A stretch of 64,000 nt of DNA, from NCBI GenBank assembly GCA_903845155.1, contig CAIMWN010000018.1, positions 5,594 to 69,593 of the forward strand, given 5' to 3'. A model generated the notes under the pieces. It worked only from the letters and a program-made list of their open reading frames with translations, was not told where the DNA came from and did not search any database. Source of the DNA: Oligoflexia bacterium (lineage in GTDB: Bacteria > Bdellovibrionota > UBA1018 > CAIMNF01). A program made the position numbers and the translations under genes. Below, one piece after another: positions 1-64,000 of this stretch; within the stretch, counting starts at the first letter, position 1, and each line of letters begins with the position of its first letter.

Positions 1-144
1 CAATCCAACATCTGATTTAATCAGAGTGGCAATTTCATTGATCGTGGCAGTGGGAGATTGCATCCGCTCGGTAATCAGCATGGTTACCTGCGGGAGTACG
101 GGGAGGGTTTTAATTTCTTCGGTCCAAGATTTCTTAATCAGCAT
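1..144 (-). CDS. HDOD-domain signalling protein, N-terminal fragment (continues beyond window start)
   Basis: Minus-strand frame is open from 228 to the window edge. ATG at 144..142. Translation MLIKKSWTEEIKTLPVLPQVTMLITERMQSPTATINEIATLIKSDVGL matches the LPxLPxV...EL..I..DP start typical of HDOD domains. Absent from the ORF track only because it is truncated by the window edge. Confidence 0.45.
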   Translation of the reverse strand, partial: MLIKKSWTEEIKTLPVLPQVTMLITERMQSPTATINEIATLIKSDVGL

Positions 145-214
145 CCGACTATGTATCGGCAGACACAGGGGGATTCTTAAATGTTTGCTGCATGCGCCAA
201 AGCCTTGACGCTTG

Positions 215-257
215 ACGAAAAAAGTAAAGGCCTTCACTCATCCGGAGTGAAGGCCTT
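215..257 (-). terminator. Intrinsic-terminator-like hairpin (13-bp perfect stem, 5-nt loop) followed on the minus strand by a U-tract
   Basis: aaggccttcactc (227-239) / atccg / gagtgaaggcctt (245-257). On the minus strand the stem is followed by TTTACTTTTTT (224-214). On the plus strand it has an A-tract before and only TTT after. It lies in the leader between a candidate minus promoter (322-350) and the HDOD start (144). Confidence 0.5.
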
Positions 258-321
258 TAGCGCTGTCATCAAGAGACCCAATGGGATGGGGGAGATCGGG
301 TTCTCATGATGATCTGCAGCG

Positions 322-350
322 TTTCTATTCCCAGAGGCGCTGCATGTCAA
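322..350 (-). promoter_or_regulatory. Candidate sigma70-type promoter (minus strand) with a 7-bp inverted repeat spanning the spacer
   Basis: Minus-strand TTGACA (350..345), 17-nt spacer, TAGAAA (327..322). The inverted repeat tgcagcg (315-321) / cgctgca (338-344) brackets the spacer and -10 box. Confidence 0.3.
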
Positions 351-396
351 ATAAAAAAATATATCAAAAATAAGATGATTAGTTGAGAATTTGGGA

Positions 397-1278
397 ATGA
401 CATCACGCCTGCCCATTGCTGCACTGATTTTGGTGCAACTCATTTTCGGGTTTAACTATGCGGCTTCAAAAGTAATTTTGGAGCAATATCCGCCCCTGCT
501 GTGGGGGGGCATCCGCATGATCATTGCAGCAATTTTGATGTTTGCCTGTGCTTTTATGGTCGTGCCCAAATCGCAAAGGCGGATTGATCGAGAGTTTTTA
601 TTTCGGACCTTTCTATACGCTTTCTTTGGAATAGCACTTTGCCAAGGATTTTTCCTTTTGGGACTTCGCTATACCACCACCACGAACTGTGCGATTTTAA
701 ACACCCTTACGCCAATATTCACGCTAATGTTTGCAGTTCTTTTCAAGCGTGAGAAGTGGACGGTCCTTCGCGGCTTAGGTTTTTTTATCGCGGTGTTGGG
801 GGTGCTGGTGCTTCGCAGGGTAGAGGATTTTTCGCTGGCGAGCGGTACATTCAAGGGCGATATTTTTACGATGTTGAGCTGTACCTCTCTGGCATTATTT
901 TTTATTTTGAGTCGTGATTTTTTAAAAAAGAATTCACCTTTTTGGGCTACCGCATGGATGTTCTTTTTTGGTGCTATTTTGCTGATGATTGCGGGTGCAT
1001 CTGATTATGCCCACGTGGTTCCTGAGCATCTTGACTCAAGAATGTGGATAGCCATGACCTACAGTGTGGTAGCAGCGACGATGATCACTTATTTCCTGAA
1101 CTCCTGGACACTGACGAAGGTGAATTCATCCTCAGTCGCTCTTTTCATTTATTTGCAACCCGTGATTGCAGTGTTGAATGCATGGTTCTCTAAAGATGAA
1201 GTCCCTAGCGGACGCACGTTGCTTGCCATGATTTGTATCTTTACAGGGGTGAGTTTAGGAGTCATTAAAAGAGGATGA
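397..1278 (+). CDS. EamA/DMT-family (10-TM) drug/metabolite transporter
   Basis: Hydrophobic 10-helix profile with two EamA-like halves. The ORF-track start at 391 is TTG, and ATG at 397 is preferred. The 3' end overlaps the next gene by ATGA. Confidence 0.75.
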   Translation: MTSRLPIAALILVQLIFGFNYAASKVILEQYPPLLWGGIRMIIAAILMFACAFMVVPKSQRRIDREFLFRTFLYAFFGIALCQGFFLLGLRYTTTTNCAILNTLTPIFTLMFAVLFKREKWTVLRGLGFFIAVLGVLVLRRVEDFSLASGTFKGDIFTMLSCTSLALFFILSRDFLKKNSPFWATAWMFFFGAILLMIAGASDYAHVVPEHLDSRMWIAMTYSVVAATMITYFLNSWTLTKVNSSSVALFIYLQPVIAVLNAWFSKDEVPSGRTLLAMICIFTGVSLGVIKRG

Positions 1279-1712
1279 ACTACGCAGGATTCTGGATACG
1301 ATTTGTCGCGCACGTAATCGACTTCATTTTATTGAATGCTATCGAGCTCGGACTCGAATATGGAATTGCTGGTCTACTCGGGCTAAGTCCGATTACTCAG
1401 CAAATTTTGGGAGTCGTTTTTTCTTTGGTTCTTACTTATTTTTACTATTGCCGCTATCAAGTAAAAACGGGAACTACGATTGGGAAAAGACTATTTTCTA
1501 TTTATGTAGTCGATGAGAAGACGGGCGAATTCATGACGCATAAGCAAGCGATCGCCCGCACCCTCGGTTATCTGCTTTCGTATGTGATTTTGGGTTGTGG
1601 CTTTTTAATGGTTTTATTTCATCCCGAGAAGCGTGGGCTTCATGACTTAATTGCGGGTACGGTATCAGTGAGGCGTAAGAAAGTGGCTGCTGAGCCTAAT
1701 CTGCAAGCTTAA
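1275..1712 (+). CDS. RDD-family membrane protein
   Basis: Small membrane protein with conserved R...D...D spacing (KRLFSIYVVDE...GLHDLIAG). Upstream SD is aaagagg, and the start overlaps the previous gene by 4 bp (ATGA). Confidence 0.7.
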   Translation: MNYAGFWIRFVAHVIDFILLNAIELGLEYGIAGLLGLSPITQQILGVVFSLVLTYFYYCRYQVKTGTTIGKRLFSIYVVDEKTGEFMTHKQAIARTLGYLLSYVILGCGFLMVLFHPEKRGLHDLIAGTVSVRRKKVAAEPNLQA

Positions 1713-1908
1713 GATCCCAGAGCTCTCTGGAAAAAAGGCGCATCTCATTCAAGGTAACCCAAACTTCAGGTTGATACCCGTTCGGTGAATCAAAACACTC
1801 TTGCTCCACATCCCACAAGTCGTGATGAAGTTGATTGACTGCAGTTTGAATGCTCTCAGTCTTGGCGATGTTCAGGTACTTTTCTTTACAAAAATCGATA
1901 GATGCCAT
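1696..1908 (-). CDS. Hypothetical small protein (70 aa)
   Basis: ORF convergent with the RDD gene, overlapping its 3' end by 17 nt. No recognisable SD or domain. Confidence 0.25.
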   Translation of the reverse strand: MASIDFCKEKYLNIAKTESIQTAVNQLHHDLWDVEQECFDSPNGYQPEVWVTLNEMRLFSRELWDLKLAD

Positions 1909-1950
1909 GTATTGCCAGAATAAAGCCTCATGTTAAGCTTGTAAATAAGC

Positions 1951-2745
1951 ATGATCAAAATATTGATGGTTTTACCGTTTATTTTACTCAGTTTTGCCCA
2001 AAAGCCCGCTCCCTCGTTAGTGGTTCTCCCTGAGGACGAGCTGATTCTTCCCCCTTATTTAGTTACATTTGAAGGTGGCAGTATTTTGAATACTAGCTCT
2101 GCAGGGCATAAAAAACGGGCGGCGGCTCCGGCCGAGTGGCTCGAGTATGGCGATTCCTTTTCCTTGCCGGCGAGACTCAGTTTCCAGGTTTATATGAATG
2201 AGTATCTCGAGTGGGTGGGCGGGGGCGTTTTTGAGGGAACCATTGGCAAAGAAAATTGGATTAGGGCCGAGTCAGCTGATCAAGTGCGCTTAGAAAATGG
2301 CTGGATGAAGGTTTGGGTAAAGCCCTCGCCCCAAAATCACGGCAAAGGCATTGAAATCAAGACGAAGAATACATCGCTTACTGCAAATAATGCAGTTTTT
2401 TGGATCAATGCGCGCGACCAAGTGACTGAGGTTTACTTGCTGGAGGGTGCACTGACTGACTCAGGCGGTAAGTATTTAGCAGTAAGCGACTTCGGTAAGA
2501 CTTTTGCCCAGTGGACAGGTAATCAAAAAGAACTGAAATACACCTCCCAGGCCTGGGATGAAAAACCACTCGAGATCCGCCTAGCTGGAATCTATCCAGA
2601 ACTGGTAAAATTGGCTGAAAAAGCGGAAAAAGACTGGGAAAAGGGGCGGGTGACTGATCAATACGCCGAACTTCGTCGAAAAGGCTGGCGGAAAGCGTCC
2701 CGCCTGGCTCCAGCCGAGTCCAAAGATCATCTGAAGATCAAATAA
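1951..2745 (+). CDS. Secreted hypothetical protein
   Basis: N-terminal signal peptide MIKILMVLPFILLSFAQ. No recognised domain. Confidence 0.5.
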   Translation: MIKILMVLPFILLSFAQKPAPSLVVLPEDELILPPYLVTFEGGSILNTSSAGHKKRAAAPAEWLEYGDSFSLPARLSFQVYMNEYLEWVGGGVFEGTIGKENWIRAESADQVRLENGWMKVWVKPSPQNHGKGIEIKTKNTSLTANNAVFWINARDQVTEVYLLEGALTDSGGKYLAVSDFGKTFAQWTGNQKELKYTSQAWDEKPLEIRLAGIYPELVKLAEKAEKDWEKGRVTDQYAELRRKGWRKASRLAPAESKDHLKIK

Positions 2746-2771
2746 AAATCAACTTGCAGAGGTTGCACTTT

Positions 2772-2800
2772 TTGTTTACGCTTGGGCTTCGCAATTTAAA
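2772..2800 (+). promoter_or_regulatory. Candidate sigma70 promoter for tRNA-Pro
   Basis: ttgttt (2772-2777), 17-nt spacer, tttaaa/ttaaat (2795-2801), ending 3-8 nt before the tRNA 5' end. Confidence 0.35.
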
Positions 2801-2803
2801 TGT

Positions 2804-2879
2804 CGGGCCGTAGCGCAGCTGGTAGCGCACCTGGTTTGGGACCAGGGGGTCGCGAGTTCGAATCCCGCCGGCCCGACCA
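2804..2879 (+). tRNA. tRNA-Pro (anticodon TGG)
   Basis: Cloverleaf folded by hand. Acceptor stem cgggccg/cggcccg, D-arm gcgc-agctggta-gcgc, anticodon stem cctgg/ccagg with loop tttggga (anticodon TGG, G37). Variable loop gggtc, T-loop ttcgaat, discriminator A, encoded CCA. Very similar to E. coli tRNA-Pro(UGG). Confidence 0.85.
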
Positions 2880-3113
2880 TTTAAATCCCTCTTCACCAAT
2901 ATAAAACTATGATACTGCTCCCCAAGGCCAATTAAACTTTTTTGGTCCGTCGAGCCGCTGCCACTGCTTCTTTTGTTGTTGGCCAGGGGTGGGTGAGTGT
3001 TTCATAGATTAATTAAGAGGATTTCTCAGCATTTTTGCAAGTGCTTATGAATTGGATCCTTATGCGAAATTCTCAAAGTTGTTTCTATTCTCATTTTCTG
3101 CTAAGTACAGGGG

Positions 3114-3386
3114 ATGAGCAAAATTTCAGCAAGTCATATTTTGGTGGATCAAGAGTTTGAAGTGAAAGATCTTGAGAAAAAATTAGGTGAAGGCGTGAGT
3201 TTTGAAAAACTGGCGAAAGATTTTTCCAAGTGTCCGTCAGGTAAATCGGGTGGAGCACTAGGAGAATTCGGGCGCGGAATGATGGTGAAATCATTTGAAG
3301 ACGCGGCATTCGCTTTGGAGCCAGGAAAAGTATCAGGGCCAGTAAAAACTCAATTCGGGTTTCATCTCATCAAAAGAACGAAATAG
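3114..3386 (+). CDS. ppiC: Parvulin-type peptidyl-prolyl cis-trans isomerase
   Basis: 90 aa, collinear with E. coli PpiC (HILV...CPSGKSGGALGEF...QFGFHLIK). SD acagggg. Confidence 0.9.
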   Translation: MSKISASHILVDQEFEVKDLEKKLGEGVSFEKLAKDFSKCPSGKSGGALGEFGRGMMVKSFEDAAFALEPGKVSGPVKTQFGFHLIKRTK

Positions 3387-3396
3387 GCAACACTCC

Positions 3397-3846
3397 ATGA
3401 CCAATAATACGGTTCTACGGGGCGTGCGCTATTTATTGAACGTGAGCGATGAAAAATTAAAAGAAATCATCGCGCTGGGTGGTGCGGTGGTGAAGCATTC
3501 AGATGTGATCACTTATCTATTAAAAGAAGAAGAAGCCGGATATGTTGAATGTCCAGATACAGTGATGGCCCATTTTTTAGATGGGTTGATTATTTTTAAA
3601 AGGGGACGCGATGAAAGTCGGCCCTTGCCTCCGATCGAAATTCCGATCACCAATAATATAGTACTTAAAAAACTACGGGTCGCCTTTCAGTTGAAAGATG
3701 TCGACATCATTGCACTCATCGAAAAAGCGGGGCTTTCGCTGACGAAAACTGAGCTGAGCGCGTTCTTCCGTCAGCCTGATCATCGAAATTATCGTGTCTG
3801 TCATGATCAGTTTTTGCGAAATGTATTGAAGGGGCTTACTCCCTAG
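3397..3846 (+). CDS. DUF1456-family protein (YehS-like)
   Basis: 149 aa, similar to E. coli YehS along its length (LRGVRYLL...CPD...FLDGLI..KRG.DESR...NNIVLKKLR.AF.LK..DII). Confidence 0.75.
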   Translation: MTNNTVLRGVRYLLNVSDEKLKEIIALGGAVVKHSDVITYLLKEEEAGYVECPDTVMAHFLDGLIIFKRGRDESRPLPPIEIPITNNIVLKKLRVAFQLKDVDIIALIEKAGLSLTKTELSAFFRQPDHRNYRVCHDQFLRNVLKGLTP

Positions 3847-3901
3847 TATGAGGGATCAGAATGCAAATGCTGCTCGGCGCGGTCAAAACAAATAACCCCC
3901 C

Positions 3902-4876
3902 TTATTTTTTGGCATCCAGGGGGGAAAGTTCTTGGAGCACGTATTGCTTAATCTGGTTTAGATTCCAGAGCGCTCCACCGACTGGACAGAAAAGCCCAGA
4001 GCCATCACCATAGTTCAAAAGTGCAGCTATTCTCCGTTCTAATTCCGGATGTGTTGTTAGCTCGTCGCCAGTCATACCATGATAAGCTTCAATTTCATGG
4101 CGAGAAAACGCAGTCAGCTCATGCGAACTACCGGTCACCGGAATCAGCAACTTATAGATACGTCCGGCCCAATTTTTTCCAAGATAAGAACCGGTAGTTT
4201 TTCCTGCAATATTCTCGTTGCCCTTACTTGTTAAATAAGCTGCACTCCCTAATCCCACAACCGCTGAAATGGCATTGAGGTTAGCCGGCAGATAAATCGC
4301 TCCGAGCGAGCCACCGACAAATCCCACGCTCATTTCTAAAGCGAGTTTAATGTATTGAACTTTGTTCTTGATGGAATGGGACTTCTCTCTGTAATTTTCC
4401 GAGCAATTGAGAAACAAGCGGCTACCTTCCAATTCAGAGATATGAAGATCAAAGAGACGCTTCCTCAGCACATTGATTGCTTCGACAGAAACACTATAGG
4501 TTTCCGACCGTTCTTGTCCTGAGATGCCGAGATATTCATGTAATACGAGACTATTAAGTTCCATGGCCTTGATCCAATGCTTTCTTCGAATTTGAATGAG
4601 GTGTTGGTCAGGAAAGTTCGAGGCTGTGCGAGAATTTAAGAAACCTTTGTCTTTCACTACTTCAACTCTGGTGTTTCGAATAGCTTCATCTAAGAGTGAA
4701 ATCTTGATCTGGGGAAAAAATTCGGGGTCAGCGATCTTAAGGCCCGCTAGAATTTGTCGACCACGATTCTGAAAGTCTACAACAATCTCTTCGTCTGAAG
4801 GCGCAGCTAATACTAATGTATTCTGAAAAAGAGAGAGGAGAAAAACTGCAGTGATGAAAAAGAGGGAATGCTTCAT
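3902..4876 (-). CDS. Secreted hypothetical protein (324 aa)
   Basis: Signal peptide MKHSLFFITAVFLLSLFQNTLVLA. ATG start overlaps the stop of the upstream gene by ATGA. Confidence 0.55.
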   Translation of the reverse strand: MKHSLFFITAVFLLSLFQNTLVLAAPSDEEIVVDFQNRGRQILAGLKIADPEFFPQIKISLLDEAIRNTRVEVVKDKGFLNSRTASNFPDQHLIQIRRKHWIKAMELNSLVLHEYLGISGQERSETYSVSVEAINVLRKRLFDLHISELEGSRLFLNCSENYREKSHSIKNKVQYIKLALEMSVGFVGGSLGAIYLPANLNAISAVVGLGSAAYLTSKGNENIAGKTTGSYLGKNWAGRIYKLLIPVTGSSHELTAFSRHEIEAYHGMTGDELTTHPELERRIAALLNYGDGSGLFCPVGGALWNLNQIKQYVLQELSPLDAKK

Positions 4877-5304
4877 GGGAGTCTGTCTAGAATTTGATCA
4901 GCTTCACGAATGGATTCGTCGGTGGTACCGCGTTTGATCCATTCGAGATATGCCGCCAACACAGTTTCCTCGCGACGATGCCCTTTGTTAAACCAGGGGT
5001 GCCAGTACTTTTCTGAGACATAAATCGTCTTTTGATCTCGATCGATAGTGTAATGGTATTTTGAATGCCACTCGCTTCGAGACATAAAAACCACGTGAAC
5101 CTCGTTGATCGCATTTTTTAGATCAGTTGCGGTATTAGCCTCTAGTTTTTTTGCAATTTCTATAAACTGAATTCCTTCGGAGTATCCGCCGTTTCCAACG
5201 TCGCCTCCTCCCTGTGCCTCGCTATTGGGAGTATGAGATAGCAGCATCGCCAGTACCAGCGCCGCTGCGAATTGAAATTTATTTTGCATCTTGATCTCCA
5301 TCAT
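4873..5304 (-). CDS. Secreted hypothetical protein (about 140 aa)
   Basis: Signal peptide ...FAAALVLAMLLSHTPNSEA. Start may be 5289 (MQNK). Translationally coupled to 3902-4876. Confidence 0.5.
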   Translation of the reverse strand: MMEIKMQNKFQFAAALVLAMLLSHTPNSEAQGGGDVGNGGYSEGIQFIEIAKKLEANTATDLKNAINEVHVVFMSRSEWHSKYHYTIDRDQKTIYVSEKYWHPWFNKGHRREETVLAAYLEWIKRGTTDESIREADQILDRLP

Positions 5305-6184
5305 TTGGGGTTAAATTAAAAAATTGAATTGAAAGACAATAAACTTGGTCGACTTTGTTTTTATTTTGAGTGGTCATTTGCTTGTTAAATCGAGTTCTGA
5401 ATTTGCGTATAGCCGACCTAGCTTCTTCTAGCATGCTAGCATCGATTGGCATCATCAAGTTGGTGAAATCTCTTTCCGAGGTGGGGTGTTGGTCGAGAGC
5501 GAGAATTGCCTTTTCCATGACCTGGCGATGAAACTTCCTAATTACGCTTGAGGGGACTCCGTCAGGGGCCTTGGTGTATTCTTGAAGAGCACGGTATTTG
5601 TTCTTTTTCTTTACTTTCTTGTTCTCAATTAGTTTAAGCCTCACGAGGCGTTCCATTGCACCGTCCACAAGTGGAACCTGAATTCCTAGGCGCTTTGCGA
5701 TCCACACATGGTCGTGACAAAAACTTGGAAGTTGCATGAGCTGAAGAATGGCAAAGTGGTACCAATCCGAAACACAATGAAAAGCGTCGAGTTGAAGATG
5801 ACGTGTTTTTGAATTAAAGCGCAATTGCTCAAGTTTGCTCTGAGCTATGTTACGTGCGACAGCGCTTCGCGCGGATTGAGCATCAACGAGGACGGTGAAA
5901 TGCTGAATCTCTTGCGAACTCAGTCCCAATTGCTTACCGATATCGAGCGCAGCCTGATGTGAAAGTCCCTTTTTACCAGTAAGAACTTCACTCAATCGGG
6001 GAGGGCTAACGCTGATATCTCTAGAAAATGCCCGTAGCGAATATCGGGGATTGCTCTGACAGCGTCTCGCGAGCTCGTCTTTCAATATTTCCCGGTAATC
6101 GCTGTAATCGCCCAGGTACTCAGGTGGCGAAGTCGATGGAATTTTCATTGGCGTCAGCTTAATGCAATGCGGTATTTCAGTCAA
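5279..6184 (-). CDS. Member of a paralogous family (TIGR02147-like; N-terminal HTH-like region), copy 1
   Basis: Clear paralogue of 40873-41718 (NPxYSxRAFxxxxGVSPxxLSEVLxG ... SDWYHFAILQLM ... ERDFT.L..P.D). I recall this family as multi-copy in Bdellovibrio and Fibrobacter. Confidence 0.6.
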   Translation of the reverse strand: MTEIPHCIKLTPMKIPSTSPPEYLGDYSDYREILKDELARRCQSNPRYSLRAFSRDISVSPPRLSEVLTGKKGLSHQAALDIGKQLGLSSQEIQHFTVLVDAQSARSAVARNIAQSKLEQLRFNSKTRHLQLDAFHCVSDWYHFAILQLMQLPSFCHDHVWIAKRLGIQVPLVDGAMERLVRLKLIENKKVKKKNKYRALQEYTKAPDGVPSSVIRKFHRQVMEKAILALDQHPTSERDFTNLMMPIDASMLEEARSAIRKFRTRFNKQMTTQNKNKVDQVYCLSIQFFNLTPNDGDQDAK

Positions 6185-6433
6185 TAAAATAGAGAACGAG
6201 CTGTTCTCTCAGTTGATCTCTCATTACGGTTAAAAATAGACTCCTATCGAATTGTGTATTTAGCCCAGGAGAATTGTTTGAATTGCTTTAAACCCATCTC
6301 GTTGATTCCCCGGCATTCTCTCAGTCCGCACGAGAGTCAATCAGTACGAACCTACGGCGACTCGGCGATTTTAGGAGAACGGTATGTTCTCTGAGTGGTT
6401 GACTCTAGTGACCGATCCATTCATAAGGTCTTT

Positions 6434-7366
6434 ATGAAAAACAGTAAAATAGTACCGAAATATGGAATAAATAAATCGATTTTGCTTTTGAGCCTATTCA
6501 TGAACGGCATCGCACTGGCCGATGGCTCTATCCATAGAATAAACTGCGATGAAAAACGTGCTGTGATTTTTGATATTGACGATACGCTTGTCGATACAAA
6601 TTATCGAACTTTGCATATTCTACAAAAAGCGGGGAAGGAGCTTCATCTCAATGCGCTGATTGAGCTTGAGTATCCAAAAGTCGATTTTTTTTGTTCAGTA
6701 ACAGTTAAAAACGCGGGAATTAAGGATCCGGCCCTACTGGAAAAAATCTGCGGCCATTTCGATCCTGATCCGAGAAAAAATACGATGTATCAAAGCGTCT
6801 GGGGAAAATCATTTTATAGCGATCCCGAGGAACTTCACTTCGATCATGTGATGGCTGGTGCTCCCGATTTCGTGAACAGGATCATGAAGGAAACTGATGC
6901 CAAGATCATTTATGTCACTGGCCGGAGCGAAGAGCAGCAAACCCAGGGTACAATCGAAGAATTGGCCTATTATGGCTTCCCAGGTTTCAATGGAGATCAA
7001 TCTGCTTGCGCAAGCTTGGTGATGAAACCACAGAGTTATCTGGGGGATGACACTTCATTCAAAAAAGCCATCACGATAGCTCTTCAGCAGACGGGCGTGA
7101 CGATTCTTGCCGCGTTTGATGACTCCGCTTCTAATGCAAATATGTTCAGAGATATTTTTCCGGCAAAGGTATTGGTCGTTAGACCAAACCGCAATGTTGC
7201 GGATACTGCTAAAAATAGGCCGGGTATCGAGCAAATCACTAACTATTACTTAAACGCTACTGTGGACGCGAAAACCGGTGTTCGCTCAGTGAGTTCGAAT
7301 GAAGACCAGTTAACTGACATGATTCAACGAGCGATTCGAATTGATACAGATGGGAGCTTGATATGA
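6434..7366 (+). CDS. Secreted HAD-superfamily phosphatase (class-C acid phosphatase / 5'-nucleotidase e(P4)-like)
   Basis: Signal peptide MKNSKIVPKYGINKSILLLSLFMNGIALA. HAD motif I is VIFDIDDTLVDTNY; IIYVTGRSE and a distal DD motif follow. The ORF-track start at 6395 would add a non-signal extension, so ATG 6434 is preferred. Stop overlaps the next gene by ATGA. Confidence 0.6.
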   Translation: MKNSKIVPKYGINKSILLLSLFMNGIALADGSIHRINCDEKRAVIFDIDDTLVDTNYRTLHILQKAGKELHLNALIELEYPKVDFFCSVTVKNAGIKDPALLEKICGHFDPDPRKNTMYQSVWGKSFYSDPEELHFDHVMAGAPDFVNRIMKETDAKIIYVTGRSEEQQTQGTIEELAYYGFPGFNGDQSACASLVMKPQSYLGDDTSFKKAITIALQQTGVTILAAFDDSASNANMFRDIFPAKVLVVRPNRNVADTAKNRPGIEQITNYYLNATVDAKTGVRSVSSNEDQLTDMIQRAIRIDTDGSLI

Positions 7367-8259
7367 AATCATATTTTGCCCGTCATATCGGAGTTGTTGC
7401 TCTCTGTTTATCATGGCCTACTATTTCATTTGCCTGGGGGACGGTTGGGCACTCAACGGTTGCATGGATTGCTTCGCAGCACTTAACGCCACAAGCAGCA
7501 TCTGAAGTATCTGCTTTGCTTGGGCCTGGGGGTTCCCCAGATCACTTGATGCCTGAGGCTGCATCTTGGGCAGACGAAATTCTGTCTCTGCCCCAATGGA
7601 AATCGACTTGGCCTTATCATTTTGCGGATCTTGTTAACCCTAACGATTACTACCACACTCCCATTCGAAAAGATGGAGATGCTGTTCAGGCTCTCATTTA
7701 CTTCGAAGACCTCATTCGGAACCAAGCGTCGAAATTGGATCAAAAAAGAATTGCCCTGAAGTTCTTAATCCACATCGTAGGCGACATTCATCAGCCGCTA
7801 CACTCTGGGCGACGTGAAGATCGTGGAGGTAATCTAATCAATGTGACCTGGTTTGGAGCGCCTATTGATCTCCACCATGTTTGGGATAATAAACTCATTG
7901 AGAAGTTTTGCATCGACAGTGGCATTTCAAATCAAATGCCGATTTGGAAGAGTCTTGGGACGACCGTTGAACGACAATTCCCAATCCGTCCTTATGTCGA
8001 AGACACTGCTACTTTCGTAAATTGGACGGAAGAATCTCACGCTTTGAACTCAGTTGCTTACAATATTGGAGATGGACACTTGGAGACGAGCTATTACATG
8101 CGCTCCATTTCGCCGGTAAATCAACGGCTGGCGCTTGCAGGGCAGCGGCTAGCAAAGTTGTTGAATAGAATTTTCGCTCAGAGCCCCTTCACTTCAGCCG
8201 AGCTCCAAATGAGGCAGAGAGTGCAGAGCCAATGTGGCGGCGAATGCGTACTTAAATGA
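7363..8259 (+). CDS. Secreted S1/P1-family nuclease
   Basis: Signal peptide, then the hallmark mature N-terminus WGTVGHSTVAWIASQ (P1 nuclease begins WGALGHATVAYVAQ). His/Asp zinc ligands are distributed as in nuclease P1. Confidence 0.8.
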   Translation: MKSYFARHIGVVALCLSWPTISFAWGTVGHSTVAWIASQHLTPQAASEVSALLGPGGSPDHLMPEAASWADEILSLPQWKSTWPYHFADLVNPNDYYHTPIRKDGDAVQALIYFEDLIRNQASKLDQKRIALKFLIHIVGDIHQPLHSGRREDRGGNLINVTWFGAPIDLHHVWDNKLIEKFCIDSGISNQMPIWKSLGTTVERQFPIRPYVEDTATFVNWTEESHALNSVAYNIGDGHLETSYYMRSISPVNQRLALAGQRLAKLLNRIFAQSPFTSAELQMRQRVQSQCGGECVLK

Positions 8260-10058
8260 TTAAGGAAATGAAAATGATTACAGTATTGATGATGTTTTTT
8301 GCGGTGTTAAATTCCAATTCTTTTGCACAAATGCCATCACTCACGTTGCAAGGTGAGTGGGAAGAAATAGGAAGAGCAGCAGCCAAAGCTGCTTCAGTGC
8401 CACGGTCTGAAAGTATGGCGGAGGTACTCAATCAGTTCATTTCTAAGCACATCGAACAGCTTTCGAGTTTTTCACCTATTAGTACAGTAGCAAAACTCTA
8501 TATTAATCAGACTGTTTATCGAAATCTTAAAAATTCACTGCCCGAAGAAGAGCGTGACATGCTTGCAGGCGTGAATAAGGAATGGAATGTTCCACAAAAA
8601 GGCCTTGAAAGGGCATTCTTAACGCCAGAGGCGATGAACAGCGTTTTGTTATTAGGGTCAGATCGTCATCGAGCCCTTTCTCCACTGCTCTCTTGTAGCT
8701 CCTTTTATGCTGCTCATGAACGAACCCAGTCTGGAGAGCGGATACTGGGTAGAAACTTGGATTTCCCCGGAGTAAACAGCCTTGACTACTATTCGTCTGT
8801 TTATTATTTTAATCGTCAAAACGCTTATAGAATACTCTCCATAGCACCGCAAGGTTTTCCGATTCCTGGAATCAGCGGCATGAATGAAAAGGGTCTCGTG
8901 CTTATTTTGCATGAAGCATATAGTGCGCAGGTTTCCAAAAGAGGCCGTCCAATTTTTTCAGTAAATCGTGAAGTGCTAGAAACGACTTCTACGATTGAGG
9001 AAGCGATTGAAGTTTATAAAAAGTACCAATATGAAGCTGGTTGGTTGGTACATTTAAGTGATCGCGATCCTAAAACGGGTCAAGCACGGTCGGCAATTGT
9101 TGAACTGGGGGGTGCTGGGGTAGATGTTCTCTGGGGTAAGGATTCATACTCAGTACTGACGAATTCTTATCGCAGTTCCAGGCAAAAATCTTTTGAGTTA
9201 TTTATTGCTCCAGGAGTTGAGATTCATAATCATGACCGCCTTCAGCGTTTAGATCAATTGGTGACTTCCGAAAAGATCGATTTGAGCCGTGCCTTTAATA
9301 TTCTAAGTGATTCTTATTCGCCCTATTCCGCTTCAATGGTCGATTATTCGGTAAGTTCCATTCGTGCAATTGATCAGGTTAATAGCATGGTTTTTCTTCC
9401 GGATCAGTTAAAAGTAATGGTATCAACTTCGGCTGATCCAGCCAGTAATGGTACATATTATGAATATTCGTTCTCACAGATGGATCAGAAATTAGCCCCA
9501 CGTTTAGTTTCGCCACAAAAAAATGATCTTATTTCTGAATCTCATCTGAAATTGGTTCAAGCCTATCTTTTTGATTTTCAGAAAGCTGACTTTATTCGGT
9601 CTGCAAAGCTGGAGATTGAATCTGACAAACTAGCGGTTGGCTGTGGGTTAAGTCTTTTGGCGGGGGCAGCTCATTTAAGATTAGATGAGATAGATGAAGC
9701 AAAATCTTCCTTGTTACGAGCAATTTCTTGTTCGAGTCTCAGTCCTCACCATCAAATTCTCGCACATTTTTATCTTGCCATGACTCACTGGGGCTTGGGA
9801 GATGTGCTATTAGCAAAAGAGGAGCTATCCTTAGTGATCCAAGGTGAGTCAGCGCTTTTAAATAAAACTGGAATTCCCGGTGATCGTACGCTGATCAAGT
9901 TATCACATTTACTGGTTAAGCGAATAGAGAAGGGAAGAGAGATTTCGAAGAAGGAGATCCATCAACTTGCGCGATTAGATATCAAGGTGATGGATAATCT
10001 CTATGGTTGGAATCTTTCTGGACGAGACCAAAAACCTATGAAGAGACTAAAAAAGTGA
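8256..10058 (+). CDS. Secreted Ntn-hydrolase (peptidase C45 / acyl-CoA:6-APA acyltransferase-like) with C-terminal helical repeats
   Basis: Signal peptide. About 100-aa pro-region then CSSFYA...GRNLDFP, the Cys-nucleophile plus GRN(L/W)D motif of C45/choloylglycine-type Ntn hydrolases. ATGA overlap with the nuclease gene. Confidence 0.55.
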   Translation: MIKEMKMITVLMMFFAVLNSNSFAQMPSLTLQGEWEEIGRAAAKAASVPRSESMAEVLNQFISKHIEQLSSFSPISTVAKLYINQTVYRNLKNSLPEEERDMLAGVNKEWNVPQKGLERAFLTPEAMNSVLLLGSDRHRALSPLLSCSSFYAAHERTQSGERILGRNLDFPGVNSLDYYSSVYYFNRQNAYRILSIAPQGFPIPGISGMNEKGLVLILHEAYSAQVSKRGRPIFSVNREVLETTSTIEEAIEVYKKYQYEAGWLVHLSDRDPKTGQARSAIVELGGAGVDVLWGKDSYSVLTNSYRSSRQKSFELFIAPGVEIHNHDRLQRLDQLVTSEKIDLSRAFNILSDSYSPYSASMVDYSVSSIRAIDQVNSMVFLPDQLKVMVSTSADPASNGTYYEYSFSQMDQKLAPRLVSPQKNDLISESHLKLVQAYLFDFQKADFIRSAKLEIESDKLAVGCGLSLLAGAAHLRLDEIDEAKSSLLRAISCSSLSPHHQILAHFYLAMTHWGLGDVLLAKEELSLVIQGESALLNKTGIPGDRTLIKLSHLLVKRIEKGREISKKEIHQLARLDIKVMDNLYGWNLSGRDQKPMKRLKK

Positions 10059-10089
10059 GCTATTTTAATTAAACTATTGGCAGTCTCGA

Positions 10090-10791
10090 CTAGCGAAGAA
10101 ATCCAAGCAGCACTTCACAATTTCTATTTAATTCCACCGACTCTTCATGGCTTCCACCCTTATCGGGATGAAAAACGCGCGAAAGTGTTCGTTTGGCTTC
10201 TGTAATTATTTCTAGGGTGGGGCCTTCCGGCATGGGGAACCCGTTTAGCAGAAAATAGGCGAGAGCGTCTTCGATTTCGGGAGTAAATGATTTAAGCGAA
10301 GTCGCGCTTTCTCGTTTCTTTTGGGAATTCTTTTTCTCTTGAGTGCGGAGTTTGCTTTTTTGATATTGTTCTTTTCTATATTCTGACGCCCGTTCTTTGG
10401 CTGCTGCTTGATAGGTGGGTTTCGACTGATTTTCTTCGGAAAAAGTTGCTTCTGCTTTGTTGATCTCACGCTTGTTGCTCAAAAAGTCAGGACAACTTTC
10501 TTCGGCACAGAGGAGTGTGGCCCAAATATGTTTACAAAATCGATTTTTTTTCGCTGCGGGGCAGGTACAATCAGCTGTAAATGAAGGGGAAGCGATGTTT
10601 TCCGAGGTGAGGGTAACCTTAAAGGGAGGCGCCACCCTCACATAAGCTTGAATGTCGGTATCAGATTGCGCAGAGAGAGAGACCTTTTCTTGTGCAATGA
10701 GTTTTCTTCCGCTCGATTTGACTTCCGGCTTAAATAAATTTCCGAAAAGTGCTTCGATTGACGTGGATTCTGGCACATTATGCTTATTCAT
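10090..10791 (-). CDS. J-domain protein with N-terminal SWIM-type zinc finger
   Basis: C-terminal J-domain (AKRTLSRVFHPDKGGSHEE...) and N-terminal CxC...CxH (DCTCPAAKKNRFCKHIW). Start shares one nucleotide with the stop of the upstream gene. Confidence 0.55.
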   Translation of the reverse strand: MNKHNVPESTSIEALFGNLFKPEVKSSGRKLIAQEKVSLSAQSDTDIQAYVRVAPPFKVTLTSENIASPSFTADCTCPAAKKNRFCKHIWATLLCAEESCPDFLSNKREINKAEATFSEENQSKPTYQAAAKERASEYRKEQYQKSKLRTQEKKNSQKKRESATSLKSFTPEIEDALAYFLLNGFPMPEGPTLEIITEAKRTLSRVFHPDKGGSHEESVELNRNCEVLLGFLR

Positions 10792-11564
10792 TAAAAGGTA
10801 GCCACCAGAGAAGTAATGAAGGATCGATCGAGATTCTTCACTCCAAAGGCTGAGGGATCACTCGCATAACGAATTCCGTAAGAGGTTTTTAAGTTAAGTC
10901 GGTCGGTTAAGATGACGTTGATGTCGGCCTCAACGCCCACTCGCCAATTTGAAAATTGGTCCACTACCGGCAAATACTCACATGCTACTACAGCATTGGT
11001 ATGCTCGTTCCACAGGTAAGCGGCTTCAAAAAATAGTCGCGCAATGACTGAATTAAACTGGTTTCCGCTAATTTGGTTCTCACTTTGGTATCTGAATCCG
11101 AGCTCCATGGCGCCCTTTGTTCGGTCGCCTTTCCAAAGATTATGCCTCACCCCGACGTCGCTTGCGTACCGTTGTAAATACCCTGCAAATTGGTTTCCTT
11201 CGGTCGATTCAACCATGAATAATCCAAAATTTCGCATGAGTCGGCGTTCATAACGAGCGGCGAGTTTCCATCGTTCTGCTTTGAGTTTGTCATCGGTATT
11301 TTGTTCTAGAAATTGCCCTAGGACTTGCGCAGTTTCTTCGGGCCAACGGTAAGAGAATTCTTGGGAGAGAGCTGTCAGGTTGGTGTTTGTATTACCTTCA
11401 TAAAAAGCCATACCTAACTCGCTCTTGCTTCCAGGTCCTTCTTTGGGCTCATTCATCACGGAAAAAAGCGATCCGGGCAGGGTCATGGCTGTATATGCCG
11501 CAGCACTCGAGGTAAATGCAATTAAATAAACTGCTCCGTACGCAAACCCTGCTCTTAGTTTCAT
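10791..11564 (-). CDS. Outer-membrane beta-barrel protein (DUF481-like)
   Basis: Signal peptide, alternating amphipathic beta-strands, C-terminal ...SLVATF. Confidence 0.5.
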   Translation of the reverse strand: MKLRAGFAYGAVYLIAFTSSAAAYTAMTLPGSLFSVMNEPKEGPGSKSELGMAFYEGNTNTNLTALSQEFSYRWPEETAQVLGQFLEQNTDDKLKAERWKLAARYERRLMRNFGLFMVESTEGNQFAGYLQRYASDVGVRHNLWKGDRTKGAMELGFRYQSENQISGNQFNSVIARLFFEAAYLWNEHTNAVVACEYLPVVDQFSNWRVGVEADINVILTDRLNLKTSYGIRYASDPSAFGVKNLDRSFITSLVATF

Positions 11565-11619
11565 AACTTGAAGAGTAAGCGAGTTTAACTCAGTTTTGCA
11601 ATGATATTGAAGTGTTCGA

Positions 11620-12150
11620 TCAACCTACAGCTGGGGGATTATAAAAGGCCATGTGGTTTTTCAGTTTCCACCTGCTATGGCCGAGAATATTTGTTTTTTC
11701 TTCAAAAATCAGGGTGAAGCCGGTTTCTTTGCTTCCTACTTGCTTGCCCCCTTTCTTGAAATCCATGATTTGGGTGAGAAAGGTGAGTCCGCAACGAACC
11801 ATTCCGTATGCTAAGCCTTCGCCCGGCATATACTTGGTATCATTTTGAATGTATTTTAAATTGAAATTACTCGGGAGCAGTTTTTTGCAATCCCACATCA
11901 CGCGATTTACGCTGTATTGTGTTGCCTCAAGTGGAGTACTTAAGGCTCCTGCATACACTTCTGAAAATGTTTTTCCTTCAAGTGCACCAAGAGTGGCTCC
12001 CTCATCGGTGGGTACAATTTCTATTTTATTAATATTTTCCAAAATCAACTTCATGAAAGGTGCGCTGTCGATGGCGCCGTCATCCGCGCGTGCGCTGGTG
12101 ATGAGTGAATTAAGTGAACAGAGAAGGCTGAATAAAAGTAGGGTTTTCAT
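11620..12150 (-). CDS. Secreted hypothetical protein
   Basis: Signal peptide MKTLLLFSLLCSLNSLITSARA. The ORF-track start at 12183 adds 11 aa. Confidence 0.45.
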   Translation of the reverse strand: MKTLLLFSLLCSLNSLITSARADDGAIDSAPFMKLILENINKIEIVPTDEGATLGALEGKTFSEVYAGALSTPLEATQYSVNRVMWDCKKLLPSNFNLKYIQNDTKYMPGEGLAYGMVRCGLTFLTQIMDFKKGGKQVGSKETGFTLIFEEKTNILGHSRWKLKNHMAFYNPPAVG

Positions 12151-12219
12151 GGCAGCAGCATACCATTTTGTTCTATCGTACACAAGCCGTGTTTATTTAA
12201 TGCCGTCCAACGTTTCTAC

Positions 12220-13074
12220 TTATTTAGTTGATTGCAGATGACAAGCGTGATCTAAAAATGCAAACACATCAGGGAACCAGATATTTACTGCGTGGGTATT
12301 AAAAGCATGGCCTTCTTTAGTAGTGGTTCCTTGCTTTGGATATATTTTCAATTCAAACTTCTTCCCCGCACTTTTCATTTCTGCGGAAAGCGCCCGACTG
12401 GGAGTCAGGTCATAGTCATTTTCTGCTTGAAAAAAGTAGATCGGGCACTTCACCATTCGAACACTCTTTTTAAGTAGTTTTTGGAGTTCGGGGCTTGACT
12501 GCCAACTGTCAGCGCCACCGGATGCATCAAAACCAGCGCAGAACGGTTCTTTAGTAGCGGCGAGAATAGATTCAATTCCACCAAAGGAATTTCCGCCCAC
12601 TGCGATACGTTTGTGATCAATGAAAGTTTGCTTTTTTAACCATGCGTAAGCGGCAAGTTGGTCATCGAGTTGTTCCGTCTTGAGAAGGCTGATCGTCTTG
12701 GTGGATGCCGCTTTCGCTCCCCCTGACCTTCCCGCTTTTTTTATTTCGTCACCGATATATGAACCCGAGTCTTCACTTAAGCCTTGGCCGCGGCGATAGG
12801 GCATGAAAAAGGCCCAGCCATGTTTGACAAAGTAGGGGGCGATTCTCGCGGCAGTTTGGCTGTTGATCATTTTCGCCCCTTTACCGTGATTGTAAAGGAT
12901 AGCGGGAAATGGACCTTTGCCGTCAGGTTTGTAGAGAACTCCACCTAAGGGTAATTTGCCAAGATAAAAATGAATGACATCTGGCATGAGTGCACGTTCT
13001 TCGGCTGCGAATGCAGGTGTTTCGAATTGCCGTGATGAGCACAACAAGAATAAAATGAAGATCGTCAATTTCAT
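12220..13074 (-). CDS. Secreted alpha/beta-hydrolase (dienelactone-hydrolase / S9-like)
   Basis: Signal peptide MKLTIFILFLLCSS. Nucleophile elbow GGNSFGG; downstream ENDYD and EGHAF complete a Ser-Asp-His triad. Confidence 0.65.
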   Translation of the reverse strand: MKLTIFILFLLCSSRQFETPAFAAEERALMPDVIHFYLGKLPLGGVLYKPDGKGPFPAILYNHGKGAKMINSQTAARIAPYFVKHGWAFFMPYRRGQGLSEDSGSYIGDEIKKAGRSGGAKAASTKTISLLKTEQLDDQLAAYAWLKKQTFIDHKRIAVGGNSFGGIESILAATKEPFCAGFDASGGADSWQSSPELQKLLKKSVRMVKCPIYFFQAENDYDLTPSRALSAEMKSAGKKFELKIYPKQGTTTKEGHAFNTHAVNIWFPDVFAFLDHACHLQSTK

Positions 13075-13165
13075 ATGGGTAGGGTATAGCACGTTTCAAT
13101 ACAAGTGGAAACCTGATGTCAGCTTAAACAACGCATTAAGAGTATTTTTGCTGAATAATGCGCCT

Positions 13166-13194
13166 TTGTTGGGAGTTCGTTTTAGTGATAAAAT
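13166..13194 (+). promoter_or_regulatory. Candidate sigma70 promoter placing the transcript start about 1-3 nt before the kinase ATG (leaderless-type)
   Basis: ttgttg (13166-13171), 17-nt spacer, taaaat (13189-13194). ATG at 13203 with no SD. Confidence 0.3.
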
Positions 13195-13202
13195 AGTTCA
13201 CA

Positions 13203-14780
13203 ATGAACGAACTTATTCTCACGGTGGATTTGGGTACCTCCGGACCTAAAGTGGCTCTCTTTGATCAACAAGCAAAGCTGCTTGCTTCGGCATTTGAAGA
13301 AATTCCACTTCTTCTTTTTGAAAATGGGGGTGCTGAGCAACGGCCCGCGGATTGGATCGGCGCAATCAAGCGTTGTTACTCGCAAATGATTTCTGAATCA
13401 AAAATTGACCCGAAACGGATCATTGCGTTGAATTGCACGTCACAATGGAGTGGGACGGTTGCGGTTGATCAATCGGGAACGCCTCTCATGAATTCCATCA
13501 TTTGGATGGATTCGCGAGGTGCAAGTTCGCTCAAAAAATTAAATCAATCTTTATTGAATGTCAGTGGTTACGATGCACTGAAACTACTTCAATGGCTTAG
13601 AATTACGGGTGGGGCACCCTCCATATCAGGTAAGGATTCCCTTGCTCATATTTTGTATATTAAAGATGAATTGCCCGAAATTTATTCGAAGACCTATAAG
13701 TTTCTTGAGCCTAAAGATTTTCTTAATCTTTACTTCAGTGGCCAATTTCTTTCTTCCTATGATGCAATTACGATGCACTGGGTGACGGATAATCGCGATA
13801 TTAATCATATTCAATATCACGATGGACTGCTCAAAATGGTGGGGCTGGATCGGGCAAAACTTCCTGACCTCGTCCCGACCAATTCGGTAGTGGGTAAGAT
13901 TAGGAGGGAAATCGCAGCGGAATTCGGCTTAAATGAAAATGTTCAACTGATCAGTGGAGCAGGCGATATTCACAGTGCCGCAGTAGGGTCGGGTGCGATT
14001 TTAGATTATCAAGCGCACCTTTACATCGGAACCTCGTCTTGGATTGTATATCACTCTCCTGTAAAGAAGACCGATGTCCTACACAATATCGGAACCATCC
14101 CTTCTGGGATTCCCGGGAAATATATGCTTGCCAATGAACAACAAACCGCAGGCGCGTGTCTGCCGTTTTTGCGTAATCAACTATTTTATCCAAAAGACGT
14201 TCTCGACTCGAGAGCGCCGCCAGAGAATTTTTACCTTCTTGCAGATCAACTCGTTGAAACGGTTGCTCCGGGGTCAGATGGTTTGGTGTTTTTACCCTGG
14301 CTTTATGGCGAACGTTCGCCTGTAGATGACGGAAGTGTGCGAGGCGGATTTATGAATTTGACCTTGTCTCATTCGCGAGCGCAGATGATTCGTGCAGTGC
14401 TGGAAGGCGTGGCGATGAATTCCAAGTGGCTGCTTCAACACGTTGAGAAATTGGCCGGAAGAACTTTTGACTCCATTAATTTTATTGGTGGCGGGGCAAA
14501 GAGTGCAACCTGGAGTCAGATTTTCGCCGATGTTTATGACCGCCCAATTCATGCCATGAAAGATCCCATACTTTGTAATAGTCGTGGCACCGCTATTTTA
14601 GCGCTATTAGCACTGAAAAGGATTGAGCTTGCCGATATTGGTAAGTTAGTGGACGTGCAAAAAGTCTTCAACCCACGTAAAGAGAATCGCTCTCTTTATG
14701 ATGACCGTTTTGAACGTTTTTTAGATTTATATAAAATGAATAAACCGTTTTTTAACAGAATGAATAAAAAATCAAAATGA
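13203..14780 (+). CDS. FGGY-family carbohydrate/polyol kinase
   Basis: N-terminal LTVDLGTSGPKVALFD and a conserved C-terminal FGGY region (INFIGGGAKS). 525 aa. Confidence 0.85.
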   Translation: MNELILTVDLGTSGPKVALFDQQAKLLASAFEEIPLLLFENGGAEQRPADWIGAIKRCYSQMISESKIDPKRIIALNCTSQWSGTVAVDQSGTPLMNSIIWMDSRGASSLKKLNQSLLNVSGYDALKLLQWLRITGGAPSISGKDSLAHILYIKDELPEIYSKTYKFLEPKDFLNLYFSGQFLSSYDAITMHWVTDNRDINHIQYHDGLLKMVGLDRAKLPDLVPTNSVVGKIRREIAAEFGLNENVQLISGAGDIHSAAVGSGAILDYQAHLYIGTSSWIVYHSPVKKTDVLHNIGTIPSGIPGKYMLANEQQTAGACLPFLRNQLFYPKDVLDSRAPPENFYLLADQLVETVAPGSDGLVFLPWLYGERSPVDDGSVRGGFMNLTLSHSRAQMIRAVLEGVAMNSKWLLQHVEKLAGRTFDSINFIGGGAKSATWSQIFADVYDRPIHAMKDPILCNSRGTAILALLALKRIELADIGKLVDVQKVFNPRKENRSLYDDRFERFLDLYKMNKPFFNRMNKKSK

Positions 14781-16288
14781 AAAATATTGAAAGTCTGAAT
14801 GGCATCTTCCGTTACTTCCCTCATTGGCTAGTTCGCATGATTGAAAACCTGATGCAAAAAATCCCCAGCGTAAAGCTCATGATTGATGCAGAAAATGAAA
14901 AGATGATGGCTCCTCTCGAGGCATCCCTCAAACCTTATCGAGGTAAATTTGATAGCTTCGCTGCCTTACCGGCCACTTCGCGCCCGAGAAAGACTATTCT
15001 CGAAGATATTCAGAAAATGAATCAAATTGAATCGGATCGTTGGAAGGATGGCTATGTATCGGGCGGGATCTATCATGGGGATCAAGAGCATATTGATTTC
15101 TTGAATCAAGTTTACGCGCTTCATTCGCAAAGTAATCCACTCCATAGTGATCTATTTCCTTCTGCTACGAAATTTGAAGCCGAAATCGTTTCGATGGTGG
15201 CAGGCATGCTGGGGGGAGGGACGCCGAGTGCTCCGTCGGTAGTGGGAACAGTTACTTCAGGTGGTACCGAGAGTATTCTTTTAGCCATGAAAACTTATCG
15301 AGATCGGGCGAGGGCCGAACGCGGAATTTATGAACCAGAAATTATTGTCGCAGAGACCGCGCATGCCGCTTTCGACAAAGCTTCGCAATATTTTGGAATC
15401 AACATGGTCAAGGTTCCAGTAGATTCGAACTTTAAAATGGACCTCTCGCGGGTAAAACGTGCAATTGGCAGCAAAACGGTGGCACTCGTAGGATCATCTC
15501 CGTCATTTCCTCATGGGATAATCGATCCTATTGAAGGCCTTTCAGAATTGGCCACCAAGTATAAATTGGGTTTGCATGTGGACGCATGTTTGGGCGGGTT
15601 TATTCTTCCCTTTGCTCGCAAGCTTGGGGCACCTGTGCCTGCCTTTGATTTTAATTTACCGGCTGTCACTTCGATGAGTGTCGATACTCATAAATATGGG
15701 TTCGCTGCAAAGGGGACCTCGGTAGTTCTGTATCGCACTCCTGAACTCCGACATTATCAGTATTACACCACCACGGAGTGGCCAGGCGGTTTGTATTTTT
15801 CACCTACCCTTGCGGGAAGTAGACCAGGGGCACTGAGTGCTGCTTGTTGGGCGGCAATGTTATCGATGGGTGAAGAGGGTTACTTGCGTAGCACGCGCGC
15901 CATTCTTGATACTGCGGCAAAGATACGGGAGGGCCTGAAATCAATTCCTGAACTGCGTTTATTGGGAGATCCAATTTGGATATTTGCCCTCGCTTCAGAC
16001 ACCGTAAATATTTATGAAGTTTTAGATCAAATGAATCAGCGGCACTGGAGTTTGAACGGACTCCATAAGCCTTCCTGTTTTCATTTTGCGTTGACCTTAC
16101 GTCAAACTCAGCCGGGAGTGGCAGAGCGATTCTTGCAAGACCTGAAAGATTCTGTTGCGTATGTGAAGAAAAACCCGAGCCCGAATGAAGGCCTCGCACC
16201 CGTGTACGGGATGGCGGCATCGCTTCCATTTCGCGGTATTTTAAGTGACGTGCTTAAAAAATATCTCGATATTGTTTATAAGGTTTAG
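14777..16288 (+). CDS. Sphingosine-1-phosphate-lyase-like PLP-dependent enzyme (group II decarboxylase fold)
   Basis: TSMSVDTHKYGFAAKGTSVVLYR...YQYYTTTEWPGGLYFSPTLAGSRPG aligns almost residue-for-residue with the human SGPL1 active-site region ([20 protein letters not shown]...). GGTESILLA precedes it. ATGA overlap with the kinase. Confidence 0.85.
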   Translation: MKNIESLNGIFRYFPHWLVRMIENLMQKIPSVKLMIDAENEKMMAPLEASLKPYRGKFDSFAALPATSRPRKTILEDIQKMNQIESDRWKDGYVSGGIYHGDQEHIDFLNQVYALHSQSNPLHSDLFPSATKFEAEIVSMVAGMLGGGTPSAPSVVGTVTSGGTESILLAMKTYRDRARAERGIYEPEIIVAETAHAAFDKASQYFGINMVKVPVDSNFKMDLSRVKRAIGSKTVALVGSSPSFPHGIIDPIEGLSELATKYKLGLHVDACLGGFILPFARKLGAPVPAFDFNLPAVTSMSVDTHKYGFAAKGTSVVLYRTPELRHYQYYTTTEWPGGLYFSPTLAGSRPGALSAACWAAMLSMGEEGYLRSTRAILDTAAKIREGLKSIPELRLLGDPIWIFALASDTVNIYEVLDQMNQRHWSLNGLHKPSCFHFALTLRQTQPGVAERFLQDLKDSVAYVKKNPSPNEGLAPVYGMAASLPFRGILSDVLKKYLDIVYKV

Positions 16289-18723
16289 TGAGGAAGGGGC
16301 GCGCCAGGCGCTGAGTTAATCGTGGGGAACGTGGCCTCGGCGCTACCGCTATATTCAGGCGCACCGCTTGAGTAGTTGATGGTGCTATTGATTTTAATAA
16401 ATGTTTCGGCAGCGGCTCCGCCTCGAAGCCCCACTTTTCCTTGCATGGTAGAGTTTGCAAATGCTACAGCCATGGCCGAATTAGTCCAAATTGCCCAGCC
16501 ACTGGGGGGTGGCGCATTTTCGGTAAAGGTACATTGATCAAAATACATTGAAAATCGCGCGGTAGTATAGCCATTGAAAAAAACATTCGGTGCATCGGAC
16601 TGTAGTTGGTAAAATGCAAAAGTAGAGTCTACCGAATTTAAAAATTCAAGAGTAGAATATCCGATGTTCGTCGCCTTCCCATAGAACACGCTATATGAAC
16701 CACCTGAGTTAGGTGTTCCGCTATTAGAAATGGCGATATAATCGTGATCAAAAGTACCATTATAAACCAGGTTGTTTAACGCATTGTAGTTGCCGATGGC
16801 CACGCCGCGATAAGCGTTTTTAAAAGTGCAATTGTTATACATATTCTCTGAATTCATCGCAGTTGATGAATTGCCAACCGCGAGCGCATGCAAACCCCCA
16901 TCGAAAACGCAGTCGTAAAACATATTTTCTTGTGATGCAAATCCGGTTCCTGGAGTGAACTCAATATCAAAGTTAAGAGCAGTCGTGGCCGGAGACGCGG
17001 AAGCATTGTAAGGTGCAGTTTGAAAAGTGATCCCCTGAATCGTGGTATAACCAAATCCTTGCGTGCCAAAAACACCGCCATTTTGGCTAAAATTGCGCTG
17101 AATGATCGTTTGTCCGGCTCCGGCGCCACCGATATATCCACCGGCTGACTTGTATGTGTATTGAAGCGTGCTTGAAGTGAGGTAGGTGCCTGCTGGAAAA
17201 TACACGTACCTGCTTTTAGTGAGAGCGCTTTGGATGGCTGCGGTATCATCTGTAACCCCATCACCGACTGCGCCGAGGGATTTAACATTAGTCATTCCCG
17301 GAAACGGTACGTCCATCAAGGGCCTGCTGAGCGGCATGGGGATTTCGAGCTTAGGTGGAACCGCAAGTATCATATTAATTGCCGATAAGTTATTAAATGC
17401 GCCCGTACCCAAAGTTAAATTTCTGAGTGCTGGATCTACCGATCCACCATATTCCTGACGGTAGTAATACATATTCGAGGCAAAAACTAGGTAACTCATT
17501 TGCGAAGCTTTTGCTTGTGGAATGGGAGTGACGACATTGACATTGATGGGGTTGATGGGAAAGGGATTCACATCGCTTGCATTGTAATTTCCCATCGCAA
17601 CAATAGTGGCACCGGGTGCATTGCCGTTCACAATTGCGTTTGCACTCAGTGCTGCACTGTTTGAAATGAGAAACAAGTTTCCTGAACCGTTATAGTCGGC
17701 AAATGTGTTGATGGGAACGTCTGCAGCTAAACCATCGCGCAAAGACGCCGCCACCATGAGCACATTCACCCTAGTATCAGGAACTATGGTCCAATGAGTG
17801 TCCATGTGGGTAGGTGATGGAGGAACTGTTAGAATTTCAGAAGGTATGATGCCATTTAGCGGCCCGCCTTCACTTCTGACGTAAGCTATTTGATGGTAGC
17901 CAAGGTCAGATCCGGTCTCAATTTTGATGTCGCCTGCCCCTGGATTTCCTTGAAATCCAAAATCAAAAACACGAAGTCGTCCAGCTTTTTGCCAGAGGTG
18001 ATGGAACTCAGGAACCTTAAGTGTGCCACCACATCCATGGGCGTTACCGCCCACCACTACTACATCGGCATTGGGGTGATTGACGAGCAATCCTGCTGCA
18101 ACCACATTACAGGTATCGAAGGTGGAGCCTTGGAAACGAAAAGTTCCGGGACCTTCAATTGTGAATTGAGTGCCACCATTGAACACATCTTGGGATTCAT
18201 ATTGAATGGGTGAGGTATTTTGAAAGGAAATGGGAATATAATTTAGAACACTGTTGGGTACCGCAAATGTAAGACCCGCAATATTTAAGAGCGGAACATT
18301 TTTTACGATGAAGAGAGGAGCGTTCGGGTTCTTCGGTGTGAGTTGTGTGGAGATGCGATCTAATCCGTGGATATAGAGTGGCTGTGTTTGGTCGATGGTG
18401 ATGGGATTGTCGATGACGTAACTTTGCGCTTGAGGGAGTGCGATGTAGCTCGTGTGTGCGATTGCATCTTCAAGGCTCGCATATTCTGTGATGCTATGAA
18501 ACCAACTGTACGCTAAGACCGATGATGGAGTGGGGGTGGTGTTTGACAATGGAGTCGATGGTGAATTTCCAGAAGTACTTGCAATGCTATTTACTTTGCT
18601 CAAAGAATCGTTCACTTGAGGAAGAGTAAGGCTTGCGCACGTGCCGTTTTGAAAGACAAATAGGATAGCAATTAAGCTGAGAGTAATGCCAAGTGGATAT
18701 CTAAAGTCTTTGATAAATTTCAA
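16285..18723 (-). CDS. Large secreted right-handed beta-helix protein (pectate-lyase-3 / tailspike-like)
   Basis: TTG start with SD aggaga (5-nt spacing). Signal peptide. GAVGDGVTDDTAAIQSAL is the canonical N-terminal motif of the Pectate_lyase_3 family. Gly/Asn/Thr-rich repeats follow. Confidence 0.6.
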   Translation of the reverse strand: MKFIKDFRYPLGITLSLIAILFVFQNGTCASLTLPQVNDSLSKVNSIASTSGNSPSTPLSNTTPTPSSVLAYSWFHSITEYASLEDAIAHTSYIALPQAQSYVIDNPITIDQTQPLYIHGLDRISTQLTPKNPNAPLFIVKNVPLLNIAGLTFAVPNSVLNYIPISFQNTSPIQYESQDVFNGGTQFTIEGPGTFRFQGSTFDTCNVVAAGLLVNHPNADVVVVGGNAHGCGGTLKVPEFHHLWQKAGRLRVFDFGFQGNPGAGDIKIETGSDLGYHQIAYVRSEGGPLNGIIPSEILTVPPSPTHMDTHWTIVPDTRVNVLMVAASLRDGLAADVPINTFADYNGSGNLFLISNSAALSANAIVNGNAPGATIVAMGNYNASDVNPFPINPINVNVVTPIPQAKASQMSYLVFASNMYYYRQEYGGSVDPALRNLTLGTGAFNNLSAINMILAVPPKLEIPMPLSRPLMDVPFPGMTNVKSLGAVGDGVTDDTAAIQSALTKSRYVYFPAGTYLTSSTLQYTYKSAGGYIGGAGAGQTIIQRNFSQNGGVFGTQGFGYTTIQGITFQTAPYNASASPATTALNFDIEFTPGTGFASQENMFYDCVFDGGLHALAVGNSSTAMNSENMYNNCTFKNAYRGVAIGNYNALNNLVYNGTFDHDYIAISNSGTPNSGGSYSVFYGKATNIGYSTLEFLNSVDSTFAFYQLQSDAPNVFFNGYTTARFSMYFDQCTFTENAPPPSGWAIWTNSAMAVAFANSTMQGKVGLRGGAAAETFIKINSTINYSSGAPEYSGSAEATFPTINSAPGAPLPH

Positions 18724-18817
18724 ATGTATCTCCTGACCGCTTATCGCCTAAATGGCCTCCAAACTGAAGTCACTTACGGGGTGATCATTTCAGAATTAAC
18801 CCTACGTAATATCAGTG

Positions 18818-18850
18818 AATACTTCTATTTAGAATTTCTATAGAAGTATT
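18818..18850. repeat. Inverted repeat (11-bp arms, 11-nt spacer) between the lspA-like and beta-helix genes
   Basis: aatacttctat (18818-18828) / atagaagtatt (18840-18850). No U-tract on either strand. Confidence 0.5.
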
Positions 18851-18875
18851 AAATACACTTGAGTTTGGGTTGTGT

Positions 18876-19712
18876 TTAGAGCTTGTCTTTTTTCAGCGTT
18901 TGCAGACGAGAAATAATTGCGTTCACGATTTCATTTTCATCCGTTGCGCGAACTCTGATTTCGTGGTGGGGTTCTGGTTCCAAAAATCGTTCAATGGCGC
19001 GAAATGGGCCATAAATCCGATGGGTCCAAAAGAGTCCAAAAATGAAAAGGATCATTAAGATAAATATTAAGAATAACAAAAAACAAATTAACACTTCGTT
19101 GAAATTAAAGATAAGCTCATTGGACCTTAAGTAAGCAACGATAAGTAGGAAGCCAGCAGTAGCCACCACGCTCACGATGAATAAGAGTACAGAAATGATT
19201 TTGAGCTGAGAACGGGGAAAAGTGAGGAGTTGGTTTCGTAAATTTTCTTTGGGCCATAATTTTGCTGGATTCTTCCAGATTAAGATTAAGACCGCCGTTC
19301 CGCCTATCCACTGATAAAGATCGGCCAAATTCAAATAAAGAATAGGTGAAAAAAGAGAAAGTGGTATAAAATCGCAAACTCTTCCGAAGCGAAGTTTGTC
19401 GATTCCATTGCCGATAAGACCTGTTTCAAGGATGGCCAGCGAAATGATCAGCTGCGGATGCTGTCGCCAATTCAATAGTTGTATCAAACTCATGATGAAA
19501 ATACTTAAACCTAAAAGAGCCAGGGTGCAGAAGACGCGGTAGAATGGAGAAGCGCCTTCAAATGATCCTAAAAAATAGCCGGGATTGTAAATGGGGTGAG
19601 TAGCGGATATTTTTGTCCATTGGTCTATTACGAGCAGGCCCGCCATCAGTGCAGCATATCTGAATAAAGTAGTGGAGGAACGTACTGCAGAGAGAGTCGG
19701 CATATGGTTCAT
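18876..19712 (-). CDS. lspA: Signal peptidase II (LspA)-like protein with a roughly 110-aa C-terminal membrane/cytoplasmic extension
   Basis: LLVIDQWTK, GNGIDKLRFGRVCDFI and FNLADLYQWIGG correspond to LspA blocks including both catalytic Asp. 278 aa against about 160 for typical LspA. Confidence 0.6.
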   Translation of the reverse strand: MNHMPTLSAVRSSTTLFRYAALMAGLLVIDQWTKISATHPIYNPGYFLGSFEGASPFYRVFCTLALLGLSIFIMSLIQLLNWRQHPQLIISLAILETGLIGNGIDKLRFGRVCDFIPLSLFSPILYLNLADLYQWIGGTAVLILIWKNPAKLWPKENLRNQLLTFPRSQLKIISVLLFIVSVVATAGFLLIVAYLRSNELIFNFNEVLICFLLFLIFILMILFIFGLFWTHRIYGPFRAIERFLEPEPHHEIRVRATDENEIVNAIISRLQTLKKDKL

Positions 19713-19971
19713 TAAAACACATATTCAACTCCCTCTGCAAATAGAAGCTTAAGGACAAATGAGCTGAATCGTTTGCCCGTCAGCGTTGTTGCTTGAATTG
19801 GCGTTTGGATTTCCATCATATTGGTTAAGTTTTTTAAGGCCGGACTGAATATGAGTGTTGAGGTAGTTCGATGCTGCTACATAAAGTTAATGTAAATATC
19901 TGTGATTAAATGGTTCAACGACGCCGGTTATATTTTTGGTACTCCCATAATCCTTTCGCTCCAGATTGAAA

Positions 19972-20454
19972 TTAAATTTGAATTCCAAATCCCAAAATCA
20001 AATTTCTTTGCCCGTCAATAAAATCTACCGCGACTTGGGGAATGAGTGAAATCACGCCGAGTGGAATCGGAACGCGAGTTCCCACTCTTACGCCCACATG
20101 TGTGCCGATACCGGACCCAATTTCTAAAAGAGGGGAAGCATTAATGTACCAGTCTCCGCCCAGTGGATGCACAAAAACTTCGGGCACACCCATGAGTGAA
20201 ATACCCGGAGAAGAAAAAATATAATTTCCAAATGCGCCCACTCCCCACAGTGCATCGATGCGGTATTCAAACTCCGCTCCCACCTCAAGATCAGTCTCAC
20301 TTGAATTGTTCAATTCTGCAATTCCCACCCCTAAGGCAAAACGGTAGTCGTAATAGGCATTTGCCGATCTACAGGTGAAGAGGGTAGAGAGTGTGAATGC
20401 GATTGCAAACAACATAATAAATCGGCTTAGCCCTTGCTTAATCATCGAATTCAT
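19972..20454 (-). CDS. Small outer-membrane beta-barrel protein (hypothetical)
   Basis: Signal peptide MNSMIKQGLSRFIMLFAIAFTLSTLFTCRSANA with SD gaagga. Gly/aromatic-rich amphipathic strands. Confidence 0.4.
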   Translation of the reverse strand: MNSMIKQGLSRFIMLFAIAFTLSTLFTCRSANAYYDYRFALGVGIAELNNSSETDLEVGAEFEYRIDALWGVGAFGNYIFSSPGISLMGVPEVFVHPLGGDWYINASPLLEIGSGIGTHVGVRVGTRVPIPLGVISLIPQVAVDFIDGQRNLILGFGIQI

Positions 20455-20597
20455 TCTCCATTCCTTCTGAAATATTGTATCGGGCTGGACGTCCTTACTC
20501 AGTATGCCACGTCTGCAAAAAACATCCAATTTTTCGTTGGGTTCCTAAGATTTTGTGCATTGGCTTTTCTGAATGAGTGTTAGAATGGAAGGTATTA

Positions 20598-21557
20598 ATG
20601 ACGAATCGCAATCAAATGATGCTGCTCATCGCCGTCTTCGCTCTGGGTGGATATTATCTTTTCAATACACCCACGCCGAGTCCCCCTGTTGGGGTGACCG
20701 AAATTGCGCAACCGCAACCGGAAGCGCCAGAAATGACGCCAAAATTGAAATTGAATGCCGCAACTGTTAAGCAAGCGCGAGGCATTCAGTTGAGTGGGAA
20801 GTCGGCAGAAGTCAGTCAATTCCTGCCTTCTGAGGTTCCTCAAGGAAAAGTAAATCCGCGATATACTAATAAGCCGAGCGATATGACTGTTGAATTCGAA
20901 GAGATTGACGGTCAAGCGGTGGCTTTTGGTGACACCATTATCGGTAATTTAAGTAAAGACTTTACTGAGAAAAAGGGCATTACTGAAATGTTCATTCCCA
21001 AGTACTGGGACAAAGGGATTGTTCCGTATGCCATTCAGGCAACGGCGCCTCACCAAGATATGATTCAACAAGCGATCGATTATTTTAATAAAAATACTTC
21101 GATTAAATTTGTTCCCTATACAGGGCAAGACGATGCAATTGTTTTCGTAAAAGGGGAGGAGCACTGTCTCTCCTATTTGGGACGGACAGGGGGAACTCAA
21201 CCCATTTATATTTCTGGCTTGTGTGGAACTCATGAGATTCTTCATGAGCTGATGCATGCACTTGGTTTCGTCCATGAGCAATCCAGGCCAGATCGCGATC
21301 AGTATGTGGATATTTTCTGGAACCAGATTCAGGAAAAATATCAGGCACAATTTGCCATGGTTCCTGAGGTATTTATGCAAAGTTATTTCGGCTCGCCCTT
21401 TGATGCAGGTTCCATTATGATGTATAGCTCGCATGCTTTTGGAGTGAGCCCTGAGGCAGTCACTCTTAAATTAAAAAATGGACAAGAAGTGAAGCAAAGT
21501 GCCGGAGGCTTAAGTTCGAGCGACATGGAGAGAGTGAATCGGCTTTATCAAAATTAA
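20598..21557 (+). CDS. Astacin-family (M12A) zinc metalloprotease, membrane-anchored or secreted
   Basis: HELMHALGFVHEQSRPDRD (HExxHxxGxxHE) plus Met-turn SIMMYS. N-terminal signal-anchor. ATG 20598 with SD ggaagg is preferred over the GTG at 20577. Confidence 0.85.
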   Translation: MTNRNQMMLLIAVFALGGYYLFNTPTPSPPVGVTEIAQPQPEAPEMTPKLKLNAATVKQARGIQLSGKSAEVSQFLPSEVPQGKVNPRYTNKPSDMTVEFEEIDGQAVAFGDTIIGNLSKDFTEKKGITEMFIPKYWDKGIVPYAIQATAPHQDMIQQAIDYFNKNTSIKFVPYTGQDDAIVFVKGEEHCLSYLGRTGGTQPIYISGLCGTHEILHELMHALGFVHEQSRPDRDQYVDIFWNQIQEKYQAQFAMVPEVFMQSYFGSPFDAGSIMMYSSHAFGVSPEAVTLKLKNGQEVKQSAGGLSSSDMERVNRLYQN

Positions 21558-21583
21558 TATGAAGAAATTAACGTGGAAATTTA

Positions 21584-22948
21584 ATGCTCTTTAATTCGAC
21601 GTCATTTATTTTTCTTTTCATGCCCTTGGTCTTGTTGATCACTAGCAAATTGCGTGGTCAAAATTGGGTGCGAGCCATTGCACTTTTTAGTCTCATTTTT
21701 TATGCGTTCGCAGGTCATGCGTGGTTTCTCATTCCGATGCTTTTTACTACGGTCCTCGATTTCTTTTTGGCAAAGGAAATGGAAAAGCCTAAAAATGGAG
21801 ATGCGCGGAAGTCTATTTTAGTGTTTTCCATTTGTGCGAACTTAAGCCTCCTTTTCTATTTTAAATACGCAGGTTTGTTCACTCATTTGTTGGGGATTTC
21901 GATAGCGGGGGTGATTCTTCCGGCCGGAATTTCATTTTATACCTTCCAAACTTTGTCCTATATGATTGATGTATACCGAGGGAGCGCGCGTGCCGAAAGG
22001 AACTTCTGGGTATTTTTGTCCTTCGTTTCCTTTTTCCCTCATCTCGTTGCCGGGCCACTCACTCGTCACCATCAGCTGATTCCTCAGTTAAAACGAAACG
22101 CTGAAATAAAAGTTACGCCGCTCTGGAAAGCAGGAGTGTTTCTTTTTGTGCTTGGGCTTTCGAAAAAGGTGCTGGTGGCCGATCAAATTGCCCACTTGAT
22201 TGACCCTGTTTTGGAGCAGCCAAACCTCATGAGTAATCTCGACTCCTGGTTCGCCCTCTTGGGATTTGCTTTTCAAATTTACTTTGATTTTAGTGGGTAT
22301 ACCGATATGGCCATTGGGCTTGGACGTTTGCTTGGGGTCGAACTCCCGCAAAATTTCAATGACCCTTATCGATCACTCAATCCTAGTGATTTTTGGAAAC
22401 GTTGGCACATCACGCTGAGTCAGTGGTTGCGTGACTATTTATATATTCCTTTAGGCGGCAATCGCTGCTCACCTGCAAGGCAAAGATTTAATCTTTTTAT
22501 GACTATGTTGCTCGGCGGATTGTGGCATGGCGCTAATTTTACCTTTGTCATTTGGGGTTTTTATCATGGACTCTTATTGGTTTTGTATCATCAGTTTCAG
22601 AAAAAATGGGATGGACTCTCACCTCCGAGTTCAAAAGTGTTCACATTCGTACTCATCACTTTTGGCTGGGTGTTTTTTCGTGCACGAAACCTGCATGAAG
22701 TGAGTATATGGTTTGGTCAATTATTCATTCCGTCACATCTTGCTTCACTGTTAAATCCTTTTGATTTGATCAAACTAGAATTATTACTGATCGTCGCTTT
22801 TGTAATGACCACAAAAGCCCGCAGTTATTCTAAGATTGAAGCATTTGAAAAAAGCAATGTTCCCTTTGAGTTTGCGCTAGGATTGCTCGCTGCGCTTGCT
22901 TTTTTTATGATGGCAACTTCATCTAAATTTATGTATTTTCAATTTTAA
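21584..22948 (+). CDS. MBOAT-family membrane O-acyltransferase (AlgI/DltB-like)
   Basis: Multi-TM protein with WHITLSQWLRDYLYIPLGGNR (conserved His block of MBOAT/AlgI). Confidence 0.85.
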   Translation: MLFNSTSFIFLFMPLVLLITSKLRGQNWVRAIALFSLIFYAFAGHAWFLIPMLFTTVLDFFLAKEMEKPKNGDARKSILVFSICANLSLLFYFKYAGLFTHLLGISIAGVILPAGISFYTFQTLSYMIDVYRGSARAERNFWVFLSFVSFFPHLVAGPLTRHHQLIPQLKRNAEIKVTPLWKAGVFLFVLGLSKKVLVADQIAHLIDPVLEQPNLMSNLDSWFALLGFAFQIYFDFSGYTDMAIGLGRLLGVELPQNFNDPYRSLNPSDFWKRWHITLSQWLRDYLYIPLGGNRCSPARQRFNLFMTMLLGGLWHGANFTFVIWGFYHGLLLVLYHQFQKKWDGLSPPSSKVFTFVLITFGWVFFRARNLHEVSIWFGQLFIPSHLASLLNPFDLIKLELLLIVAFVMTTKARSYSKIEAFEKSNVPFEFALGLLAALAFFMMATSSKFMYFQF

Positions 22949-22963
22949 AAGGGGGGCCTCTCA

Positions 22964-24052
22964 GTGCGCATTTTTCTCGTCACATTTACAGTCCTCGTTT
23001 TAGGGGTAGGGGGCTTCAATTATTGGATTGATCCCACTCATTGGCATCATTCTTTGAACGAGTTCACTGCACCTCTACAAAAAGGTGAAGTGAGAGTGCT
23101 TGGACGAGCGGTAGATGAGCGGTTGCTTAAATTGTCGTTGATCAAGTTTGCTCCACCCGCTGATGCTGTCTTGATGGCGAGTTCAAGAGGGCTTTTAGTT
23201 CAAGAGAAAATGTTTCCTAGCCCATGCCGTTTTTTGAATTTAAGTGTGCCCAATGGATCTATTCCCGAATTTGTCGCATTTTGGGAAGCCGTCAAACTTA
23301 CTGGTCATCTTCCTAAGACCTTGATTATTTTTCTGGACCCCTGGAGTTTTAATGCGAACGGAGAACTGGGAGATCAGTCCTGGCTTTTTAAGACGGGTTT
23401 GCTCGAACAGTTTAAGATTGAACATGGGGTCATTCCCACCATGAAGGCAAAACTCAGTAATGAATGGAAGCGATGGAGTGAGTTCGAGAGTCGTTTCTTT
23501 GATCTATTTACCTGGAGCAATTTTACAGCTTCGGTGAAAATATATGATGAGCAAGGGGGGCCTGAGCGTGACCCGTATCAGGTTGTATCTGAAGGCCAAG
23601 TACCTGAAGGCAAAGCAAGCTTTGCTTATGATGGATCCTATTCTGATCCAAAAAACATGAGCCCGATTTCACAGCAAGAAATTGAGCAAAGGGCGCGGAC
23701 AGAGCCTTCCCGTATGGATGACCCACAATTCAAAAACTATAAACAAGATCCTGAACTCTTTAATTTGTTGATGGTTTTAGCTTGGGATGCACTCTGGAAG
23801 GGCACCGAGGTGCATTTCGTCATCCCTCCTTTGCATGATGTGACTCGAAATCGACTTAATAAGCTTTCGTGGACAAAAATGATCCTTCCTGATTTTGAGT
23901 CAGTTTTGAACCTAATTCATGCTCGAAATCCAGGCATTGTGATTTGCAATTTACTGGACGCCTCGCTTGCCGGTTGTGCTCCGTCGGAATTCTTAGACGG
24001 GCTGCACATGAATCGCGATTGCGCTGCAAAAGTAATCAAGAAATGCTTTTAG
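22964..24052 (+). CDS. MBOAT partner protein (DltD/AlgJ-like, N-terminal membrane anchor)
   Basis: GTG start with SD gggggg (7-nt spacing) immediately after the MBOAT gene. Single N-terminal TM then an extracytoplasmic domain. Assignment is mainly by context. Confidence 0.45.
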   Translation: MRIFLVTFTVLVLGVGGFNYWIDPTHWHHSLNEFTAPLQKGEVRVLGRAVDERLLKLSLIKFAPPADAVLMASSRGLLVQEKMFPSPCRFLNLSVPNGSIPEFVAFWEAVKLTGHLPKTLIIFLDPWSFNANGELGDQSWLFKTGLLEQFKIEHGVIPTMKAKLSNEWKRWSEFESRFFDLFTWSNFTASVKIYDEQGGPERDPYQVVSEGQVPEGKASFAYDGSYSDPKNMSPISQQEIEQRARTEPSRMDDPQFKNYKQDPELFNLLMVLAWDALWKGTEVHFVIPPLHDVTRNRLNKLSWTKMILPDFESVLNLIHARNPGIVICNLLDASLAGCAPSEFLDGLHMNRDCAAKVIKKCF

Positions 24053-24100
24053 ACTGAGACTTTTCTTTACCTCTCTGCTTGCCCTTGGCATAATGAGGAG

Positions 24101-25561
24101 GTGCGAAATACGATAGTTTTATACTTAAACGGCATACGCTGCGAGCTGAGCGGAGACCTCGCTTTCATGACGGTGTCCGATTATCTCCGCTATCAAAAGG
24201 GCCTTACTGGTACCAAGGTAGTATGTGCTGAAGGCGACTGCGGTGCTTGCACAGTGCTCGTGTCGCGGATGGTGAATGGCAAACTTGGATCATACCAATC
24301 GATCAACTCCTGTATTAGTTTTATGTATCTGCTCGATTTGTGTCACCTCATCACGGTAGAGGGCTTAAAAAAAGAGGAGACACTTCATCCGGTTCAAAAG
24401 GCAATGCTTGATTCTAATGGCGCTCAATGCGGGTATTGCACACCTGGATTTATTTGTGCAATGGCTGGCCTGACTGAAGATGCAAAAAATGGGAAATTTA
24501 TTTTGGAAGAAAAGCGAGTTAAAAACTATTTGACTGGCAACCTTTGTCGCTGCACCGGTTACGACTCTATTATTCAAGCCGGTTGCTCGGTGAATGCTGA
24601 AGCGGCTCCTTCATTGCGCGTACTGTACCAGGATGAAGAAATTGAAAAGGATTTAAAATCACTTTCGGGCCAAACAGTGTGCCTGAAAGGCGCCCAGCAA
24701 GAGTTTTGTGCCCCGGCGACTTTATCTGAAGCGCTGACATTAAAAAGTGTAAATGTGGATCTGAAGCTCACCTCAGGAGCGACAGATCTAGGTGTACTTT
24801 CTAATAAGGGAAAATTAAAATTATTAAAAACGCTCACCCTTAATCATGTGGATGAGCTGTATTCGGTAAAAGAGGACACATCTTCACTGATGGTTGGAGC
24901 TAAAGCCTCGTTGACAGCGGTGGAAGAGGCCTGCCGAACACTTTTCCCGGCATTTTCAAACTACCTTCACATTTTTGCTTCGCCTCAAATTAAAAATGCA
25001 GGCACCCTCATTGGTAATGTGGTGAATGCATCTCCGATTGCCGACACCATTCCATTTTTAAAAGTAGCAGAAGCAGAAATAGGATTGAGTAGCGTTCGCG
25101 GAGAAAGAGTGCTCAATCTCAATCAGTTTTTTAAACCCGGCTACAAACAGCTCGATCTTTTGCCTGATGAACTCGTGACGCATGTGAAAATTCCAAAATC
25201 CCATGCAAAGTTTAAACTTTATAAAGTTTCCACGCGCAAAGACCTAGATATTTCTACCGTTACCTTTGCCGTTCGTTTTGAGTTAGTAGGTGACATCATT
25301 AAAAATATTTCTTTTGCATTCGGGGGTGTGGGGCCGAGCGTACTGCGCATGACTGAACTTGAGAAACAAGCAATTGGCAAAAAATTCGAGCCCGCACTCT
25401 TTAAGGCGCTTGCTCTAAATTTGCAGTCTATGATCACACCGCTGAGTGATGTTCGCGGAAGTGCGGACTACCGTCAACTACTGTGTCACAATCTGATGCT
25501 TAAGTTTTGTGACGAAGTGACGGCTGAGCTGGGGCTCCAATCTGCGGGGATTTCGGTATGA
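24101..25561 (+). CDS. xdhA: Xanthine dehydrogenase small subunit (2Fe-2S + FAD-binding)
   Basis: Two [2Fe-2S] cysteine clusters (CAEGDCGACTV; CGYCTPGF...CRCTGY) followed by a FAD-binding CO-dehydrogenase-flavoprotein-like domain. GTG start. ATGA overlap with xdhB. Confidence 0.9.
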   Translation: MRNTIVLYLNGIRCELSGDLAFMTVSDYLRYQKGLTGTKVVCAEGDCGACTVLVSRMVNGKLGSYQSINSCISFMYLLDLCHLITVEGLKKEETLHPVQKAMLDSNGAQCGYCTPGFICAMAGLTEDAKNGKFILEEKRVKNYLTGNLCRCTGYDSIIQAGCSVNAEAAPSLRVLYQDEEIEKDLKSLSGQTVCLKGAQQEFCAPATLSEALTLKSVNVDLKLTSGATDLGVLSNKGKLKLLKTLTLNHVDELYSVKEDTSSLMVGAKASLTAVEEACRTLFPAFSNYLHIFASPQIKNAGTLIGNVVNASPIADTIPFLKVAEAEIGLSSVRGERVLNLNQFFKPGYKQLDLLPDELVTHVKIPKSHAKFKLYKVSTRKDLDISTVTFAVRFELVGDIIKNISFAFGGVGPSVLRMTELEKQAIGKKFEPALFKALALNLQSMITPLSDVRGSADYRQLLCHNLMLKFCDEVTAELGLQSAGISV

Positions 25562-27900
25562 GTGTCGGGAATAGTATTCCTCATGATTCAGGCTTGGGTC
25601 ATGTCTGTGGCGAAAGTGTTTTTATTGATGATCGTGCTGAAACTCGTGGTGAAGTACACGTGGGCTTAGTCTGTAGTTCCATTGCGTGCGGTGATTTAAT
25701 TGAAATAGATGCAAGTGAGGCACTCAGGCATCCCGATTGTTTAGGGGTATTTACCGCCAAGGATTTCGTGCATAAAAAATGGGGAACCATTGTCCATGAC
25801 CAACCATTTTTGGTGGAAGACAAAATAAATTATATGAGTGAGCCCGTTTGCATTGTGGCTAGCCGCACACGGGATTCCATTGAAGCAATTAAACATTTAG
25901 TGAAGTTACAGGAAAAAGCGGCAGCAGGTATTTTTACCATTCAAGATGCCAGGAAAAATCAGTCTGTGATTTACCGCGCACTGAAGCCTTTTGTACAAGG
26001 AAACGTGGATCAAGCATTGAAGATGGCCCCTCATAAGCTCACCGGAACGTTTACGGTGGGTGGGCAAGAACATTTTTATATGGAATCGCAAGCGGCGGTG
26101 ATTTACCCACTTGAGAATGGGCAACTTGAAATTCATTCATCAAGCCAACATCCCAGTGAAACTCAGCGTACCGTTGCCGAGGCTTTAGGTTTATCGCTTC
26201 ATCAAGTGGTGTGTGTGGTGAAGCGTATGGGCGGGGGTTTTGGTGGCAAGGAATCTCAGGCAGGCCCTATTGCGGCTTATGCTGCATTGGTCGCTCAAAA
26301 GTTAAAGAAACCTGCTCGACTCATTCTCACTAAAGATGAAGACATGAAAATTACGGGAAAAAGACACCCTTTTCAGAATGAGTACGAAGTCGCTTTCGAC
26401 GATGACGGTAAAATTCTAGGAGTGAAGGTACTACTTCAATCAGACGGAGGAGCGTACGCGGATCTTTCTGCCTCTATTCTCGATCGGGCGATGTTTCACT
26501 TCGATGGAGTCTATTATTTAGAGAACGTGCACATCGATGCTGTTTGTTATCGAACGAACAATCATTCGAATACTGCATTCAGAGGTTTTGGTGGTCCACA
26601 GGGAAACATGACCATGGAAAGCATTATCGAAGATATCGCACATTTTTTGAAAAAGGATGCAGCCGTCGTGCGACTTCGAAACCTTTATCAAGGTCCGAAC
26701 GTCAAAACCCCGTACGGACAAAATCTTGAAAACAATATGCTGCCTGAGATTTTTAGACAACTCATCACTACTTCGGAGTATGAAAAGCGCCGAGTGGAGA
26801 TTGATAAGGAAAATCTAAAAAAAACAGGGGTGCTTCGCGGGATTTCCATCACCGGCACAAAGTTTGGAATAGCCTTTACTGCGCGTTTCCTTAATCAAGG
26901 GAATGCCCTCGTCAATTTGCATTTGGATGGGACTGTACAGGTGAGCACTGGTGCGACTGAAATGGGCCAAGGCGTGAACACTAAGATTCAGCAAATCGTA
27001 GCGCATGGTTTTGGGATTGAATCCGGATCAGTTCAAGTGATGACGACTTCTACAGAGAAAAATCATAATACCTCGCCTACGGCAGCATCCAGTGGTTCTG
27101 ATATTAATGGGGCGGCAGCGCTGAAAGCGGTAAACAAGATTAAGGTGAATTTAATAGGGCTTGCTCGTAAGAAATTCGCCGGTGAAGTGAGTTCCGCATT
27201 GAAAGAGTATGAGTTAGAGCAGAACGCGGAAACCGTGCCTTTAGATCCGAATTTTATCTTTCAACATGGTAAAGTAGTGGAACTTTCCACCAAAAAGGAA
27301 ATCTCTTTAAAAGAGCTCATTAGCATCGCTTATCAAAATCGTGTTTCTTTAGGTGCCTATGCACATTTTAAAACTGGTGGCCTTGGGTTTGATAAAGAGA
27401 AAGTGGAAGGCAAAGCGTTCAATTATTTTACGCAAGGAATGGCCGTGAGCGAAGTTTCTGTTGATGAATATACCGGTGAAGTGAAGGTTTTACGTGTAGA
27501 TCTATTGATGGACCTGGGTCGTTCTATTAATCCCGGTATTGATCGCGGGCAAGTGGCGGGAGGCTTTGTGCAAGGGATGGGGTGGGTCACTACTGAAAAT
27601 CTTTTTTACGATGAAAGACGAAATCTTATTTCTCATTCTCCGACTACTTATAAAATCCCAAATATTCAAGATACGCCACGCGAATTTAATATTCATTTTA
27701 TTGAAAACCTAAATAACGACTGTAATGTGTACGGTTCAAAAGCCGTGGGGGAGCCACCACTCTTGTTGGGGTCAAGTGTGTGGACAGCCGTAAAACATGC
27801 GCTCAGTTATCGGTCGAAAAGCAACATGGTAAACCTCACATCTCCTGCGACGGGCGAAGTGGTGTTAATGGAATTGACTCGCTTAAAGAGGAGCCCTTGA
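25558..27900 (+). CDS. xdhB: Xanthine dehydrogenase molybdopterin-binding large subunit
   Basis: 780 aa; aldehyde-oxidase/xanthine-dehydrogenase a/b hammerhead and MoCo-binding blocks (GGGFGGKE, GQGxxTK). Confidence 0.9.
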   Translation: MSVGNSIPHDSGLGHVCGESVFIDDRAETRGEVHVGLVCSSIACGDLIEIDASEALRHPDCLGVFTAKDFVHKKWGTIVHDQPFLVEDKINYMSEPVCIVASRTRDSIEAIKHLVKLQEKAAAGIFTIQDARKNQSVIYRALKPFVQGNVDQALKMAPHKLTGTFTVGGQEHFYMESQAAVIYPLENGQLEIHSSSQHPSETQRTVAEALGLSLHQVVCVVKRMGGGFGGKESQAGPIAAYAALVAQKLKKPARLILTKDEDMKITGKRHPFQNEYEVAFDDDGKILGVKVLLQSDGGAYADLSASILDRAMFHFDGVYYLENVHIDAVCYRTNNHSNTAFRGFGGPQGNMTMESIIEDIAHFLKKDAAVVRLRNLYQGPNVKTPYGQNLENNMLPEIFRQLITTSEYEKRRVEIDKENLKKTGVLRGISITGTKFGIAFTARFLNQGNALVNLHLDGTVQVSTGATEMGQGVNTKIQQIVAHGFGIESGSVQVMTTSTEKNHNTSPTAASSGSDINGAAALKAVNKIKVNLIGLARKKFAGEVSSALKEYELEQNAETVPLDPNFIFQHGKVVELSTKKEISLKELISIAYQNRVSLGAYAHFKTGGLGFDKEKVEGKAFNYFTQGMAVSEVSVDEYTGEVKVLRVDLLMDLGRSINPGIDRGQVAGGFVQGMGWVTTENLFYDERRNLISHSPTTYKIPNIQDTPREFNIHFIENLNNDCNVYGSKAVGEPPLLLGSSVWTAVKHALSYRSKSNMVNLTSPATGEVVLMELTRLKRSP

Positions 27901-27902
27901 GC

Positions 27903-28703
27903 ATGGAACAGAGTCTCCCTCAGTTTTGCGAGCGCTTTTTAGAGCTTTATCAAAATAAAACTCCGATGGTAGTCGTGACCCTAACCGATATGGTAGGACA
28001 TGCACCGCAAGATGTAGGCGCAAGAATGATCGTCGGAACGGACGAAATTTATTTCGGGACCGTGGGCGGCGGTAAGCTTGAAAAGCGTTGTATTGATTTA
28101 TCACGCGAGTTTCTAACATCAAAAATTCCAATTAAAAATCAGTCCCATCAATGGAACCTGCCACGCGATATTGGAATGACTTGCGGTGGAGAGGTGACCC
28201 TTTATTTTGAAACTTATAAACCTGAAGAGACGTGGAAGATTGCAATCTTTGGTGCGGGACATATTTCTCAGGAGTTAGTCCCCATATTGCTAAAATTAAA
28301 TTGTGAACTAACCGTCGTTGATCCGAGGCCAGAGTGGTTAAGTCGATTGCCCCATTCTCCTCGTTTGAAGAAGATTCAAGAAGAGAATATGCCGCTAGTG
28401 CTAGAGACTTTAGATTCGAACACTTTTGTTGCCATCGTGACCATGGGGCACGCGACCGACTACCCATTGGTGAAGCTAGCACTTGAAAAACATCATTTTC
28501 CCTATCTAGGAGTCATTGGAAGTAAAGTGAAGAGAATTAAAATGAACGCAGATTTGATAGCGAGCGGAATTCCTGAAAAGCTAGCTAAAGAGGGATTTTA
28601 TTTACCCATGGGTGAAGATTTCGGCAGAAACACACCGGCCGAAATTGCCTTAAGTATTGTGGCGCAATTGTTGAAAACAAGAGATCAGCTCTTCAATCCG
28701 TAG
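27903..28703 (+). CDS. xdhC: XdhC-family molybdenum-cofactor insertion chaperone
   Basis: XdhC/CoxI N- and C-terminal Rossmann-like halves (VVVTLTDMVGHAPQDVGARMIV...GGG...IFGAGHISQELV). ATG 27903 with SD aagaggag is preferred to the ORF-track start at 27780, which would overlap xdhB by 120 nt. Confidence 0.8.
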   Translation: MEQSLPQFCERFLELYQNKTPMVVVTLTDMVGHAPQDVGARMIVGTDEIYFGTVGGGKLEKRCIDLSREFLTSKIPIKNQSHQWNLPRDIGMTCGGEVTLYFETYKPEETWKIAIFGAGHISQELVPILLKLNCELTVVDPRPEWLSRLPHSPRLKKIQEENMPLVLETLDSNTFVAIVTMGHATDYPLVKLALEKHHFPYLGVIGSKVKRIKMNADLIASGIPEKLAKEGFYLPMGEDFGRNTPAEIALSIVAQLLKTRDQLFNP

Positions 28704-31700
28704 ACATGCATGCGGTTGATGCCGCCGTCCGGATATACCGTTACTTTGATTTGCTTAAATTCCTGTGAAGAGTGAATTCTAAATTCTATTTTATTCCCAG
28801 CATATGCTTTCACATTGGTTTTGGGAACGAGGATGTTCCATTGATCGCCGCCTGAAAGTGTCAGACCCTGAAGACTCAACTCAAAGGGATTATTGTTTCT
28901 AAAAAATGTAAAATCAATTTCAATGCGATGAATTTGAGAAGGGCGCCCCAGTTCAACAGTTACTTCTTCGAAGTGTCCCTTCGTTCTGCTTCTTGCTGAC
29001 TCGGATCCATCAAACATATTTACCGGAGGATAAGGCGAGATCATTTGCACTGCAGGACTGTAATGTTCGTTCGTGGCACCCGTAATTTTTCCTCCATAGG
29101 CGAGGCATGCAAGATCTACCTCAGCACCTTCAGGTAAGCGATCCCAATTCTGTTGAATGGTAGTAGGTGTGGCATTGTATTTGGGTGTCAGTGGCCGCAC
29201 CGGGTGCGGAATGGGATCAGGAAAAAGAATATTCTTTGCTTGATCTAATGGCTGAAAGTTAATTTTATCTTGTTCGGGCAGTGATTCATTAAATAGGCCC
29301 ACACGCGACAAGCCCCCGTCTGGATACATGGATACGCGAATAGTTTTGTAGGTGGTGTCATCCTTTGCGAGTTGCACTTGCTTTAAAGAGTGACCTTCTA
29401 GTTTCAATTTAGGTAAGATTACTTTCCACTGGTCTGATCTAATATCTAGGCCTTCAATCGTGACGGCCTCGGGATGATTTCCTTGATGAAATTGAGTAGA
29501 GAGTGAAACAAAGTGGATTGGAGAAGGTTTCTTCAATTGAAAGGTAAGACTGTCTCGAGGGTCGTGTGCAGGTTTGTAATTATGTCTGACGCTCTCCCAG
29601 CTATCCATGATTTTCCCCTGACGGCCATACAGTTCGGGATCAAATATAGGAAGGTTCGGCGACAAAAGGTTTTCAGCTCGTGCAAAACGCTCGTTGGTGA
29701 CCTCCAGTATTTTACTTCCTACCGCTAAGTTGAAGGGAGCCAGTGGGTCGGGCGTTCCTTTGATGGTGATTGCTTCTGGCTGGTCTGGTTTAAACGCTTC
29801 AAAAATAAGCCTTTTGTAGCCTAAATTCACTATTTCTTCCTGAGGAATGCTTGAGGTGTCGAAGTCAGATTTGAAAAGGGTGGTGTCCACTCCTTGAAAA
29901 TTGAGCTCCTTTAAAATAAGTTGTGCGGCCTCTGCAATAAACAGAACGCCTTTTGTGTCTGCATTGCACAGGATAACAAAGCCGAGTCCTCGATCTGGCC
30001 CCGAAAAACATTGAACAAAGAGACCACGAAAACCATCATTTGCTCCTTGATGAATGGCGAAGCGATTTGGGCCCGCTTCAGCAATAAAAACACCTAATCC
30101 AATATTCACTCCCATGAACTTCTGACTCAAGCGATCTTGGTCACCCAGCATCTGTATCGCCGTATCGTGCGAAATAGGACCTGAGCCCTTGATTGAATGG
30201 AAACTCTCGGTGAGCTTGCTTAAAAATGAAGCCATGTCTGAGGCAGTACCCATAGCACCGGCTGCAAAAGCTGGAAACTTCTTGCGGGTGCCTTTGACGG
30301 GCTCGCCTGAATCCAAATAACCATGAGCATAGTCAATGCCGGGAATTGTATTTTGCTCAAAGCTTAAATGGTGAAGCCCCAGTTCTTTGAAAAAATCTTG
30401 GGTCATTTCTTGAATACTCTTTTGTTCTAGTGATTCCAAGAGATGCTCGAGCACCAAGAACCCTCCGCCTGAGTATTGAAACGCAGAACCCGGTTCATGA
30501 AGTACGCCCACTTTGGGATATCCGTATTTTTGGTTGCCACTGAGAAGTTCCGAAATGCGAGGCATGGGCTCGTCCGCGGGAATCCCATTCACATAGTGCA
30601 TGTTTAATGCATTATGCTTCATCAGGTTTGCAAGTGTCACTTGGTTAGCCCACTCTGGACTATTTTTGTCCAAGGATTCTAATCTAAATGAAGAAGTGGA
30701 CTGTTCAAAAACGGAATTAACAGGAGTCGAAAGCGAAATGCCATTCTTTCTAAAATACTCAAGTGCAAAGGCGCTTGCCATCGTCTTGCTTAAGGATGCA
30801 AGCTCAAACCAAGTGTGCTCACCAACTCGTTCTTTCCCTCGCTGGCGATCACCAATGCATATGTTTTGTTTCGTCGTCAACGAGGTATTCACCGTGATGG
30901 TGGCGCCATTGACTTGGTAGCGAAGAAGTAATTGATTTAACTTTTCATGAAGATTTAAAAACGGCAGTTTCTTCAGCCTCTTGAGGCTGATTTCCCATAA
31001 AGCATTTCTTGCTTGAACGAGCTCCAGTTCCTGGGTGCTTTGTAAGCGCGTATTTAAATCAGCAAGTATCTCGGCGCTCGATTTTCCTTCTGCAGAAATG
31101 AGGTACTTAAACCCAAACTTCTTCAAGTAGCGGTCGCCCAATGCACGAAGTTCGGCCTGTGTCTCGGCGCCAGCTTTTAAAACAAGTGCTTGTTCTTGAG
31201 ATGCGACTTCATCGAGAGTTTTCTTGCTTTCGCCAATATTCCCGTGAAAGCTTGCGGCATGAAGGATGTCATCTAGGGTAAAGTTTTTTATAATCGTTTC
31301 AGCCTTCACCAAATCAACCGTGAGGTCAGAAGCAAGCGGGTGGGCAAACGAAACGCTTCCGCATATAGAAAAGTATTCGTTAAAACGTTGAATGTAATCT
31401 GTGCATAGAAACTTCTCAGGATCCAGTTTAGTCACGACATTCCAAGGGTCGCTTTCATTTCTGATTGACTCGACAGTAAACGGCAGTAAGAGTTCAGTTG
31501 CGAATTCGGGAGGGTGGGAACTTGTCATGAGTTTGATCATGATTTTCATTGCGATCCCGTACCATTTTTCAGTTCTTTCATCCCATTTCACTTGAACGAT
31601 TTTCTGAGCGTTCGATAAGTCTTTCCGAATGAAGAGCATTTCCTCATGAATAATTTTCAAGAATGCATCGATGCTAAATCGCCCATGATGAATCTCGTGC

Positions 31701-33433
31701 CAAACTTCCCAACGCGAGCGCTCCGCAGTGGCGAGGTCATCCATCACTCGTACAGAAACTCCATTGATGGTTGCAGGAAGTGCAACGCAGCCACGGCCTG
31801 ATAGCCAGTCGGTAAGGTACTGGAGTGATTGAAATACATTATAGCGGATTTCTTCGCTGTCGTTATTCGCTATAAATGGTGATTCCTTCATGTCGGCTAC
31901 AATTAATGACCGAGGATAGAGTGGGTGATGAGTGTCGAGGCCCACTATGTCTTTCCCGTGTATAAAACTCATCATGTCAGCGTGGTGCTCTTTTACTAGT
32001 AAACCTTCCACCATTTTTTGAAGAGGAGCAGAATCATTTTGTTGATGAAGTTCCCATGCGCGAACCAAGGCGAGTCCAATGCGAATAAAGTCTGGGTGGG
32101 CGACCCAAAAACCACTCAAGCCGCGCTTAAGCTGTGTGATCACATCTCTCATAAAACCTTTAATCGTCATTTGAAATGAGGCGCTCAGGCGATCATCGTC
32201 GATGGAAAGAATGCCATACATGCCGCCAATCTTAATCCCACCTCTTGAGCCCACCACTTCAGTGAGAAGATCGTGTGAGGCTTTGATGCATTTAATTACA
32301 ATATTCGGATCAGCCTTTACGGGAATTCGATAGTTTGAGTCCTCTCTAAATAAGCGTGCCGTTGAAGCGAGGTAGTCATGCCAACCAAGAGATGCACCAG
32401 CGAAGTAGGGATAGAGTGCGTCCATAATCTCATTCACGCGAAAGATCGCACGCGGATTTTCTAAAACGAGGAGTAAACGGATACTGCCCAACTTGTACGC
32501 GGAATGACGATTTTTGAGGAGTTTTTCTGTCGTTTCCACCATGTGATGAATGTAAAGAGCATCTTCTTCATTTTCTAGCTTGGGCACATAGAAGGTGAGG
32601 GCGGCTTCGTTTTCCCAATGTTTAAAACAATGGAGAGCAAAATCGTATAAGTGTAAAGGGATTGGTTGCTCACGGTAAAATAAGAAGGTGCAAGGCAGCG
32701 CGAGACCCGGAAAGCGTTTAATAGGAAGGGTGAGCCGTTCGCTTTCAATTTTGTAGGTTTTGTTATTTTTTGAGTCTGTAAAGCTTAAGCTCTGGTCGTA
32801 ACAGGCGTTCAGATTCATTGCTGCCGCGATTAAATCCTGTCGGATAGGCGTTTTTGAATCTTCATCATCCGCGCCCCATTTAGGAAGATCAGTGCTAGTT
32901 TCAAGCAATTCAGAAATAATGCTCGGTTCATCTTTGAGTTTACGATGAAAGGCATTCATCGCGTTGATACAGAGTTTTGCGTTATCGGGTGGACCAAAGA
33001 GAGTAACGTGATTTCCGCTCAAGTGCTTCGGAATAGGCGCAATGGGTTTGCCATAACCGCGTGTGCAGTAGTGTTCGTTTTTCGGCCCAAGCACAGTGCG
33101 GCCGTTTCCGTCTTCGTGGCTGATGACGGTTTCATATCGTGGATCCAGTAAATCAATTCCGAGTGTGCGATTGAGTTCGCTGCAAGCGCGCGTTCGTTGA
33201 TCAATAAATTGTCGATCTTGAGTGCGTTGAGAGAGTGTTGCAGCCAATTGCCCTTTCACGCCATCGTAAAGTTCGCATAAAAACTGAAGCGAAGATTGGG
33301 TCTCAAGGCCTCCACCTTTGCCTACTTCGCGAAGTTCAGGAATATTCGTAACGGGCTGGCTCTCAGCCAATAACTTGGAAAGAAGGGCCGGAGTAATATA
33401 ATCTTGATAATAGGGGATCTCTCGCTGTTTCAT
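28685..33433 (-). CDS. Four-module purine-catabolism fusion protein: malate-synthase-like / OHCU decarboxylase / serine beta-lactamase-fold hydrolase / allantoicase (two repeats)
   Basis: Uninterrupted 1582-codon ORF. aa 1-640 match malate synthase A blocks (VTLFGPPDNAKLCINAMNA; IRLLLVLENPRAIFRVNEIMDALYPYFAGASLGWHDY; FWVAHPDF). aa 650-825 match OHCU decarboxylase (SFHGNIGE; KKFGFKYLISAEGKSSAEILADLNTRL). aa 840-1180 carry SxxK (ASLSK), YxN (HYVNG) and HxG (IHQGANDG) of the beta-lactamase/PBP fold. aa 1200-1582 carry two allantoicase repeats (MDSWESVRH; GSESARSR) each ending YPDGG...R. ATGA-coupled to hiuH upstream. Confidence 0.8.
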   Translation of the reverse strand: MKQREIPYYQDYITPALLSKLLAESQPVTNIPELREVGKGGGLETQSSLQFLCELYDGVKGQLAATLSQRTQDRQFIDQRTRACSELNRTLGIDLLDPRYETVISHEDGNGRTVLGPKNEHYCTRGYGKPIAPIPKHLSGNHVTLFGPPDNAKLCINAMNAFHRKLKDEPSIISELLETSTDLPKWGADDEDSKTPIRQDLIAAAMNLNACYDQSLSFTDSKNNKTYKIESERLTLPIKRFPGLALPCTFLFYREQPIPLHLYDFALHCFKHWENEAALTFYVPKLENEEDALYIHHMVETTEKLLKNRHSAYKLGSIRLLLVLENPRAIFRVNEIMDALYPYFAGASLGWHDYLASTARLFREDSNYRIPVKADPNIVIKCIKASHDLLTEVVGSRGGIKIGGMYGILSIDDDRLSASFQMTIKGFMRDVITQLKRGLSGFWVAHPDFIRIGLALVRAWELHQQNDSAPLQKMVEGLLVKEHHADMMSFIHGKDIVGLDTHHPLYPRSLIVADMKESPFIANNDSEEIRYNVFQSLQYLTDWLSGRGCVALPATINGVSVRVMDDLATAERSRWEVWHEIHHGRFSIDAFLKIIHEEMLFIRKDLSNAQKIVQVKWDERTEKWYGIAMKIMIKLMTSSHPPEFATELLLPFTVESIRNESDPWNVVTKLDPEKFLCTDYIQRFNEYFSICGSVSFAHPLASDLTVDLVKAETIIKNFTLDDILHAASFHGNIGESKKTLDEVASQEQALVLKAGAETQAELRALGDRYLKKFGFKYLISAEGKSSAEILADLNTRLQSTQELELVQARNALWEISLKRLKKLPFLNLHEKLNQLLLRYQVNGATITVNTSLTTKQNICIGDRQRGKERVGEHTWFELASLSKTMASAFALEYFRKNGISLSTPVNSVFEQSTSSFRLESLDKNSPEWANQVTLANLMKHNALNMHYVNGIPADEPMPRISELLSGNQKYGYPKVGVLHEPGSAFQYSGGGFLVLEHLLESLEQKSIQEMTQDFFKELGLHHLSFEQNTIPGIDYAHGYLDSGEPVKGTRKKFPAFAAGAMGTASDMASFLSKLTESFHSIKGSGPISHDTAIQMLGDQDRLSQKFMGVNIGLGVFIAEAGPNRFAIHQGANDGFRGLFVQCFSGPDRGLGFVILCNADTKGVLFIAEAAQLILKELNFQGVDTTLFKSDFDTSSIPQEEIVNLGYKRLIFEAFKPDQPEAITIKGTPDPLAPFNLAVGSKILEVTNERFARAENLLSPNLPIFDPELYGRQGKIMDSWESVRHNYKPAHDPRDSLTFQLKKPSPIHFVSLSTQFHQGNHPEAVTIEGLDIRSDQWKVILPKLKLEGHSLKQVQLAKDDTTYKTIRVSMYPDGGLSRVGLFNESLPEQDKINFQPLDQAKNILFPDPIPHPVRPLTPKYNATPTTIQQNWDRLPEGAEVDLACLAYGGKITGATNEHYSPAVQMISPYPPVNMFDGSESARSRTKGHFEEVTVELGRPSQIHRIEIDFTFFRNNNPFELSLQGLTLSGGDQWNILVPKTNVKAYAGNKIEFRIHSSQEFKQIKVTVYPDGGINRMHVYGLKS

Positions 33434-33753
33434 GTGCCTCGATAGGTGGAGTATCCAAACGGGTTCAGTAAAAGTGGAACGTGATACTTTCGTTGAGTGT
33501 TTTCTACTTTAAAGATAACGGGTATGTCTTGGAAGAAGCATTCGGTAGATTTATTTTTAAAATAGTTTTCAATCTCAAAAATGATTTGATAAATCCCAAC
33601 ATTCTTTTCGATATCAAAGGAAAATCGGCCGTCCGCATTGGTCGTTCCCGCAGCGAGAGTGGTCCATTGGCCGCCATTTTTGATGAGCAACTTCACGGTG
33701 ACTCCAGAGGCAGCGGTTCCGAGACTCGTATCTAAAATATGAGTGCTGATCAT
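33430..33753 (-). CDS. hiuH: 5-hydroxyisourate hydrolase (transthyretin-like)
   Basis: 107 aa. N-terminal STHILDTSLGTAASGV and C-terminal ...YRGT (HIUase signature is YRGS). Confidence 0.8.
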   Translation of the reverse strand: MISTHILDTSLGTAASGVTVKLLIKNGGQWTTLAAGTTNADGRFSFDIEKNVGIYQIIFEIENYFKNKSTECFFQDIPVIFKVENTQRKYHVPLLLNPFGYSTYRGT

Positions 33754-33756
33754 TTC

Positions 33757-35366
33757 TTACTCCTTCTTAAACGAAAAATCTAAATTAATGGTTTCATTCT
33801 CTTTGACGGAAACTTTTTTAGACTGATTGCCAAATACTTCATGCCACGCTTCAAGGGTGTATTCACCTACGGGGATGTTCTTGATGATGAACTCTCCGGC
33901 ATCATTGGTCACGCTGTAAAAGGGATGATCCATTACTGCGATCGATGCACTCATCCAAGGATGTACGCTACATTTCGTCTGTACAAAAATCTCAGGGTGA
34001 TTGAAAATCTTGGTGACCCGATCATCTTTGCTTGGCATCGCAACATTGAAATTCTCATTCTGACTGGTGATTGATTTCACATTGTGAAATGTCGCATCGC
34101 TGTTGATGAAATCCACCTTTTGCCCCACACGTACGGCAATGACTCGAGGTTCATATTGGCAATTTTTTTGATCCAGAATTGCCGCTACGGCAGGCACGTC
34201 ATGATATTCTTTGCCTTCAAGGCCCTTCGAGATTCGGACAAGGACGTTTTTTAGTTTTCCATTGTTGATCATGATGTCGTTGGCGTAAGTGTCGCTTTTA
34301 TTTTGTTGTGCACAAATGAGTGGAAGTTGAAGTTTCTCACCGTGAAGTGCGGGACCATTAAACAGAGCTAATCCTTTAATGGTGCCAGTGGGGCCATTCG
34401 CTGCAGCCGATGGTTCAGTTGCTGGTGTATTCGTTGCAGTTGCTGCAAGGGGTGCCGAGTTCTCGTGGGTAAAGAAAATCACGCCAATGATCAATGCAAC
34501 TCCCACTAAACCAAACGCTTTAGATCGAGGTGGATTCTTTAAGCGCACCACGAAGAATTCCCGAATGGCTGCTCCCGCTGCACTCATTAACAAAAGAATG
34601 ATCCAATTGTATTGGTTTCCGTAAGTGGACGGAAAATGATTGCTGAGCATGATGAAGATCACGGGAAGCGTGAAGTAGGTATTATGGGTAGAACGATTTT
34701 TTGCGTTTTTCCCCCATTCCTGATTCACGGGCTCGCCTCTTTTAGACGCTTCCACCATTTTCAATTGGCGAGGAATAATGCGTAGAAAAACGTTGGCCGT
34801 CATCCAAGTACCGAGCATGCCGCCGATATGAATATAGGCAGCTCTACCGCTGAGTGTATGGCAGAGAAAATATGCCATCCCGCCAAACCAAAGGAGGGTG
34901 AGGGCGTGCGCAAGAACCGGAGTGGTTTTTGAAAATTTGGATTCCCATAAAAAATCATAAAAGAGCCAAGAACCCACCAGTGAGATGACACTCAGACCAA
35001 CCGCCTGAAAAAACGTAATGTGAGAGAGACGGAAGCGTCGAGAAGAAAAGTGCCACTTCCGGCGTAGAAAATCATGCAGATCAAAAAAATTCCGCTGAGC
35101 CAGGTCCAGTATGACTCCCATTTGAACCAATGGAGTGATTCAGGAACTTTGGTAGGGCCCATGAGAAGTTTCTCTACGTGGTAAAATCCACCACCATGAA
35201 CCATCCACAACTCACCCACATGTCCGTCTTTTTTTGATAGCTCATTGAACTCAATGGTGCGATCCAGCCACATGAAAAAGATGGAAGTTCCAATCCACGT
35301 AATGGCGACGGTAATATGAAGCCAGCGTCCTAGTAAAAGTAGCCAATCAAATAACTCTTGATCCAC
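33757..35366 (-). CDS. puuD: PuuD-like integral-membrane urate oxidase with C-terminal cupredoxin (type-1 copper) domain; apparent +1 frameshift in an A6/T6 run
   Basis: The N-terminal 124-aa ORF (GTG 35366, SD gagggg) reads WLHITVAITWIGTSIFFMWLD...GELWMVHGGGFYH...LHWFKWESYWTWLSG, as recalled for the Urate_ox_N/PuuD family. The membrane domain continues in another frame (ORF 33757-35130) after the run at 35009-35014. One extra base joins ...SVSLTLRFF|QAVGLSVISL... seamlessly. The C-terminus has His-x37-Cys-x2-His-x2-Met (FHNV...CSVHPWM), an amicyanin-like copper site, with no CxxCH. Confidence 0.5.
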
Positions 35367-35433
35367 AAATATCCCCTCATTTTGATGTTTTCAGCATATT
35401 GAATTTGAGCTGAAAGTACAGTACTATTTCTCG

Positions 35434-36753
35434 ATGCCCGGGCAAAATTACCGCTTCTTTCTCGCTAGTATTTTAAATCCAAAAAACGACACCAAGTGCG
35501 ATTATTTTGCGCATGGGATGTTGGTCGTTTGCGATCAGGGTAAACAGAGCTTCATTGAGGCCGTTCTCCCGTTCAATAAGGGCATGAAAAAATACTCAAG
35601 ACTCATGACCACCGCCAATACCACTGATTTTGGGAGTGCGGTGATCATGCCCGGATTCTTTGATATGCACTTTCATTGGGTGCAAGATGATGTTCGCACG
35701 CAACCCAAGGACTCTCTGCTTGAGTGGCTTGAAAAGTATACCTTTCCCGCTGAAATGAAATTTGCAGATCCAAAATATGCTGCAAGTGAGGCCAAGATTT
35801 TTTTCAAACGCTTGAGTCGAGTTGGCACATTGGGTGGCGCTTGTTATAGTTCTATTCACGGTCCGGCGCTGGAGTGCGCGATGAGTGAAGTGAAGGGGGA
35901 TTTCGTCATTGGGAATGTGCTGATGGATCAGTTTTCTCCGCCTGAGCTTACTCAGACGGAGGCTGAGGCAATTGCGCTCACCAAGAAGATGATTCGAAAG
36001 TTTGGGAGGAGATTTGCGTTTACCCCTCGCTTTGCAATCAGCACCTCGCCAGCGCTGATGAAAAAAGGAAGTAAGCTTGCCGACCAAGCTCATTGTTTTA
36101 AACAAAGTCACTTGTCAGAAAATCCGGCAGAAATTGAATTTGTTTTGAAACTCTATAAAAAGTTACCGGGTTACAAAAAGTGTTCCTCTTATACAGATAT
36201 ATACAAAAAGACAGGAATGCTCGGCAAGCGTTCACTGATGGGGCATGGTATTCATCTTTCCAGTGCAGAATTAAAAATGCTCCATGAAACAAAAACCACG
36301 CTCATTCATTGTCCAACCTCGAACGCGCCGATTCGAGAAAAGGGTCTTGGTTCTGGGCTTTTTGATTTCAAACGGGTTGAAAGAGCGAAAGTGCGTTGGG
36401 CACTTGGTTCCGATATTGGTGGCGGCCCCTTTTTATCGATGTTTGATGTGATGAGAAGTTTTGTGATTCAAAATAAGCGAGCCAAGGTGAAAGGTGCCAC
36501 TTTTGTAAAGGCGTTGTACCGTTCCACGCTCTCGGGTGCCGAGGTTTTTGGAATTGCTGCAAAGACTGGAAATTTAAATCGGAAGAAGGAAGTAAATTTT
36601 ATCGTCGTGCCGTTGAATGCTTCAAAGCCCCCCCATTCCGCGGAGGATGCATTGAAGCGCATTATCAATGCCCCAAAGGCGAAGCGAGAGTTGTTTGATC
36701 AGCTGCCGAGCGTAGTTTACTACCGCGGCAAACCTATCGTGAATCAAGCGTAG
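35434..36753 (+). CDS. guaD: Guanine deaminase
   Basis: Collinear with E. coli GuaD: PGFFDMHFHWVQ, SLLEWLEKYTFPAE, FTPRFAISTS, HLSENPAEIEFV, HCPTSN, LGSDIGGG. Confidence 0.85.
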   Translation: MPGQNYRFFLASILNPKNDTKCDYFAHGMLVVCDQGKQSFIEAVLPFNKGMKKYSRLMTTANTTDFGSAVIMPGFFDMHFHWVQDDVRTQPKDSLLEWLEKYTFPAEMKFADPKYAASEAKIFFKRLSRVGTLGGACYSSIHGPALECAMSEVKGDFVIGNVLMDQFSPPELTQTEAEAIALTKKMIRKFGRRFAFTPRFAISTSPALMKKGSKLADQAHCFKQSHLSENPAEIEFVLKLYKKLPGYKKCSSYTDIYKKTGMLGKRSLMGHGIHLSSAELKMLHETKTTLIHCPTSNAPIREKGLGSGLFDFKRVERAKVRWALGSDIGGGPFLSMFDVMRSFVIQNKRAKVKGATFVKALYRSTLSGAEVFGIAAKTGNLNRKKEVNFIVVPLNASKPPHSAEDALKRIINAPKAKRELFDQLPSVVYYRGKPIVNQA

Positions 36754-36838
36754 CTAAATCAAGCTTGATTACACTGCCTATTCTTGCACTGCTACTCACA
36801 CTTCGGTTCGTGTCTCAGAGTGAACCCTGCCTATTGTT

Positions 36839-37876
36839 TTAGAATTTAATATTCCGAACGTAGTGACAACTATATCCTTTTTTGCCCTTTTTCTCTAAAT
36901 CAGCAAGATAGTTTTGATGATGCTCTTCTGCTCTCCAAAATTTGGTAAAAGGCACAATTTCAGTGACGACAGGCGCTTTCCATACTTTGGCGGTTTCAAC
37001 ACGCGCTTTCATTTTTATAGCAGCATTCTTTTGGGCTTCGCTCTCATAAAAAATGGCGGAGCGATACTGACTGCCAATATCGTTCTCTTGTCGATCTTTG
37101 GTGGTTGGATCATGCATTTTAAAAAAGAGGACTAGTAAGTTTTCGTAAGTCGTCACCTTAGGATCAAAAAGAATTTGAACTGATTCTGCATGTCCGGTCG
37201 TCCCGCTGGATACGTCTTCGTAACTCGGGTCAGATTTAGTGCCACCGGTGTATCCGGTTTGAGTTTCAATGACTCCGGGTTGGGTTTGAAGTAAATGTTC
37301 CATTCCCCAAAAACAGCCTCCTGCGAGGGTTGCAATTTCCCAGTGCTTCTTTTTGGCAAACATAAAAAGGAATCTCCCATTTCCAGTTTCTTTGAGTTTA
37401 TCGAGAGGTATGAATTTCATCGCTCCTGAATTGATGCAGAACCGTTGCCCACCTTTGTCTTTTGGTCCGTCATCAAACACGTGTCCCAAATGAGAGTCAG
37501 AACTGCTCGAGAGTACTTCGTTTCGATCGTCGAGAAGCGAGGTGTCTTTTTTAATGTTCACTTTTTTGTCGGTAATCGGTCTGGTAAAGCTTGGCCAACC
37601 GGTGCCCGAATCATACTTATCGATCGAACTAAAGAGGGGTTCGCTCGTTACGAGATCGACGTAAATGCCATCCTCGTGGTTGTTCCAGTAGGCATTATGA
37701 AAGGGTTGTTCCGTACCTGCCTCTTGCGTGATGCTGTATTGTTCAGGAGTGAGTTTCTTTTTCAGTTCGCTTTTCGATGGAAGGCCGCTTCCAGAGAAAG
37801 CAAAGAGGGGGAGGATGACTGCTGCTGCAACTAGTATTGTTTTAATTAATCTTTTTTTCATATTTACGCTCCACAA
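36839..37876 (-). CDS. msrAB: Secreted bifunctional methionine sulfoxide reductase MsrB-MsrA
   Basis: Signal peptide. MsrB block (GTGWPSF...RFCINSGAM) followed by MsrA block (GGCFWGMEH). Confidence 0.9.
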   Translation of the reverse strand: MWSVNMKKRLIKTILVAAAVILPLFAFSGSGLPSKSELKKKLTPEQYSITQEAGTEQPFHNAYWNNHEDGIYVDLVTSEPLFSSIDKYDSGTGWPSFTRPITDKKVNIKKDTSLLDDRNEVLSSSSDSHLGHVFDDGPKDKGGQRFCINSGAMKFIPLDKLKETGNGRFLFMFAKKKHWEIATLAGGCFWGMEHLLQTQPGVIETQTGYTGGTKSDPSYEDVSSGTTGHAESVQILFDPKVTTYENLLVLFFKMHDPTTKDRQENDIGSQYRSAIFYESEAQKNAAIKMKARVETAKVWKAPVVTEIVPFTKFWRAEEHHQNYLADLEKKGKKGYSCHYVRNIKF

Positions 37877-37958
37877 TGTACTACGATTGCGTTCGAAAAG
37901 GGTTACAGAAAAAATAATTTATATTAAGTTAAAAAAACTTGAGTCGTGAAAATGACAC

Positions 37959-38360
37959 TTAGGGCACTTTGCTGAGGTTCTTATAAACTGTTTCGAGTTT
38001 TTCCCTTAACGTCTCGCGGGTAAAGGGCTTTGTGATGACTGCATTGGCCTCTTCGATTACGGATTCTGCAACATCATTGAGTTCCGCTTCGGTCACCATG
38101 AGTACCAGAGGTATAGATTTAAAGCGGCTGTCAGTTCTCATTCTTCTTAAGAGATCGATCCCATCGGCAATAGGCATGGTTAAATCGGTAATAATAAGGT
38201 CGTGCGGAGGATTGGCTTCTTGCAAAGCCTGCCAAGCGACGGTTCCATCAGACGCTTCAGTGATATCGGTAAAACCGATCTCATTGCAGGCCTTAATGAT
38301 GATTTTTCTCATCATGAGCATGTCTTCAACTACGAGTAGTTTTGTTTTTGAACCAAACAC
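37959..38360 (-). CDS. Single-domain CheY-like response regulator
   Basis: Receiver domain (LLVVED...DLIITDLTMP...KPF). A perfect SD gaaggagg lies inside the ORF-track N-terminus, 6 nt before GTG at 38360. The true start is therefore probably 38360 (MFGSKTKLLVVED...), not 38384. Confidence 0.8.
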   Translation of the reverse strand: MFGSKTKLLVVEDMLMMRKIIIKACNEIGFTDITEASDGTVAWQALQEANPPHDLIITDLTMPIADGIDLLRRMRTDSRFKSIPLVLMVTEAELNDVAESVIEEANAVITKPFTRETLREKLETVYKNLSKVP

Positions 38361-38420
38361 GGCCGTCCTCCTTCGTGACTTCATGATAACGTATTTTTCT
38401 AAAAATGCGATAGTTTAAGC

Positions 38421-38466
38421 GATCCAAAATTTTGGATCAGTTTTGGATCAACTTGATCCAAAACTG
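38421..38466. promoter_or_regulatory. Array of four GATC-containing half-sites forming two abutting perfect palindromes (operator-like)
   Basis: gatccaaaa|ttttggatc (38421-38438, 18-nt perfect palindrome), then cagttttggatcaa-c-ttgatccaaaactg (38438-38466, 29-nt perfect palindrome). It lies 60-110 nt upstream of the response-regulator start and overlaps a possible -35 (TTGGAT). Confidence 0.5.
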
Positions 38467-38565
38467 CTTGTGCTCACTTCACTCTTCCGTTAGCTTGCGC
38501 TTCAAGAGCAATGATTTCAAAGCAAGCTTTGGAAACTAATTATTGAAAATTAATAAGGGGTAACC

Positions 38566-39117
38566 GTGAAGAAAATTAAGTTAATGGTCATAGTTTGTCT
38601 ATTCATCACCATCAATGGATACGCGCAGTCGCAGCCCAAGATTCCGTCTTGCGACTCAACAAGATTAAACACGGTTTTCCCATGTTCTGTTGTTGCTGAT
38701 GAATCAGACCAGATTTTGCGCACTATGATGCTGAACAATTTAAAAGCCTTAAAGCGTGTGGCGAACGGGCCGACCGTAAACCCTGGATTTAATCAATACC
38801 GAGTTTCGTTGCTGGCAGAAAAGCAAAGGCCCGGTCATGGGCCCGGTACTTACCGGAATCGCTCAGTTTATAAAATTCAGATTCTGATTCAAAGTCGAGA
38901 TCATGGGCCAGCACCCGGAACCGAACCGTCCTTATTGACCGTGTTCGTGAATGAGCTTTCTTCTACACAGGGCGCTCAAACAAAATACGAATCGCAGTTA
39001 AAAAAATTGACCAATCACGAGGTGGGTAACGTTGGCAATCCAAGGTTAGAAGAAATTCCAGTAATTGAAACTTTCGATCCAACCGAGAGAATGATTGCTG
39101 AGGGTTTCGAATACTGA
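38566..39117 (+). CDS. Secreted hypothetical protein
   Basis: Signal peptide MKKIKLMVIVCLFITINGYAQ. Pro/Gly-rich middle. No known domain. Confidence 0.45.
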   Translation: MKKIKLMVIVCLFITINGYAQSQPKIPSCDSTRLNTVFPCSVVADESDQILRTMMLNNLKALKRVANGPTVNPGFNQYRVSLLAEKQRPGHGPGTYRNRSVYKIQILIQSRDHGPAPGTEPSLLTVFVNELSSTQGAQTKYESQLKKLTNHEVGNVGNPRLEEIPVIETFDPTERMIAEGFEY

Positions 39118-39171
39118 CTCTGGGAGTAATGAAAATTTAGAAATTAACTTACGAATAAAATAGGAAATCTT

Positions 39172-39570
39172 ATGAGAAATCTAACTATGAGCATGATCGT
39201 TTTTTATTGCGTATTTCAATCGCCTGCGATGGCCGAGTCGAAATCGGTGAAATTAGACTACGAACAATCTTGGGTAACAAATGCGTTAGTGCAAGCTACA
39301 CTCAAAACAAAAGCTGCAAAAATCTTTAGCCAGTATTCTGGTTTCGATGAAATTACTGCAAAGTTTGAAGAGCAGGGGCGATACACGACTCTTACCATTG
39401 AAGCCAAAGGAATGTACCTCTATCAAGGTGATATCGCCTGTGGTGAACTAAGGTTGAACGTTGTGGAGAGAGTGAAAAGTAGTCCGGGGCTATCTTCAAC
39501 TGAGTATACAGCTACTTTGGATCGCAGTGGGTTATTCCCATCACGTCATTGCCAAATTAATGAAAACTAG
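39172..39570 (+). CDS. Secreted hypothetical protein
   Basis: Signal peptide MRNLTMSMIVFYCVFQSPAMA. No known domain. Confidence 0.4.
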   Translation: MRNLTMSMIVFYCVFQSPAMAESKSVKLDYEQSWVTNALVQATLKTKAAKIFSQYSGFDEITAKFEEQGRYTTLTIEAKGMYLYQGDIACGELRLNVVERVKSSPGLSSTEYTATLDRSGLFPSRHCQINEN

Positions 39571-39685
39571 TGTTTGGCATTCCTTAACGGGAACGCTTAA
39601 GAAAAAGTCAACGGACGGTAAGTTTACATAAATTTCTCGAAATGGTGCTAGAGCGGCACTTGGCACTGTTAATAATTTAAATCAT

Positions 39686-39723
39686 TTGACACATGACCAT
39701 ACTGTAACTATAATCGTTACAGT
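39686..39723 (+). promoter_or_regulatory. Consensus sigma70 promoter (TTGACA-17-TATAAT) with an 8-bp inverted repeat bracketing the -10 box (candidate Rrf2 operator)
   Basis: TTGACA 39686-39691, 17-nt spacer, TATAAT 39709-39714. actgtaac (39701-39708) / gttacagt (39716-39723). SD aaggag at 39737-39742 and gst ATG at 39748. Confidence 0.5.
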
Positions 39724-39747
39724 TATAAATTTAACAAAGGAGATTTT

Positions 39748-40374
39748 ATGAAACTATATTATTCTGCAGGTTCATGTTCAACTTCATGCCATATTACTTT
39801 AGAAGAGTCAGGACTGAAATACGAAGCGGTTGAAGTTGATTTTGATAATGCTACTGATCCAAATGTTGCGCTGGTTGGTAAGTTGAATCCACTGGGAACG
39901 CTCCCTATTTTCATCACTGATGATGGCAAACAATTGGATCAAAACATTGCGATTCAAACCTACATTGCTGATAAGGCGGTAGGGAAGAATCTTCTGCCTT
40001 CTGTGGGCACCATTGAACGTGCTCAAGCAATGAATTGGTTGTCTTTTGTGTGTTCAGATTTACACAAAGGAATTGGGGCTTTATTTGGTGTTTCCTACAT
40101 ATCAGAAGATAAAGCAGTGCAACAGCAAGTGAGATCTTTTTTAGTCGGCAGAGCCACTGAGTGCATTGCTTACTTAGATGCAAAGCTTGCGGGCAAAGAA
40201 TACCTGATGGGAAGTACATTTATTCCCGCAGATGCTTACGCATTTGTAGTTTTAGGCTGGACTAAATATCTTGATATTCCACTTGCGCCCTATAAAAATA
40301 TTGAAGCGTATATGGCTCGAGTTGCTTCACGTCCGGCAGTGGCAGCGGTTCTGAAGGCTGAAGGTCTGGTATAA
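39748..40374 (+). CDS. Glutathione S-transferase
   Basis: MKLYYSAGSCS...LPIF thioredoxin-like N-domain plus helical C-domain. About 208 aa, like bacterial Gst. Confidence 0.85.
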   Translation: MKLYYSAGSCSTSCHITLEESGLKYEAVEVDFDNATDPNVALVGKLNPLGTLPIFITDDGKQLDQNIAIQTYIADKAVGKNLLPSVGTIERAQAMNWLSFVCSDLHKGIGALFGVSYISEDKAVQQQVRSFLVGRATECIAYLDAKLAGKEYLMGSTFIPADAYAFVVLGWTKYLDIPLAPYKNIEAYMARVASRPAVAAVLKAEGLV

Positions 40375-40390
40375 TCAGAAAGCATTAATT

Positions 40391-40810
40391 ATGGCGGAAA
40401 GTACGCGGTTCTCTGTAGCGGTTCATGTTCTTTCCGTATTAGGTTATCTTGAGCAATCTGGCGTAAAATTAGTTTCATCTAGCCAGATTGCTCAAAGTGT
40501 AAACACCAATGCAGTGGTGATTCGAAATTTAATGAGCGCCCTTAAAAAGGCCAAGCTGGTTCGATCTAAAGAGGGAAAGAATGGTGGCTTGTATTTAGCA
40601 AGAAAGCCTTCTCAGATTTCACTTCAAGAAATTTATTCCGCAGTAGAGACTGAAGGTGTTTTAAGTTCCCACCAAAAACCACACTTTGCCCCCTGTCCCG
40701 TGAGTCGTGGAATGAAAAAGGTTTTTCTCAATGTTTCCAAGGAAGTAGATGGCGCCGTAGCCAAAGTGCTTCATAAAAAAACACTAAAGGACATCGTCGA
40801 TCAATTCTAA
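40391..40810 (+). CDS. Rrf2-family transcriptional regulator
   Basis: N-terminal winged helix (FSVAVHVLSVLGYLE...SSQIAQSVNTNAVVIRNLMSALKKAKLV...GGLYLA). 16 nt downstream of gst, so a likely gst-rrf2 operon. Confidence 0.85.
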   Translation: MAESTRFSVAVHVLSVLGYLEQSGVKLVSSSQIAQSVNTNAVVIRNLMSALKKAKLVRSKEGKNGGLYLARKPSQISLQEIYSAVETEGVLSSHQKPHFAPCPVSRGMKKVFLNVSKEVDGAVAKVLHKKTLKDIVDQF

Positions 40811-40872
40811 TTGGGATTGATTTGTCCGTAGCGATAGGTACGCGAATAAACGAAGTTGATTGATGGATCACT

Positions 40873-41718
40873 ATGATCCAAATTCCTAGTATTCCTACGA
40901 AAAACGAGCTAAACTGCGCTCCAATGAACGCCATGAATCAAATTCAACGGGTTTTGCAGAAAACCTTACTTGAGCTCCGGAGAAAGAATCCGCAATACTC
41001 AGGTCGTGCGCTTGCAAAAAAAATTGGGGTGAGTCCGGGGGCTCTCAGTGAAATCCTCAATGGAACCCGAGTAGTTTCAAGAAAAATGGCGGTGAAGATT
41101 TGTGATCGCCTTCTCCTGGACCCCATGGATAAAGCGATAGTCCTCAAATCATTTTCTGAAAAAAGAGTCACGTCGACCGAAAGTGAGGATGCTACCCACT
41201 ATTTAAAGCTCTCATCTGATCAATTTAAACTCATGAGCGAGTGGTATTATTTTGGAATTTTGGCATTCATGAAAACCGCTCATTTTAAATCAGACGTAGA
41301 TGTGGTGGCCGAGCGTCTAGGGCTTACTCGCGCGCAGGTAAATCAGGCACTCGAAAGAATGATTCGGTTAAATGTGATTCAAGTCGAAAAAGATGGAACG
41401 TGGGTGAGAGGGGAGGCCGGCCATCGCACGAGTGACGACATTGTGGATCTATCGGTGGTGAAAAGCCACTTAGAGACGCTGGAGCTGGCCAAAACGGCGC
41501 TTCAAGAACTTAAGATTGACGAGCGCGATTTCACAGCACTCACCCTGCCGCTCGACTATGAAGATCTTCCCGAAGCTAAAAAAATGATTCGAAAATTTCA
41601 AAATGAGTTCGCGGAGAAGTTTTTAAAAGGAAAAAAACCAAAAGAAGTTTTTAGAATAGCAGTTCAAGTCTTCCCGCTCAGTAAACGAGGGATGAAGGAT
41701 ATTTCAAAAAAAGGATAA
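40873..41718 (+). CDS. Member of a paralogous family (TIGR02147-like), copy 2
   Basis: Paralogue of 5279-6184 (KNPQYSGRALAKKIGVSPGALSEILNG; SEWYYFGILAFM; ERDFTALTLPLD). Confidence 0.6.
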   Translation: MIQIPSIPTKNELNCAPMNAMNQIQRVLQKTLLELRRKNPQYSGRALAKKIGVSPGALSEILNGTRVVSRKMAVKICDRLLLDPMDKAIVLKSFSEKRVTSTESEDATHYLKLSSDQFKLMSEWYYFGILAFMKTAHFKSDVDVVAERLGLTRAQVNQALERMIRLNVIQVEKDGTWVRGEAGHRTSDDIVDLSVVKSHLETLELAKTALQELKIDERDFTALTLPLDYEDLPEAKKMIRKFQNEFAEKFLKGKKPKEVFRIAVQVFPLSKRGMKDISKKG

Positions 41719-41721
41719 AAT

Positions 41722-42144
41722 ATGAAAAGAATAATGAAGTTGAGCTTATTGTTATTGTGTCTGACTGGTTCAAGCCCCTACGTTCATGCTCAAGAGCATA
41801 CGGGGAACGGGCAGCAGCAACAGGCGCAAAGGCCAAAAGTGAAAAAAATAAAAATCGTCAGAGGTAAACTAGCTGAAGAACTTTATCATTCACTATCGGC
41901 GATGAATAAGATTTCTGACTTGAGTAATATTTGCAGTGATCCAGTGCAAATGGTGAGTGGCACCGTGAGTGAACCGGTTGAAGGTGAGGCTCGCTGTTTC
42001 TTTCGCGGTAAAGATATTGATTGGGGAAGTGATTATAAATGCTACATTGAGACGCACGAAGAGGGTTCAAAGTGGAGTAGGTTCATCTATGCTTTATTTC
42101 ACAGAGACGACACCTGCGGTGGAGATGGCATTTTCCTAAAATAG
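41722..42144 (+). CDS. Small secreted Cys-containing hypothetical protein
   Basis: Signal peptide MKRIMKLSLLLLCLTGSSPYVHA. Gln-rich linker. Six Cys. Confidence 0.4.
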   Translation: MKRIMKLSLLLLCLTGSSPYVHAQEHTGNGQQQQAQRPKVKKIKIVRGKLAEELYHSLSAMNKISDLSNICSDPVQMVSGTVSEPVEGEARCFFRGKDIDWGSDYKCYIETHEEGSKWSRFIYALFHRDDTCGGDGIFLK

Positions 42145-42188
42145 CGTCGATTTTTAAACTAAAATTCATGCGTACGGGCTAGCTTTGC

Positions 42189-43157
42189 TTATTTTTTGTA
42201 AAATGCGATGGTCTGATTCAAGTCGTGTTCAAGCTCTTCAAATTTGAGTTCCTGAACTTGTGCTTGAGTTCCCTTGCAGTTGATTCGAATTTGGTGAGGA
42301 CTGTAGCTCCAGTTTGCGAAAACCAAGTCAGTCGATTTTGTCTCTGGATGGGCAGAGAATCCTAAAAACGTATATTTTGCTCCTTTTTCGTACTTGCCAC
42401 TGATAGAATCTGACTCTTGAGCAACGAGCATGCATTTCTTTCCCTCGAAAAGATGCGCGCCGGCGGGTTCGCGATAAACATTCAAATTAGCGCCGATATG
42501 AAGTTGGATGCCGTATTGGCCGGGTAGTCCTGATCCAAATAAACCGTTCAGAAAGGTACCACTCAATGCTTTTACGCTGTGGCTGGTGATGCTCTGTTGA
42601 GCATCGGATGACACTATGTTTTTAGGTAAATAGGAATGAACTTCAAAAACCCCTGATACTTGATCTTCAAAATCTTCAACGGTCCATTGTTGAAGATCGC
42701 TATGACTGCAGGATACTGAAATCTTACAGATGCTCGCGCCCTTACTTTTAAACTCTGCACTCATGACTCCGTTTTGTGAAGCAAATGCGTTGAGTACATA
42801 TTGAGATTCTGCGGGGATGGTCTCCTTTGCGCCGCTCATAAAAACACTATCATAAGCACTTACCGAATGGGGCGTGCACGATTTAGTAACCGTTCTGACG
42901 ACGCAGGAATTACCAATTTGTGCCGAACCAAATGAATCTAAGTTCACTTCTTTTTTGAACACTAAAGAGGGGAGAACTGTTGTTTGGTGATCACTGCTCG
43001 TGCTGCGATTAAGTTTTTGTAGTGAATTCATTTGAAATGAGTGTAGCAATTCAATGATATTGAATTGAGCGGGGGCTTTTGGTGATGCTAAGGCACTATT
43101 GCCGATCAGTGCTGAAACAACGATTAAGATTAAAGAAGTTTGCTGTACCATACTCAT
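42189..43157 (-). CDS. Secreted hypothetical protein (322 aa)
   Basis: Signal peptide MSMVQQTSLILIVVSALIGNSALA. No known domain. Confidence 0.5.
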   Translation of the reverse strand: MSMVQQTSLILIVVSALIGNSALASPKAPAQFNIIELLHSFQMNSLQKLNRSTSSDHQTTVLPSLVFKKEVNLDSFGSAQIGNSCVVRTVTKSCTPHSVSAYDSVFMSGAKETIPAESQYVLNAFASQNGVMSAEFKSKGASICKISVSCSHSDLQQWTVEDFEDQVSGVFEVHSYLPKNIVSSDAQQSITSHSVKALSGTFLNGLFGSGLPGQYGIQLHIGANLNVYREPAGAHLFEGKKCMLVAQESDSISGKYEKGAKYTFLGFSAHPETKSTDLVFANWSYSPHQIRINCKGTQAQVQELKFEELEHDLNQTIAFYKK

Positions 43158-43415
43158 GATAAAGCACGGAGCGTGCCACTGAAACCCACGTAAAGCAGTT
43201 CTGATGTGCCATAGGAAAAACCCGTGTCGAGACCCAGATCTATTGTCAAAAGTTTAGTCAAGGGTGTCTAAAATTTGTTCAATTATTGGGATTAAGTTGG
43301 GAACAGGTTGGGTTTTGCTAACAACTCGCTAATAAAGCGTCAGCTCTTTGTTGTTTTTTTACGAATTATGCAGATTTGCATGCAAAAGAAGTGCCGACTG
43401 CGCTAAAATGAATTC

Positions 43416-44897
43416 ATGGGCATACAACTAAAACAGAGTCTAAAACTTGGGCAAAATCTAGTGATGACGCCCCAATTGCAACAAGCGATTAAGCTATTGC
43501 AGTTGAATCATATGGAACTCGCAGAACTCATCACACAAGAGTTGACTGAAAATCCGGTGCTGGAAGAAATCAACGAAGCTGAAGGAGACGCGCCTCCCAC
43601 TGCAGAAGATAATTTTGATCCTGAGGTTCAGCAGCAGACGGATGAGACTGCACAACTTGCACCTCAAGTAGAAGATGATAAGTCGCTCACGAATAAAGAT
43701 GATGTAAATTGGGACGCATACTTAGAAGATTTTAATGATAGTTCGGGCACTGCTCCATCAATGAAGGAGAATTCTGAAGACTCTCCGACCTATGAAAACC
43801 TTCTCACTAAGACGACTTCACTGGAAGAGCATTTAAATTGGCAGCTTTCAATGTTGAACCTGATTGAAAGTGAAGAGAAGCTCGCCCAACTCATCATTGC
43901 GAACCTGAATGATGATGGATACTTGGAAACCGAACTTGCAAAGCTTGCAACTGAAGCAGGAATGGAACTTGAGGATGCCGAAGAAATCCTAAAAATGATC
44001 CACAATTTTGATCCAGTTGGAATTGCGGCACGGAGTCTTCAGGAGTGTTTGCTCCTTCAGGCGAAATTCCTTACACCTCGCCAGCCCTTGGTTGAGAAAA
44101 TTATTGCAGAGCACATGGTGGACCTTGAAAAGCACAATTTGCCAGCCATTGCCAAAGCGCTATCTGTGCCAATTGAAAAAGTAGTAGAAGCGCAAAAAAT
44201 TGTTCATGAATTTGAACCAAAACCCGGCAGTATTTTTACTGAATCAGATACCCAGTATATTATGCCCGATATCTATATTCAAAAAGTAGGAGCCAATTAC
44301 GTCATCAATATGAATGACGAAGGTATTCCTCGCCTTCGGGTTTCAAATTATTATAAAAGCATTGTTCAGAAAGAAGCGGCCACAGCTGGCGGCGGCACGA
44401 AGGCCAAAGAATATGTGCAAGACAAACTCAGGTCAGCGCTTTGGTTAATTCGCTCTATTCAAAACAGACAAAAAACCATCTATAAAGTGACCGAAGCGAT
44501 TTTAGCTCGTCAGCGCGATTTCTTTGAAAAGGGCGCACATTTTCTAAAGCCAATGGTCTTGAAAGATATCGCAGCTGATGTAGGCATGCACGAATCTACC
44601 ATCTCGCGTGTGACCACGAACAAGTACATGCACACGCCGGTTGGAACATTTGAGTTAAAGTATTTTTTCAATTCCAGCATTTCTGCTTCAGATGGTGGAG
44701 ATGCATTGGCGAGCAGTGCAGTGAAAGAAAAGATAAAGCAACTGATTGGTCGTGAAGATCCCAAAAAACCTCTCTCCGATCAACAAATTGTGGAGATGCT
44801 CGGCAAAGAAAATGTGGAAATCGCACGTAGAACAGTAGCGAAGTACCGCGAGATGCTGAATATTCTTCCCTCTTCAAAACGCAAACGGTCCTTCTAA
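43416..44897 (+). CDS. rpoN: RNA polymerase sigma-54 factor
   Basis: N-terminal Gln-rich region I (LKQSLKLGQNLVMTPQLQQAIKLLQL). Acidic region II. C-terminal RpoN box ARRTVAKYRE. Confidence 0.95.
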   Translation: MGIQLKQSLKLGQNLVMTPQLQQAIKLLQLNHMELAELITQELTENPVLEEINEAEGDAPPTAEDNFDPEVQQQTDETAQLAPQVEDDKSLTNKDDVNWDAYLEDFNDSSGTAPSMKENSEDSPTYENLLTKTTSLEEHLNWQLSMLNLIESEEKLAQLIIANLNDDGYLETELAKLATEAGMELEDAEEILKMIHNFDPVGIAARSLQECLLLQAKFLTPRQPLVEKIIAEHMVDLEKHNLPAIAKALSVPIEKVVEAQKIVHEFEPKPGSIFTESDTQYIMPDIYIQKVGANYVINMNDEGIPRLRVSNYYKSIVQKEAATAGGGTKAKEYVQDKLRSALWLIRSIQNRQKTIYKVTEAILARQRDFFEKGAHFLKPMVLKDIAADVGMHESTISRVTTNKYMHTPVGTFELKYFFNSSISASDGGDALASSAVKEKIKQLIGREDPKKPLSDQQIVEMLGKENVEIARRTVAKYREMLNILPSSKRKRSF

Positions 44898-44966
44898 ACG
44901 TTCTTAAATATTGATGTTACAACAAGAAAATTAAAAACAATATTGGATGAGCAATGAACGCAAGTC

Positions 44967-45986
44967 TCAACACTCATTAGTCGGAGACCATTGAATGAGC
45001 ACTTTCCCTGTGGCTTTCCGTGACTCTAAAAAAGAGTGAGCCTTTGCGATTTCATCTGCTTTAAAAATCTGGCTGATGTGAGGGATGAGTTTTTGTTCTT
45101 CTACTGAATTCCATTTGGCTTGGATGCCTTTTACATATTCTACGTCTTCAAGAAGGCGGAGAACGTTGAGTGCGTAGACACCTTTGTTTTGGTTAAACAT
45201 GGACACCAGTGAAAAGCGGGGCATGGTGATTCCTAATTTAATCAGGGCGATCAGATCTCGTTTGCCATCTTTGATCGCGGACGACATTCCAAACGCAACG
45301 ACTCGCCCGGTGTGTTTCAGTTGCTGGTAGTGTTCGCGAACACTTTTTCCACCTTGAGAATTCAAAATCAGATCAAAGCGCGGCAAGTTCTGATTGGTTT
45401 GATATTCAGCGTGGGTCATGGGTGTTGCACCATAGCTTTTAATAAAATCCAACTTACTTGGGCTACTGGTCAATCCAATGGTTTCGGCTTTGAGATGCCT
45501 TAATATTTGAAGAGCAATCGTGCCGACACCACCGCTCGCGGCGTCGACTAATACCAAGTCACCTGCGCGCGCTCTACCCATGTCAATAATGGCAGCGTAT
45601 GCAGTCGCCCAATTTACAGGCATGGCTGCTGCTTCCGTTAAGCTTAAGTGAGCGGGCTTTTTAAAGACCAAGTCCTCAGGGGTGGTGACTACTGAAGAGT
45701 ATCCACCAAACAAGGTGCCTGCGGCCACTTCGTCACCTTCACGTATGCGACGAACATTTTTCCCCACTGCTTTCACGATGCCGGAGACTTCATAGCCTGG
45801 TACATAGGGCCTTTTGGGCGCGTCCGGGTAAAGTCCAAGCCTCATCACAATGTCGGCGAAATTAACTCCCGAATAATGAACGTCGATACAAACGTCGTGA
45901 TCTCCCAATGATAGAGGACGATCTTTTTCTTCCTCAACGCTTAATGCGTCTGGTCCGCCATTTTTTCTAAGCCAAATTTTTTTCAT
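44967..45986 (-). CDS. Zinc-independent MDR-family NAD(P)H:quinone oxidoreductase
   Basis: GroES-like N-domain plus Rossmann DAASGGVGTIALQIL. Medium-chain dehydrogenase/reductase fold. Confidence 0.85.
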   Translation of the reverse strand: MKKIWLRKNGGPDALSVEEEKDRPLSLGDHDVCIDVHYSGVNFADIVMRLGLYPDAPKRPYVPGYEVSGIVKAVGKNVRRIREGDEVAAGTLFGGYSSVVTTPEDLVFKKPAHLSLTEAAAMPVNWATAYAAIIDMGRARAGDLVLVDAASGGVGTIALQILRHLKAETIGLTSSPSKLDFIKSYGATPMTHAEYQTNQNLPRFDLILNSQGGKSVREHYQQLKHTGRVVAFGMSSAIKDGKRDLIALIKLGITMPRFSLVSMFNQNKGVYALNVLRLLEDVEYVKGIQAKWNSVEEQKLIPHISQIFKADEIAKAHSFLESRKATGKVLIQWSPTNEC

Positions 45987-45989
45987 ACT

Positions 45990-46742
45990 TTAAAGTTTAA
46001 AATTTTCGCCCAAGTATTTTTCGCGAGCTTGAGGGGAGTTTGCAATTTGTTCAGGTGTGCCTTGCTCAAAAATCACTCCTTCGCTGAGAAGGCATGCATG
46101 GTCGCAAATGTTAAGGGTCTCGCGCACGTTGTGATCGGTAATGAGCACTCCGATATTTCGTTCCTTGAGATGCAGAATCATTTTTTGAATATCAGCGACT
46201 GCAAGGGGGTCGACGCCCGCAAAGGGCTCATCGAGCAGAATAAAAGCGGGGTTCAGTGCGAGGGCTCGCGCCACCTCCACGCGTCTGCGCTCACCTCCAG
46301 ATAAGGTGTATGCTTCTTGTTTGGAAACTTGATTGAGCGAGAACTCATCCAGAAGTTCTTGCAAGCGATGTTTGCGATCAGAATGAGTAAGATTCATGGA
46401 TTCAAGGGTGGCCATGATGTTGTCTTCGACTGTTAATTTTCTAAATACCGATGGTTCTTGAGGGAGGTAGGCAATTCCTTGTCTTGCGCGCTCATGCATA
46501 GGCAAGCGAGATATATCGTCGTTGCCCAAGAACACATGACCTTCATCTGGAAGGGTTAAGCCCGTAATCATGTAGAAGGTGGTTGTTTTACCCGCACCAT
46601 TTAGCCCAAGTAAACCTACCACTTGCCCCGATTGAACTTCGAGGCTTACGCCCTTTACTACCGGTCTTTTTTGATAAGTTTTGATGAGATTGACTGCACG
46701 CAGTTTTTTAGGAGCTGTCTTTTCGTTATTTGTGGGTTGCAT
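45990..46742 (-). CDS. lptB: LPS export ABC transporter ATP-binding protein
   Basis: Walker A GLNGAGKTTT, signature LSGGERRRVEVARAL, Walker B ILLDEP. The LptB-typical start L.A.NL.K.Y.KR.VV favours Met at 46742 over 46760. Confidence 0.9.
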   Translation of the reverse strand: MQPTNNEKTAPKKLRAVNLIKTYQKRPVVKGVSLEVQSGQVVGLLGLNGAGKTTTFYMITGLTLPDEGHVFLGNDDISRLPMHERARQGIAYLPQEPSVFRKLTVEDNIMATLESMNLTHSDRKHRLQELLDEFSLNQVSKQEAYTLSGGERRRVEVARALALNPAFILLDEPFAGVDPLAVADIQKMILHLKERNIGVLITDHNVRETLNICDHACLLSEGVIFEQGTPEQIANSPQAREKYLGENFKL

Positions 46743-47781
46743 TGCTCTGTTTGACCTCAATCATGTCAGTTTTTCGGTTATAAACAATCACTTCACCCGT
46801 GATCGTATCACCATCCTGATAGACCTGCGGGAAATCCTCCAAGTAAATGACATTTTTTCCTTCTTGATAGGTCGCCCTGCCTGAAGTGCCTGTAGAAATA
46901 TGCTCTGGGTCTTGGGTGTCCTTAAAGTAAACGTCTTTATTGGCAAAAATTCGCTGAAGTTGTTTCTCGTCTCCAAGCTCAATGACTAGGTTTCTGGCTT
47001 TGAGATAGAGATCGGGCTGCTTCACTTCTGCGAATTGTTTCTCGAGAGGCTGGTGGTCATTCATTTCAAAAAAAGCGCGGTTGTTCAGCTGATTATAAAT
47101 TGCGCGATCCGAGTAAACGATTGTTCTTTCGTCATTATAGATATTAAAAATGACATTGCTTAAGAGTTTTAATTCTTTTTGATTAGTGTCGAGATAGGAA
47201 AAGCCCTTTGCGGTAAACTCTACGCGGCTATCGGGGTTATTTTTTTCGCCACGAACCGGTTCCGTCAGTGGAATGGTGATGTTGAGAATGGGTTGAGTCA
47301 CGGCCCTTAAATATTCAGAATAGGTAATGGTGCCATTGGTGAAGAAAACCCGCACGTCGCCAAAAAATTCGATGATATTTTGGTTAATATAAACGAGACC
47401 CTCTTTTGAGTGAATTTGGGTGCCATCCTGAAGCTCAAGAATGAGATCCCTGGCGTGCAGAAGGTTTGCTACTTGGTAAACATTGGCTTTCCTTGCGGTG
47501 AGCTTCCACTGGCTTTGCGCACCGATACTGTTGTAAAAAACGAGGTCGCGAAGGGAGTAGGAGGGCGCAACGGTGTTGGGTACGGGTTTCGCAATGGTGG
47601 TGGATTCGTTTTGCAGAAAATTGAGAAGGTCTTTAGGGTTTACGACTCGGACGCCGTTGAAGTCTTCCTCGAGGTTAGATGGGGATAGGAGTAAGAAATG
47701 GGCAACGAAGAAAAGGAAGAGACCAAGGATGAGAAGGGACTGTAACTGCGAATTTTTGAACCCAAGTAAGCGTGTAGCCAC
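46726..47781 (-). CDS. LptC/LptA-like (OstA-type beta-jellyroll) protein with N-terminal membrane anchor
   Basis: Immediately upstream of lptB. N-terminal TM helix, beta-rich body, C-terminal GDTITGEVIVYNRKTDMIEV resembling the LptA/LptC terminal strands. 351 aa may be an LptC-LptA fusion. GTG start abuts the palindromic ctccttaaggag. Confidence 0.45.
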   Translation of the reverse strand: MATRLLGFKNSQLQSLLILGLFLFFVAHFLLLSPSNLEEDFNGVRVVNPKDLLNFLQNESTTIAKPVPNTVAPSYSLRDLVFYNSIGAQSQWKLTARKANVYQVANLLHARDLILELQDGTQIHSKEGLVYINQNIIEFFGDVRVFFTNGTITYSEYLRAVTQPILNITIPLTEPVRGEKNNPDSRVEFTAKGFSYLDTNQKELKLLSNVIFNIYNDERTIVYSDRAIYNQLNNRAFFEMNDHQPLEKQFAEVKQPDLYLKARNLVIELGDEKQLQRIFANKDVYFKDTQDPEHISTGTSGRATYQEGKNVIYLEDFPQVYQDGDTITGEVIVYNRKTDMIEVKQSNATHK

Positions 47782-47958
47782 TCCTTAAGGAGACCATGAA
47801 ATCCTTTCGAACTCCTAGCGGTTTTTTCGAGTTGTATTTGCTTCTTTTCAATCGGACGTGTATCCATGGAGGATCTATATTTAACCTCAGGGGAAGGGGA
47901 TGGGGTAGCGAATTTGCTGCGGCGCAGCTTCAATCCCCCGATGACCAAGGAGTCTGCC

Positions 47959-48414
47959 ATGCCCACTATTAAAGAGATCAATCAAGAAACAATGAAAACG
48001 GCCATGAAGGGCGGGAATAAGGAACTGGTTCAGTACACTCGTAATCTTCATGCGGCGATTCGCAAAAAAGAAATCGACGATCGTAAAGACTTAGATGACA
48101 CCGAGATCACGAAAATCATTTCATCAATGCTGAAGCAACGTGAAGAATCGATAACTCAGTTTAAACTGGGCGGTCGCGAAGACCTCGTGGGCCAAGAAGA
48201 AGCGGAAGCAAAATATTTGAGACAGTTTATGCCAGCGCAAATGTCTGAAGTAGAGTTGAAAGCGCTCGTTACTGCAACCATTGCAGAAGTTCAAGCCAAA
48301 GATGCTAAAGACTTGGGAAAAGTAATGAAGGTCCTTCAGCCTAAGGTTGCCGGTCGTGCGGATGGAAAAATCGTAACTCAAATCGTAAAAGAGTTGTTGG
48401 GCGCTACGGCTTAG
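47959..48414 (+). CDS. GatB/YqeY-domain protein
   Basis: Collinear with YqeY (MPTIKEINQETMKTAMKGG...GREDLV..E.AE...L..F.P...SE.EL...V...IAEV..KD...GKVM..L.PK..GRADG). SD aaggag 6 nt before ATG 47959; the ORF-track start at 47866 adds 31 non-conserved residues. Confidence 0.8.
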   Translation: MPTIKEINQETMKTAMKGGNKELVQYTRNLHAAIRKKEIDDRKDLDDTEITKIISSMLKQREESITQFKLGGREDLVGQEEAEAKYLRQFMPAQMSEVELKALVTATIAEVQAKDAKDLGKVMKVLQPKVAGRADGKIVTQIVKELLGATA

Positions 48415-48438
48415 CTTGTTCGGGTAGTATAAGGAAGC

Positions 48439-50385
48439 ATGCAAAAAAAGGGTCGATTTACCGCAGAATGGATACAGAAACTCAAACAAGGGATTTCTTT
48501 AATCGATGTTGCATCTGAAAACATTGAACTCAGAAAAACGGGCGCGAGGTATATGGGCCGGTGTCCTTTTCATGGTGATCGGTCTCCTTCGTTTTCAGTA
48601 AACAAAGATTTCTTTTATTGCTTTGGCTGCAAAGAGACCGGCGATGTCATTAAGTTCGTGATGCAACTACACGGCCTCAGTTTTGAAGAGGCCTGTGAAG
48701 ATCTTGCTGAAAAAGCGAAGATACCGATCCCTGAGTCTGCCTATTCTCTTTCGAGCGCAGAGGAGCAAGCGCTTTATCAAAAACGGATCCGTGTGCAAAA
48801 GGGTGCACGCCTGAATCATTTTGCATCCCTCCAGTTTTTCCATCAAAATTTAGTTCAAGGCGCTGGCAGCCCCTTGTTTCAAGAAGCCCGTGATTACCTT
48901 AAAAAACGCGGTATTTCGGATAAAATCATTCAGAACTTTCAGGTAGGAGTGGTGGGGTCTCAAGCGGACGGACTCGTTCAGTATTTAACGAAGGCAAAAG
49001 CACCGCTGGAGTTAGCGCGTGAGTATGGCCTCATTCGTCCTTCTCAGAAGCAAGCGGGTGATTACGACTTTTTCCGCGAGCGTGTCATTTTTCCTCTGAT
49101 TGATGTTCGCGGACGGGTCTGCGGTTTTGGTGGCCGAATTCTTCCGTCTTGTAATAATAGGCCTGATCAAAAGTTACCGAAGTATTTGAATAGTTCGGAG
49201 AGCGAACTTTTTCATAAATCAAATTTTCTATACGGACTCTTTCAGGCGAAACGGTCCATTCGCGAAGAAGAAGTGGTGATCGTGGTAGAAGGGTATTTTG
49301 ACGTGATTTCGCTTCACCAAGCGGGCATTGAAAATGTAGTAGCGACCTGCGGAACTTCACTTACGGAAGAACACCTAAAAATTCTAACCCGTTTGGCGAA
49401 GAAAATTATTGTCTTTTTCGACCATGACCAGGCCGGAATTAATGCCACAGTGAAAGCGATGGAGCTTGGTTTAAAGAATGGCCTGATGCTTTATGGGATT
49501 CCTTTTGAAAGCACACTCGACCCAGATGAGTTTTTGCTCCTTAGCCCTGCGGAGAATTTAATAAAGTTAAAGGCGTGGATCAATGAGCCGTTTCCGCTCC
49601 TGGATCACCTCGTTGAACAGGAGTTGAAGGCCAGTGAGGCAGACGTAGAAAAGCGTTCCACCACTGTAAAGCAAATCACGGAATGGTTACAGCATTACAC
49701 TGACCCAGTGGGACGGGCCCTTCGGGTGGATCAATTGATTCAAAAGTGGAGAATCCCACCATCGGCGCTGGGGGCACTCGCCACTTCGTTGAGACCCGCC
49801 CAACCCCAAGGTCGACCCGGATTGCCTCAGGGGAATCCTTCTATGCCGCGAACTTCAGTAACACCGCAGCAAGGACTGCGGCGTAAACCAATTGGGGCCC
49901 ACGATCGAAACTTGCTCCACTTTCTGGCCAAATTTAACGATTTTGGTTCACTTTTCGTAGAAGCGCGTAAACAGTTGCCTGAAAAAGATACACTATCCGT
50001 CATGTTTGATGACACCGAGGTGCAGGCTTGGGTGCAAAAAATGAGTGAAGACCCGAACGGTTTTACTTTGCTCAAGCTCGCTCCTGAAAACCTCGTAAAT
50101 GAAGCAATTTCCCAAGAGTTACGGTCGGTTATTATGGAAGGGTTGCTTCAGGAATCGGTCCCAGGGGAGGAAGAAAGTCTGAAAACTTTGCTGAAACGTG
50201 GCATCCACAAGTCGTGGGCACGATATTCGCAAAGACTAAAAGCACAGATGGCGATTGCAGATGCTAGCCAAGATATGGAAAAATTTAAGGAATTATCAGA
50301 ACAATTCCTTGACCTACAACGAAAACTAAAGGATTTTGAAGATTCATATGTCTCAGGAAAATCAAACGACCCAGCCCAAAATTAA
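48439..50385 (+). CDS. dnaG: DNA primase
   Basis: CHC2 zinc finger [13 protein letters not shown]...CFGC. TOPRIM ([14 protein letters not shown]). SD aaggaag. Confidence 0.95.
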
Positions 50386-52192
50386 TCGTAATCATAAAGA
50401 CATCAAAAAACTTTTAGACTTAGGAGTTCAACGTGGATTTCTGTCCTTTGTTGAAGTGCACGAATTGTTGCCACCAGAAATGGTTTCTCCCGAAGAAATA
50501 GATGAAGTGATGGTCATGCTCGGTGAAAACGAAATCGAAGTCACCGATGGTCGTAAACGCTTTGAAGGTGAAGAGGGCGAAGAAGCGGAAGATTCTTTGC
50601 TTGAAGACTTTGCGGCAGGAGCCGCTCCGGCAGAGGAAGAGCTTCAGTCAGATGAATCGGGTGATCTCGTATCTACTGCTGAATACGCAAAGGGCACCGA
50701 CCCTGTAAAACTTTATTTGAAAAAAATGGGTTCAGTTTCCCTTCTGACTCGTGAAGGTGAAGTTGAAATTGCAAAACGGATTGAAGCAGGTGAATTAGAA
50801 ATTCTCCGCGCGCTCCTCGCTTCTCGTCTCGGTACAATGGCGATTGTGGAACTCGGTGAGCGGCTTGAAACTGCGAAGACTAAAGTTAAAGATGTCATTC
50901 GTGGTGTGGAAGACGAAGTCTCGCCTGAAGATGAAAAAGAATATCTCGATAAAGTAATTAAAGCCGTTTCTAAGGTGAAGTCACTTCTTGCGTTCCAGGA
51001 AAAAATGGATCCGAAGTTAGTGGGCCTAGAAGCGAAGAAAACTCCGATTAAAGAAAAAGAAGTGATTCGCGTTGAAATTAAAAAACGCGAGCGCCAAGTA
51101 GAGTCTGCCTTCCAAAACATCGCATTTAATCGCAAAACCATCAATGTTCTCTCAGCTCAAATTAAAGAGTATTGGACTCGCGGTAAAGAATTGATGGAAG
51201 AGCGCGGTCGTATTTACCAATACGTAGGCGTAAAAGATGGGGATGAGTTTGCCATGATTGCAGCCCTCGTTGCAGACAACGCAAAAGAGCCGACTAAAAT
51301 TTTAGAGATTTGTAAAAAATACGATCTTCCAGAAGCAAAGCTCATGCAGTTGATTGCGCAAGAAGATGAAGCGGTGAAGAAATTGCTCCGTCTTGAAAGT
51401 GAATCAGGCGTGACGGTTGATGAGCTGAAGCGAATCAATGAAAGTCTGATGATTGGTGAGCGCAGAGCCGATATTGCAAAAAGCGAACTCGTGGAAGCGA
51501 ATCTTCGTCTTGTGGTTTCAATTGCAAAAAAATATACCAACCGTGGTCTTCAATTCTTGGACTTAATTCAAGAAGGAAACATTGGCCTGATGAAAGCGGT
51601 CGATAAATTCGAGTATCGCCGTGGATATAAATTTTCAACTTATGCTACTTGGTGGATCAGACAAGCGATCACTCGTGCGATCGCCGATCAAGCGCGCACC
51701 ATTCGTATTCCAGTTCACATGATTGAGACTATTAATAAACTCGTGCGCACTTCTCGTATGCTCATGCAACAGTTAGGTCGTGAGCCACAGCCTGAAGAAA
51801 TTGCAGTGAAAATGGAAATGCCGGTCGATAAAGTACGTAAAGTACTGAAGATTGCCAAAGAGCCTATTTCTCTTGAGACTCCAATTGGTGAGGAAGAAGA
51901 TTCATCTTTAGGTGATTTTATCGAAGATAAAAATATCATCAATCCTTCTGAAGCGGTCATCAGCCTCAATTTGTCTGAACAAACTCGTAAAGTGCTTTCT
52001 ACCCTCACTCCACGTGAAGAAAAAGTACTTCGGATGCGTTTCGGAATCGGCGAAAAGTCCGACCATACCTTGGAAGAGGTGGGGCAGGATTTCTTCGTTA
52101 CCCGTGAGCGGATTCGTCAAATTGAAGCGAAGGCACTCCGTAAGTTGCGTCATCCTAGCCGCGCGAAGCTCCTCAAAGCGTTCACTGATTAG
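50348..52192 (+). CDS. rpoD: RNA polymerase sigma-70 factor
   Basis: Regions 1.1-4.2 ([19 protein letters not shown]; [18 protein letters not shown]; [28 protein letters not shown]). ATG 50348 lies 38 nt inside the dnaG 3' end. Confidence 0.95.
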
Positions 52193-52195
52193 GAA

Positions 52196-52224
52196 TGCGC
52201 TGAAGCGCAGCGTTTCGCCTTTTT
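52196..52224 (+). terminator. Weak candidate intrinsic terminator after rpoD
   Basis: Short hairpin tgcgc-tgaa-gcgca (52196-52209) followed 10 nt later by a CTTTTT run (52219-52224). Confidence 0.25.
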
Positions 52225-52326
52225 GAGCGAGATACTGGCAGCAATATATCCATGACAAAATAAATCAAGTACTGAAACCTGAGTAATGCATTGCGTTGCG
52301 GCACTGCATTTGATAGGCAATTCTCG

Positions 52327-53016
52327 ATGTCTAAAGACCATAACAATCTTTATCTATACCTCATCTCACTCGTGTTGTTTGCTGGTTGCGGCTTCTATCA
52401 CTCTAAAATAGCTGAGCCAAGCCAAGCCGAGATCAAAGCGAGGTCAGCGTCCTACAGTAAAATTTGTGAATCCGTGATTTACCCCAATTGCGTGAGTTGC
52501 CATAATCAAGCCCAAGCGAGTGGTGGGGTAATCCTGGATACTTATGCCGCGGTGAAAGCCAATCTTGGTGAAGTTGAAAATGATGCACTCATTGAAAAAA
52601 CGATGCCCCCCAAAGGGCCTTTATCATCTGGGGATCAAAAAATTCTCAGAAGTTGGATCACGCGTGGGGCTCCCCAGTATGAGGTGTCTGCACCCGATCC
52701 TAATGCTCCTGTTCCCAGTCCCACTCCCGCGCTTCAGCTCAAAGCCACTTATGCAAGTATTCGAGAGTTAGTGCTGGTACCAAAATGCCTGAACTGTCAT
52801 GGGGTAGGAGGCAAGGCTTACGCAAAAGTTCCTTTCGAAAACTATGAGCAATTAATGAAGGGCAATACGATAAGAAAAGGCGACCCAGAAAACAGCACGT
52901 TTTACAGCCAAATGGAATTGGGTAAAATGCCGACCAAGAAATCAGGCTTGGCCAAGGTATCTCCAGCTGATTTACAAATCATCAGTCAGTGGATTTCAAT
53001 CGGAGCATCACCGTAG
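52327..53016 (+). CDS. Dihaem c-type cytochrome lipoprotein
   Basis: Two CxxCH motifs (CVSCH, CLNCH). Lipobox LFAGC after MSKDHNNLYLYLISLV. The start could be 52291. Confidence 0.75.
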   Translation: MSKDHNNLYLYLISLVLFAGCGFYHSKIAEPSQAEIKARSASYSKICESVIYPNCVSCHNQAQASGGVILDTYAAVKANLGEVENDALIEKTMPPKGPLSSGDQKILRSWITRGAPQYEVSAPDPNAPVPSPTPALQLKATYASIRELVLVPKCLNCHGVGGKAYAKVPFENYEQLMKGNTIRKGDPENSTFYSQMELGKMPTKKSGLAKVSPADLQIISQWISIGASP

Positions 53017-53104
53017 TTTTTGCTAAAGCATTTCTATAGCTTTTTATAGTCAAGAAGCGTATTTTTCCCTTACAAGCGCACAGATTAGCGTCGAAGGAGT
53101 TCTA

Positions 53105-54925
53105 TTGTTTCTCGGTAGATTGAAAAGAATTGTATTGGGTGATCCTTTAACCACAGACATGGCACACCATGAGCGCATTCCAAAATGGAAGGCACTTGCG
53201 GTTCTCTCTTCTGATGCACTGTCATCAGTGGCATACGCGACAGAAGAAATTTTAATTCCACTTTCAGGATTTGCAGCAGCTGCAGTGATGTGGTCGATGC
53301 CGATCGCGCTCGCCATTGGTTTTTTGTTATTAGTGGTGACCATCTCTTATCAGCAAACTATTCATGCATACCCAAGTGGCGGTGGTGCTTACATTGTTTC
53401 AAAAGATAACTTAGGAACGACTGCGGGTTTAGTTGCTGGGGCCTCATTACTGATTGATTATATTTTGACTGTTTCGGTGTCAGTGGCAGCAGGCATGGAG
53501 AACGTGGTTTCGGCGTTTCCAGAAGTTGCCCCTCACGCAGTGGTTCTGGGGAGCGGAATCATTCTTTTGATTATGTTTTTGAATCTCAGAGGAATACGCG
53601 AATCTGCCAATATTTTTGCACTTCCGACCTATCTCTTTATCTTTTCATTCCTTCTCATGATTGTGGTGGGATTTTGGAAGCACGCTCATCAAATTCCAGT
53701 GGTCCAAACGGTGGTGGAGAATACCTATCCGAGTATTCCTCTGTTTTTGCTGTTGCGGGCGTTCTCGTCTGGGTGTTCAGCGCTCACGGGGATTGAAGCG
53801 ATTTCAAATGGTATCCCTGTGTTTCAGGCACCATCAGAACGAAATGCAAAAATCACCATGGCATGGATGTCGCTCATTTTAGGTGGCTTCTTTCTCGCCA
53901 TTACTTATCTCTGTCACCTTTATGGATTAGTACCGAAAGAAGGCGAGACTGCTGTATCGTTGCTTGCCCATCAAATTTTTGGTAACGATCGTTTGTACTT
54001 TTTGATTCCGGTGTCTACTGCGCTCATTCTTTTTTTGGCAGCGAATACCAGTTATGCAGATTTTCCACGCTTATCATCGCTCCTCGCGCGCGATCGTTTT
54101 TTGCCAAGGCAGCTAGGGAGTCTCGGCGATCGTTTGGTGTTCTCGAACGGAATTATCGGACTGAGCCTTTTCGCGATTTTTCTCTTGGTGATTTATAAAG
54201 GTGAAACCCATCATTTGATCCCGCTCTATGCGGTGGGCGTATTCATTTCGTTTACGCTTTCACAAGCGGGAATGGTGGTTCATCATCTGAGAATTCGCCA
54301 GCCACGCTGGATGCTGGCCTTAGGTTTTAATGCCTTAGGTGCCTTAACTACTTTTGTGGTTTTAGTGGTGATTGCGACCACCAAATTTATGAATGGTGCT
54401 TGGATGGTCGTCGTTCTGATTCCAGTTTTAGTTTTAGTTTTCAAAGCGATTGAAAGTCATTACTTAAGTGTTGCAAAACAGCTTGCTTATCAAACTACTT
54501 CTGAACCGCATGTGTTTGTGCCCATTAAGAATACCGCAATCATTCCTGTTTCTGGAATTCATCCGGGAGTAGTGGATGCCATTCGCTATGCTCTTTCCAT
54601 TTCTAAGAATGTGAAGGCTTGTTATGTAGAGCTGGATCCTGAGGCGCGCATTCGAATGGAGACGCAGTGGAAGCTGTGGGCCCCTGATGTTGAATTGGTG
54701 ATTCTGAAGTCTCCGTTTCGTTCAGTGATTATGCCCATTATTGATTACTTAAACGAAGTAGAGAGAACAGCGAAGGATGATATCATCACTGTAATTGTCC
54801 CCGAATTCGTTACTTCAAAATGGTATCATCAGTTTTTGCATAATCAAACTGCGACCGTTCTGCGTGCAATTCTTCGCTTTAAACGCGGGAGAATTGTAAC
54901 GAGTGTTCGTTACCATTTGAAGTAG
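53105..54925 (+). CDS. APC-superfamily permease (KimA-like amino-acid/K+ transporter family)
   Basis: TTG start with SD gaaggag (5-nt spacing). 12 TM segments. Conserved N-terminal LSSDALSSVAYATEE block. About 130-aa cytoplasmic C-domain. Confidence 0.7.
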   Translation: MFLGRLKRIVLGDPLTTDMAHHERIPKWKALAVLSSDALSSVAYATEEILIPLSGFAAAAVMWSMPIALAIGFLLLVVTISYQQTIHAYPSGGGAYIVSKDNLGTTAGLVAGASLLIDYILTVSVSVAAGMENVVSAFPEVAPHAVVLGSGIILLIMFLNLRGIRESANIFALPTYLFIFSFLLMIVVGFWKHAHQIPVVQTVVENTYPSIPLFLLLRAFSSGCSALTGIEAISNGIPVFQAPSERNAKITMAWMSLILGGFFLAITYLCHLYGLVPKEGETAVSLLAHQIFGNDRLYFLIPVSTALILFLAANTSYADFPRLSSLLARDRFLPRQLGSLGDRLVFSNGIIGLSLFAIFLLVIYKGETHHLIPLYAVGVFISFTLSQAGMVVHHLRIRQPRWMLALGFNALGALTTFVVLVVIATTKFMNGAWMVVVLIPVLVLVFKAIESHYLSVAKQLAYQTTSEPHVFVPIKNTAIIPVSGIHPGVVDAIRYALSISKNVKACYVELDPEARIRMETQWKLWAPDVELVILKSPFRSVIMPIIDYLNEVERTAKDDIITVIVPEFVTSKWYHQFLHNQTATVLRAILRFKRGRIVTSVRYHLK

Positions 54926-54946
54926 TCGTCATTTGAAATAATCGTG

Positions 54947-55384
54947 TTATTTATTGTCTTCAGTTTTATTGTTTTGCTCTACGATGAGCTCTTTTCTTAA
55001 ATCTGCGACCACTCTGCCTTCATGTGCGGGGTCAATACTCAATTGACGGGCAATGTCGTCCCAGCTTTTACGTTCATCAGAATGCATTCTGATCACCAAA
55101 GATGCTGATTTGCCAGTGTCTTTTGCCAATTGCTCCGCAATTGCAATGTCAGAGTACTGTAGTCCTTGTTCTTTAAAGTCATTTACCTTCTCTTCACTCA
55201 CTCCATATCGATTTTTAAGTGTATTGGTCCATGCACTGTTATTGTGGATTTTATCGAGCTCCCGACTTTCATCGGAAAGTTGAACGTCGTTGCTCATGGC
55301 CCAAGTTGAATGACTAAATCCGACCAACAAAAAACCTAAAATTGTTTTTATCGTTCTAGCTTTTAATCTTTTTGAAAAATTCAT
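54947..55384 (-). CDS. Secreted hypothetical protein
   Basis: Signal peptide MNFSKRLKARTIKTILGFLLVGFSHSTWA. Confidence 0.4.
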   Translation of the reverse strand: MNFSKRLKARTIKTILGFLLVGFSHSTWAMSNDVQLSDESRELDKIHNNSAWTNTLKNRYGVSEEKVNDFKEQGLQYSDIAIAEQLAKDTGKSASLVIRMHSDERKSWDDIARQLSIDPAHEGRVVADLRKELIVEQNNKTEDNK

Positions 55385-55665
55385 ATGCACCTCCACGTGT
55401 ACTCTCTTTATATCTCTCCGTGGGAAGCACGATGATTAATGTTCAGTAAAATAAGCTTAATAGCACTTCGCTAGTATTGCGAATGGTCATGTGGAAGATA
55501 CTCATAGGGCTCAAAACGAGAACTCTTGAGAGCAGGGTGAGTTTTGAATTAAGGGTAAATGGTAATAAAGCAAAGTAAATTCAATTATTTGTCCTGAGCG
55601 GGGTCGCATGTCGATAATACATTATGTCAATTTAATATTTGAGCGCAAATTGCCGATAAGCCAAT

Positions 55666-56871
55666 GTGATTCAACTCTTGCTACTCATTGCATGTATTTT
55701 GCCCAATTTTACTCAGGCTCAAGGCCAAGGGGTGGCTGTTAAGCAAGTGTTGGGGCGGACCTGCCAGATTGGCTTTGATGATGATCCTTATTTTTCTAAA
55801 TCGACGACGAAGGCCCTGAGGGCTGAATTGAAAAAGCGCGGGTATTCGATAACCGACGTCTGCGGCTGCCAGGAGTATTTGGCGGATGATTGCTATATGT
55901 TTATGCGAGAGGGTAAAAACAACGGAGTTACATTTCCGCCCACTCTTGTCCGAGTGAGCCCAGTGACTTCTGGTGTTAAGAAAGAAAGACCAAATATATA
56001 TGCAAAAAACTCGAGCACCAATCAAAGCTTAATTGATGACTTCCTCAAAATGCTTCCTTCACCGACCTGCAAACAAACTCAGCGGATCCCCTCCAAGCAA
56101 ACTCTTCATGAATGGATAAAGAAAAAAATCATTCCAACGATTGATGGTTCTGCTTGCATGATCCTTCCTCAGAATATGGTTTATATGGGTACGGCTAAAA
56201 ATGAATGCGGCCAACTCTTGTTAAGCGACCTGGCAAAGCCTAAAAAGAAATCTCCCAAAGCTACGCCTGCAAAAGTGAATGATGAGTCCTGTGCCGTAGT
56301 GCAGCCCGGCCCGCTCACTCAGCTCGTTGAAGAGGTGAAGAAACTCCCTCCGGTCATGGTCAGAGTGGATTGGTGGACCGGGCAAGGGTTCTTGCGAGGA
56401 AATTTAGGTGACGACGAATCGCAACTCGAACCCCTTATGCAGGCGGAAGCCATACTACCTAAAACGAAAGATTCGCCGGAATTGAAGTACAAACCCTACG
56501 AAAATTTATTGAATGATTTGAAAGCGATTCAGAATTCGCCAACGGTGTTGGACTTAAAGAGTAAATCGAAATGCACCGCAACCCTGGTGGTAGAGATCGC
56601 AAAAGGGGTATTCCTCGATAGTAAGCCCATTACTGAATACGATCAAAAGCCGGGCAGTCATTTTAAGATTGATTCGCATTGGGCAATCCGGGGATCAGTG
56701 AATGGCGTAATCTCTTATAGTGATGATATTAATGTTCAGCATGGAGAGTTCCCGTTTTCGGCAGCGAGGGATTCACACCACCCTGATCAGGCCATCGTTG
56801 GATCACCGCTGAGCCCAGATTACATTTCCCGTCTACAGCAAGGTCTTGCTGCTTGTCCTTTAGATAAGTGA
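55666..56871 (+). CDS. Secreted hypothetical protein (401 aa)
   Basis: GTG start. Signal peptide MIQLLLLIACILPNFTQAQG. Several Cys pairs. Confidence 0.5.
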   Translation: MIQLLLLIACILPNFTQAQGQGVAVKQVLGRTCQIGFDDDPYFSKSTTKALRAELKKRGYSITDVCGCQEYLADDCYMFMREGKNNGVTFPPTLVRVSPVTSGVKKERPNIYAKNSSTNQSLIDDFLKMLPSPTCKQTQRIPSKQTLHEWIKKKIIPTIDGSACMILPQNMVYMGTAKNECGQLLLSDLAKPKKKSPKATPAKVNDESCAVVQPGPLTQLVEEVKKLPPVMVRVDWWTGQGFLRGNLGDDESQLEPLMQAEAILPKTKDSPELKYKPYENLLNDLKAIQNSPTVLDLKSKSKCTATLVVEIAKGVFLDSKPITEYDQKPGSHFKIDSHWAIRGSVNGVISYSDDINVQHGEFPFSAARDSHHPDQAIVGSPLSPDYISRLQQGLAACPLDK

Positions 56872-56879
56872 AGAGCCAG

Positions 56880-57674
56880 CTATTGATAAATCCACTTCTT
56901 AAAATAAGGAAGATAAACGGTCGCTACTTGTTTGGAATTTATTTTAGTAGAGTGGAGTGCGATCAGCGAGAGTGTGTCGCCCGTTCTTAGGAAGACGGGG
57001 CTACCCGAATCCCCAATCGCCGAGTACGCATCTCTGATGTAGATCTCTCTTTGGTCTTTTTGTTCGTAAAAAACCTTGGTCCAAATGCGTTTGTTTTCTT
57101 CGCCTCTCAGGCCAAAGCCCACGCGTTCTAAAGGTTGGCCCATCACGAAGTGAAATTCCTGGTCGTCGGAGAGTTCAGGAATGGAGACAAAACGGTCCAC
57201 GGTTGAATCTTCTTTGAGCTCGAAAACCGCCAAGTCTGAGTCACTGAACGAATGAGTGGGATTATATTTGGGGTGAACGCGGATGCTATTTTGATCAACC
57301 TTAAAAAAAGTAAGATTTGAATCGCGGAGAGAGTTTCCGATCAGCACTTCGTTTTGGTCCGACTTCGCGATGCAGTGTGCAGCGGTGATTCCGAGGCGCT
57401 TTGAAAGCATCACGGCCGAGCAAATATAAGTGTTTTTCCCGCGATAGGTTTTCAGGATCACGGCTGCTTGAAATTCGCTCCAATTCGTCGGCGTTTCAGG
57501 CATTTTTGCTAGATTGCTTGTAGAGCGTGAGTCGTGAGGAGGTGAAACGCGAGCAGGGGCTACTTGTTTAGAAGAAATTTGTGATGAGGTGCTGCACCCA
57601 GTGAACATTAAAAAACAAAATAAGTTTAGCGGGAAATAGTTCTTCAGAATATTATTCATTAAAATTAATCTCAA
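56880..57674 (-). CDS. Trypsin-like (S1) serine protease lipoprotein
   Basis: Lipobox LMFTGC. TAAHC (His), active-site Asp in DSDLAVF region, GDSGSPVF (Ser). Confidence 0.85.
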   Translation of the reverse strand: MRLILMNNILKNYFPLNLFCFLMFTGCSTSSQISSKQVAPARVSPPHDSRSTSNLAKMPETPTNWSEFQAAVILKTYRGKNTYICSAVMLSKRLGITAAHCIAKSDQNEVLIGNSLRDSNLTFFKVDQNSIRVHPKYNPTHSFSDSDLAVFELKEDSTVDRFVSIPELSDDQEFHFVMGQPLERVGFGLRGEENKRIWTKVFYEQKDQREIYIRDAYSAIGDSGSPVFLRTGDTLSLIALHSTKINSKQVATVYLPYFKKWIYQ

Positions 57675-57707
57675 CGTTCATTTAAAGTTCACGAAAGGCA
57701 CCTCAAA

Positions 57708-58508
57708 TTAGAGATACATGCGATCAGGGTCGATTTTGTGACGAAGTAAATCCAAGGCCTTCGGATCGGGTTCGCCAGGGATGCGTAATTCGGCTGCCAC
57801 CTTTAAATCCCAACCACAGTTTTGTTTTACTTGCTCGACCGTTACGCCAGGATAGATTTCAGTCAGCGTAAACTCACCATCGATCATTTCGAGCACTCCC
57901 AAATCGGTGATTGCTTTGACCGGGCCACCGCCAGGGAGTTTTAATTCAGCGCGGGTTTTCCCCTGATCTTTGGATGGTTTTGAAGAGTCCATCCGCGAGC
58001 CGGGGCTCGTGACGAAATCACATTTCGCTACAAAGCTTTTCGGGCTCATTCGCATCATGATGAGGACGCGGTGTGAGTGGGTTGCAATTTCGCAAGCGCC
58101 ACCCGAGCCCGGCAAGCGAATTTTTGGATTGTCATAGTCGCCAATCACAGTAGTGTTGATGTTTCCGTAACGATCGACTTGTGCGCCACCCAAGAAACCT
58201 ACTTCGATGAGTCCGCCTTGGAGATAGCATTGAAATATATCTGACTGAGAAACAATCGCGAGTGAATCCGTAACGAGAGTGGGGTCACCAATCGATACAG
58301 GCAAACGCGCAGGAATAGTTCCAATCGTGCCGCTCTCATAAATCATATATAGCTGTGGTGCATGAGTGGCGCGCGCGAGGTTACACGCTAAATTGGGAAG
58401 GCCGATCCCTACAAATACCACTTCGCGATCTTGAAGTTCTTGAGACGCACGAATAGCCATGCGCTCAGAAGGGGTGATGATAGAAGGAGAAGCATTTTTA
58501 GTATCCAT
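57708..58508 (-). CDS. CoA-transferase subunit B (glutaconate-CoA-transferase-like)
   Basis: Family-I CoA-transferase beta subunit with catalytic Glu in MIYESGTIG. 266 aa. Overlaps subunit A by 11 nt. Confidence 0.8.
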   Translation of the reverse strand: MDTKNASPSIITPSERMAIRASQELQDREVVFVGIGLPNLACNLARATHAPQLYMIYESGTIGTIPARLPVSIGDPTLVTDSLAIVSQSDIFQCYLQGGLIEVGFLGGAQVDRYGNINTTVIGDYDNPKIRLPGSGGACEIATHSHRVLIMMRMSPKSFVAKCDFVTSPGSRMDSSKPSKDQGKTRAELKLPGGGPVKAITDLGVLEMIDGEFTLTEIYPGVTVEQVKQNCGWDLKVAAELRIPGEPDPKALDLLRHKIDPDRMYL

Positions 58509-59427
58509 AATCCACTCCTTCGCATTTGCGGGGTTTTGCTTTCAGGCGATCGATTAAATCAGTGCCTGATTTTGCAATGTATTCTTTACGGTCTTTTACG
58601 CCATAAACAAAGGCTTCTAGGTAATCTTGATAAGTTTTAGGATCGCGCGAGATGTCTTCCCACTTCACGTAGAATGCATTATCGCGGTCATAGTAGCCCT
58701 GAGTGTAAGAAGGATGGCAACCCCAGGGTTCGTGAACGACGTGGTCGACTAAAATACCGGGAACGAGAGTGCGATTCGGATCACGACGAATGACGGAAGT
58801 GTCTACAATTTCTTCGGCTACGACAATGAGGCGCTTAGACGCAAAGGCCACTTCTTTTTGTGTGCCCATGAGTCCCCACACTTGTGCATTTCCTTCTTGA
58901 TCGCAGCGTTGCGCATGAATGATTGCAACATCAGGGTGGAGTGCCGGTACGGTTGCGAAGTTTTCGCCAGTGTAGGGGCAGGTGACAGATTTAATGAGTG
59001 GGTTCACTTCAGCAATGTGAGTGCCCTCATAGTTTTTAAGTGGCCAAAAGGGGAGTCCGGCACTTCCGGCGAGAGTGCGAGCGACCATTCCGAAGTGTGA
59101 GTATTCTTCGAGTTCAATCTTTGAAGCCGAATCTTTTTGAGAACGTCTACGAAGACCGTGCAAGCTGCCTACACCCGGATTTCCGGCCCAACTAAAAACC
59201 AGTTTTTTCACCAAGCCCGCTTCGATGAGTTGGTCATAAACCAAATCAGGAGTGAGGCGCATTGCTGTAAGATTTCCAATGCGTTGACGAATGATCTCGT
59301 GTCCGGCCGCAAAACAAATCAAGTGAGTGAAGCCTTCGATGTAAAGACTCGAGCCGGGTTTCACGGTATCTTGTATTGCTTCCTTCATGGAAACAATTTT
59401 ATTGGGGTTGAGCTTAGGCTTACGCAT
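58498..59427 (-). CDS. CoA-transferase subunit A (glutaconate-CoA-transferase-like)
   Basis: Family-I CoA-transferase alpha subunit (KIVSMKEAIQDTVKPGSSLYIEGFT). 309 aa. Confidence 0.8.
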   Translation of the reverse strand: MRKPKLNPNKIVSMKEAIQDTVKPGSSLYIEGFTHLICFAAGHEIIRQRIGNLTAMRLTPDLVYDQLIEAGLVKKLVFSWAGNPGVGSLHGLRRRSQKDSASKIELEEYSHFGMVARTLAGSAGLPFWPLKNYEGTHIAEVNPLIKSVTCPYTGENFATVPALHPDVAIIHAQRCDQEGNAQVWGLMGTQKEVAFASKRLIVVAEEIVDTSVIRRDPNRTLVPGILVDHVVHEPWGCHPSYTQGYYDRDNAFYVKWEDISRDPKTYQDYLEAFVYGVKDRKEYIAKSGTDLIDRLKAKPRKCEGVDYGY

Positions 59428-59435
59428 GATCGCTC

Positions 59436-60776
59436 CTAGGGAGTTCCGAGTTCAGTGAGGCACTGATCGAGAATTTCGAGTCCTACTTTCACTTCCCCTT
59501 CCGTAATCACTAGAGGGGGGGCAAAGCGAATGGTCGATTTACCACAGGAAAGGAGCAAGAGCCCTTTTCTGAAAGCCAATTGTTCAAGTTTGCCCACATA
59601 ATCTTGTGCTGGCGTTCCATCTTTCAGCGTGAATTCAACGCCAATCATCAGGCCTACGCCGCGAATATCAGCAATTACGGGGTGTTTCTTTTGAAGAATC
59701 TTAAGCTGTTCTTTGAAGTATAGGCCCGTTTTTTTAATGGTAGGTAATTGTCCTTCAATAATCTCGATCGTTGCATTCGCAGCTGCACAACAAACGGGGT
59801 TTCCGCCGTAAGTAGAACCGTGAGTTCCGCGACCCCAAGTCATCACAGAAGTTTTGGCAACGATTGCCCCGATTGGCATGCCCGATGCTATGCCTTTTGC
59901 AGTAAGTAAAATGTCTGGGGCCACGCCAAGTGTTTCGGCCGCAAACATATCACCGGTACGGCCGATGCCGCTTTGAACTTCATCGAATACGAGCATGATG
60001 CCGTGCTTGTCGCAAATCGCACGAAGATCTTTTAAGAATTTCAGTGCTGGCATAATATATCCGCCCTCACCTTGAATTGGTTCAACGAAAATCGCAGCCA
60101 CTTCTTCTGGAGCAAAGTGACTCGGGAACCAATCTTGTTCAATTTTATTTGCACACACGCAATTGCTTTCACACCAGGTTTTTTCATTCTTATAAGCGCA
60201 ACGAAACGGGTAAGAGTAAGGGAGGTGATAAACTTCTGGAAGGAGCGGGCCAAAGTGAGCTTTTTGAGTCACCTTAGACGAGTTTAGTGTGATCGCAGCC
60301 AAGGTACGGCCATGGAACGCACCTTTAAATGAAATAATTTTACTGCGACGAGTGTGGTGGCGTGCAAGCTTGATGGCGCCATCGACTGCCTCAGTCCCAG
60401 AGTTAGTTAAAAAAACTTTAGACTGCCCCATGTAGGGCGCTACAGATTTAGAAAGTTTTTCGCAAAGAGTAACCATCGACTCATAATAAAAATCGGTACC
60501 GCAAATGTGTAAAAATTTTGCAGCCGCATCTTGAATGGCTTTGACCACTTTGGGGTGAGAGTGGCCGGTAGAGGCTACGGCAATTCCTGCCATGAAATCT
60601 AAATATGAGTTTCCGTCGACATCATAAATCCAAACACCTTCGCCGCGCTCTACCACGAGTGGGTATTCCTTAATATACGAAGGAGAGGTCACTGCATGGT
60701 CGCGTTCAATCATCGCCTTCGCTTTTGGGCCGGGTGGTGGGATCTTAATCTCTGGTTTTTTAACTGTATTTAGCAT
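59436..60776 (-). CDS. Class-III PLP-dependent aminotransferase (ornithine/4-aminobutyrate aminotransferase family)
   Basis: DEVQSGIGRTG, PLP-lysine region LTAKGIASGMPIGAIV, GGNPVCCAAA. Confidence 0.9.
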   Translation of the reverse strand: MLNTVKKPEIKIPPPGPKAKAMIERDHAVTSPSYIKEYPLVVERGEGVWIYDVDGNSYLDFMAGIAVASTGHSHPKVVKAIQDAAAKFLHICGTDFYYESMVTLCEKLSKSVAPYMGQSKVFLTNSGTEAVDGAIKLARHHTRRSKIISFKGAFHGRTLAAITLNSSKVTQKAHFGPLLPEVYHLPYSYPFRCAYKNEKTWCESNCVCANKIEQDWFPSHFAPEEVAAIFVEPIQGEGGYIMPALKFLKDLRAICDKHGIMLVFDEVQSGIGRTGDMFAAETLGVAPDILLTAKGIASGMPIGAIVAKTSVMTWGRGTHGSTYGGNPVCCAAANATIEIIEGQLPTIKKTGLYFKEQLKILQKKHPVIADIRGVGLMIGVEFTLKDGTPAQDYVGKLEQLAFRKGLLLLSCGKSTIRFAPPLVITEGEVKVGLEILDQCLTELGTP

Positions 60777-60847
60777 GAAAATACAGTACCTGAAATTTGG
60801 CTTGAGTGAAAGGGGGCGGTCAAGATTGAGGGTGTTTATGACTCACT

Positions 60848-60915
60848 CTGCAATTGTGCCTGAAATGCACAAAGTTAAGTTTTCTCGACAGTGTGCATTT
60901 TAGGCACAATTGCAG
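60848..60915. repeat. 23-bp near-perfect inverted repeat with 22-nt spacer between the P5C-dehydrogenase and aminotransferase genes
   Basis: ctgcaattgtgcctgaaatgcac (60848-60870) / gtgcattttaggcacaattgcag (60893-60915), 22 of 23 complementary. No U-tract on the coding (minus) strand. Confidence 0.6.
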
Positions 60916-60954
60916 ATGGCTCACCGTTGCCTCGATTACTGAGCAGTCAAAAAA

Positions 60955-62523
60955 CTACCCCATAATAGTGCGGGACTGTTCGCGCATGAATTGTGAAACG
61001 TAGTAAGGTCCGCAGCCGCCTTTACCGCTCATTCCTGAGCCCTTCCAGCCACAGAAAGATTGAACTCCAGGCCAAGCACCGGTCGTCGCGCCGGTCGCGC
61101 GATTTGCATACAAGACACCTGCTTCAATATTGTCCATGAAGTAACTAATTTCTTTCTGGTCTTCGCTGAATACGCCTGCAGTCAAGCCGTAGTCGGCTTG
61201 GTTGGCGTGATCGATCGCTTCTGCGAGGTCCGTAAATTGAGTGACGGCCAAGAAGGGTGCAAAAAATTCATCACGTAAGTGACGAGCATTGCGCGGCACC
61301 TCAACAATAGCGGGCTCAACGAAGTGGCCATTTTTGAATTCGCTTTGAGTGCGAAGGTCGGAGCCACCACACAGCACTTTTCCGATTTCACGCGCTTCCT
61401 TTACTGCTTGTAGAAACCGATCTACCGTTTTTGCATTGATCACTGGTCCCATGTAAATTTCTTGTTTTGAAGGGTCGCCGATTTTAACGGTTTTGGCTTG
61501 AGCAATTAATTTCTCGATAAATTGATCATAAATACTCTCATGAACGTAGATGCGAGAGAGTGCGCTACATTTTTGGCCAGAAAGACCAAAGGCACTTCGC
61601 ATAGAACCTTGAGCTGCCTTTTCTAGGTTTGCACTCGCGCACACAAAAGCCGGGTTTTTGCCGCCGAGTTCTGCAAGCACTGGCTTTGTAAAAGCTCCAC
61701 TGGTCATGGTGCGAAGAATGGACAAGCCCACCGCTTTACTCCCCGTAAAGGCAACACCATCGCAAAGTGGGTTTTTAATCATGGCTTCGCCTAAAGAGGC
61801 GCCAAGGCCGTAAACCACTTGAAGCGTTCCTTCGGGAAGACCCGCTTCACGATATGCTTCATAAAGTTCATGCGCGGTGCCGGGTGCATCGTCAGAAGGT
61901 TTTAGAATAACGCTGTTTCCACCTAAAATCGCGGCCGATGTCATTCCTGCAGAAAGTGCCATCGGGAAATTGAAAGGGGCAATTACTGCAAATACTCCGT
62001 AAGGGCGAAGCACGTCTTGTGTTTGCTCGTTAGGTGAAAGTTTACCAAGTGGTTTCACAAAACCGTTCGCTTCTTCCATCTGTTGAGCGTAGTAGGAGAG
62101 GAGGTCGGCTGATTCTTCTGCATCGCCGAGTGATTCCATTCTGTTTTTGCCTACCTCTAAGGTCATCGAAATCGCGATACGCATTTTACGGTCACGGATA
62201 ATGTCGGCAGCTTTATTCGTGATGCGCACTCTTTCTTTCCATGGAGTGGCGGCCCACGTTTTTTGCGCTTTCTTTGCCGCCTGAAATGCTTCAACAAGAT
62301 GCGATTCGTTCACCACATGATATTTTGCAATGAGCTCGTTCGTATTTGCCGGATTTAATTTAGAATTAAAAACTCCAGTCGTTATTTTTTTCCCATTGAT
62401 GATGGAAGGAAATTCGCGACCCAGTTCCGATTTTATTTTGGAAAGTTCTTCATCAAAGGCCTTGTGAATGAGTGACATGTCGGCGTTTAAAGCGGAATAG
62501 GTAATTTTAAAATTGGAAGACAT
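60955..62523 (-). CDS. rocA: 1-pyrroline-5-carboxylate (glutamate-semialdehyde) dehydrogenase, RocA-type
   Basis: Collinear with B. subtilis RocA: GREFPSIINGKKI, ELGGKNP, GQKCSA, C-terminal GWKGSGMSGKGGCGPYYV. Confidence 0.85.
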   Translation of the reverse strand: MSSNFKITYSALNADMSLIHKAFDEELSKIKSELGREFPSIINGKKITTGVFNSKLNPANTNELIAKYHVVNESHLVEAFQAAKKAQKTWAATPWKERVRITNKAADIIRDRKMRIAISMTLEVGKNRMESLGDAEESADLLSYYAQQMEEANGFVKPLGKLSPNEQTQDVLRPYGVFAVIAPFNFPMALSAGMTSAAILGGNSVILKPSDDAPGTAHELYEAYREAGLPEGTLQVVYGLGASLGEAMIKNPLCDGVAFTGSKAVGLSILRTMTSGAFTKPVLAELGGKNPAFVCASANLEKAAQGSMRSAFGLSGQKCSALSRIYVHESIYDQFIEKLIAQAKTVKIGDPSKQEIYMGPVINAKTVDRFLQAVKEAREIGKVLCGGSDLRTQSEFKNGHFVEPAIVEVPRNARHLRDEFFAPFLAVTQFTDLAEAIDHANQADYGLTAGVFSEDQKEISYFMDNIEAGVLYANRATGATTGAWPGVQSFCGWKGSGMSGKGGCGPYYVSQFMREQSRTIMG

Positions 62524-62545
62524 TTTCGAGGCTCCTGCTTGGGTA

Positions 62546-63352
62546 TTATTGAGTAAGTGTTTCAGTATTCATCATATAGGTTTCAGGATTATATTCAAGT
62601 GAGAGGATTTTGTTATCTGAATAGGTAATGATAAAAGCAAGATAACCCTCGGTGCTTCGAATTTGAGAATCCGGCGTAATTTCAACCGTCACGATCTCTC
62701 CAAGCTCTGACAATTTTTTGGCTAACTCTGGATCTTTGAGTGAATAGTTTAGTAATTCTAAATGAGCAACTACTGGTTTTTCGTCACTTGCATTCATGGT
62801 TGGAGTTTTCGAAGCAACCGTATGATCGTGATACCAATCATAGTTATCACTGCGGTGACCATATTGATCCAGTGGCGCGACAGCGCTTCTTCTGCTTCCA
62901 TTTGGAGTTACAGTTACAACTTCTTGCCCATTTCTTTCTACCCGTACTGCTGGATTGGGTTTTGCAACTGGGGCGGTCTCGCGTTTTCTGGTAGGGTACC
63001 CATTTGGATTTTGGGTAATGTAGGGATGTCGGACTATTAGCATCTCTCCTGCGCTCATGCCATAATCGTATCTATGGCTTCCATTTGGAAACGTAACGAC
63101 TTGGCCATCGTGGTTTTTGTGAACAACAGTTGAGACACGGCCATGCGTAATGCTTGTTTTGGTAGTGGTATGACTTCCGTTCTGTTTCAGTTGCGGAACT
63201 GGTTTAATCGCCAATCGCTGCTCGATTGTTTTCGCAACATAGGTTCCATCCGCAACGTTATCGGTAGGCAGCTTTGTGGTTTGAGCGAAGCTGATGCTGC
63301 ATAGTAGGAGGCTAGAGGTGACGATTGTTTTTTTTATAAAGAGCTTTTTCAT
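62546..63352 (-). CDS. Secreted hypothetical protein
   Basis: Signal peptide MKKLFIKKTIVTSSLLLCSISFAQT. Thr/Pro/Asn-rich. Confidence 0.5.
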   Translation of the reverse strand: MKKLFIKKTIVTSSLLLCSISFAQTTKLPTDNVADGTYVAKTIEQRLAIKPVPQLKQNGSHTTTKTSITHGRVSTVVHKNHDGQVVTFPNGSHRYDYGMSAGEMLIVRHPYITQNPNGYPTRKRETAPVAKPNPAVRVERNGQEVVTVTPNGSRRSAVAPLDQYGHRSDNYDWYHDHTVASKTPTMNASDEKPVVAHLELLNYSLKDPELAKKLSELGEIVTVEITPDSQIRSTEGYLAFIITYSDNKILSLEYNPETYMMNTETLTQ

Positions 63353-63390
63353 AAGTTAGGTATTTCTCTTTTTTCGGCAGACGTTTCAAA

Positions 63391-63419
63391 AGAATGTTTG
63401 TATTATATTATAATTGATT
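63391..63419 (-). promoter_or_regulatory. Consensus sigma70 promoter (TTGACA-17-TATAAT) on the minus strand upstream of 62546-63352
   Basis: Minus-strand TTGACA (63419..63414), exactly 17-nt spacer, TATAAT (63396..63391), about 40 nt upstream of the start codon at 63352. Confidence 0.5.
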
Positions 63420-63505
63420 GTTTTTGTCAAGTATGATATTAAAACCCCTGTCCTTGGTTGTGCTTATGTAATAATATTAGAGCGTGTTGCACACAATGAC
63501 TTTCG

Positions 63506-63961
63506 TTAATGAGTCACTTTGCTGGGTTCAATGATTGGTATTTCGACATCCAAGTCAGCATCGACTTTGTTATTGATGATTTGATTTTTGTTAATGATGT
63601 TGCTAACAGAGACAGCGGTTTGGTTTACGTTCAATTGATGTGCTTGATGGACTGATGAAATTTTTTCTGCCATGAGAAATAAACCAAAAATCATGTTCAA
63701 TTCTATCACTCTTTTTCGGATGGTGTTCAGTATAGTTTTTCTGACCACCTCATTGCGGATGGCATTTAATCGTGGTGATTGATCGGTTGCGAGTTCGGGA
63801 ACACCGGCTTCAGCTTTCAGAAGCGTGGTTCCTTCTTCAAGGTAAAGATCAATTTCATCTGATGTGAAATTGACTTGAGGAAAGTACACGAGTGGATAAC
63901 CGGTGAATAATCCAGCATTAAAAAATGCAACTTTAGCGGCTTTTATTAGAGGCCGATTCAT
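63506..63961 (-). CDS. Hypothetical protein (151 aa)
   Basis: ORF only. No domain recognised. Confidence 0.35.
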   Translation of the reverse strand: MNRPLIKAAKVAFFNAGLFTGYPLVYFPQVNFTSDEIDLYLEEGTTLLKAEAGVPELATDQSPRLNAIRNEVVRKTILNTIRKRVIELNMIFGLFLMAEKISSVHQAHQLNVNQTAVSVSNIINKNQIINNKVDADLDVEIPIIEPSKVTH

Positions 63962-64000
63962 AAACTCCTTTAGAGTATCAGACCAAAGCCGAGGTGTTCT

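What the first reader, a model, noticed from the sequence alone, without database searches (positions are those of the whole stretch)
13166..16288. FGGY kinase translationally coupled to a sphingosine-1-phosphate-lyase homologue, apparently from a leaderless-type promoter
The second gene matches the SGPL1 active-site region almost residue-for-residue (SVDTHKYGFAAKGTSVVLYR...YQYY...GSRPG). Characterised sphingoid-base kinases are DAGK-fold, not FGGY. An FGGY kinase 4-bp-coupled to an SPL implies phosphorylate-then-cleave catabolism of a sphingoid base or another amino-polyol by a non-canonical kinase. This is relevant because Bdellovibrio-like bacteria make unusual sphingolipids. The only promoter candidate ends 8 nt before the kinase ATG and no SD is present, suggesting a leaderless mRNA.
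Basis: partly seen in the sequence, partly recalled or inferred. Interest (0 to 1): 0.5.

Follow-up and report, generated by a model that had tools for sequence, protein, structure and literature searches.

The report
Conserved FGGY kinase plus sphingosine-phosphate-lyase pair
A sugar-kinase-fold enzyme and a sphingosine-1-phosphate-lyase homologue overlap by four bases here and sit side by side in at least seven bacterial phyla, which points to an undescribed "phosphorylate then cleave" route for sphingoid bases or similar amino-alcohols that uses a kinase unrelated to known sphingosine kinases.

Summary
The gene pair is real. A 525-aa FGGY kinase (13203-14780) overlaps by ATGA a 503-aa lyase (14777-16288). 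The lyase is 58% identical to the crystallised, S1P-cleaving Symbiobacterium enzyme StSPL and keeps every catalytic, PLP-binding and phosphate-binding residue.

The kinase belongs to no curated sugar-kinase equivalog (XylB model 270 bits, cutoff 380; about 25% identity to solved XylB/GntK). It does belong to a tight family, 44-65% identical across phyla.

Adjacency is strong in both directions. The lyase lies directly downstream in 52 of 73 informative kinase loci. The kinase lies directly upstream in 60 of 64 informative lyase loci. Close relatives of StSPL carry the pair in the inverted order.

No paper in the searched library links the two families. All characterised bacterial sphingoid or ceramide kinases are DAGK-type.

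The sequential kinase-then-lyase reading is therefore well supported. Whether the substrate is a long-chain sphingoid base or a soluble 2-amino-polyol remains open.

The leaderless-mRNA inference is plausible in geometry but untested and not conserved, and lack of an SD is the norm in this window. The "Bdellovibrio-like" origin could not be verified.

The parts
13166..13194 (+). Promoter-like site TTGTTG-17 nt-TAAAAT. The -10 element ends 8 nt before the kinase ATG. It is a candidate only.
   Evidence: Read from the sequence and found in my own scan. Not reported by the stricter tool scan. Not conserved in L167.
13203..14780 (+). FGGY-fold kinase, 525 aa. It belongs to a distinct, tightly conserved subfamily with motifs GGAEQRPxDW, QW[SC]GT and WVTDNRD. 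The proposed role is amino-alcohol (sphingoid-base) 1-kinase.
   Evidence: DLGTS (residues 9-13) and GAGD (D255) align with the corresponding xylulokinase motifs.
14777..14780 (+). ATGA overlap: the lyase start codon overlaps the kinase stop codon (translational coupling).
   Evidence: The same 4-bp overlap occurs in the closest relative L167. In most other lineages the genes are separated by roughly 6-270 nt.
14777..16288 (+). Sphingosine-1-phosphate-lyase family PLP enzyme, 503 aa. It has a basic, non-transmembrane N-terminal segment, with the catalytic core from about residue 44.
   Evidence: Conserved residues are K306 (PLP), K312, D269, C271, H196, H305, G163/T164 and S348, plus the phosphate site Y99, N120 and H123.
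16285..16288 (.). The stop codons of the lyase (+) and of the convergent 812-aa pectate-lyase-like gene (-) overlap, which leaves no intergenic room for a terminator. This marks the 3' boundary of the two-gene unit.

Best explanation
The two genes form a self-contained two-step catabolic or detoxifying module for a 2-amino-1,3-diol.

- Step 1 (inferred): the FGGY-fold kinase transfers phosphate from ATP to the primary C1 hydroxyl next to the C2 amine. This is the same chemistry its relatives perform on glycerol or ketoses.
- Step 2 (family chemistry established, substrate inferred): the PLP lyase binds the 1-phosphate in its conserved Tyr/Asn/His/Lys pocket. It forms the external aldimine on K306 and cleaves the C2-C3 bond by retro-aldol reaction, giving phosphoethanolamine and an aldehyde.
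- Most likely substrate: a long-chain sphingoid base (sphinganine, sphingosine or phytosphingosine type), made by the cell or scavenged from other organisms. The kinase would then be a non-homologous replacement for DAGK-type sphingosine kinase.
- Expression: the ATGA overlap couples translation of the two proteins in this lineage.

Shown: gene identities, residue conservation, and two-way conserved adjacency. Inferred: kinase substrate, order of reactions, lipid nature of the substrate.
For: 1. Lyase identity.
- 58% identity over 460 aa to StSPL, with E 3e-188.
- All residues that the structural reviews list for PLP binding, the PLP sandwich and substrate-phosphate binding are conserved (PMC10243590 and PMC6148460; residue check).
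- StSPL cleaves S1P in vitro and in blood, and its natural role is stated to be unknown (PMC3148216).

2. Conserved pairing.
- The lyase lies directly downstream on the same strand in 52 of 83 kinase loci, or 52 of 73 loci with enough downstream sequence.
- The kinase lies directly upstream in 60 of 80 lyase loci from metagenomes, or 60 of 64 with enough upstream sequence.
- Lyases 82-87% identical to StSPL, and a Symbiobacteriaceae MAG, have the orthologous kinase (44-50% identical, WVTDNRD motif) 3-15 nt downstream. The order is inverted but the adjacency is kept.
- Pairwise distances of the two proteins correlate: r = 0.83, Mantel p = 0.001, 75 pairs.

3. The kinase is not a known sugar kinase.
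- It falls below all NCBIfam cutoffs and is 24-25% identical to the nearest solved structures.
- Within the family it is 44-65% identical across phyla, with 98 near-invariant positions.

4. Every other context of the kinase family involves amine chemistry: a GSA-aminomutase-like aminotransferase, an FLVCR-like (choline/ethanolamine-type) MFS transporter, a saccharopine-dehydrogenase-like gene, M20 amidohydrolases and GNATs.

5. Hints of a lipid tail.
- StSPL has a long hydrophobic tunnel (PMC6148460).
- Four positions differ between wild-type StSPL and an engineered variant (Y249, L344, F346, L497). In 75 kinase-linked lyases they are F 70/75, L 67/75, F 63/75 and L 72/75. In the window they are F244, L339, F341 and L493.
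- The gene directly after the lyase is a DUF1295 membrane protein in 4 loci, an acyl-CoA dehydrogenase in L134, an aldo-keto reductase in L012 and L014, and an Fe-alcohol dehydrogenase in M. xanthus.
Against: - No FGGY kinase is known to use a lipid (my own knowledge of the family), and nothing here measures activity.
- The kinase model could not be inspected for a hydrophobic groove because its coordinates are not exposed.
- Many carriers are not known to make sphingolipids: Anaerolineae, Desulfobacterota, Spirochaetota, Symbiobacterium.
- A sister clade of the kinase has no conserved residue difference. It is wired to enzymes typical of small phosphorylated sugars and to an FLVCR-like transporter.
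- About 29% of informative kinase loci lack an adjacent lyase. Four lyase loci and one close lyase relative (P0130) lack an adjacent kinase.
- That the four "tunnel" positions line the tunnel is my inference from the engineered variant, not a structural measurement.
Confidence: 0.5

Rival explanations
1. The logic is the same (kinase, then retro-aldol lyase), but the physiological substrate is a small soluble 2-amino-polyol, for example a 2-amino-2-deoxy-alditol or a short 2-amino-1,3,4-triol. The products would be phosphoethanolamine and a short hydroxy-aldehyde. S1P cleavage by StSPL would then be a side activity.
For: - All characterised FGGY substrates are small and water-soluble (my own knowledge of the family).
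- The closest structures are gluconate, xylulose and glycerol kinases.
- Sister-clade kinases with the same conserved residues sit in operons with an FLVCR-like MFS (E 6.5e-38 to human FLVCR1), a GSA-aminomutase-like aminotransferase, an MtnW-like RuBisCO-like protein and a FucA/MtnB-like class II aldolase. These enzymes act on small 1-phospho-2-keto compounds.
- A hybrid operon KIN-AT3-ALD2-ALD2-like-SPL exists in L014 and L015.
- The pair is common in lineages without known sphingolipids.
Against: - The hydrophobic tunnel of StSPL, and the hydrophobic residues kept at four presumed tunnel positions in 75 paired lyases.
- StSPL efficiently degrades C18 S1P.
- Lipid-type neighbours in several lineages: a membrane DUF1295 protein and acyl-CoA dehydrogenases.
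- I know of no abundant natural soluble 2-amino-1,3-diol that would explain so wide a distribution (inference).
Confidence: 0.3
2. The module is not catabolic. It supplies phosphoethanolamine (for phosphatidylethanolamine or envelope decoration) or long-chain aldehydes, or it tunes levels of a phosphorylated sphingoid signal.
For: - The lyase reaction yields phosphoethanolamine, which feeds glycerophospholipid synthesis (PMC6148460).
- One deltaproteobacterial lineage embeds the pair between a PAS/HD-GYP protein and a Ser/Thr kinase-TPR protein, which suggests signalling control.
Against: - Bacteria usually make phosphatidylethanolamine through phosphatidylserine decarboxylase (my own knowledge).
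- No phosphoethanolamine transferase or cytidylyltransferase recurs next to the pair.
- Recurrent aldehyde and alcohol oxidoreductases point to disposal of the aldehyde.
Confidence: 0.08
3. The adjacency is incidental: an ordinary xylulokinase or gluconokinase sits next to an unrelated PLP decarboxylase-fold enzyme.
For: Automatic annotations call the kinase "xylulokinase" and the lyase "glutamate/tyrosine decarboxylase-like" or "aminotransferase class V-fold". The best NCBIfam hit of the kinase is XylB.
Against: - Adjacency in 71% of informative kinase loci and 94% of informative lyase loci, across at least 7 phyla and in both gene orders.
- Correlated divergence of the two proteins.
- The XylB score is below its cutoff.
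- No xylose isomerase or sugar-operon partner recurs next to the pair.
Confidence: 0.03
4. Sub-claim on expression: the operon is transcribed from TTGTTG-17-TAAAAT as a leaderless or near-leaderless mRNA.
For: - The -10 element ends 8 nt before the ATG, so a start 5-9 nt downstream would fall within about 3 nt of the A of the ATG.
- No SD is present.
- It is the only site of that quality inside the 110-nt spacer.
- The organism has a classical long RpoD.
Against: - An equal-scoring site at 13027-13056 would give a leader of about 140 nt.
- The -35 element matches only 3 of 6 positions.
- Most genes in the window lack an SD, so its absence is not diagnostic.
- In the 79%-identical relative L167 the best site ends 18 nt before the ATG.
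Confidence: 0.3

Closest known systems
Eukaryotic long-chain-base degradation: sphingosine / LCB kinase (SphK1/2, Lcb4/5) followed by S1P lyase (SGPL1, Dpl1p)
   Same: The proposed two-step logic is the same: phosphorylate C1-OH, then PLP retro-aldol cleavage to phosphoethanolamine plus aldehyde. The lyase is a true homologue (E 1e-121 to the human and yeast enzymes).
   Different: The kinase is FGGY / actin-like ATPase fold, not DAGK/GGDG fold. The lyase has no transmembrane helix. The genes form an operon. The kinase substrate is untested.
StSPL, the Symbiobacterium thermophilum S1P lyase (PDB 3MAD, 3MAU)
   Same: 58% identical with all functional residues conserved. Its close relatives carry the same kinase partner.
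   Different: The gene order is inverted in Symbiobacteriaceae. The kinase partner is not mentioned in the StSPL papers and reviews I read in the library.
Bacterial DAGK-type sphingolipid kinases: P. gingivalis dhSphK1 (PMC9045371) and Caulobacter ceramide kinase CpgB (PMC10331486)
   Same: The proposed substrate class and the phosphorylation position are the same as for dhSphK1.
   Different: There is no sequence or fold relationship: Pfam finds only FGGY_N and FGGY_C. The word "lyase" does not occur in the dhSphK1 paper.
FGGY kinases XylB, GntK and GlpK
   Same: The fold and ATP/catalytic motifs are shared: DxGTS, GAGD with D255, GGGA.
   Different: Identity is 20-25%. Scores are below the equivalog cutoffs. 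The substrate loop reads QW[SC]G where xylulokinase has QMHG. There is an insertion of about 13 residues at 113-135 with invariant G122, Y123, K127 and W131. The genomic partner is different.
Amino-alcohol kinase plus PLP phospho-lyase pairs, such as aminopropanol kinase with aminopropanol-phosphate phospho-lyase in mycobacteria, or ETNPPL (recalled from my own knowledge, not tested here)
   Same: Both activate an amino-alcohol by O-phosphorylation so that a PLP enzyme can break it down.
   Different: Those kinases are APH-type and those PLP enzymes are class-III phospho-lyases that eliminate phosphate. Here the bond broken is C2-C3.

Membership tests
FGGY carbohydrate kinase family | Both Pfam domains (FGGY_N and FGGY_C) score above their gathering thresholds | tested here: met
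   141.4 bits against 28.8, and 94.2 bits against 27. The AF2 model matches FGGY structures with TM-scores of 0.72-0.80 (normalised to the model) and 0.76-0.85 (normalised to the target).
FGGY carbohydrate kinase family | N-terminal DxGT(S/T) phosphate-binding motif and the catalytic Asp in the G-x-G-D motif | tested here: met
   DLGTS at residues 9-13 and GAGD with D255 align with the xylulokinase motifs. Both are invariant in 81 family members.
Xylulokinase (XylB equivalog) | Score at or above the curated equivalog cutoff | tested here: not met
   TIGR01312 scores 269.8 against 380.25. PRK15027 scores 159 against 912. GntK, LsrK, AraB, GlpK, FucK and RhaB are all far below their cutoffs.
Xylulokinase (XylB equivalog) | Genomic association with xylose isomerase or a pentose operon | tested here: not met
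   No recurrent neighbour in 167 loci was identified as a xylose-isomerase or pentose-operon gene. The dominant neighbour is the lyase.
Sphingosine-1-phosphate lyase family | Closer to characterised SPLs than to group II decarboxylases | tested here: met
   E-values from 3e-188 to 7e-65 against six SPLs with solved structures, compared with 1.5e-23 for MfnA.
Sphingosine-1-phosphate lyase family | PLP lysine, second catalytic lysine, PLP phosphate cup, PLP sandwich and substrate-phosphate site (StSPL K311, K317, G168, T169, H310, S353, H201, C276, D274, Y105, N126, H129) | tested here: met
   The window enzyme has K306, K312, G163, T164, H305, S348, H196, C271, D269, Y99, N120 and H123. A103 becomes G97.
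Sphingosine-1-phosphate lyase family | Cleavage of sphingoid-base 1-phosphates to phosphoethanolamine plus fatty aldehyde | not testable with these tools
   Shown only for the homologue StSPL (PMC3148216).
DAGK-type sphingosine / ceramide kinases | DAGK catalytic domain with the GGDG ATP motif | tested here: not met
   Pfam finds only FGGY domains in the kinase. The GGDG-family relationship of the known enzymes comes from PMC10331486.
Leaderless mRNA | Transcription start at or within a few nt of the start codon | not testable with these tools
   Only the geometry is known: the -10 element ends 8 nt before the ATG. A rival site exists, and the arrangement is not conserved in L167.

The most novel reading that the evidence does not exclude
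A distinct FGGY-fold kinase family is the missing, non-homologous long-chain-base (sphingoid) kinase of bacteria. Relatives occur in some Asgard archaeal MAGs. Together with StSPL-type lyases it would form a widespread, horizontally mobile two-gene module that lets organisms eat or detoxify sphingoid bases, including many that make no sphingolipids. It would be the first lipid-phosphorylating member of the FGGY family, and it would give StSPL-type lyases their long-sought physiological context.
Probability: 0.45. Interest if true: 0.75.

Novelty: new variant of a known kind. Interest (0 to 1): 0.62.

Why it matters
- Bacterial S1P lyases, including the structural model StSPL, have no established physiological substrate source. 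In the searched library, every bacterial sphingoid or ceramide kinase described is DAGK-type.
- A conserved FGGY partner gives a concrete, cheap biochemical test: one kinase assay plus a coupled lyase assay.
- If the substrate is a sphingoid base, the FGGY family would extend from sugars to lipids. Environmental sphingolipid turnover would gain a marker gene pair found in sludge, soil and sediment lineages, and thousands of "xylulokinase" and "decarboxylase" genes would be re-annotated.
- If the substrate is instead a soluble amino-polyol, the pair points to an unrecognised widespread metabolite with two alternative downstream routes.

Tried and rejected
- Naming the organism. Exact-sequence cluster look-ups of the kinase, lyase, RpoN, DnaG and others returned no names. 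The genome scan returned no relative above 61% identity. The taxon is left unresolved.
- Literature. Searches for FGGY or xylulokinase together with S1P lyase, Myxococcus with S1P lyase, sphinganine-1-phosphate aldolase with operon, RuBisCO-like protein with FGGY, and FGGY with sphingo* found nothing relevant.
- Apparent long "fusion" ORFs of the lyase or kinase (L042, L028, L079). L042 is an artefact of a masked N run; I did not inspect L028 and L079, which look like ORF over-extension. None is a real fusion as far as checked.
- SDR cluster c5 as a 3-ketosphinganine reductase. PDB hits are generic FabG and 11-beta-HSD types, so there is no specific support.
- The class-III aminotransferase of the sister operon as an ethanolamine-phosphate phospho-lyase. 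It is GSA-aminomutase-like instead.
- Conserved protein c7. I suspected a zinc phospholipase C / P1-nuclease-like motif (HYLADLGNPFH), but it has no Pfam, NCBIfam or PDB profile hit.
They are not used as evidence because the patterns were recalled, not checked.
- Inspecting the kinase model for a lipid groove.
- Dpp/Opp-type ABC genes near the pair in four loci. They are not in the same transcription unit and are too few to count.


Full report
**1. Observation**

The window holds two co-directional ORFs.
- ORF 13203-14780 (525 aa) carries the FGGY_N and FGGY_C domains.
- ORF 14777-16288 (503 aa) is a PLP enzyme of the Pyridoxal_deC fold.
- They overlap in the sequence ATGA. The lyase ATG is at 14777-14779 and the kinase TGA at 14778-14780.
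- The start of the kinase is unambiguous. It is the first start codon after an in-frame stop, and the conserved DLGTS motif begins at residue 9.

The flanking genes are on the opposite strand.
- Upstream lies a secreted alpha/beta hydrolase (12220-13092).
- Downstream lies an 812-aa pectate-lyase-like protein. Its stop codon overlaps the lyase stop at 16285-16288.
- The pair is therefore a free-standing two-gene unit with a 110-nt upstream spacer.

**2. The lyase**

- Against all PDB sequences, the best matches are the six sphingosine-1-phosphate lyases with solved structures: StSPL 3e-188, human 1.4e-121, yeast 6.7e-121, Burkholderia 1.1e-118, Leishmania-type 4.7e-115 and Legionella 7.4e-65. 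The nearest non-SPL, the MfnA decarboxylase, scores 1.5e-23.
- Identity to StSPL is 58% over 460 residues.
- Two reviews list the functional residues of StSPL (PMC10243590; PMC6148460). Each has its counterpart in the window protein: K306, K312, D269, C271, H196, H305, G163, T164, S348, Y99, N120 and H123. The only change is A103 to G97.
- The conserved phosphate site means the substrate carries a phosphate or a similar anionic group.
- StSPL cleaves S1P in vitro and in blood. Its authors write that its natural function "is still unknown" (PMC3148216).
- NCBIfam has no model that captures this family. The best hit is MfnA, below its cutoff. This explains names such as "aminotransferase class V-fold" among the homologues.

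**3. The kinase**

- The best curated model is XylB at 269.8 bits, below the 380.25 cutoff. All other equivalogs are far below theirs.
- The best solved relatives are xylulose and gluconate kinases (E about 1e-39 to 1e-36).
- An AlphaFold model (pLDDT 84, pTM 0.88) superposes on them at 24-25% identity.
- In contrast, homologues of about 520-530 aa that are 52-79% identical are abundant in metagenomes, and relatives 48-61% identical occur in many phyla.
- Ninety-eight positions are at least 97% invariant among 81 members.
- ATP-binding and catalytic motifs are intact, so it should be an active kinase.
- The loop that contacts the sugar reads QW[SC]G where xylulokinase has QMHG. An insertion of about 13 residues (113-135) carries invariant residues.
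- I conclude that it is a distinct orthologous group on the XylB/GntK side of the FGGY family, not a member of a characterised clade.

**4. Co-occurrence**

*Starting from the kinase.*
- A scan of one genome per species found at least 575 relatives. The best 80 loci come from Chitinophagales, Flavobacteriales, Anaerolineae and other Chloroflexota, Myxococcota (including Myxococcus xanthus), Desulfobacterota, Spirochaetota, a Gammaproteobacteria MAG and Thorarchaeota.
- tblastn finds the lyase directly downstream on the same strand in 52 of 83 loci, or 52 of 73 with at least 1.6 kb of downstream sequence.
- Clustering of all neighbouring ORFs shows that no other gene family comes close to this frequency.

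*Starting from the lyase.*
- In 80 metagenomic loci, the kinase is directly upstream in 60. Only 4 loci with room upstream lack it, so the figure is 60 of 64.

*Starting from StSPL.*
- Lyases 82-87% identical to StSPL, and one from a Symbiobacteriaceae MAG, are followed 3-15 nt downstream by the orthologous kinase. The order is inverted.

*Joint evolution.*
- Distances between the kinases and between the lyases of 75 pairs correlate: r = 0.83, Mantel p = 0.001.
- The 4-bp overlap itself is specific to a few lineages. It recurs in the 79%-identical relative L167. Elsewhere the genes are typically 6-270 nt apart.

**5. What the substrate might be**

*A second genomic context for the kinase.*
- The neighbour-joining tree places the lyase-linked kinases over most of the family.
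- One derived clade (Syntrophaceae, Smithella and other Desulfobacterota) has a different operon. It comprises an FLVCR-like MFS transporter, a TetR regulator, the kinase, a GSA-aminomutase-like class-III aminotransferase, an MtnW-like RuBisCO-like protein, an unknown protein and a FucA/MtnB-like class II aldolase.
- Thorarchaeotal members sit next to a saccharopine-dehydrogenase-like gene.
- No alignment position is conserved in one context and conserved-but-different in the other. The head group recognised is therefore probably the same.
- A hybrid operon in L014 and L015 (kinase, aminotransferase, aldolase, aldolase-like, lyase) links the two routes.
- Chemically, both routes fit a 1-phospho-2-amino-3-hydroxy (or 3,4-dihydroxy) compound. 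It could be cleaved at C2-C3 by the lyase. Alternatively it could be transaminated to a 1-phospho-2-ketose-like compound and then handled by methionine-salvage-like enzymes. This is inference.
- Other recurrent neighbours, M20 amidohydrolases and GNAT acetyltransferases, also act on amines.

*Evidence that the tail is a lipid (suggestive only).*
- StSPL has a long hydrophobic tunnel.
- Four residues differ between wild-type StSPL and a 514-aa variant in UniRef. I take this variant to be the inhibitor-binding "surrogate". These four positions are hydrophobic in nearly all 75 kinase-linked lyases.
- The gene right after the lyase is a DUF1295 membrane protein in four loci and an acyl-CoA dehydrogenase in L134. 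Acyl-CoA dehydrogenases lie within 5 kb in six more loci.
- Non-orthologous aldehyde and alcohol oxidoreductases flank the lyase in several lineages: an aldo-keto reductase in L012 and L014, an Fe-ADH in M. xanthus, and Zn-ADH and SDR genes elsewhere. These are expected for any aldehyde product.

*Evidence against a lipid tail.*
- No FGGY kinase is known to use a lipid.
- Many carriers are not known sphingolipid producers.
- The sister operon looks like small-molecule metabolism.

**6. Mechanism and likelihood**

| Reading | Probability |
|---|---|
| The two enzymes act in sequence on a 2-amino-1,3-diol (kinase, then lyase) | about 0.85 |
| The physiological substrate is a long-chain sphingoid base | about 0.5 |
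| The substrate is a soluble amino-polyol | about 0.3 |
| The module is biosynthetic or signalling | about 0.08 |
| The adjacency is incidental | about 0.03 |

**7. Promoter and leaderless claim**

A start at or next to the A of the ATG is therefore geometrically reasonable.
- It is not the only candidate. TTGCCG-18-TAAAAT at 13027-13056 scores the same and is the one the tool lists.
- Sites of this quality occur 23 times in the window.
- Only about 10 of 46 long ORFs have an SD-like motif, so a missing SD does not single out this gene.
- In the closest relative the best site ends 18 nt before the ATG.
- The claim remains a hypothesis for 5'-end mapping.

**8. Organism**

- No source names the contig.
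- The window encodes DnaG, a 618-aa RpoD of the proteobacterial type (691 bits against a 555 cutoff) and RpoN. Bacteroidota, which have short RpoD proteins (my own knowledge), are therefore excluded.
- It also encodes many secreted hydrolases: an S1/P1 nuclease, a HAD acid phosphatase, a C45/AAT Ntn-hydrolase, an astacin and an alpha/beta hydrolase. This is compatible with a predatory or scavenging lifestyle.
- "Bdellovibrio-like" is plausible but unverified. The argument from Bdellovibrio sphingolipids adds little, because the pair is spread far beyond sphingolipid producers.

**9. Comparison with what is known, and novelty**

- The logic mirrors eukaryotic LCB kinase plus S1P lyase.
- The lyase is a family member by every sequence test available.
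- The kinase is a member of the FGGY family. It is not a member of the xylulokinase equivalog or of the DAGK-type sphingosine-kinase family.
- The bacterial sphingoid and ceramide kinases described in the library, dhSphK1 and CpgB, are DAGK-type.
- Searches for FGGY or xylulokinase together with S1P lyase found no bacterial study. Subscription-only papers are not covered.
- I rate the finding a new variant of a known kind, with interest 0.62. It is a strong, widely conserved genomic association with a simple decisive experiment, but the substrate is still open.

Noticed in passing
L034, L045, L047, L060, L065, L068, L074; second kinase copy in L071 (e.g. L068:6520-13577): Kinases of the same family, in Syntrophaceae, Smithella and other Desulfobacterota, sit in a different conserved operon. 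It comprises an FLVCR-like MFS transporter, TetR, the kinase, a GSA-aminomutase-like class-III aminotransferase, an MtnW-like RuBisCO-like protein, an unknown 356-aa protein and a FucA/MtnB-like class II aldolase. This looks like an undescribed pathway for the same or a similar phosphorylated amino-alcohol.
   Followed up: partly
L068:12507-13577 and its 5 aligned orthologues (alignment A3): A conserved protein of about 356 aa in that operon, with many invariant residues including the motif HYLADLGNPFH. It has no Pfam, NCBIfam or PDB profile hit.
   Followed up: partly
L014:7923-15056 and L015: A hybrid operon in two Bacteroidetes MAGs: kinase, class-III aminotransferase, class II aldolase, aldolase-like, lyase, aldo-keto reductase. 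It joins the two contexts.
   Followed up: partly
L048, L075, L080 (two are titled Thorarchaeota; L048 and L077 are titled uncultured archaeon): Archaeal MAG contigs encode kinases about 50% identical to the window kinase. They lie next to a saccharopine-dehydrogenase-like gene and near a RuBisCO-like protein, with no lyase adjacent. I did not check whether these contigs are correctly binned.
   Followed up: no
L072, L112, L124, L135, L137, L150, L155, L161: One deltaproteobacterial lineage has the conserved order PAS/HD-GYP protein, kinase, lyase, Ser/Thr protein kinase with TPR repeats, LysM protein. This suggests regulatory embedding of the pair.
   Followed up: no
L107, L132, L141, L142 (e.g. 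L142:2517-3344): A DUF1295 membrane protein lies immediately downstream of the lyase. From memory, not tested here, DUF1295 belongs to the steroid-reductase / ICMT-like clan. It may act on an enal or other hydrophobic product.
   Followed up: partly
L030, L039, L084, L085; also L085, L086 and the P0003 contig: M20 amidohydrolase genes (up to four copies in L030) and GNAT acetyltransferases recur beside the pair in Chloroflexota and Symbiobacterium-like contigs. An N-acylated precursor of the kinase substrate is conceivable.
   Followed up: no
P0130 contig; L088, L089: The lyases most similar to the window lyase (66-72% identical) are among the few without an adjacent kinase. P0130 is preceded by Fer4 and CCG-domain proteins and followed by a TonB-dependent receptor.
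   Followed up: no
window 6395-10058: A run of genes for a HAD-type acid phosphatase, an S1/P1 nuclease and a 600-aa AAT/C45 Ntn-hydrolase-like protein. The last has an N-terminal hydrophobic, signal-like segment read by eye. It lies 3-7 kb upstream of the kinase. The Ntn-hydrolase could be a linear-amide hydrolase, but this was not examined.
   Followed up: no
window 16285-16288: The convergent lyase and pectate-lyase-like genes share overlapping stop codons (TTAG), so no intergenic terminator can exist between them.
   Followed up: no
window 24101-27900, 35434-36753, 43416-44897, 48439-52192: A xanthine-dehydrogenase molybdopterin subunit (818 bits, just below the 849.5 cutoff), a guanine-deaminase-like protein, rpoN, and a dnaG-rpoD pair. 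These were used only to constrain the taxon.
   Followed up: partly
window-wide: SD-like motifs precede only about 10 of 46 long ORFs when first-start-codon calls are used. This suggests generally weak SD usage in this organism.
   Followed up: partly

Follow-up and report, generated by a model that had tools for sequence, protein, structure and literature searches.

A Bdellovibrionota purine catabolism cluster encoding a multidomain fusion protein with a predicted beta-lactamase-fold allantoinase and a malate-synthase-like domain

A gene cluster for purine catabolism was found at positions 24101–36753 of a 64-kb stretch of DNA (hereafter, the window) from a predatory-type Bdellovibrionota bacterium. 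The cluster comprises xdhABC, a gene for a fusion protein of 1582 amino acids, hiuH, a gene for a PuuD-like urate oxidase, and guaD. Our reading, to which we assign a probability of about 0.65, is that it constitutes a purine-catabolic unit of Bdellovibrionota whose fusion protein carries the steps from OHCU to glyoxylate, with a beta-lactamase-fold domain (BLA) as predicted allantoinase and a malate-synthase-like (MS-like) domain as predicted ureidoglycolate lyase. On the basis of clear homology, GuaD would convert guanine to xanthine, XdhABC xanthine to urate, and the membrane PuuD-type oxidase urate to 5-hydroxyisourate, from which HiuH would generate OHCU. In the fusion protein, the OHCU decarboxylase domain would yield (S)-allantoin, BLA would convert this to allantoate by opening its hydantoin ring, the allantoicase domain would release urea and (S)-ureidoglycolate, and the MS-like domain would release the second urea to give glyoxylate, which it may in addition combine with acetyl-CoA to form malate. 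A preliminary description of this DNA had proposed a self-contained guanine-to-glyoxylate cluster with noncanonical stand-ins at three steps (a membrane PuuD-type oxidase for soluble uricase, BLA for allantoinase and the MS-like domain for ureidoglycolate lyase), a proposal that the comparative evidence presented here supports.

Table 1. Coordinates and supporting matches for genes, domains and a sequence feature of the cluster.
Feature	Position	Strand	Basis
xdhA, xanthine dehydrogenase small subunit (2Fe-2S and FAD domains)	24101..25561	+	Pfam Fer2_2, FAD_binding_5, CO_deh_flav_C
xdhB, xanthine dehydrogenase molybdopterin subunit	25558..27900	+	Pfam Ald_Xan_dh_C, MoCoBD_1, MoCoBD_2
xdhC, XDH maturation factor	27903..28703	+	Pfam XdhC_CoxI, XdhC_C
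Giant fusion gene, 1582 aa (MS-like, OHCU decarboxylase, BLA, allantoicase)	28685..33433	-	Pfam and NCBIfam matches
Allantoicase domain, aa 1216-1582, two repeats	28688..29788	-	PF03561 177 bits, two stretches
BLA, beta-lactamase-fold serine hydrolase domain, aa 826-1215, candidate allantoinase	29789..30958	-	PF00144 88 bits
OHCU decarboxylase domain, aa 691-825	30959..31363	-	PF09349 72.5 bits, residues 710-821
Malate-synthase-like domain, aa 1-690, candidate ureidoglycolate lyase and/or malate synthase	31364..33433	-	PF01274 66 bits, PF20659 39.3 bits
hiuH, 5-hydroxyisourate hydrolase, 107 aa, without signal peptide	33430..33753	-	PF00576 116 bits
PuuD-like membrane urate oxidase, split by 2-nt insertion	33757..35366	-	DUF989 (Urate_ox_N), cupredoxin-like region, CarboxypepD_reg beta-sandwich
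(TC)4 run with frameshifting extra TC in puuD	35017..35030	-	window GTCTCTCTCAC vs L099/L100 GTCTCTCAC
guaD, guanine deaminase (amidohydrolase fold)	35434..36753	+	PF01979 104 bits

Pfam and NCBIfam searches recovered all of the genes previously listed for this interval (guaD, xdhABC, a PuuD-like gene, hiuH and the giant fusion). HiuH scored 124.3 bits against TIGR02962, above the cut-off of 87.45. The scores of the xanthine dehydrogenase genes were 420.7 bits for xdhA against TIGR02963 (xanthine_xdhA; cut-off 467), with profile position 1 falling on residue 5, 818.2 bits for xdhB against TIGR02965 (cut-off 849.5), and 154.4 bits for xdhC against TIGR02964 (cut-off 161.6). The best NCBIfam matches of guaD were the guanine deaminase models NF006679 (296.5 bits, cut-off 351) and TIGR02967 (284 bits, cut-off 375). 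Given that xdhC is called as a protein of 266 amino acids on L099, a metagenome contig 99.96% identical to the window, translation of this gene probably begins at 27903 and not at the mechanical ORF start of 27780. The xdhC and fusion genes are convergent and overlap by 19 nt at their 3' ends, the start of the fusion gene overlaps the stop of hiuH by 4 nt, and guaD and puuD are divergent with a spacer of 67 nt.

As the preliminary description had also stated, soluble uricase, canonical allantoinase and ureidoglycolate lyase were absent from the cluster, and no regulator or purine permease adjoined the cluster. The window has 57 ORFs of 90 amino acids or more. Pfam matches for ~47 of these included no allantoinase of the amidohydrolase or polysaccharide-deacetylase fold, no uricase and no pathway-type regulator; the remaining ~10 ORFs were assigned by inspection of their translations or through Pfam matches of L099. 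With seed proteins as tblastn queries, no ORF of the window matched AllA, AllB, AllC, AllD, AllE, Gcl, or nucleobase or allantoin permeases, and Pfam, NCBIfam and tblastn all failed to detect an AllB/PuuE-type allantoinase in the window. No riboswitch or other Rfam family was detected within 22000–39000.

The order puuD-hiuH-fusion was unchanged in four related loci (L001 to L004), with unrelated flanking genes. Among the fusion loci of 80 species-representative genomes, HiuH was encoded in 63, PuuD in 53 and Xdh in ~24, AllA, AllC and AllE were encoded in none, and no other gene family recurred in more than 10. No allantoinase gene was present within 10 kb of the fusion in any of these 80 loci, with polysaccharide-deacetylase (PuuE-fold) genes having been sought through Pfam matches and clustering of unassigned neighbors only. 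The lone AllB-like match (L014) was rejected as an allantoinase, being a dihydropyrimidinase (TIGR02033, 608 bits), and a deacetylase neighbor in L001 was of the secreted peptidoglycan-deacetylase type. Among 80 metagenome loci, the MS-like domain was present in 73, the other seven being cut at a contig end, and none contained an AllA or AllB-like gene. A xanthine/uracil permease gene lies beside the cluster in three relatives (L003, L035 and L077).

The Pfam domains of the fusion protein are, from the NH2-terminus, MS_TIM-barrel and MS_C (residues 242–646), OHCU_decarbox (710–821), Beta-lactamase (861–1163) and a pair of Allantoicase repeats that extend from residue 1239 to the COOH-terminus. 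All five of these domains were present in each of the 120 best database matches, of which 118 were full-length homologues from Bdellovibrionota (at least 1500 amino acids, 56–65% identity), so that there are at least 118 such proteins; the fusion is therefore a genuine gene and not an assembly artefact. The OHCU decarboxylase domain covers positions 40–155 of the 155 in the PF09349 profile, scores 74 bits against TIGR03180, and contains an F-H730-G-x-I-G motif that is invariant among the 118 homologues. The allantoicase domain retains a YPDGG motif in each of its two repeats and scores 195 bits against TIGR02961, under the whole-protein cut-off of 277.9. We infer channelling between the domains of the fusion. 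A full-text search of the literature yielded no paper that describes the fusion or that links a beta-lactamase-fold protein to allantoin or allantoicase.

The MS-like domain passed the Pfam cut-offs for both of its families (26.4 bits for PF01274 and 23.1 for PF20659), whereas its score of 137.7 bits against TIGR01344 (malate synthase A) was far under the cut-off of 594.5. The best PDB match of its AlphaFold2 model (pLDDT of 89) was E. coli malate synthase A (MSA; 3CV2/3CUZ), with a target-normalised TM-score of 0.81–0.82 and 23–24% identity. Residues R240, E325, D353 and D566 are invariant among 118 homologues and correspond to MSA R166 (catalytic), E250 and D278 (Mg ligands) and D447 (catalytic base), respectively, and Trp365 of MSA is kept as the invariant W443. 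R276 and W277 of MSA are replaced by the invariant residues W351 and H352, with the motif reading GWHDY as opposed to GRWDY. The domain shares no more than 54 of the 118 residues that are invariant in MSA (64 changed), and the conserved basic residues R90, R91, R168, H171, H320 and K353 are lost. At the positions of the acetyl-CoA pocket residues I94, T95, G96, M102, M330 and P369 and of the active-site residue C438 of the E. coli enzyme (PMC3112382), the residues present in the fusion are L, F, G, L, M, P and C, with six of these seven positions being identical or conservatively replaced.

A lyase activity for such a protein has an experimental precedent in the zebrafish MS-like protein DrMSL, which was shown to be a ureidoglycolate lyase (Dembech et al. 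2023, PMC10120013). Arg276 of MSA is replaced by Ile in DrMSL, and the acetyl-CoA site is lost; the UGL group as a whole is reported to be confined to eukaryotes and is characterized by replacement of both Arg276 and Trp365, no conservation at the acetyl-CoA site, and a two-residue insertion (PMC10120013). The partners of BLA-allantoicase also bear on this assignment. One bacterial contig, L095, has AllA in this role, L101 and the contig encoding P0129 have a separate MS-like gene, and the MS-like domain is fused in all other cases, with MS-like and AllA never occurring together next to BLA-allantoicase in the loci examined. The precedent and this alternation make the earlier assignment of the MS-like domain as a ureidoglycolate lyase plausible, but, because the domain retains the catalytic base and most residues of the acetyl-CoA pocket, it may still make malate, in which case the pathway would run on past glyoxylate; it may thus be a lyase, a synthase or both.

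Given that the domain fits the published lyase hallmarks poorly, it could instead be a divergent malate synthase only, converting glyoxylate to malate; ureidoglycolate would then break down spontaneously or be split either by the allantoicase domain or by an enzyme encoded elsewhere. According to its EC entry, allantoicase has activity on ureidoglycolate, a compound that also breaks down slowly without an enzyme. Spontaneous hydrolysis is likewise mentioned in PMC10120013. Retention of the four invariant catalytic and metal-binding residues and of Trp365, identity or conservative replacement at six of the seven positions named in PMC3112382, and MSA as the best structural match (target-normalised TM-score of ~0.82) speak for this alternative. 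We nevertheless consider it somewhat unlikely in view of the 64 changed MSA-invariant residues, the several conserved basic residues lost, the replacement of R276 and W277 in the glyoxylate site, the low TIGR01344 score, the mutual exclusion of the MS-like domain and AllA beside BLA-allantoicase, and the proven change from an MS-like protein to a lyase (PMC10120013). The assignment of BLA is untouched by this alternative.

For BLA, the class C beta-lactamase equivalog models gave at most 42 bits (NF033085, cut-off 415) against cut-offs of at least 415, and a true beta-lactamase was rejected. The AlphaFold2 model of the domain (pLDDT of 95.2) has the fold of R61 DD-peptidase, D-amino-acid amidase and class C enzymes, with Foldseek returning a probability of 1.00 to PF00144 structures at 16–21% identity. 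The residues S880-L-S-K883, H946-Y947 and H1128-Q-G1130-A-N-D-G-F-R are invariant in the 118 fusions, and the catalytic motifs are also invariant in 20 stand-alone homologues; an acyl-enzyme at Ser880 is proposed because SxxK, Tyr and HxG motifs are present. The family occurs in the architectures BLA-allantoicase, OHCU-BLA-allantoicase, MS-OHCU-BLA-allantoicase and BLA alone. BLA belongs to an undescribed family of serine hydrolases that is invariably associated with allantoicase and other ureide enzymes.

Contig L095 encodes, within 22 kb, AllA (45% identical to E. coli AllA), BLA-allantoicase, OHCU decarboxylase, a PuuD with CxxCH, HiuH and XdhABC. It is an intermediate form, in that its OHCU decarboxylase and AllA are still separate proteins, as is its PuuD, which has the cytochrome c domain. 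Allantoinase is the sole step from xanthine to glyoxylate that lacks a canonical enzyme on this contig, and BLA is the sole domain that lacks an assignment. In three eukaryotic proteins (P0172, P0286 and P0287), BLA is fused to Ureidogly_lyase (PF04115) and allantoicase, and two of the three end in SKL or SRL. PTS1-like COOH-terminal tripeptides were found in 13 of ~40 stand-alone or BLA-allantoicase homologues, and such tails would place these proteins in peroxisomes, where eukaryotic urate breakdown occurs. Given that L095 has all of the canonical enzymes except allantoinase and that protists have BLA-AllA-allantoicase fusions, BLA is probably a new (third) type of allantoinase, predicted also for protist peroxisomes. 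The preliminary description had placed BLA in the allantoinase position, and the family architectures, L095 and the eukaryotic fusions strongly support that placement.

Alternatively, AllB or PuuE might be encoded elsewhere in the genome, and BLA might act on another ureide or amide, serve as a ureidoglycolate amidohydrolase, or be a scaffold. The absence of allB and puuE indeed applies to the loci examined, and PF00144 enzymes act on many amides and esters. This explanation is unlikely, however. A purely structural role is hard to reconcile with the invariant catalytic motifs, and a role downstream of allantoinase would be redundant because L095 and the eukaryotic fusions already have a canonical ureidoglycolate lyase, leaving allantoinase as the only missing neighboring reaction. 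The lack of an allantoinase within 10 kb in all 80 genome loci, the lack of AllA and AllB-like genes in all 80 metagenome loci, and the order OHCU-BLA-allantoicase, which is that of the pathway, also favor BLA as the allantoinase.

The PuuD-like protein had been described as a membrane urate oxidase. This description holds for the repaired protein, which matches Urate_ox_N over profile positions 3–293 of 295 (355.5 bits), but the gene is not a single ORF in the window. Residues 1–114 are encoded at 34992–35366 and the rest at 33757–35130; tblastn with the intact homologue of L001 placed amino acids 1–114 in frame -3 and 113–537 in frame -2. The split is due to one surplus TC within the (TC)n run that occupies 35017–35030. 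Metagenome contigs L099 and L100 have (TC)3 at this site and an intact gene for 535 amino acids, the indel being the sole gap in a 24.7-kb alignment (99.96% identity) of the window with L099/L100, and deletion of two nucleotides gives back a single ORF for 535 amino acids. It is improbable that the pathway is inactive in the source organism through a slipped-strand TC insertion that made puuD a pseudogene, possibly as a reversible on/off switch, since, although the insertion lies in a (TC)n run and is the only gap relative to two independent assemblies, those assemblies carry the gene intact, the other cluster genes are all intact, the 36 full-length homologues are all uninterrupted, and indels in dinucleotide runs are also typical of sequencing or assembly error.

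A CxxCH heme c motif was absent from the window PuuD-like protein and from all 36 full-length homologues. All of them have instead a CxxHxxM motif of the amicyanin type, with a CarboxypepD_reg beta-sandwich after it; the repaired protein contains CSVHPWM, and its matches to the Copper-bind and amicyanin profiles are weak. By sequence, a cupredoxin-type copper motif is located where cytochrome c usually sits, and electrons from the oxidase are probably routed through a cupredoxin-type copper domain and not through cytochrome c. The puuD frameshift and this motif were absent from the preliminary description, as were the finding that the fusion is widely conserved among Bdellovibrionota and the permease-bearing relatives.

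A wider interpretation is that BLA is a third, serine-hydrolase type of allantoinase common to Bdellovibrionota, a small number of other bacteria and the peroxisomes of protists, and that the MS-like domain is a bifunctional lyase and malate synthase. We put this forward tentatively and regard it as doubtful as a whole. If it is true, a single polypeptide would channel OHCU through to malate and would represent, in a present-day organism, the bifunctional MS/UGL ancestor that Dembech et al. (2023, PMC10120013) postulated. A predator could then burn prey purines for carbon and energy, and its copper-dependent PuuD would deliver electrons to the respiratory chain.

Canonical proteobacterial purine clusters (xdhABC, guaD, puuD, hiuH, OHCU decarboxylase, puuE, alc and allA) share the reaction order and most of the enzymes with the window cluster, whereas four steps are here placed in one polypeptide, allantoinase and ureidoglycolate lyase are predicted to be swapped for nonhomologous or divergent domains, and regulator and permease genes are absent from the window. 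PuuD, the integral-membrane cytochrome c urate oxidase (COG3748/DUF989; Doniselli et al. 2015, PMC4562309), resembles the window protein in its full-length DUF989/Urate_ox_N membrane domain, in the adjoining hiuH and OHCU decarboxylase, and in the absence of soluble uricase; the window protein differs in having CxxHxxM and CarboxypepD_reg in place of the COOH-terminal cytochrome c with CxxCH. AllB/PucH (amidohydrolase fold) and PuuE/HpxB (polysaccharide-deacetylase fold) catalyze the conversion of allantoin to allantoate proposed for BLA, at the same position in pathway and cluster, but have no sequence or fold relationship to BLA, a PF00144 serine hydrolase. BLA shares its fold and the SxxK, Tyr and H/K-x-G motifs with R61 DD-peptidase, D-amino-acid amidase, class C beta-lactamases and family VIII esterases, from which it is set apart by 16–21% identity, by invariant residues peculiar to the family (an H preceding the catalytic Tyr, YSGGG and HQxANxGxR) and by its exclusive association with ureide enzymes. 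Malate synthase A (E. coli AceB, 3CUZ/3CV2) and the MS-like domain have in common the fold, R166, E250, D278, D447, C438, the W365-x-A-H-P369 motif and M330, whereas they differ in overall sequence (24% identity), in 64 of 118 invariant residues, including R276W and W277H, and in ~150 extra residues in insertions of the MS-like domain. DrMSL and its UGL relatives (PMC10120013) are, like the MS-like domain, divergent MSA-family proteins tied to allantoicase and purine catabolism in which Arg276 is replaced and the glyoxylate and metal ligands are kept; the domain described here is in contrast bacterial, is fused to allantoicase, and keeps Trp365 and most of the acetyl-CoA pocket.

The preliminary description had placed guaD, xdhABC, a PuuD-like urate oxidase, hiuH and a large fusion gene between positions 24101 and 36753, and ORF listing together with profile searches bore out this gene list. 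The puuD, hiuH and fusion genes overlap or nearly abut one another and form one minus-strand operon that is convergent with xdhABC, and guaD and puuD are divergent with a spacer of only 67 nt. Pfam domains of the fusion are, from the NH2-terminus, the malate synthase TIM-barrel and C-terminal domains (the MS-like region, residues 1-690), an OHCU decarboxylase, a PF00144 beta-lactamase-fold (BLA) domain at residues 826-1215 and two allantoicase (ALC) repeats, as had been proposed. In the profile search, HiuH scored above its NCBIfam equivalog cut-off, and Xdh, GuaD and the allantoicase found their top NCBIfam matches in the expected families yet scored somewhat below the equivalog cut-offs.

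Locations of the features discussed, in window coordinates unless a contig of a relative is named
Feature	Location	Strand	Basis
xdhA	24101-25561	+	ORF listing and profile search
xdhB	25558-27900	+	ORF listing and profile search
xdhC	end 28703	+	ORF listing and profile search
Fusion ORF, 1582 codons	28685-33433	-	ORF listing and profile search
hiuH	33430-33753	-	ORF listing and profile search
PuuD-like gene	33757-35366	-	ORF listing and profile search
C-terminal third of PuuD-like protein (amicyanin-like motif, beta-sandwich)	33757-34400		
Its counterpart in L001	8040-9653		
(TC)4 run in PuuD-like gene	35017-35030	-	
guaD	35434-36753	+	ORF listing and profile search
MBOAT-family acyltransferase and 362-aa protein	21584-24052	+	
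DUF4423-family HTH gene	5279-6184	-	
DUF4423-family HTH gene	40873-41718	+	
S1/P1 nuclease	7363-8259		
Astacin metalloprotease	20577-21557		
Trypsin-like protease	56880-57674		
CoA-transferase, aminotransferase and dehydrogenase run	57708-62523	-	
Pyrimidine-catabolism set of L014	15752-21155		
Operon region with second divergent "malate synthase A" in L006	8845-13598		
BLA-ALC, MS-like and PuuD genes of L101	385-8495		

Neither an allantoinase, a ureidoglycolate lyase, a uricase, a nucleobase permease nor a pathway regulator was found by Pfam annotation of about 47 of the 57 window ORFs or by tblastn of the window (seeds AllA, AllB, AllC, AllD, AllE, Gcl and permeases), in agreement with the absences first reported. 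An Rfam scan of positions 22000-39000 gave no family match, and hence neither a riboswitch nor any further RNA regulator; consensus scans for promoters and terminators performed equally well on shuffled sequence. The flanks are unrelated to purine catabolism, encoding an astacin, an MBOAT protein and its partner, MsrAB, a response-regulator receiver, a GST and an Rrf2 regulator. Immediately upstream of xdhA, and on its strand, are the genes for the MBOAT-family acyltransferase and an adjacent 362-aa protein without a match in Pfam or NCBIfam, an arrangement kept in the near-identical contig L099. The two are probably an unrelated AlgI/DltB-like pair. Neither of the DUF4423-family HTH genes, of which a relative's contig (L002) carries another, adjoins the purine genes. 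An S1/P1 nuclease and several secreted proteases are also encoded in the window; the nuclease, astacin and trypsin-like protease fit a predatory Bdellovibrionota lifestyle with nucleotide supply from prey. Further downstream, two CoA-transferase subunits (Pfam) form a run with an aldehyde dehydrogenase and a class III aminotransferase, the latter two identified by eye from translations only; the run resembles an operon for the catabolism of amines or omega-amino acids and has no evident link to the purine cluster.

All five Pfam domains were present in each of the 120 best protein-database matches to the fusion, and 118 of these were at least 1500 aa long with 56-65% identity, which rules out an assembly artefact. 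Named sources were Bdellovibrio, Bacteriovorax, Bacteriovoracaceae and Oligoflexia. The proteins are labeled "serine hydrolase" by NCBI and "malate synthase", "allantoicase" or "CubicO group peptidase" by JGI, with "beta-lactamase class C family" also current. A scan of species-representative genomes yielded 229 relatives, the best 80 of which were all fusions and included those of the cultured Bdellovibrio sp. HCB337 and HCB2-146, Peredibacter sp. HCB2-198 and Oligoflexus tunisiensis (strain Shr3). We annotated these 80 loci, with 10-kb flanks, by means of seed proteins and domain HMMs: HiuH was detected in 63, PuuD in 53 and Xdh in about 24, counts that are lowered by the many short contigs, and AllA, AllC, AllD, AllE and Gcl in none. 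Clustering of the unassigned neighboring ORFs gave only families confined to 10 or fewer of the 80 loci. Given that the puuD-hiuH-fusion unit recurs with different neighbors, it is a self-contained module moving among changing flanks; some relatives (L003, L035, L057 and L077) add xdhABC, a xanthine/uracil permease and adenosine deaminase.

Two candidates for a conventional allantoinase in these loci were rejected. A polysaccharide deacetylase beside the fusion in L001, considered as PuuE, has a signal peptide, matches only peptidoglycan deacetylases and is missing from the other loci. The single AllB-like gene, in the closest genome relative (L014), is a dihydropyrimidinase within a reductive pyrimidine-catabolism set (methylmalonate-semialdehyde dehydrogenase, dihydropyrimidinase, carbamoyl-amidase, aminotransferase and NCS1 permease) located 5 kb downstream of the purine operon.

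The BLA domain was modeled by AlphaFold2 with a pLDDT of 95.2, and the model matched DD-peptidase R61, D-amino-acid amidase, family VIII esterases and class C beta-lactamases at 16-21% identity. Residues S880-x-x-K883, H946-Y947 and H1128-Q-G-A-N-D-G-F-R are invariant in 118 fusions, and the domain scored far below the cut-offs of the beta-lactamase equivalog models; it is predicted to be an active serine hydrolase and not a beta-lactamase. When 1.84 billion representatives were searched exhaustively with HMMER, 105 proteins reached E ≤1e-30. Local domain annotation of the best 150 gave the architectures MS-OHCU-BLA-ALC, OHCU-BLA-ALC, BLA-ALC and BLA alone, and the only further fusion partner among close relatives was AllA (PF04115). 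A metagenome scan with the single protein P0157 gave no match, and a repeat with an alignment recovered chiefly four-domain fusions.

Stand-alone BLA and BLA-ALC proteins come largely from eukaryotic transcriptome collections (MMETSP and EukProt). Thirteen of about 40 such proteins, from eukaryotic transcriptomes and metagenomes (P0139, P0149, P0151, P0153, P0159, P0164, P0167, P0215, P0172, P0275, P0277, P0279 and P0280), end in a PTS1-type tripeptide (SKL, SRL, AKL, AKM, ARM, CRL or PRL), tails that would place them in peroxisomes and that point to a peroxisomal branch within the family. Peroxisomes are the site of eukaryotic urate degradation.

The BLA domain was assigned a role by its partners. 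Three proteins from independent sources (P0172, P0286 and P0287; 52-54% mutual identity) combine BLA, an AllA-type ureidoglycolate lyase (PF04115) and allantoicase in one chain with the BLA motifs intact, and two of the three end in SKL or SRL. Side by side in the bacterial locus L095 (GCA_050294595.1) are genes for AllA (45% identical to E. coli AllA), BLA-ALC, OHCU decarboxylase, a canonical PuuD with CxxCH, HiuH and XdhABC. In this locus and the tri-domain fusions, all steps from xanthine or urate to glyoxylate are canonical except allantoin to allantoate, and BLA is the sole unassigned catalytic domain. A role for BLA downstream of allantoicase would duplicate AllA and is therefore disfavored there. 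We infer that cyclic-amide hydrolysis is characteristic chemistry of the fold. Because allantoinase is the sole unfilled step, AllA is already present and the fold chemistry suits cyclic amides, we consider BLA a probable new type of allantoinase, at odds of roughly three in four. Its suggested occupation of the allantoinase position thus gains strong comparative support from L095 and the tri-domain fusions. Our literature search found no report of a BLA-type allantoinase or of this four-domain fusion.

Separate, adjacent genes occur in two further places: BLA-ALC (774 aa), a fusion-type MS-like protein (737 aa) and a cytochrome c-type PuuD in the contig L101, and MS-like (589 aa), a 160-aa gene and BLA-ALC (711 aa) in the contig of P0129 (GCA_041443045.1). 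These arrangements resemble intermediate steps in the fusion or fission of the genes.

The model of the MS-like domain (pLDDT 89) best matched E. coli malate synthase A (MSA), with a target-normalised TM score of 0.81-0.82 and 23-24% identity. The zebrafish malate synthase-like protein is a ureidoglycolate lyase without synthase activity, marked by Arg276Ile, Trp365Met, loss of the acetyl-CoA site and a 2-residue insertion; its group comprises eukaryotes only, and a bifunctional ancestor is one proposed scenario (Dembech et al. 2023, PMC10120013). We aligned eleven fusions with eight true MSAs (E. coli and plasmid or chromid records of seven genera). Catalytic R166, E250, D278 and D447 are preserved in the fusions, as is Trp365, and an invariant Trp and His take the places of Arg276 and Trp277, respectively. 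Of 118 MSA-invariant residues the fusions keep only 54, and several conserved basic residues are lost. Residues corresponding to I94, T95, G96, M102, M330 and P369 of the E. coli acetyl-CoA pocket and to active-site C438 (Bracken et al. 2011, PMC3112382) are L, F, G, L, M, P and C, respectively. The domain therefore fits neither a plain MSA nor the published lyase marks (PMC10120013). At 63-70% identity it is the most conserved part of the fusions, and it forms a subfamily of its own under strong constraint.

BLA-ALC is partnered by AllA in L095 and the protist fusions, by an unfused MS-like gene in L101 and the P0129 contig, and by a fused MS-like domain in all other loci examined; AllA and MS-like never occurred together with BLA-ALC in these loci. 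Because the two alternate in this way, lyase activity of the MS-like domain is somewhat favored. The catalytic base and CoA pocket are kept, so that synthase activity may persist, for which we see even chances; possession of both activities is rather unlikely. The proposal that this domain stands in the lyase position is thus made plausible by its alternation with AllA, but the sequence marks (base, CoA pocket and Trp365 kept) are ambiguous.

A divergent "malate synthase A" of Deinococcus plasmids was rejected as a member of the fusion-domain clade, sharing 22% identity over 175 residues and keeping GRWDY, with the fusion domain nearer to E. coli AceB. On the plasmid of Deinococcus sp. QL22 (L006, NZ_CP097154.1), this second malate synthase (29.7% identical to AceB) heads an operon for allantoate amidohydrolase, allantoinase and ureidoglycine aminohydrolase, which adjoins glycerate kinase, xdhABC and guaD. 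Such genes lie on about 10 Deinococcus plasmids, besides a normal aceB; the L006 gene is a further bacterial MS-like gene in a ureide operon, of another clade.

A membrane PuuD-like urate oxidase is encoded as described, but not as a single ORF: the gene is broken across two frames at a (TC)4 run. Removal of one TC restores a 535-aa protein that is collinear with its homologues and matches Urate_ox_N over its full length. The exact window protein P0001 has no contig record, and the cluster member P0283 leads to two metagenome contigs (L099 and L100). Over 18.7-24.7 kb these match the window at 99.96% identity, and they carry (TC)3 and an intact 535-aa puuD, this indel being the sole gap in the alignment. 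The break therefore does not characterise the lineage and is either strain-level slipped-strand variation or an error of assembly. CxxCH is absent from the protein of the window and from each of 36 full-length homologues, and all of these proteins have CxxHxxM preceded by a conserved His (CSVHPWM in the window, as in amicyanin); a CarboxypepD_reg-like beta-sandwich follows. Whereas described PuuD (Doniselli et al. 2015, PMC4562309) has a cytochrome c domain at this position, the Bdellovibrionota proteins have CxxHxxM and the beta-sandwich, and the simplest reading of these motifs is that a copper redox domain substitutes for haem c.

In the proposed pathway, GuaD would convert guanine to xanthine and XdhABC xanthine to urate, which the PuuD-like protein would oxidise to 5-hydroxyisourate with electrons passing to the cupredoxin. 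HiuH would then yield OHCU, and the fusion would decarboxylate this to (S)-allantoin, open allantoin to allantoate through a Ser880 acyl-enzyme (BLA), release urea and (S)-ureidoglycolate (allantoicase) and cleave the latter to urea and glyoxylate (MS-like), with condensation of glyoxylate and acetyl-CoA to malate as a possible last step. Neither HiuH nor the fusion has a signal peptide, so their steps would be cytoplasmic. The cluster contains no urease or nitrogen-assimilation gene, which together with the malate-synthase ancestry suggests recovery of carbon and energy from prey purines more than nitrogen scavenging.

The purine pathway itself is well known; what is new is the four-domain enzyme, a candidate third allantoinase family with members also in protist peroxisomes, a bacterial MS-like partner of allantoicase and a putative cupredoxin-type PuuD, which would broaden the chemistry known for a therapeutically relevant enzyme class. 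Only two types of allantoinase are known, AllB and PuuE, and these are unrelated. A serine-based third form, if true, would be a non-homologous enzyme for a textbook reaction, would correct systematic misannotation as "serine hydrolase", "malate synthase" or "beta-lactamase class C family", and could explain why allantoicase occurs without a recognisable allantoinase in some genomes and protist transcriptomes. Among bacteria, the MS-like domain is the first candidate for a malate synthase-derived ureidoglycolate lyase, a type that was reported in 2023 from eukaryotes alone (PMC10120013), and, with its acetyl-CoA pocket kept, it informs the evolution of the lyase from malate synthase.

Follow-up and report, generated by a model that had tools for sequence, protein, structure and literature searches.

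We showed that one gene in the window (the whole stretch of 64,000 nucleotides that was analysed) encodes a single chain in which a malate-synthase-like module, an OHCU decarboxylase, a PF00144 module and an allantoicase are fused. Homology and gene context support a tie of all four modules to purine/ureide catabolism, and the protein almost certainly acts in this process. It is a four-module chain with PF00144 and malate-synthase-like modules, neither of which had previously been tied to the bacterial urate pathway. The literature searched yielded no paper describing the fusion protein and no comparable single-chain assembly that has been characterised, in line with the original prediction.

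The single uninterrupted ORF that had been read at 28685..33433 (-) was recovered, with an ATG start, 1582 aa plus stop and no internal stop. Along the chain, the Pfam-A matches were ordered as malate-synthase-like, OHCU decarboxylase, PF00144 and two allantoicase repeats, and every match exceeded its gathering score:

aa 242-456: MS_TIM-barrel (PF01274), 66.0 bits, cut-off 26.4
aa 526-646: MS_C (PF20659), 39.3 bits, cut-off 23.1
aa 710-821: OHCU_decarbox (PF09349), 72.5 bits, cut-off 24
aa 861-1163: Beta-lactamase (PF00144), 88.0 bits, cut-off 27
aa 1239-1381 and about 1427-1579: Allantoicase (PF03561), two repeats, 177.1 bits, cut-off 27

The scan supports all four of the fused modules proposed earlier. 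Their boundaries, drawn by hand at aa 1-640, 650-825, 840-1180 and 1200-1582, match the Pfam domains, and aa 1-650 agrees also with the AlphaFold model and Foldseek. The modules were delimited as follows:

31490..33433 (-): module 1, aa 1-648, divergent malate-synthase-A fold (Pfam and AlphaFold/Foldseek)
30959..31471 (-): module 2, aa 655-825, OHCU decarboxylase domain (PF09349 and alignment to 5UOU/3O7H)
29879..30931 (-): module 3, aa 835-1185, PF00144 serine beta-lactamase / DD-peptidase fold (Pfam and AlphaFold)
29264..29728 (-): module 4a, aa 1236-1390, allantoicase repeat 1 (PF03561 and alignment to 1SG3)
28688..29155 (-): module 4b, aa 1427-1582, allantoicase repeat 2 (Pfam, NCBIfam and 1SG3 alignment)

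None of the modules reached an NCBIfam equivalog cut-off. For AllB/PuuE homology, the Pfam/NCBIfam scan gave no Amidohydro or Polysacc_deac match anywhere in the protein. The NCBI annotation of the protein is "serine hydrolase".

An identical protein is present in public data (P0001), and the orthologous fusions looked for in other genomes were found. The best 120 homologues were 1411-1659 aa each with the same five Pfam families throughout, and all four modules were retained in at least 187 distinct full-length homologues. The fusion was distributed over 192 species genomes of Bdellovibrionota and some Planctomycetota, including complete genomes of cultured strains (Bdellovibrio sp. HCB337, Peredibacter sp. 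HCB2-198 and Oligoflexus tunisiensis). The module order was kept in nine divergent representatives with identity down to 41% (first module); one of these, P0136, had no OHCU match in Pfam. Among the putative catalytic residues, R240, E325, D353, W443, D566, S880, K883, Y987, H1128 and the allantoicase motifs were invariant in the 187 full-length homologues, and module 1 was the most conserved module with 67% mean pairwise identity. The window assembly is not error-free, since the neighbouring puuD carries a homopolymer frameshift, and the long ORF could in principle consist of separate genes merged by mis-assembly or lost stop codons. The identical public protein and the 187 distinct full-length homologues, cultured complete genomes among them, rule this out, and the chance of such an artefact is negligible.

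The genes surrounding the fusion gene belong largely to the same pathway:

24101-25561 (+): xdhA, xanthine dehydrogenase (profile matches)
25558-27900 (+): xdhB, xanthine dehydrogenase (profile matches)
27780-28703 (+): xdhC, xanthine dehydrogenase (profile matches)
33430..33753 (-): 5-hydroxyisourate hydrolase (HIUase), transthyretin family (PF00576; TIGR02962 124.3 bits, cut-off 87.45)
33757..35366 (-): PuuD-type membrane urate oxidase, Urate_ox_N / DUF989 (Pfam; tblastn in two frames)
35434..36753 (+): guanine deaminase, amidohydrolase family, divergently transcribed

The HIUase gene lies directly upstream and its TGA stop overlaps the ATG of the fusion gene (ATGA), while xdhA-xdhB-xdhC (24101..28703, +) converge on the 3' end. 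The puuD gene in the window is broken by a frameshift near 35025 in a T6 run. The best models for the guanine deaminase gene were guanine deaminase (296.5 and 284.2 bits, under the cut-offs of 351 and 375.4), and no allantoinase model was among its 17 model matches. Across 81 fusion loci, HIUase was present in 57, PuuD in 48 and xdhB in 29, with xdhABC adjoining in 27-29. PuuD-HIUase-fusion was the commonest arrangement; the HIUase-fusion gaps ranged from -53 to +21 nt, with tight spacing in 43 loci. Six loci, most of them labelled Planctomycetota, carried a classical uricase instead of PuuD.

A tblastn search with E. coli AllA, AllB, AllC, AllE and AllD against the window and 80 loci (1.3 Mb) gave one match, a dihydropyrimidinase. 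Canonical AllB allantoinase and AllA ureidoglycolate lyase were not found in the 1.3 Mb surrounding the 81 fusion copies, none of the recurrent neighbours in these loci resembled either enzyme, and neither was detected among the larger window ORFs scanned. Therefore, two pathway steps are left without a gene and two modules without a function. An AllB/PuuE allantoinase or AllA lyase may be encoded elsewhere in the genomes, beyond the 81 loci.

In alignment, the Klebsiella enzyme (5UOU/3O7H) has His67, Glu87 and its C-terminal Arg where module 2 has H730, E747 and R819, which were retained in 183, 184 and 182 of the 187 homologues, respectively; these His, Glu and Arg are presumably catalytic, going by the zebrafish and Klebsiella structures. 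The predicted motif SFHGNIGE is present at aa 728-735 but lies at nt 31229-31252, one codon away from where it had been placed. Module 2 scored 74 bits against the OHCU decarboxylase equivalog and did not reach the cut-off of 139.4. Both repeats of module 4 align with yeast allantoicase (1SG3), the motifs MDSWE.VRHN and PDGG..R were invariant in the 187 homologues, and the TIGR02961 score was 195 bits, under the cut-off of 277.9. Modules 2 and 4 very likely possess their homology-assigned activities.

In the proposed route, xanthine dehydrogenase would form urate, a PuuD-type oxidase, replaced in the planctomycete loci by a classical uricase, would convert it to 5-hydroxyisourate, and HIU hydrolase would yield OHCU. 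The fusion protein is probably a cytoplasmic multi-enzyme of urate/ureide catabolism in which a single chain performs all steps that follow those of urate oxidase and HIU hydrolase. Module 2 would convert OHCU to (S)-allantoin and CO2. In module 3, Ser880 would attack the ring amide of allantoin to give an acyl-enzyme from which allantoate is released, so that this allantoinase would be unrelated to AllB or PuuE. Module 4 would split allantoate into (S)-ureidoglycolate and urea, and module 1 may cleave ureidoglycolate to glyoxylate and urea. If true, a single polypeptide converts OHCU to glyoxylate, two urea and CO2, and a hand-over of intermediates (channelling) between modules is possible. 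The three C-terminal modules do stand in a plausible pathway order, as had been pointed out. We slightly favour a general scheme in which the assignment of module 1, of module 3 or of both is right, while the whole route with every module assignment together is offered tentatively. The same reserve applies to four consecutive reactions on one chain with module 3 as a third, serine-nucleophile class of allantoinase and module 1 as the first prokaryotic ureidoglycolate lyase of malate synthase fold.

Module 3 has the PF00144/S12 fold (AlphaFold pLDDT 94.7) with the S-x-x-K and K/H-x-G motifs as S880-L-S-K883 and H1128-Q-G1130, and with Y987-S-G989 at the place of Y-x-N. S880, K883 and H1128 occurred in 187/187 homologues, Q1129 in 186/187 and G1130 in 181/187. 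The bla_class_C score was 42 bits against a cut-off of 415, and no curated beta-lactamase family score was reached. The closest solved structures are only 13-23% identical and belong to S12 enzymes (Streptomyces R61 DD-peptidase, Ochrobactrum D-amino-acid amidase, Pab87, EstB, IS11, LACTB and class C beta-lactamases); identity to any characterised enzyme is about 22% at most. Unlike in these, an invariant Gly (G989) takes the place of the Asn in Y-x-N, and module 3 lies inside a cytoplasmic multi-enzyme and in a purine rather than a cell-wall or antibiotic context. With AllB/DAL1 (binuclear-metal amidohydrolase) and PuuE (polysaccharide-deacetylase fold) it has the proposed reaction alone in common and no homology; these enzymes use metal-activated water, whereas a serine nucleophile and an acyl-enzyme are proposed here. 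We know of no PF00144 enzyme that opens a hydantoin ring. The pathway gap, with module 3 placed between the allantoin-making and allantoate-using modules, is the sole ground for assigning it as an allantoinase, which we regard as fairly probable.

Aa 1-650 span the whole malate synthase A (MSA) fold of TIM barrel and C-terminal plug (AlphaFold model; Foldseek against 3CV2/3CUZ, E 3e-25, TM 0.82, 22-23% identity). MSA Asp447, Arg166 and the Mg ligands Glu250/Asp278 align with D566, R240, E325 and D353, invariant in 187/187 homologues, and Trp365 is retained as W443. At Arg276-Trp277 stand W351-H352, of which Trp351 was invariant among the 187 homologues; in true malate synthases G and H, Arg276 and Trp277 are presumably likewise unconserved, to judge from the MSG sequence. 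The 23 canonical MSA proteins compared all have V-E-I-T-G-P, G-R-W-D and a short loop from Cys438 to Asp447, while in module 1 RRVEITGP is changed to NHVTLFGP and GRWD to GWHD, and an 8-residue hairpin (aa 553-562) is inserted between the Cys438 and Asp447 positions, ahead of the catalytic Asp. With TIGR01344, module 1 scored 137.7 bits where 594.5 is the cut-off, and Pfam gave no MS_N (PF20656) match in it. The MSA-like fold that had been predicted is thus borne out but, judged by its sequence, module 1 is not a canonical malate synthase A. At the seven acetyl-CoA contact positions reported for E. coli MSA (PMC3112382), I94/T95/G96/M102/M330/P369/C438 correspond to L145/F146/G147/L154/M405/P447/C549, i.e. 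four identical, two conservative and one changed (T95 to Phe), with the 8-residue insertion nearby. The MSG equivalent of T95 is Val.

The combination of H/T in strand 1, W-H-D and the pre-Asp insertion was common only to malate-synthase-like proteins linked to allantoicase, namely sister proteins fused to it (P0191, P0208, P0288) or adjoining it (P0272). The canonical R-W-D enzymes had isocitrate lyase as fusion partner, and the W-H-D signature proteins were never fused or adjacent to it. Vertebrate malate-synthase-like proteins are ureidoglycolate lyases co-evolving with allantoicase (Dembech et al., PNAS 2023; PMC10120013), so module 1 may produce glyoxylate, not consume it. By the published description, module 1 resembles zebrafish DrMSL/UGL in the MSA fold, the kept glyoxylate-site residues (Arg, Glu and two Asp), the substituted Arg276 position, an insertion close to where the glyoxylate and acetyl-CoA sites meet, and the evolutionary coupling to allantoicase (PMC10120013). 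The two differ at the Arg276 position (Trp in module 1, Ile in DrMSL), at Trp365 (kept in module 1, Met in DrMSL) and in the insertion length (8 versus 2 residues); the acetyl-CoA contacts are largely kept in module 1, whereas this site is unconserved in DrMSL, and module 1 is bacterial and fused, whereas the lyase group was reported as eukaryote-only (PMC10120013). The retained Trp365, and the presumed lack of conservation of Arg276 and Trp277 in malate synthases G and H, weigh against a lyase. We give even odds to module 1 being a ureidoglycolate lyase and not a malate synthase.

Module 1 may instead be a genuine divergent malate synthase which combines the glyoxylate formed by the pathway with acetyl-CoA to malate, although we consider this rather unlikely. 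Yeast DAL7, cited in PMC10120013, is a precedent for a malate synthase in an allantoin cluster. Ureidoglycolate breakdown would then be spontaneous, a side activity of allantoicase or the work of an enzyme encoded elsewhere. The invariant base Asp, Arg and Mg ligands and the six identical or conservative CoA contacts fit such an enzyme, as does the highest conservation among the modules, which is expected of an enzyme binding two substrates and a metal; the clade also contains stand-alone proteins (P0145, P0152) that have no purine genes around them. Against it speak the altered MSA-invariant motifs, the hairpin where the thioester should approach, the low TIGR01344 score and the missing MS_N domain. 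The same changes mark the allantoicase-linked proteins and never those linked to isocitrate lyase, and the ureidoglycolate lyase step would be left without a gene in an otherwise complete cluster.

Similarly, module 3 might be a serine hydrolase acting on a ureido-amide, peptide or ester, or a scaffold/oligomerisation domain, with an AllB/PuuE-type gene elsewhere; we hold this, too, for improbable. The closest structures (D-peptidases, D-amino-acid amidase, family VIII esterases and LACTB) include none that acts on hydantoins, and the AllB search covered the loci around the fusion copies. Human LACTB is reported to form filaments (PMC9815587), so PF00144 domains can play architectural roles. 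The nucleophile and general-base motifs, invariant in 187/187, argue against a purely structural module 3. In both phyla it stands at the same place in the chain, between the modules that produce allantoin and consume allantoate, and no allantoinase lies beside any of the 81 copies while other pathway genes cluster there. As an internal domain of a cytoplasmic protein, it is unlikely to be a cell-wall or beta-lactam enzyme.

Two-domain fusions are known in the urate pathway, such as B. subtilis PucL (OHCU decarboxylase and uricase) and plant allantoin synthase (HIUase and OHCU decarboxylase). Among the NCBIfam models, PRK13797 is a 521-position 'allantoicase', which we take to be an allantoicase/OHCU decarboxylase fusion, and PRK13799 is an 'unknown domain/N-carbamoyl-L-amino acid hydrolase fusion protein'. 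Like the present protein, these join consecutive or nearby urate/ureide steps in one chain, often with OHCU decarboxylase as fused partner, but each of them joins two modules, whereas four are joined in the present fusion, which would span as many as four steps in a row. The yeast DAL cluster (DAL1 allantoinase, DAL2 allantoicase, DAL3 ureidoglycolate lyase, DAL7 malate synthase) groups the same functions in the genome, with a malate synthase homologue next to allantoicase, and module 4 aligns with DAL2 (1SG3). In yeast each function has a gene of its own, the allantoinase being of the metal-dependent amidohydrolase type and the lyase of the cupin type, whereas the present fusion is one chain with neither fold.

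On the minus strand, window positions 28685-33433 form a single open reading frame that begins with ATG and runs for 1582 codons. A Pfam-A search of the encoded 175-kDa protein matched five families, each above its gathering score, which make up four modules numbered from the N-terminus:

aa 242-456: malate synthase TIM barrel (module 1)
aa 526-646: malate synthase C-terminal domain (module 1)
aa 710-821: OHCU decarboxylase (module 2)
aa 861-1163: PF00144 beta-lactamase (module 3)
aa 1239-1381 and about 1427-1579: two allantoicase repeats (module 4)

The module boundaries of the original prediction agreed with these matches within a few residues, and its motif SFHGNIGE was present, although at aa 728-735 (nt 31229-31252), one codon away from where it had been placed. 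NCBIfam profiles matched the same four kinds of module, and none of the modules reached a curated equivalog cut-off, so all four are divergent members of their families. In an alignment with the Klebsiella enzyme, H730, E747 and R819 of module 2 match His67, Glu87 and its C-terminal Arg, residues that we take to be catalytic in OHCU decarboxylase from structural work on the zebrafish and Klebsiella proteins. Both allantoicase repeats are alignable to yeast DAL2. Modules 2 and 4 were assigned by homology as OHCU decarboxylase and allantoicase, respectively.

The four-module fusion is genuine. That it forms one uninterrupted chain, as first proposed, was confirmed by an identical protein in public data (P0001) and by full-length homologues with matching module order; the best 120 homologues were 1411-1659 aa long, shared 56-65% identity and had the same Pfam content as the fusion. 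An assembly artefact was rejected because of this identical protein and the 187 distinct full-length homologues. In the 187 sequences the putative catalytic residues of each module were invariant or nearly so, and mean pairwise identity was 67% for module 1, 53% for the beta-lactamase fold, 49% for the allantoicase and 48% for the OHCU decarboxylase. Judged from these sequences, purifying selection acts on all four modules and none resembles a decayed passenger. Module order was unchanged in cluster representatives that had diverged to as little as 41% identity in module 1, and no variant with a non-PF00144 domain in the place of module 3 was found among the representatives checked. When each species was represented by a single genome, a relative of module 3 was encoded in 192 of the genomes scanned. 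Cultured carriers included Bdellovibrio sp. HCB337 and HCB2-146, Peredibacter sp. HCB2-198 and Oligoflexus tunisiensis. The fusion protein of HCB337 is WP_413287732.1, and complete genomes with the fusion include NZ_CP178621.1, NZ_CP174607.1 and NZ_BDFO01 (O. tunisiensis). MAG carriers included many Bacteriovoracaceae, Halobacteriovoraceae and Silvanigrellaceae together with a set of Planctomycetota; the labels Chitinophaga and Polynucleobacter on a few carrier MAGs are probably binning errors.

The fusion gene lies within a purine degradation cluster:

window 24101-28703, plus strand: xdhA, xdhB and xdhC, convergent with the 3' end of the fusion gene
window 33430-33753, minus strand: HIU hydrolase (HIUase)
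window 33757-35366, minus strand: PuuD-type membrane urate oxidase
window 35434-36753, plus strand: guanine deaminase

The HIUase stop codon overlaps the fusion start codon in the sequence ATGA (window 33430-33433), which suggests translational coupling, and the spacing between the two genes was -53 to +21 nt in 43 related loci. When all ORFs of the window were clustered with those of 80 related loci, the counts were 81 loci for the fusion, 57 for HIUase, 48 for PuuD, 29 for xdhB, 28 for xdhC and 27 for xdhA; the counts for neighbouring genes are lower bounds since many contigs are short. In six loci, the majority with a Planctomycetota label, a classical cofactor-less uricase took the place of PuuD; thus a unit of urate oxidase (of either kind), HIUase and fusion is kept across two phyla. 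A deaminase of the cytidine deaminase fold was present in seven loci labelled Planctomycetota and Bdellovibrionales. The xdhC (plus strand) and fusion (minus strand) ORFs as called share 19 bp at their 3' ends (window 28685-28703), and therefore separate terminators have no room. With its start listed at 27780, xdhC also runs 120 bp into xdhB, and this start probably lies too far upstream.

Urate is degraded to glyoxylate by urate oxidase, HIU hydrolase, OHCU decarboxylase, allantoinase, allantoicase and ureidoglycolate lyase, in this order. In the fusion clusters, allantoinase and ureidoglycolate lyase are the two steps without a recognisable gene. Neither fold was found among the recurrent neighbour clusters of the 81 loci or in the 30 window ORFs scanned, which included most of the larger ones. 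Searching the window and 80 loci (1.3 Mb) by tblastn with E. coli AllA, AllB, AllC, AllE, AllD and Gcl gave one match only, and no allantoinase or AllA-type lyase. The AllB-like match in L001, a related locus from a Bdellovibrionales MAG, was rejected as a neighbouring allantoinase, being a dihydropyrimidinase (TIGR02033, 608 bits) within a pyrimidine degradation cluster. This reductive set (L001:15752-20821) comprises methylmalonate-semialdehyde dehydrogenase, dihydropyrimidinase, a carbamoyl-amidase-like protein of the nitrilase family and an aminotransferase. It lies about 3.5 kb downstream of the fusion, and genes for the catabolism of purines and pyrimidines adjoin in this locus. Two modules of the fusion, 1 and 3, have no assigned function in the pathway. 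At the level of the loci, the simplest pairing would make module 3 the allantoinase, since it is a hydrolase that would open a cyclic amide, and module 1 the ureidoglycolate lyase, since its fold binds glyoxylate.

The AlphaFold model of module 3 was confident (pLDDT 94.7). S880-x-x-K883, Y987 and H1128-Q-G were invariant in the 187 sequences, and an invariant Gly occupies the position of Asn in the usual Y-x-N. In the proposed reaction, Ser880 would attack the ring carbonyl of (S)-allantoin to give an acyl-enzyme, whose hydrolysis would release allantoate; this is formally alike to the opening of a beta-lactam. A role in the cell wall or towards antibiotics is unlikely because module 3 is an internal domain and the N-terminus of the fusion, judged by eye, has no obvious signal peptide. 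Participation in beta-lactam resistance or cell wall metabolism was rejected on the purine context, the cytoplasmic fusion and the missing Y-x-N asparagine. A literature search found no paper tying allantoinase to the PF00144 beta-lactamase fold.

The model of module 1 (pLDDT 87.9) superposed over its full length on E. coli malate synthase A (MSA) with a TM score of 0.82 at 22-23% identity. Arg166, Glu250, Asp278, Trp365 and Asp447 of MSA correspond to R240, E325, D353, W443 and D566, and W351-H352 stand in place of Arg276-Trp277. The malate-synthase-like protein of zebrafish (DrMSL, NP_001188337) acts as a ureidoglycolate lyase, lacks malate synthase activity and co-evolves with allantoicase. 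It has Ile at Arg276 and Met at Trp365, carries two inserted residues and does not conserve the acetyl-CoA site; its group, which has members in Dictyostelium and Saprolegnia, was reported in eukaryotes only (Dembech et al., PMC10120013). Where the zebrafish lyase has Met at the Trp365 position, module 1 keeps Trp (W443). No sequence with the Ile/Met signature was returned by the representative search with module 1 or by a word-based search with P0272, a homologue described below.

Module 1 was searched exhaustively against 1.84 billion cluster representatives, and its relatives split cleanly into those with G-W-H-D and those with G-R-W-D. Carriers of G-W-H-D comprised the four-module fusions, fusions to allantoicase alone and a small number of stand-alone forms, while the carriers of canonical G-R-W-D were ordinary malate synthases, three of them fused to isocitrate lyase. 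The latter three metagenomic proteins (P0221, P0246 and P0257), with an R-W-D malate synthase first and isocitrate lyase at the C-terminus, are bifunctional proteins of the glyoxylate cycle and a mirror image of the allantoicase-linked fusions. P0191, P0208 and P0288 (loci L085-L088) are two-module proteins of about 900-1040 aa combining malate-synthase-like and allantoicase parts. P0272 (L083:10001-11764), also W-H-D, lies 40 bp upstream of a stand-alone allantoicase (11804-13003) on a contig that bears eukaryote-like genes (ESF1, Der1, protein kinase). These four proteins are simpler relatives of the fusion system, and all have W-H-D and an insertion before the catalytic Asp. The fusion and allantoicase-linked clades also share derived traits: their first barrel strand carries His and Thr, and 8-10 residues are inserted between the equivalents of Cys438 and Asp447. 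In a distance tree, the split between all W-H-D proteins and the canonical enzymes recurred in 100 of 100 bootstraps.

The lyase role of module 1 is argued mainly from this recurrent and exclusive link with allantoicase, and we regard it as evenly poised. That module 1 is instead a true malate synthase seems rather unlikely, but several observations speak for it and against a lyase. Yeast DAL7 is a precedent, being a true malate synthase within an allantoin cluster, and Arg276 and Trp277 are presumably unconserved in malate synthase isoforms G and H as well. Trp365 is kept in module 1, some stand-alone members of the clade are found away from purine genes, and the seven acetyl-CoA contact positions reported for E. 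coli MSA (PMC3112382) are mostly kept. The stand-alone members of the module 1 clade are P0145 (L081:6573-8915), P0148, P0143 and P0152 (L082:1462-3588), of 666-780 aa, with P0145 and P0148 nested within the fusion clade of the tree. P0145 and P0152 were rejected as an unfused version of the system since their neighbours are unrelated to purines; one may ask whether the P0145-type proteins arose by loss of the other modules.

Two-module fusions of the urate pathway are known, such as PucL and plant allantoin synthase, and further ones are suggested by two NCBIfam models, PRK13797 and PRK13799. Literature searches aimed at a four-module chain of this kind found no description. The family is named "serine hydrolase" by NCBI and often "malate synthase" by JGI, where component names are listed automatically, and both names conceal the urate pathway. 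The pathway and the folds are thus known, and what is new is the architecture, with two candidate enzyme-fold assignments. If module 3 is an allantoinase, it would be a third, mechanistically different solution to a central step of nitrogen recycling and would give a metabolic role to one branch of the very large PF00144 family, whose "beta-lactamase" proteins are routinely mislabelled in resistome surveys. Should module 1 prove to be a ureidoglycolate lyase, the animal malate-synthase-like lyase would have bacterial counterparts, and the insertion together with W-H-D would be an annotation rule separating such enzymes from true malate synthases. With its four steps, the fusion also lends itself to tests of whether pathway intermediates are channelled, as the original prediction proposed, and it may account for how predatory Bdellovibrio-like bacteria take nitrogen and carbon from prey purines.

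The puuD gene of the window is split between two frames: residues 1-114 of PuuD relatives match one and 113-536 another, and the frameshift lies at a T6 run (junction near 35008-35030). Either the homopolymer was misread in sequencing or the gene is a real pseudogene; puuD was intact in 48 related loci. Among PuuD-like proteins beside the fusion (window 33757-35130, minus strand, and the PuuD ORFs of L001-L075, e.g. L007:5505-7169), all 36 long ones (457-582 aa) were without the CXXCH haem motif, which was retained in eleven short proteins (269-424 aa). Every full-length PuuD member is said to carry cytochrome c (PMC4562309). C-[SN]-[VI]-H-P-W-M was invariant in 36/36 long proteins, with FHN[VI] about 35 residues upstream in 34/36, followed by a CarboxypepD_reg-like beta-sandwich. 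At the level of motifs, the two look like type-1 copper (cupredoxin-like) ligands; Pfam gave no cupredoxin match in the long proteins. Elsewhere in the window (6395-8259 and 20577-22948, both plus strand), HAD acid-phosphatase-like and S1/P1 nuclease genes are adjacent, and an astacin metalloprotease and an MBOAT acyltransferase lie nearer the purine cluster; these genes fit a prey-digesting lifestyle.
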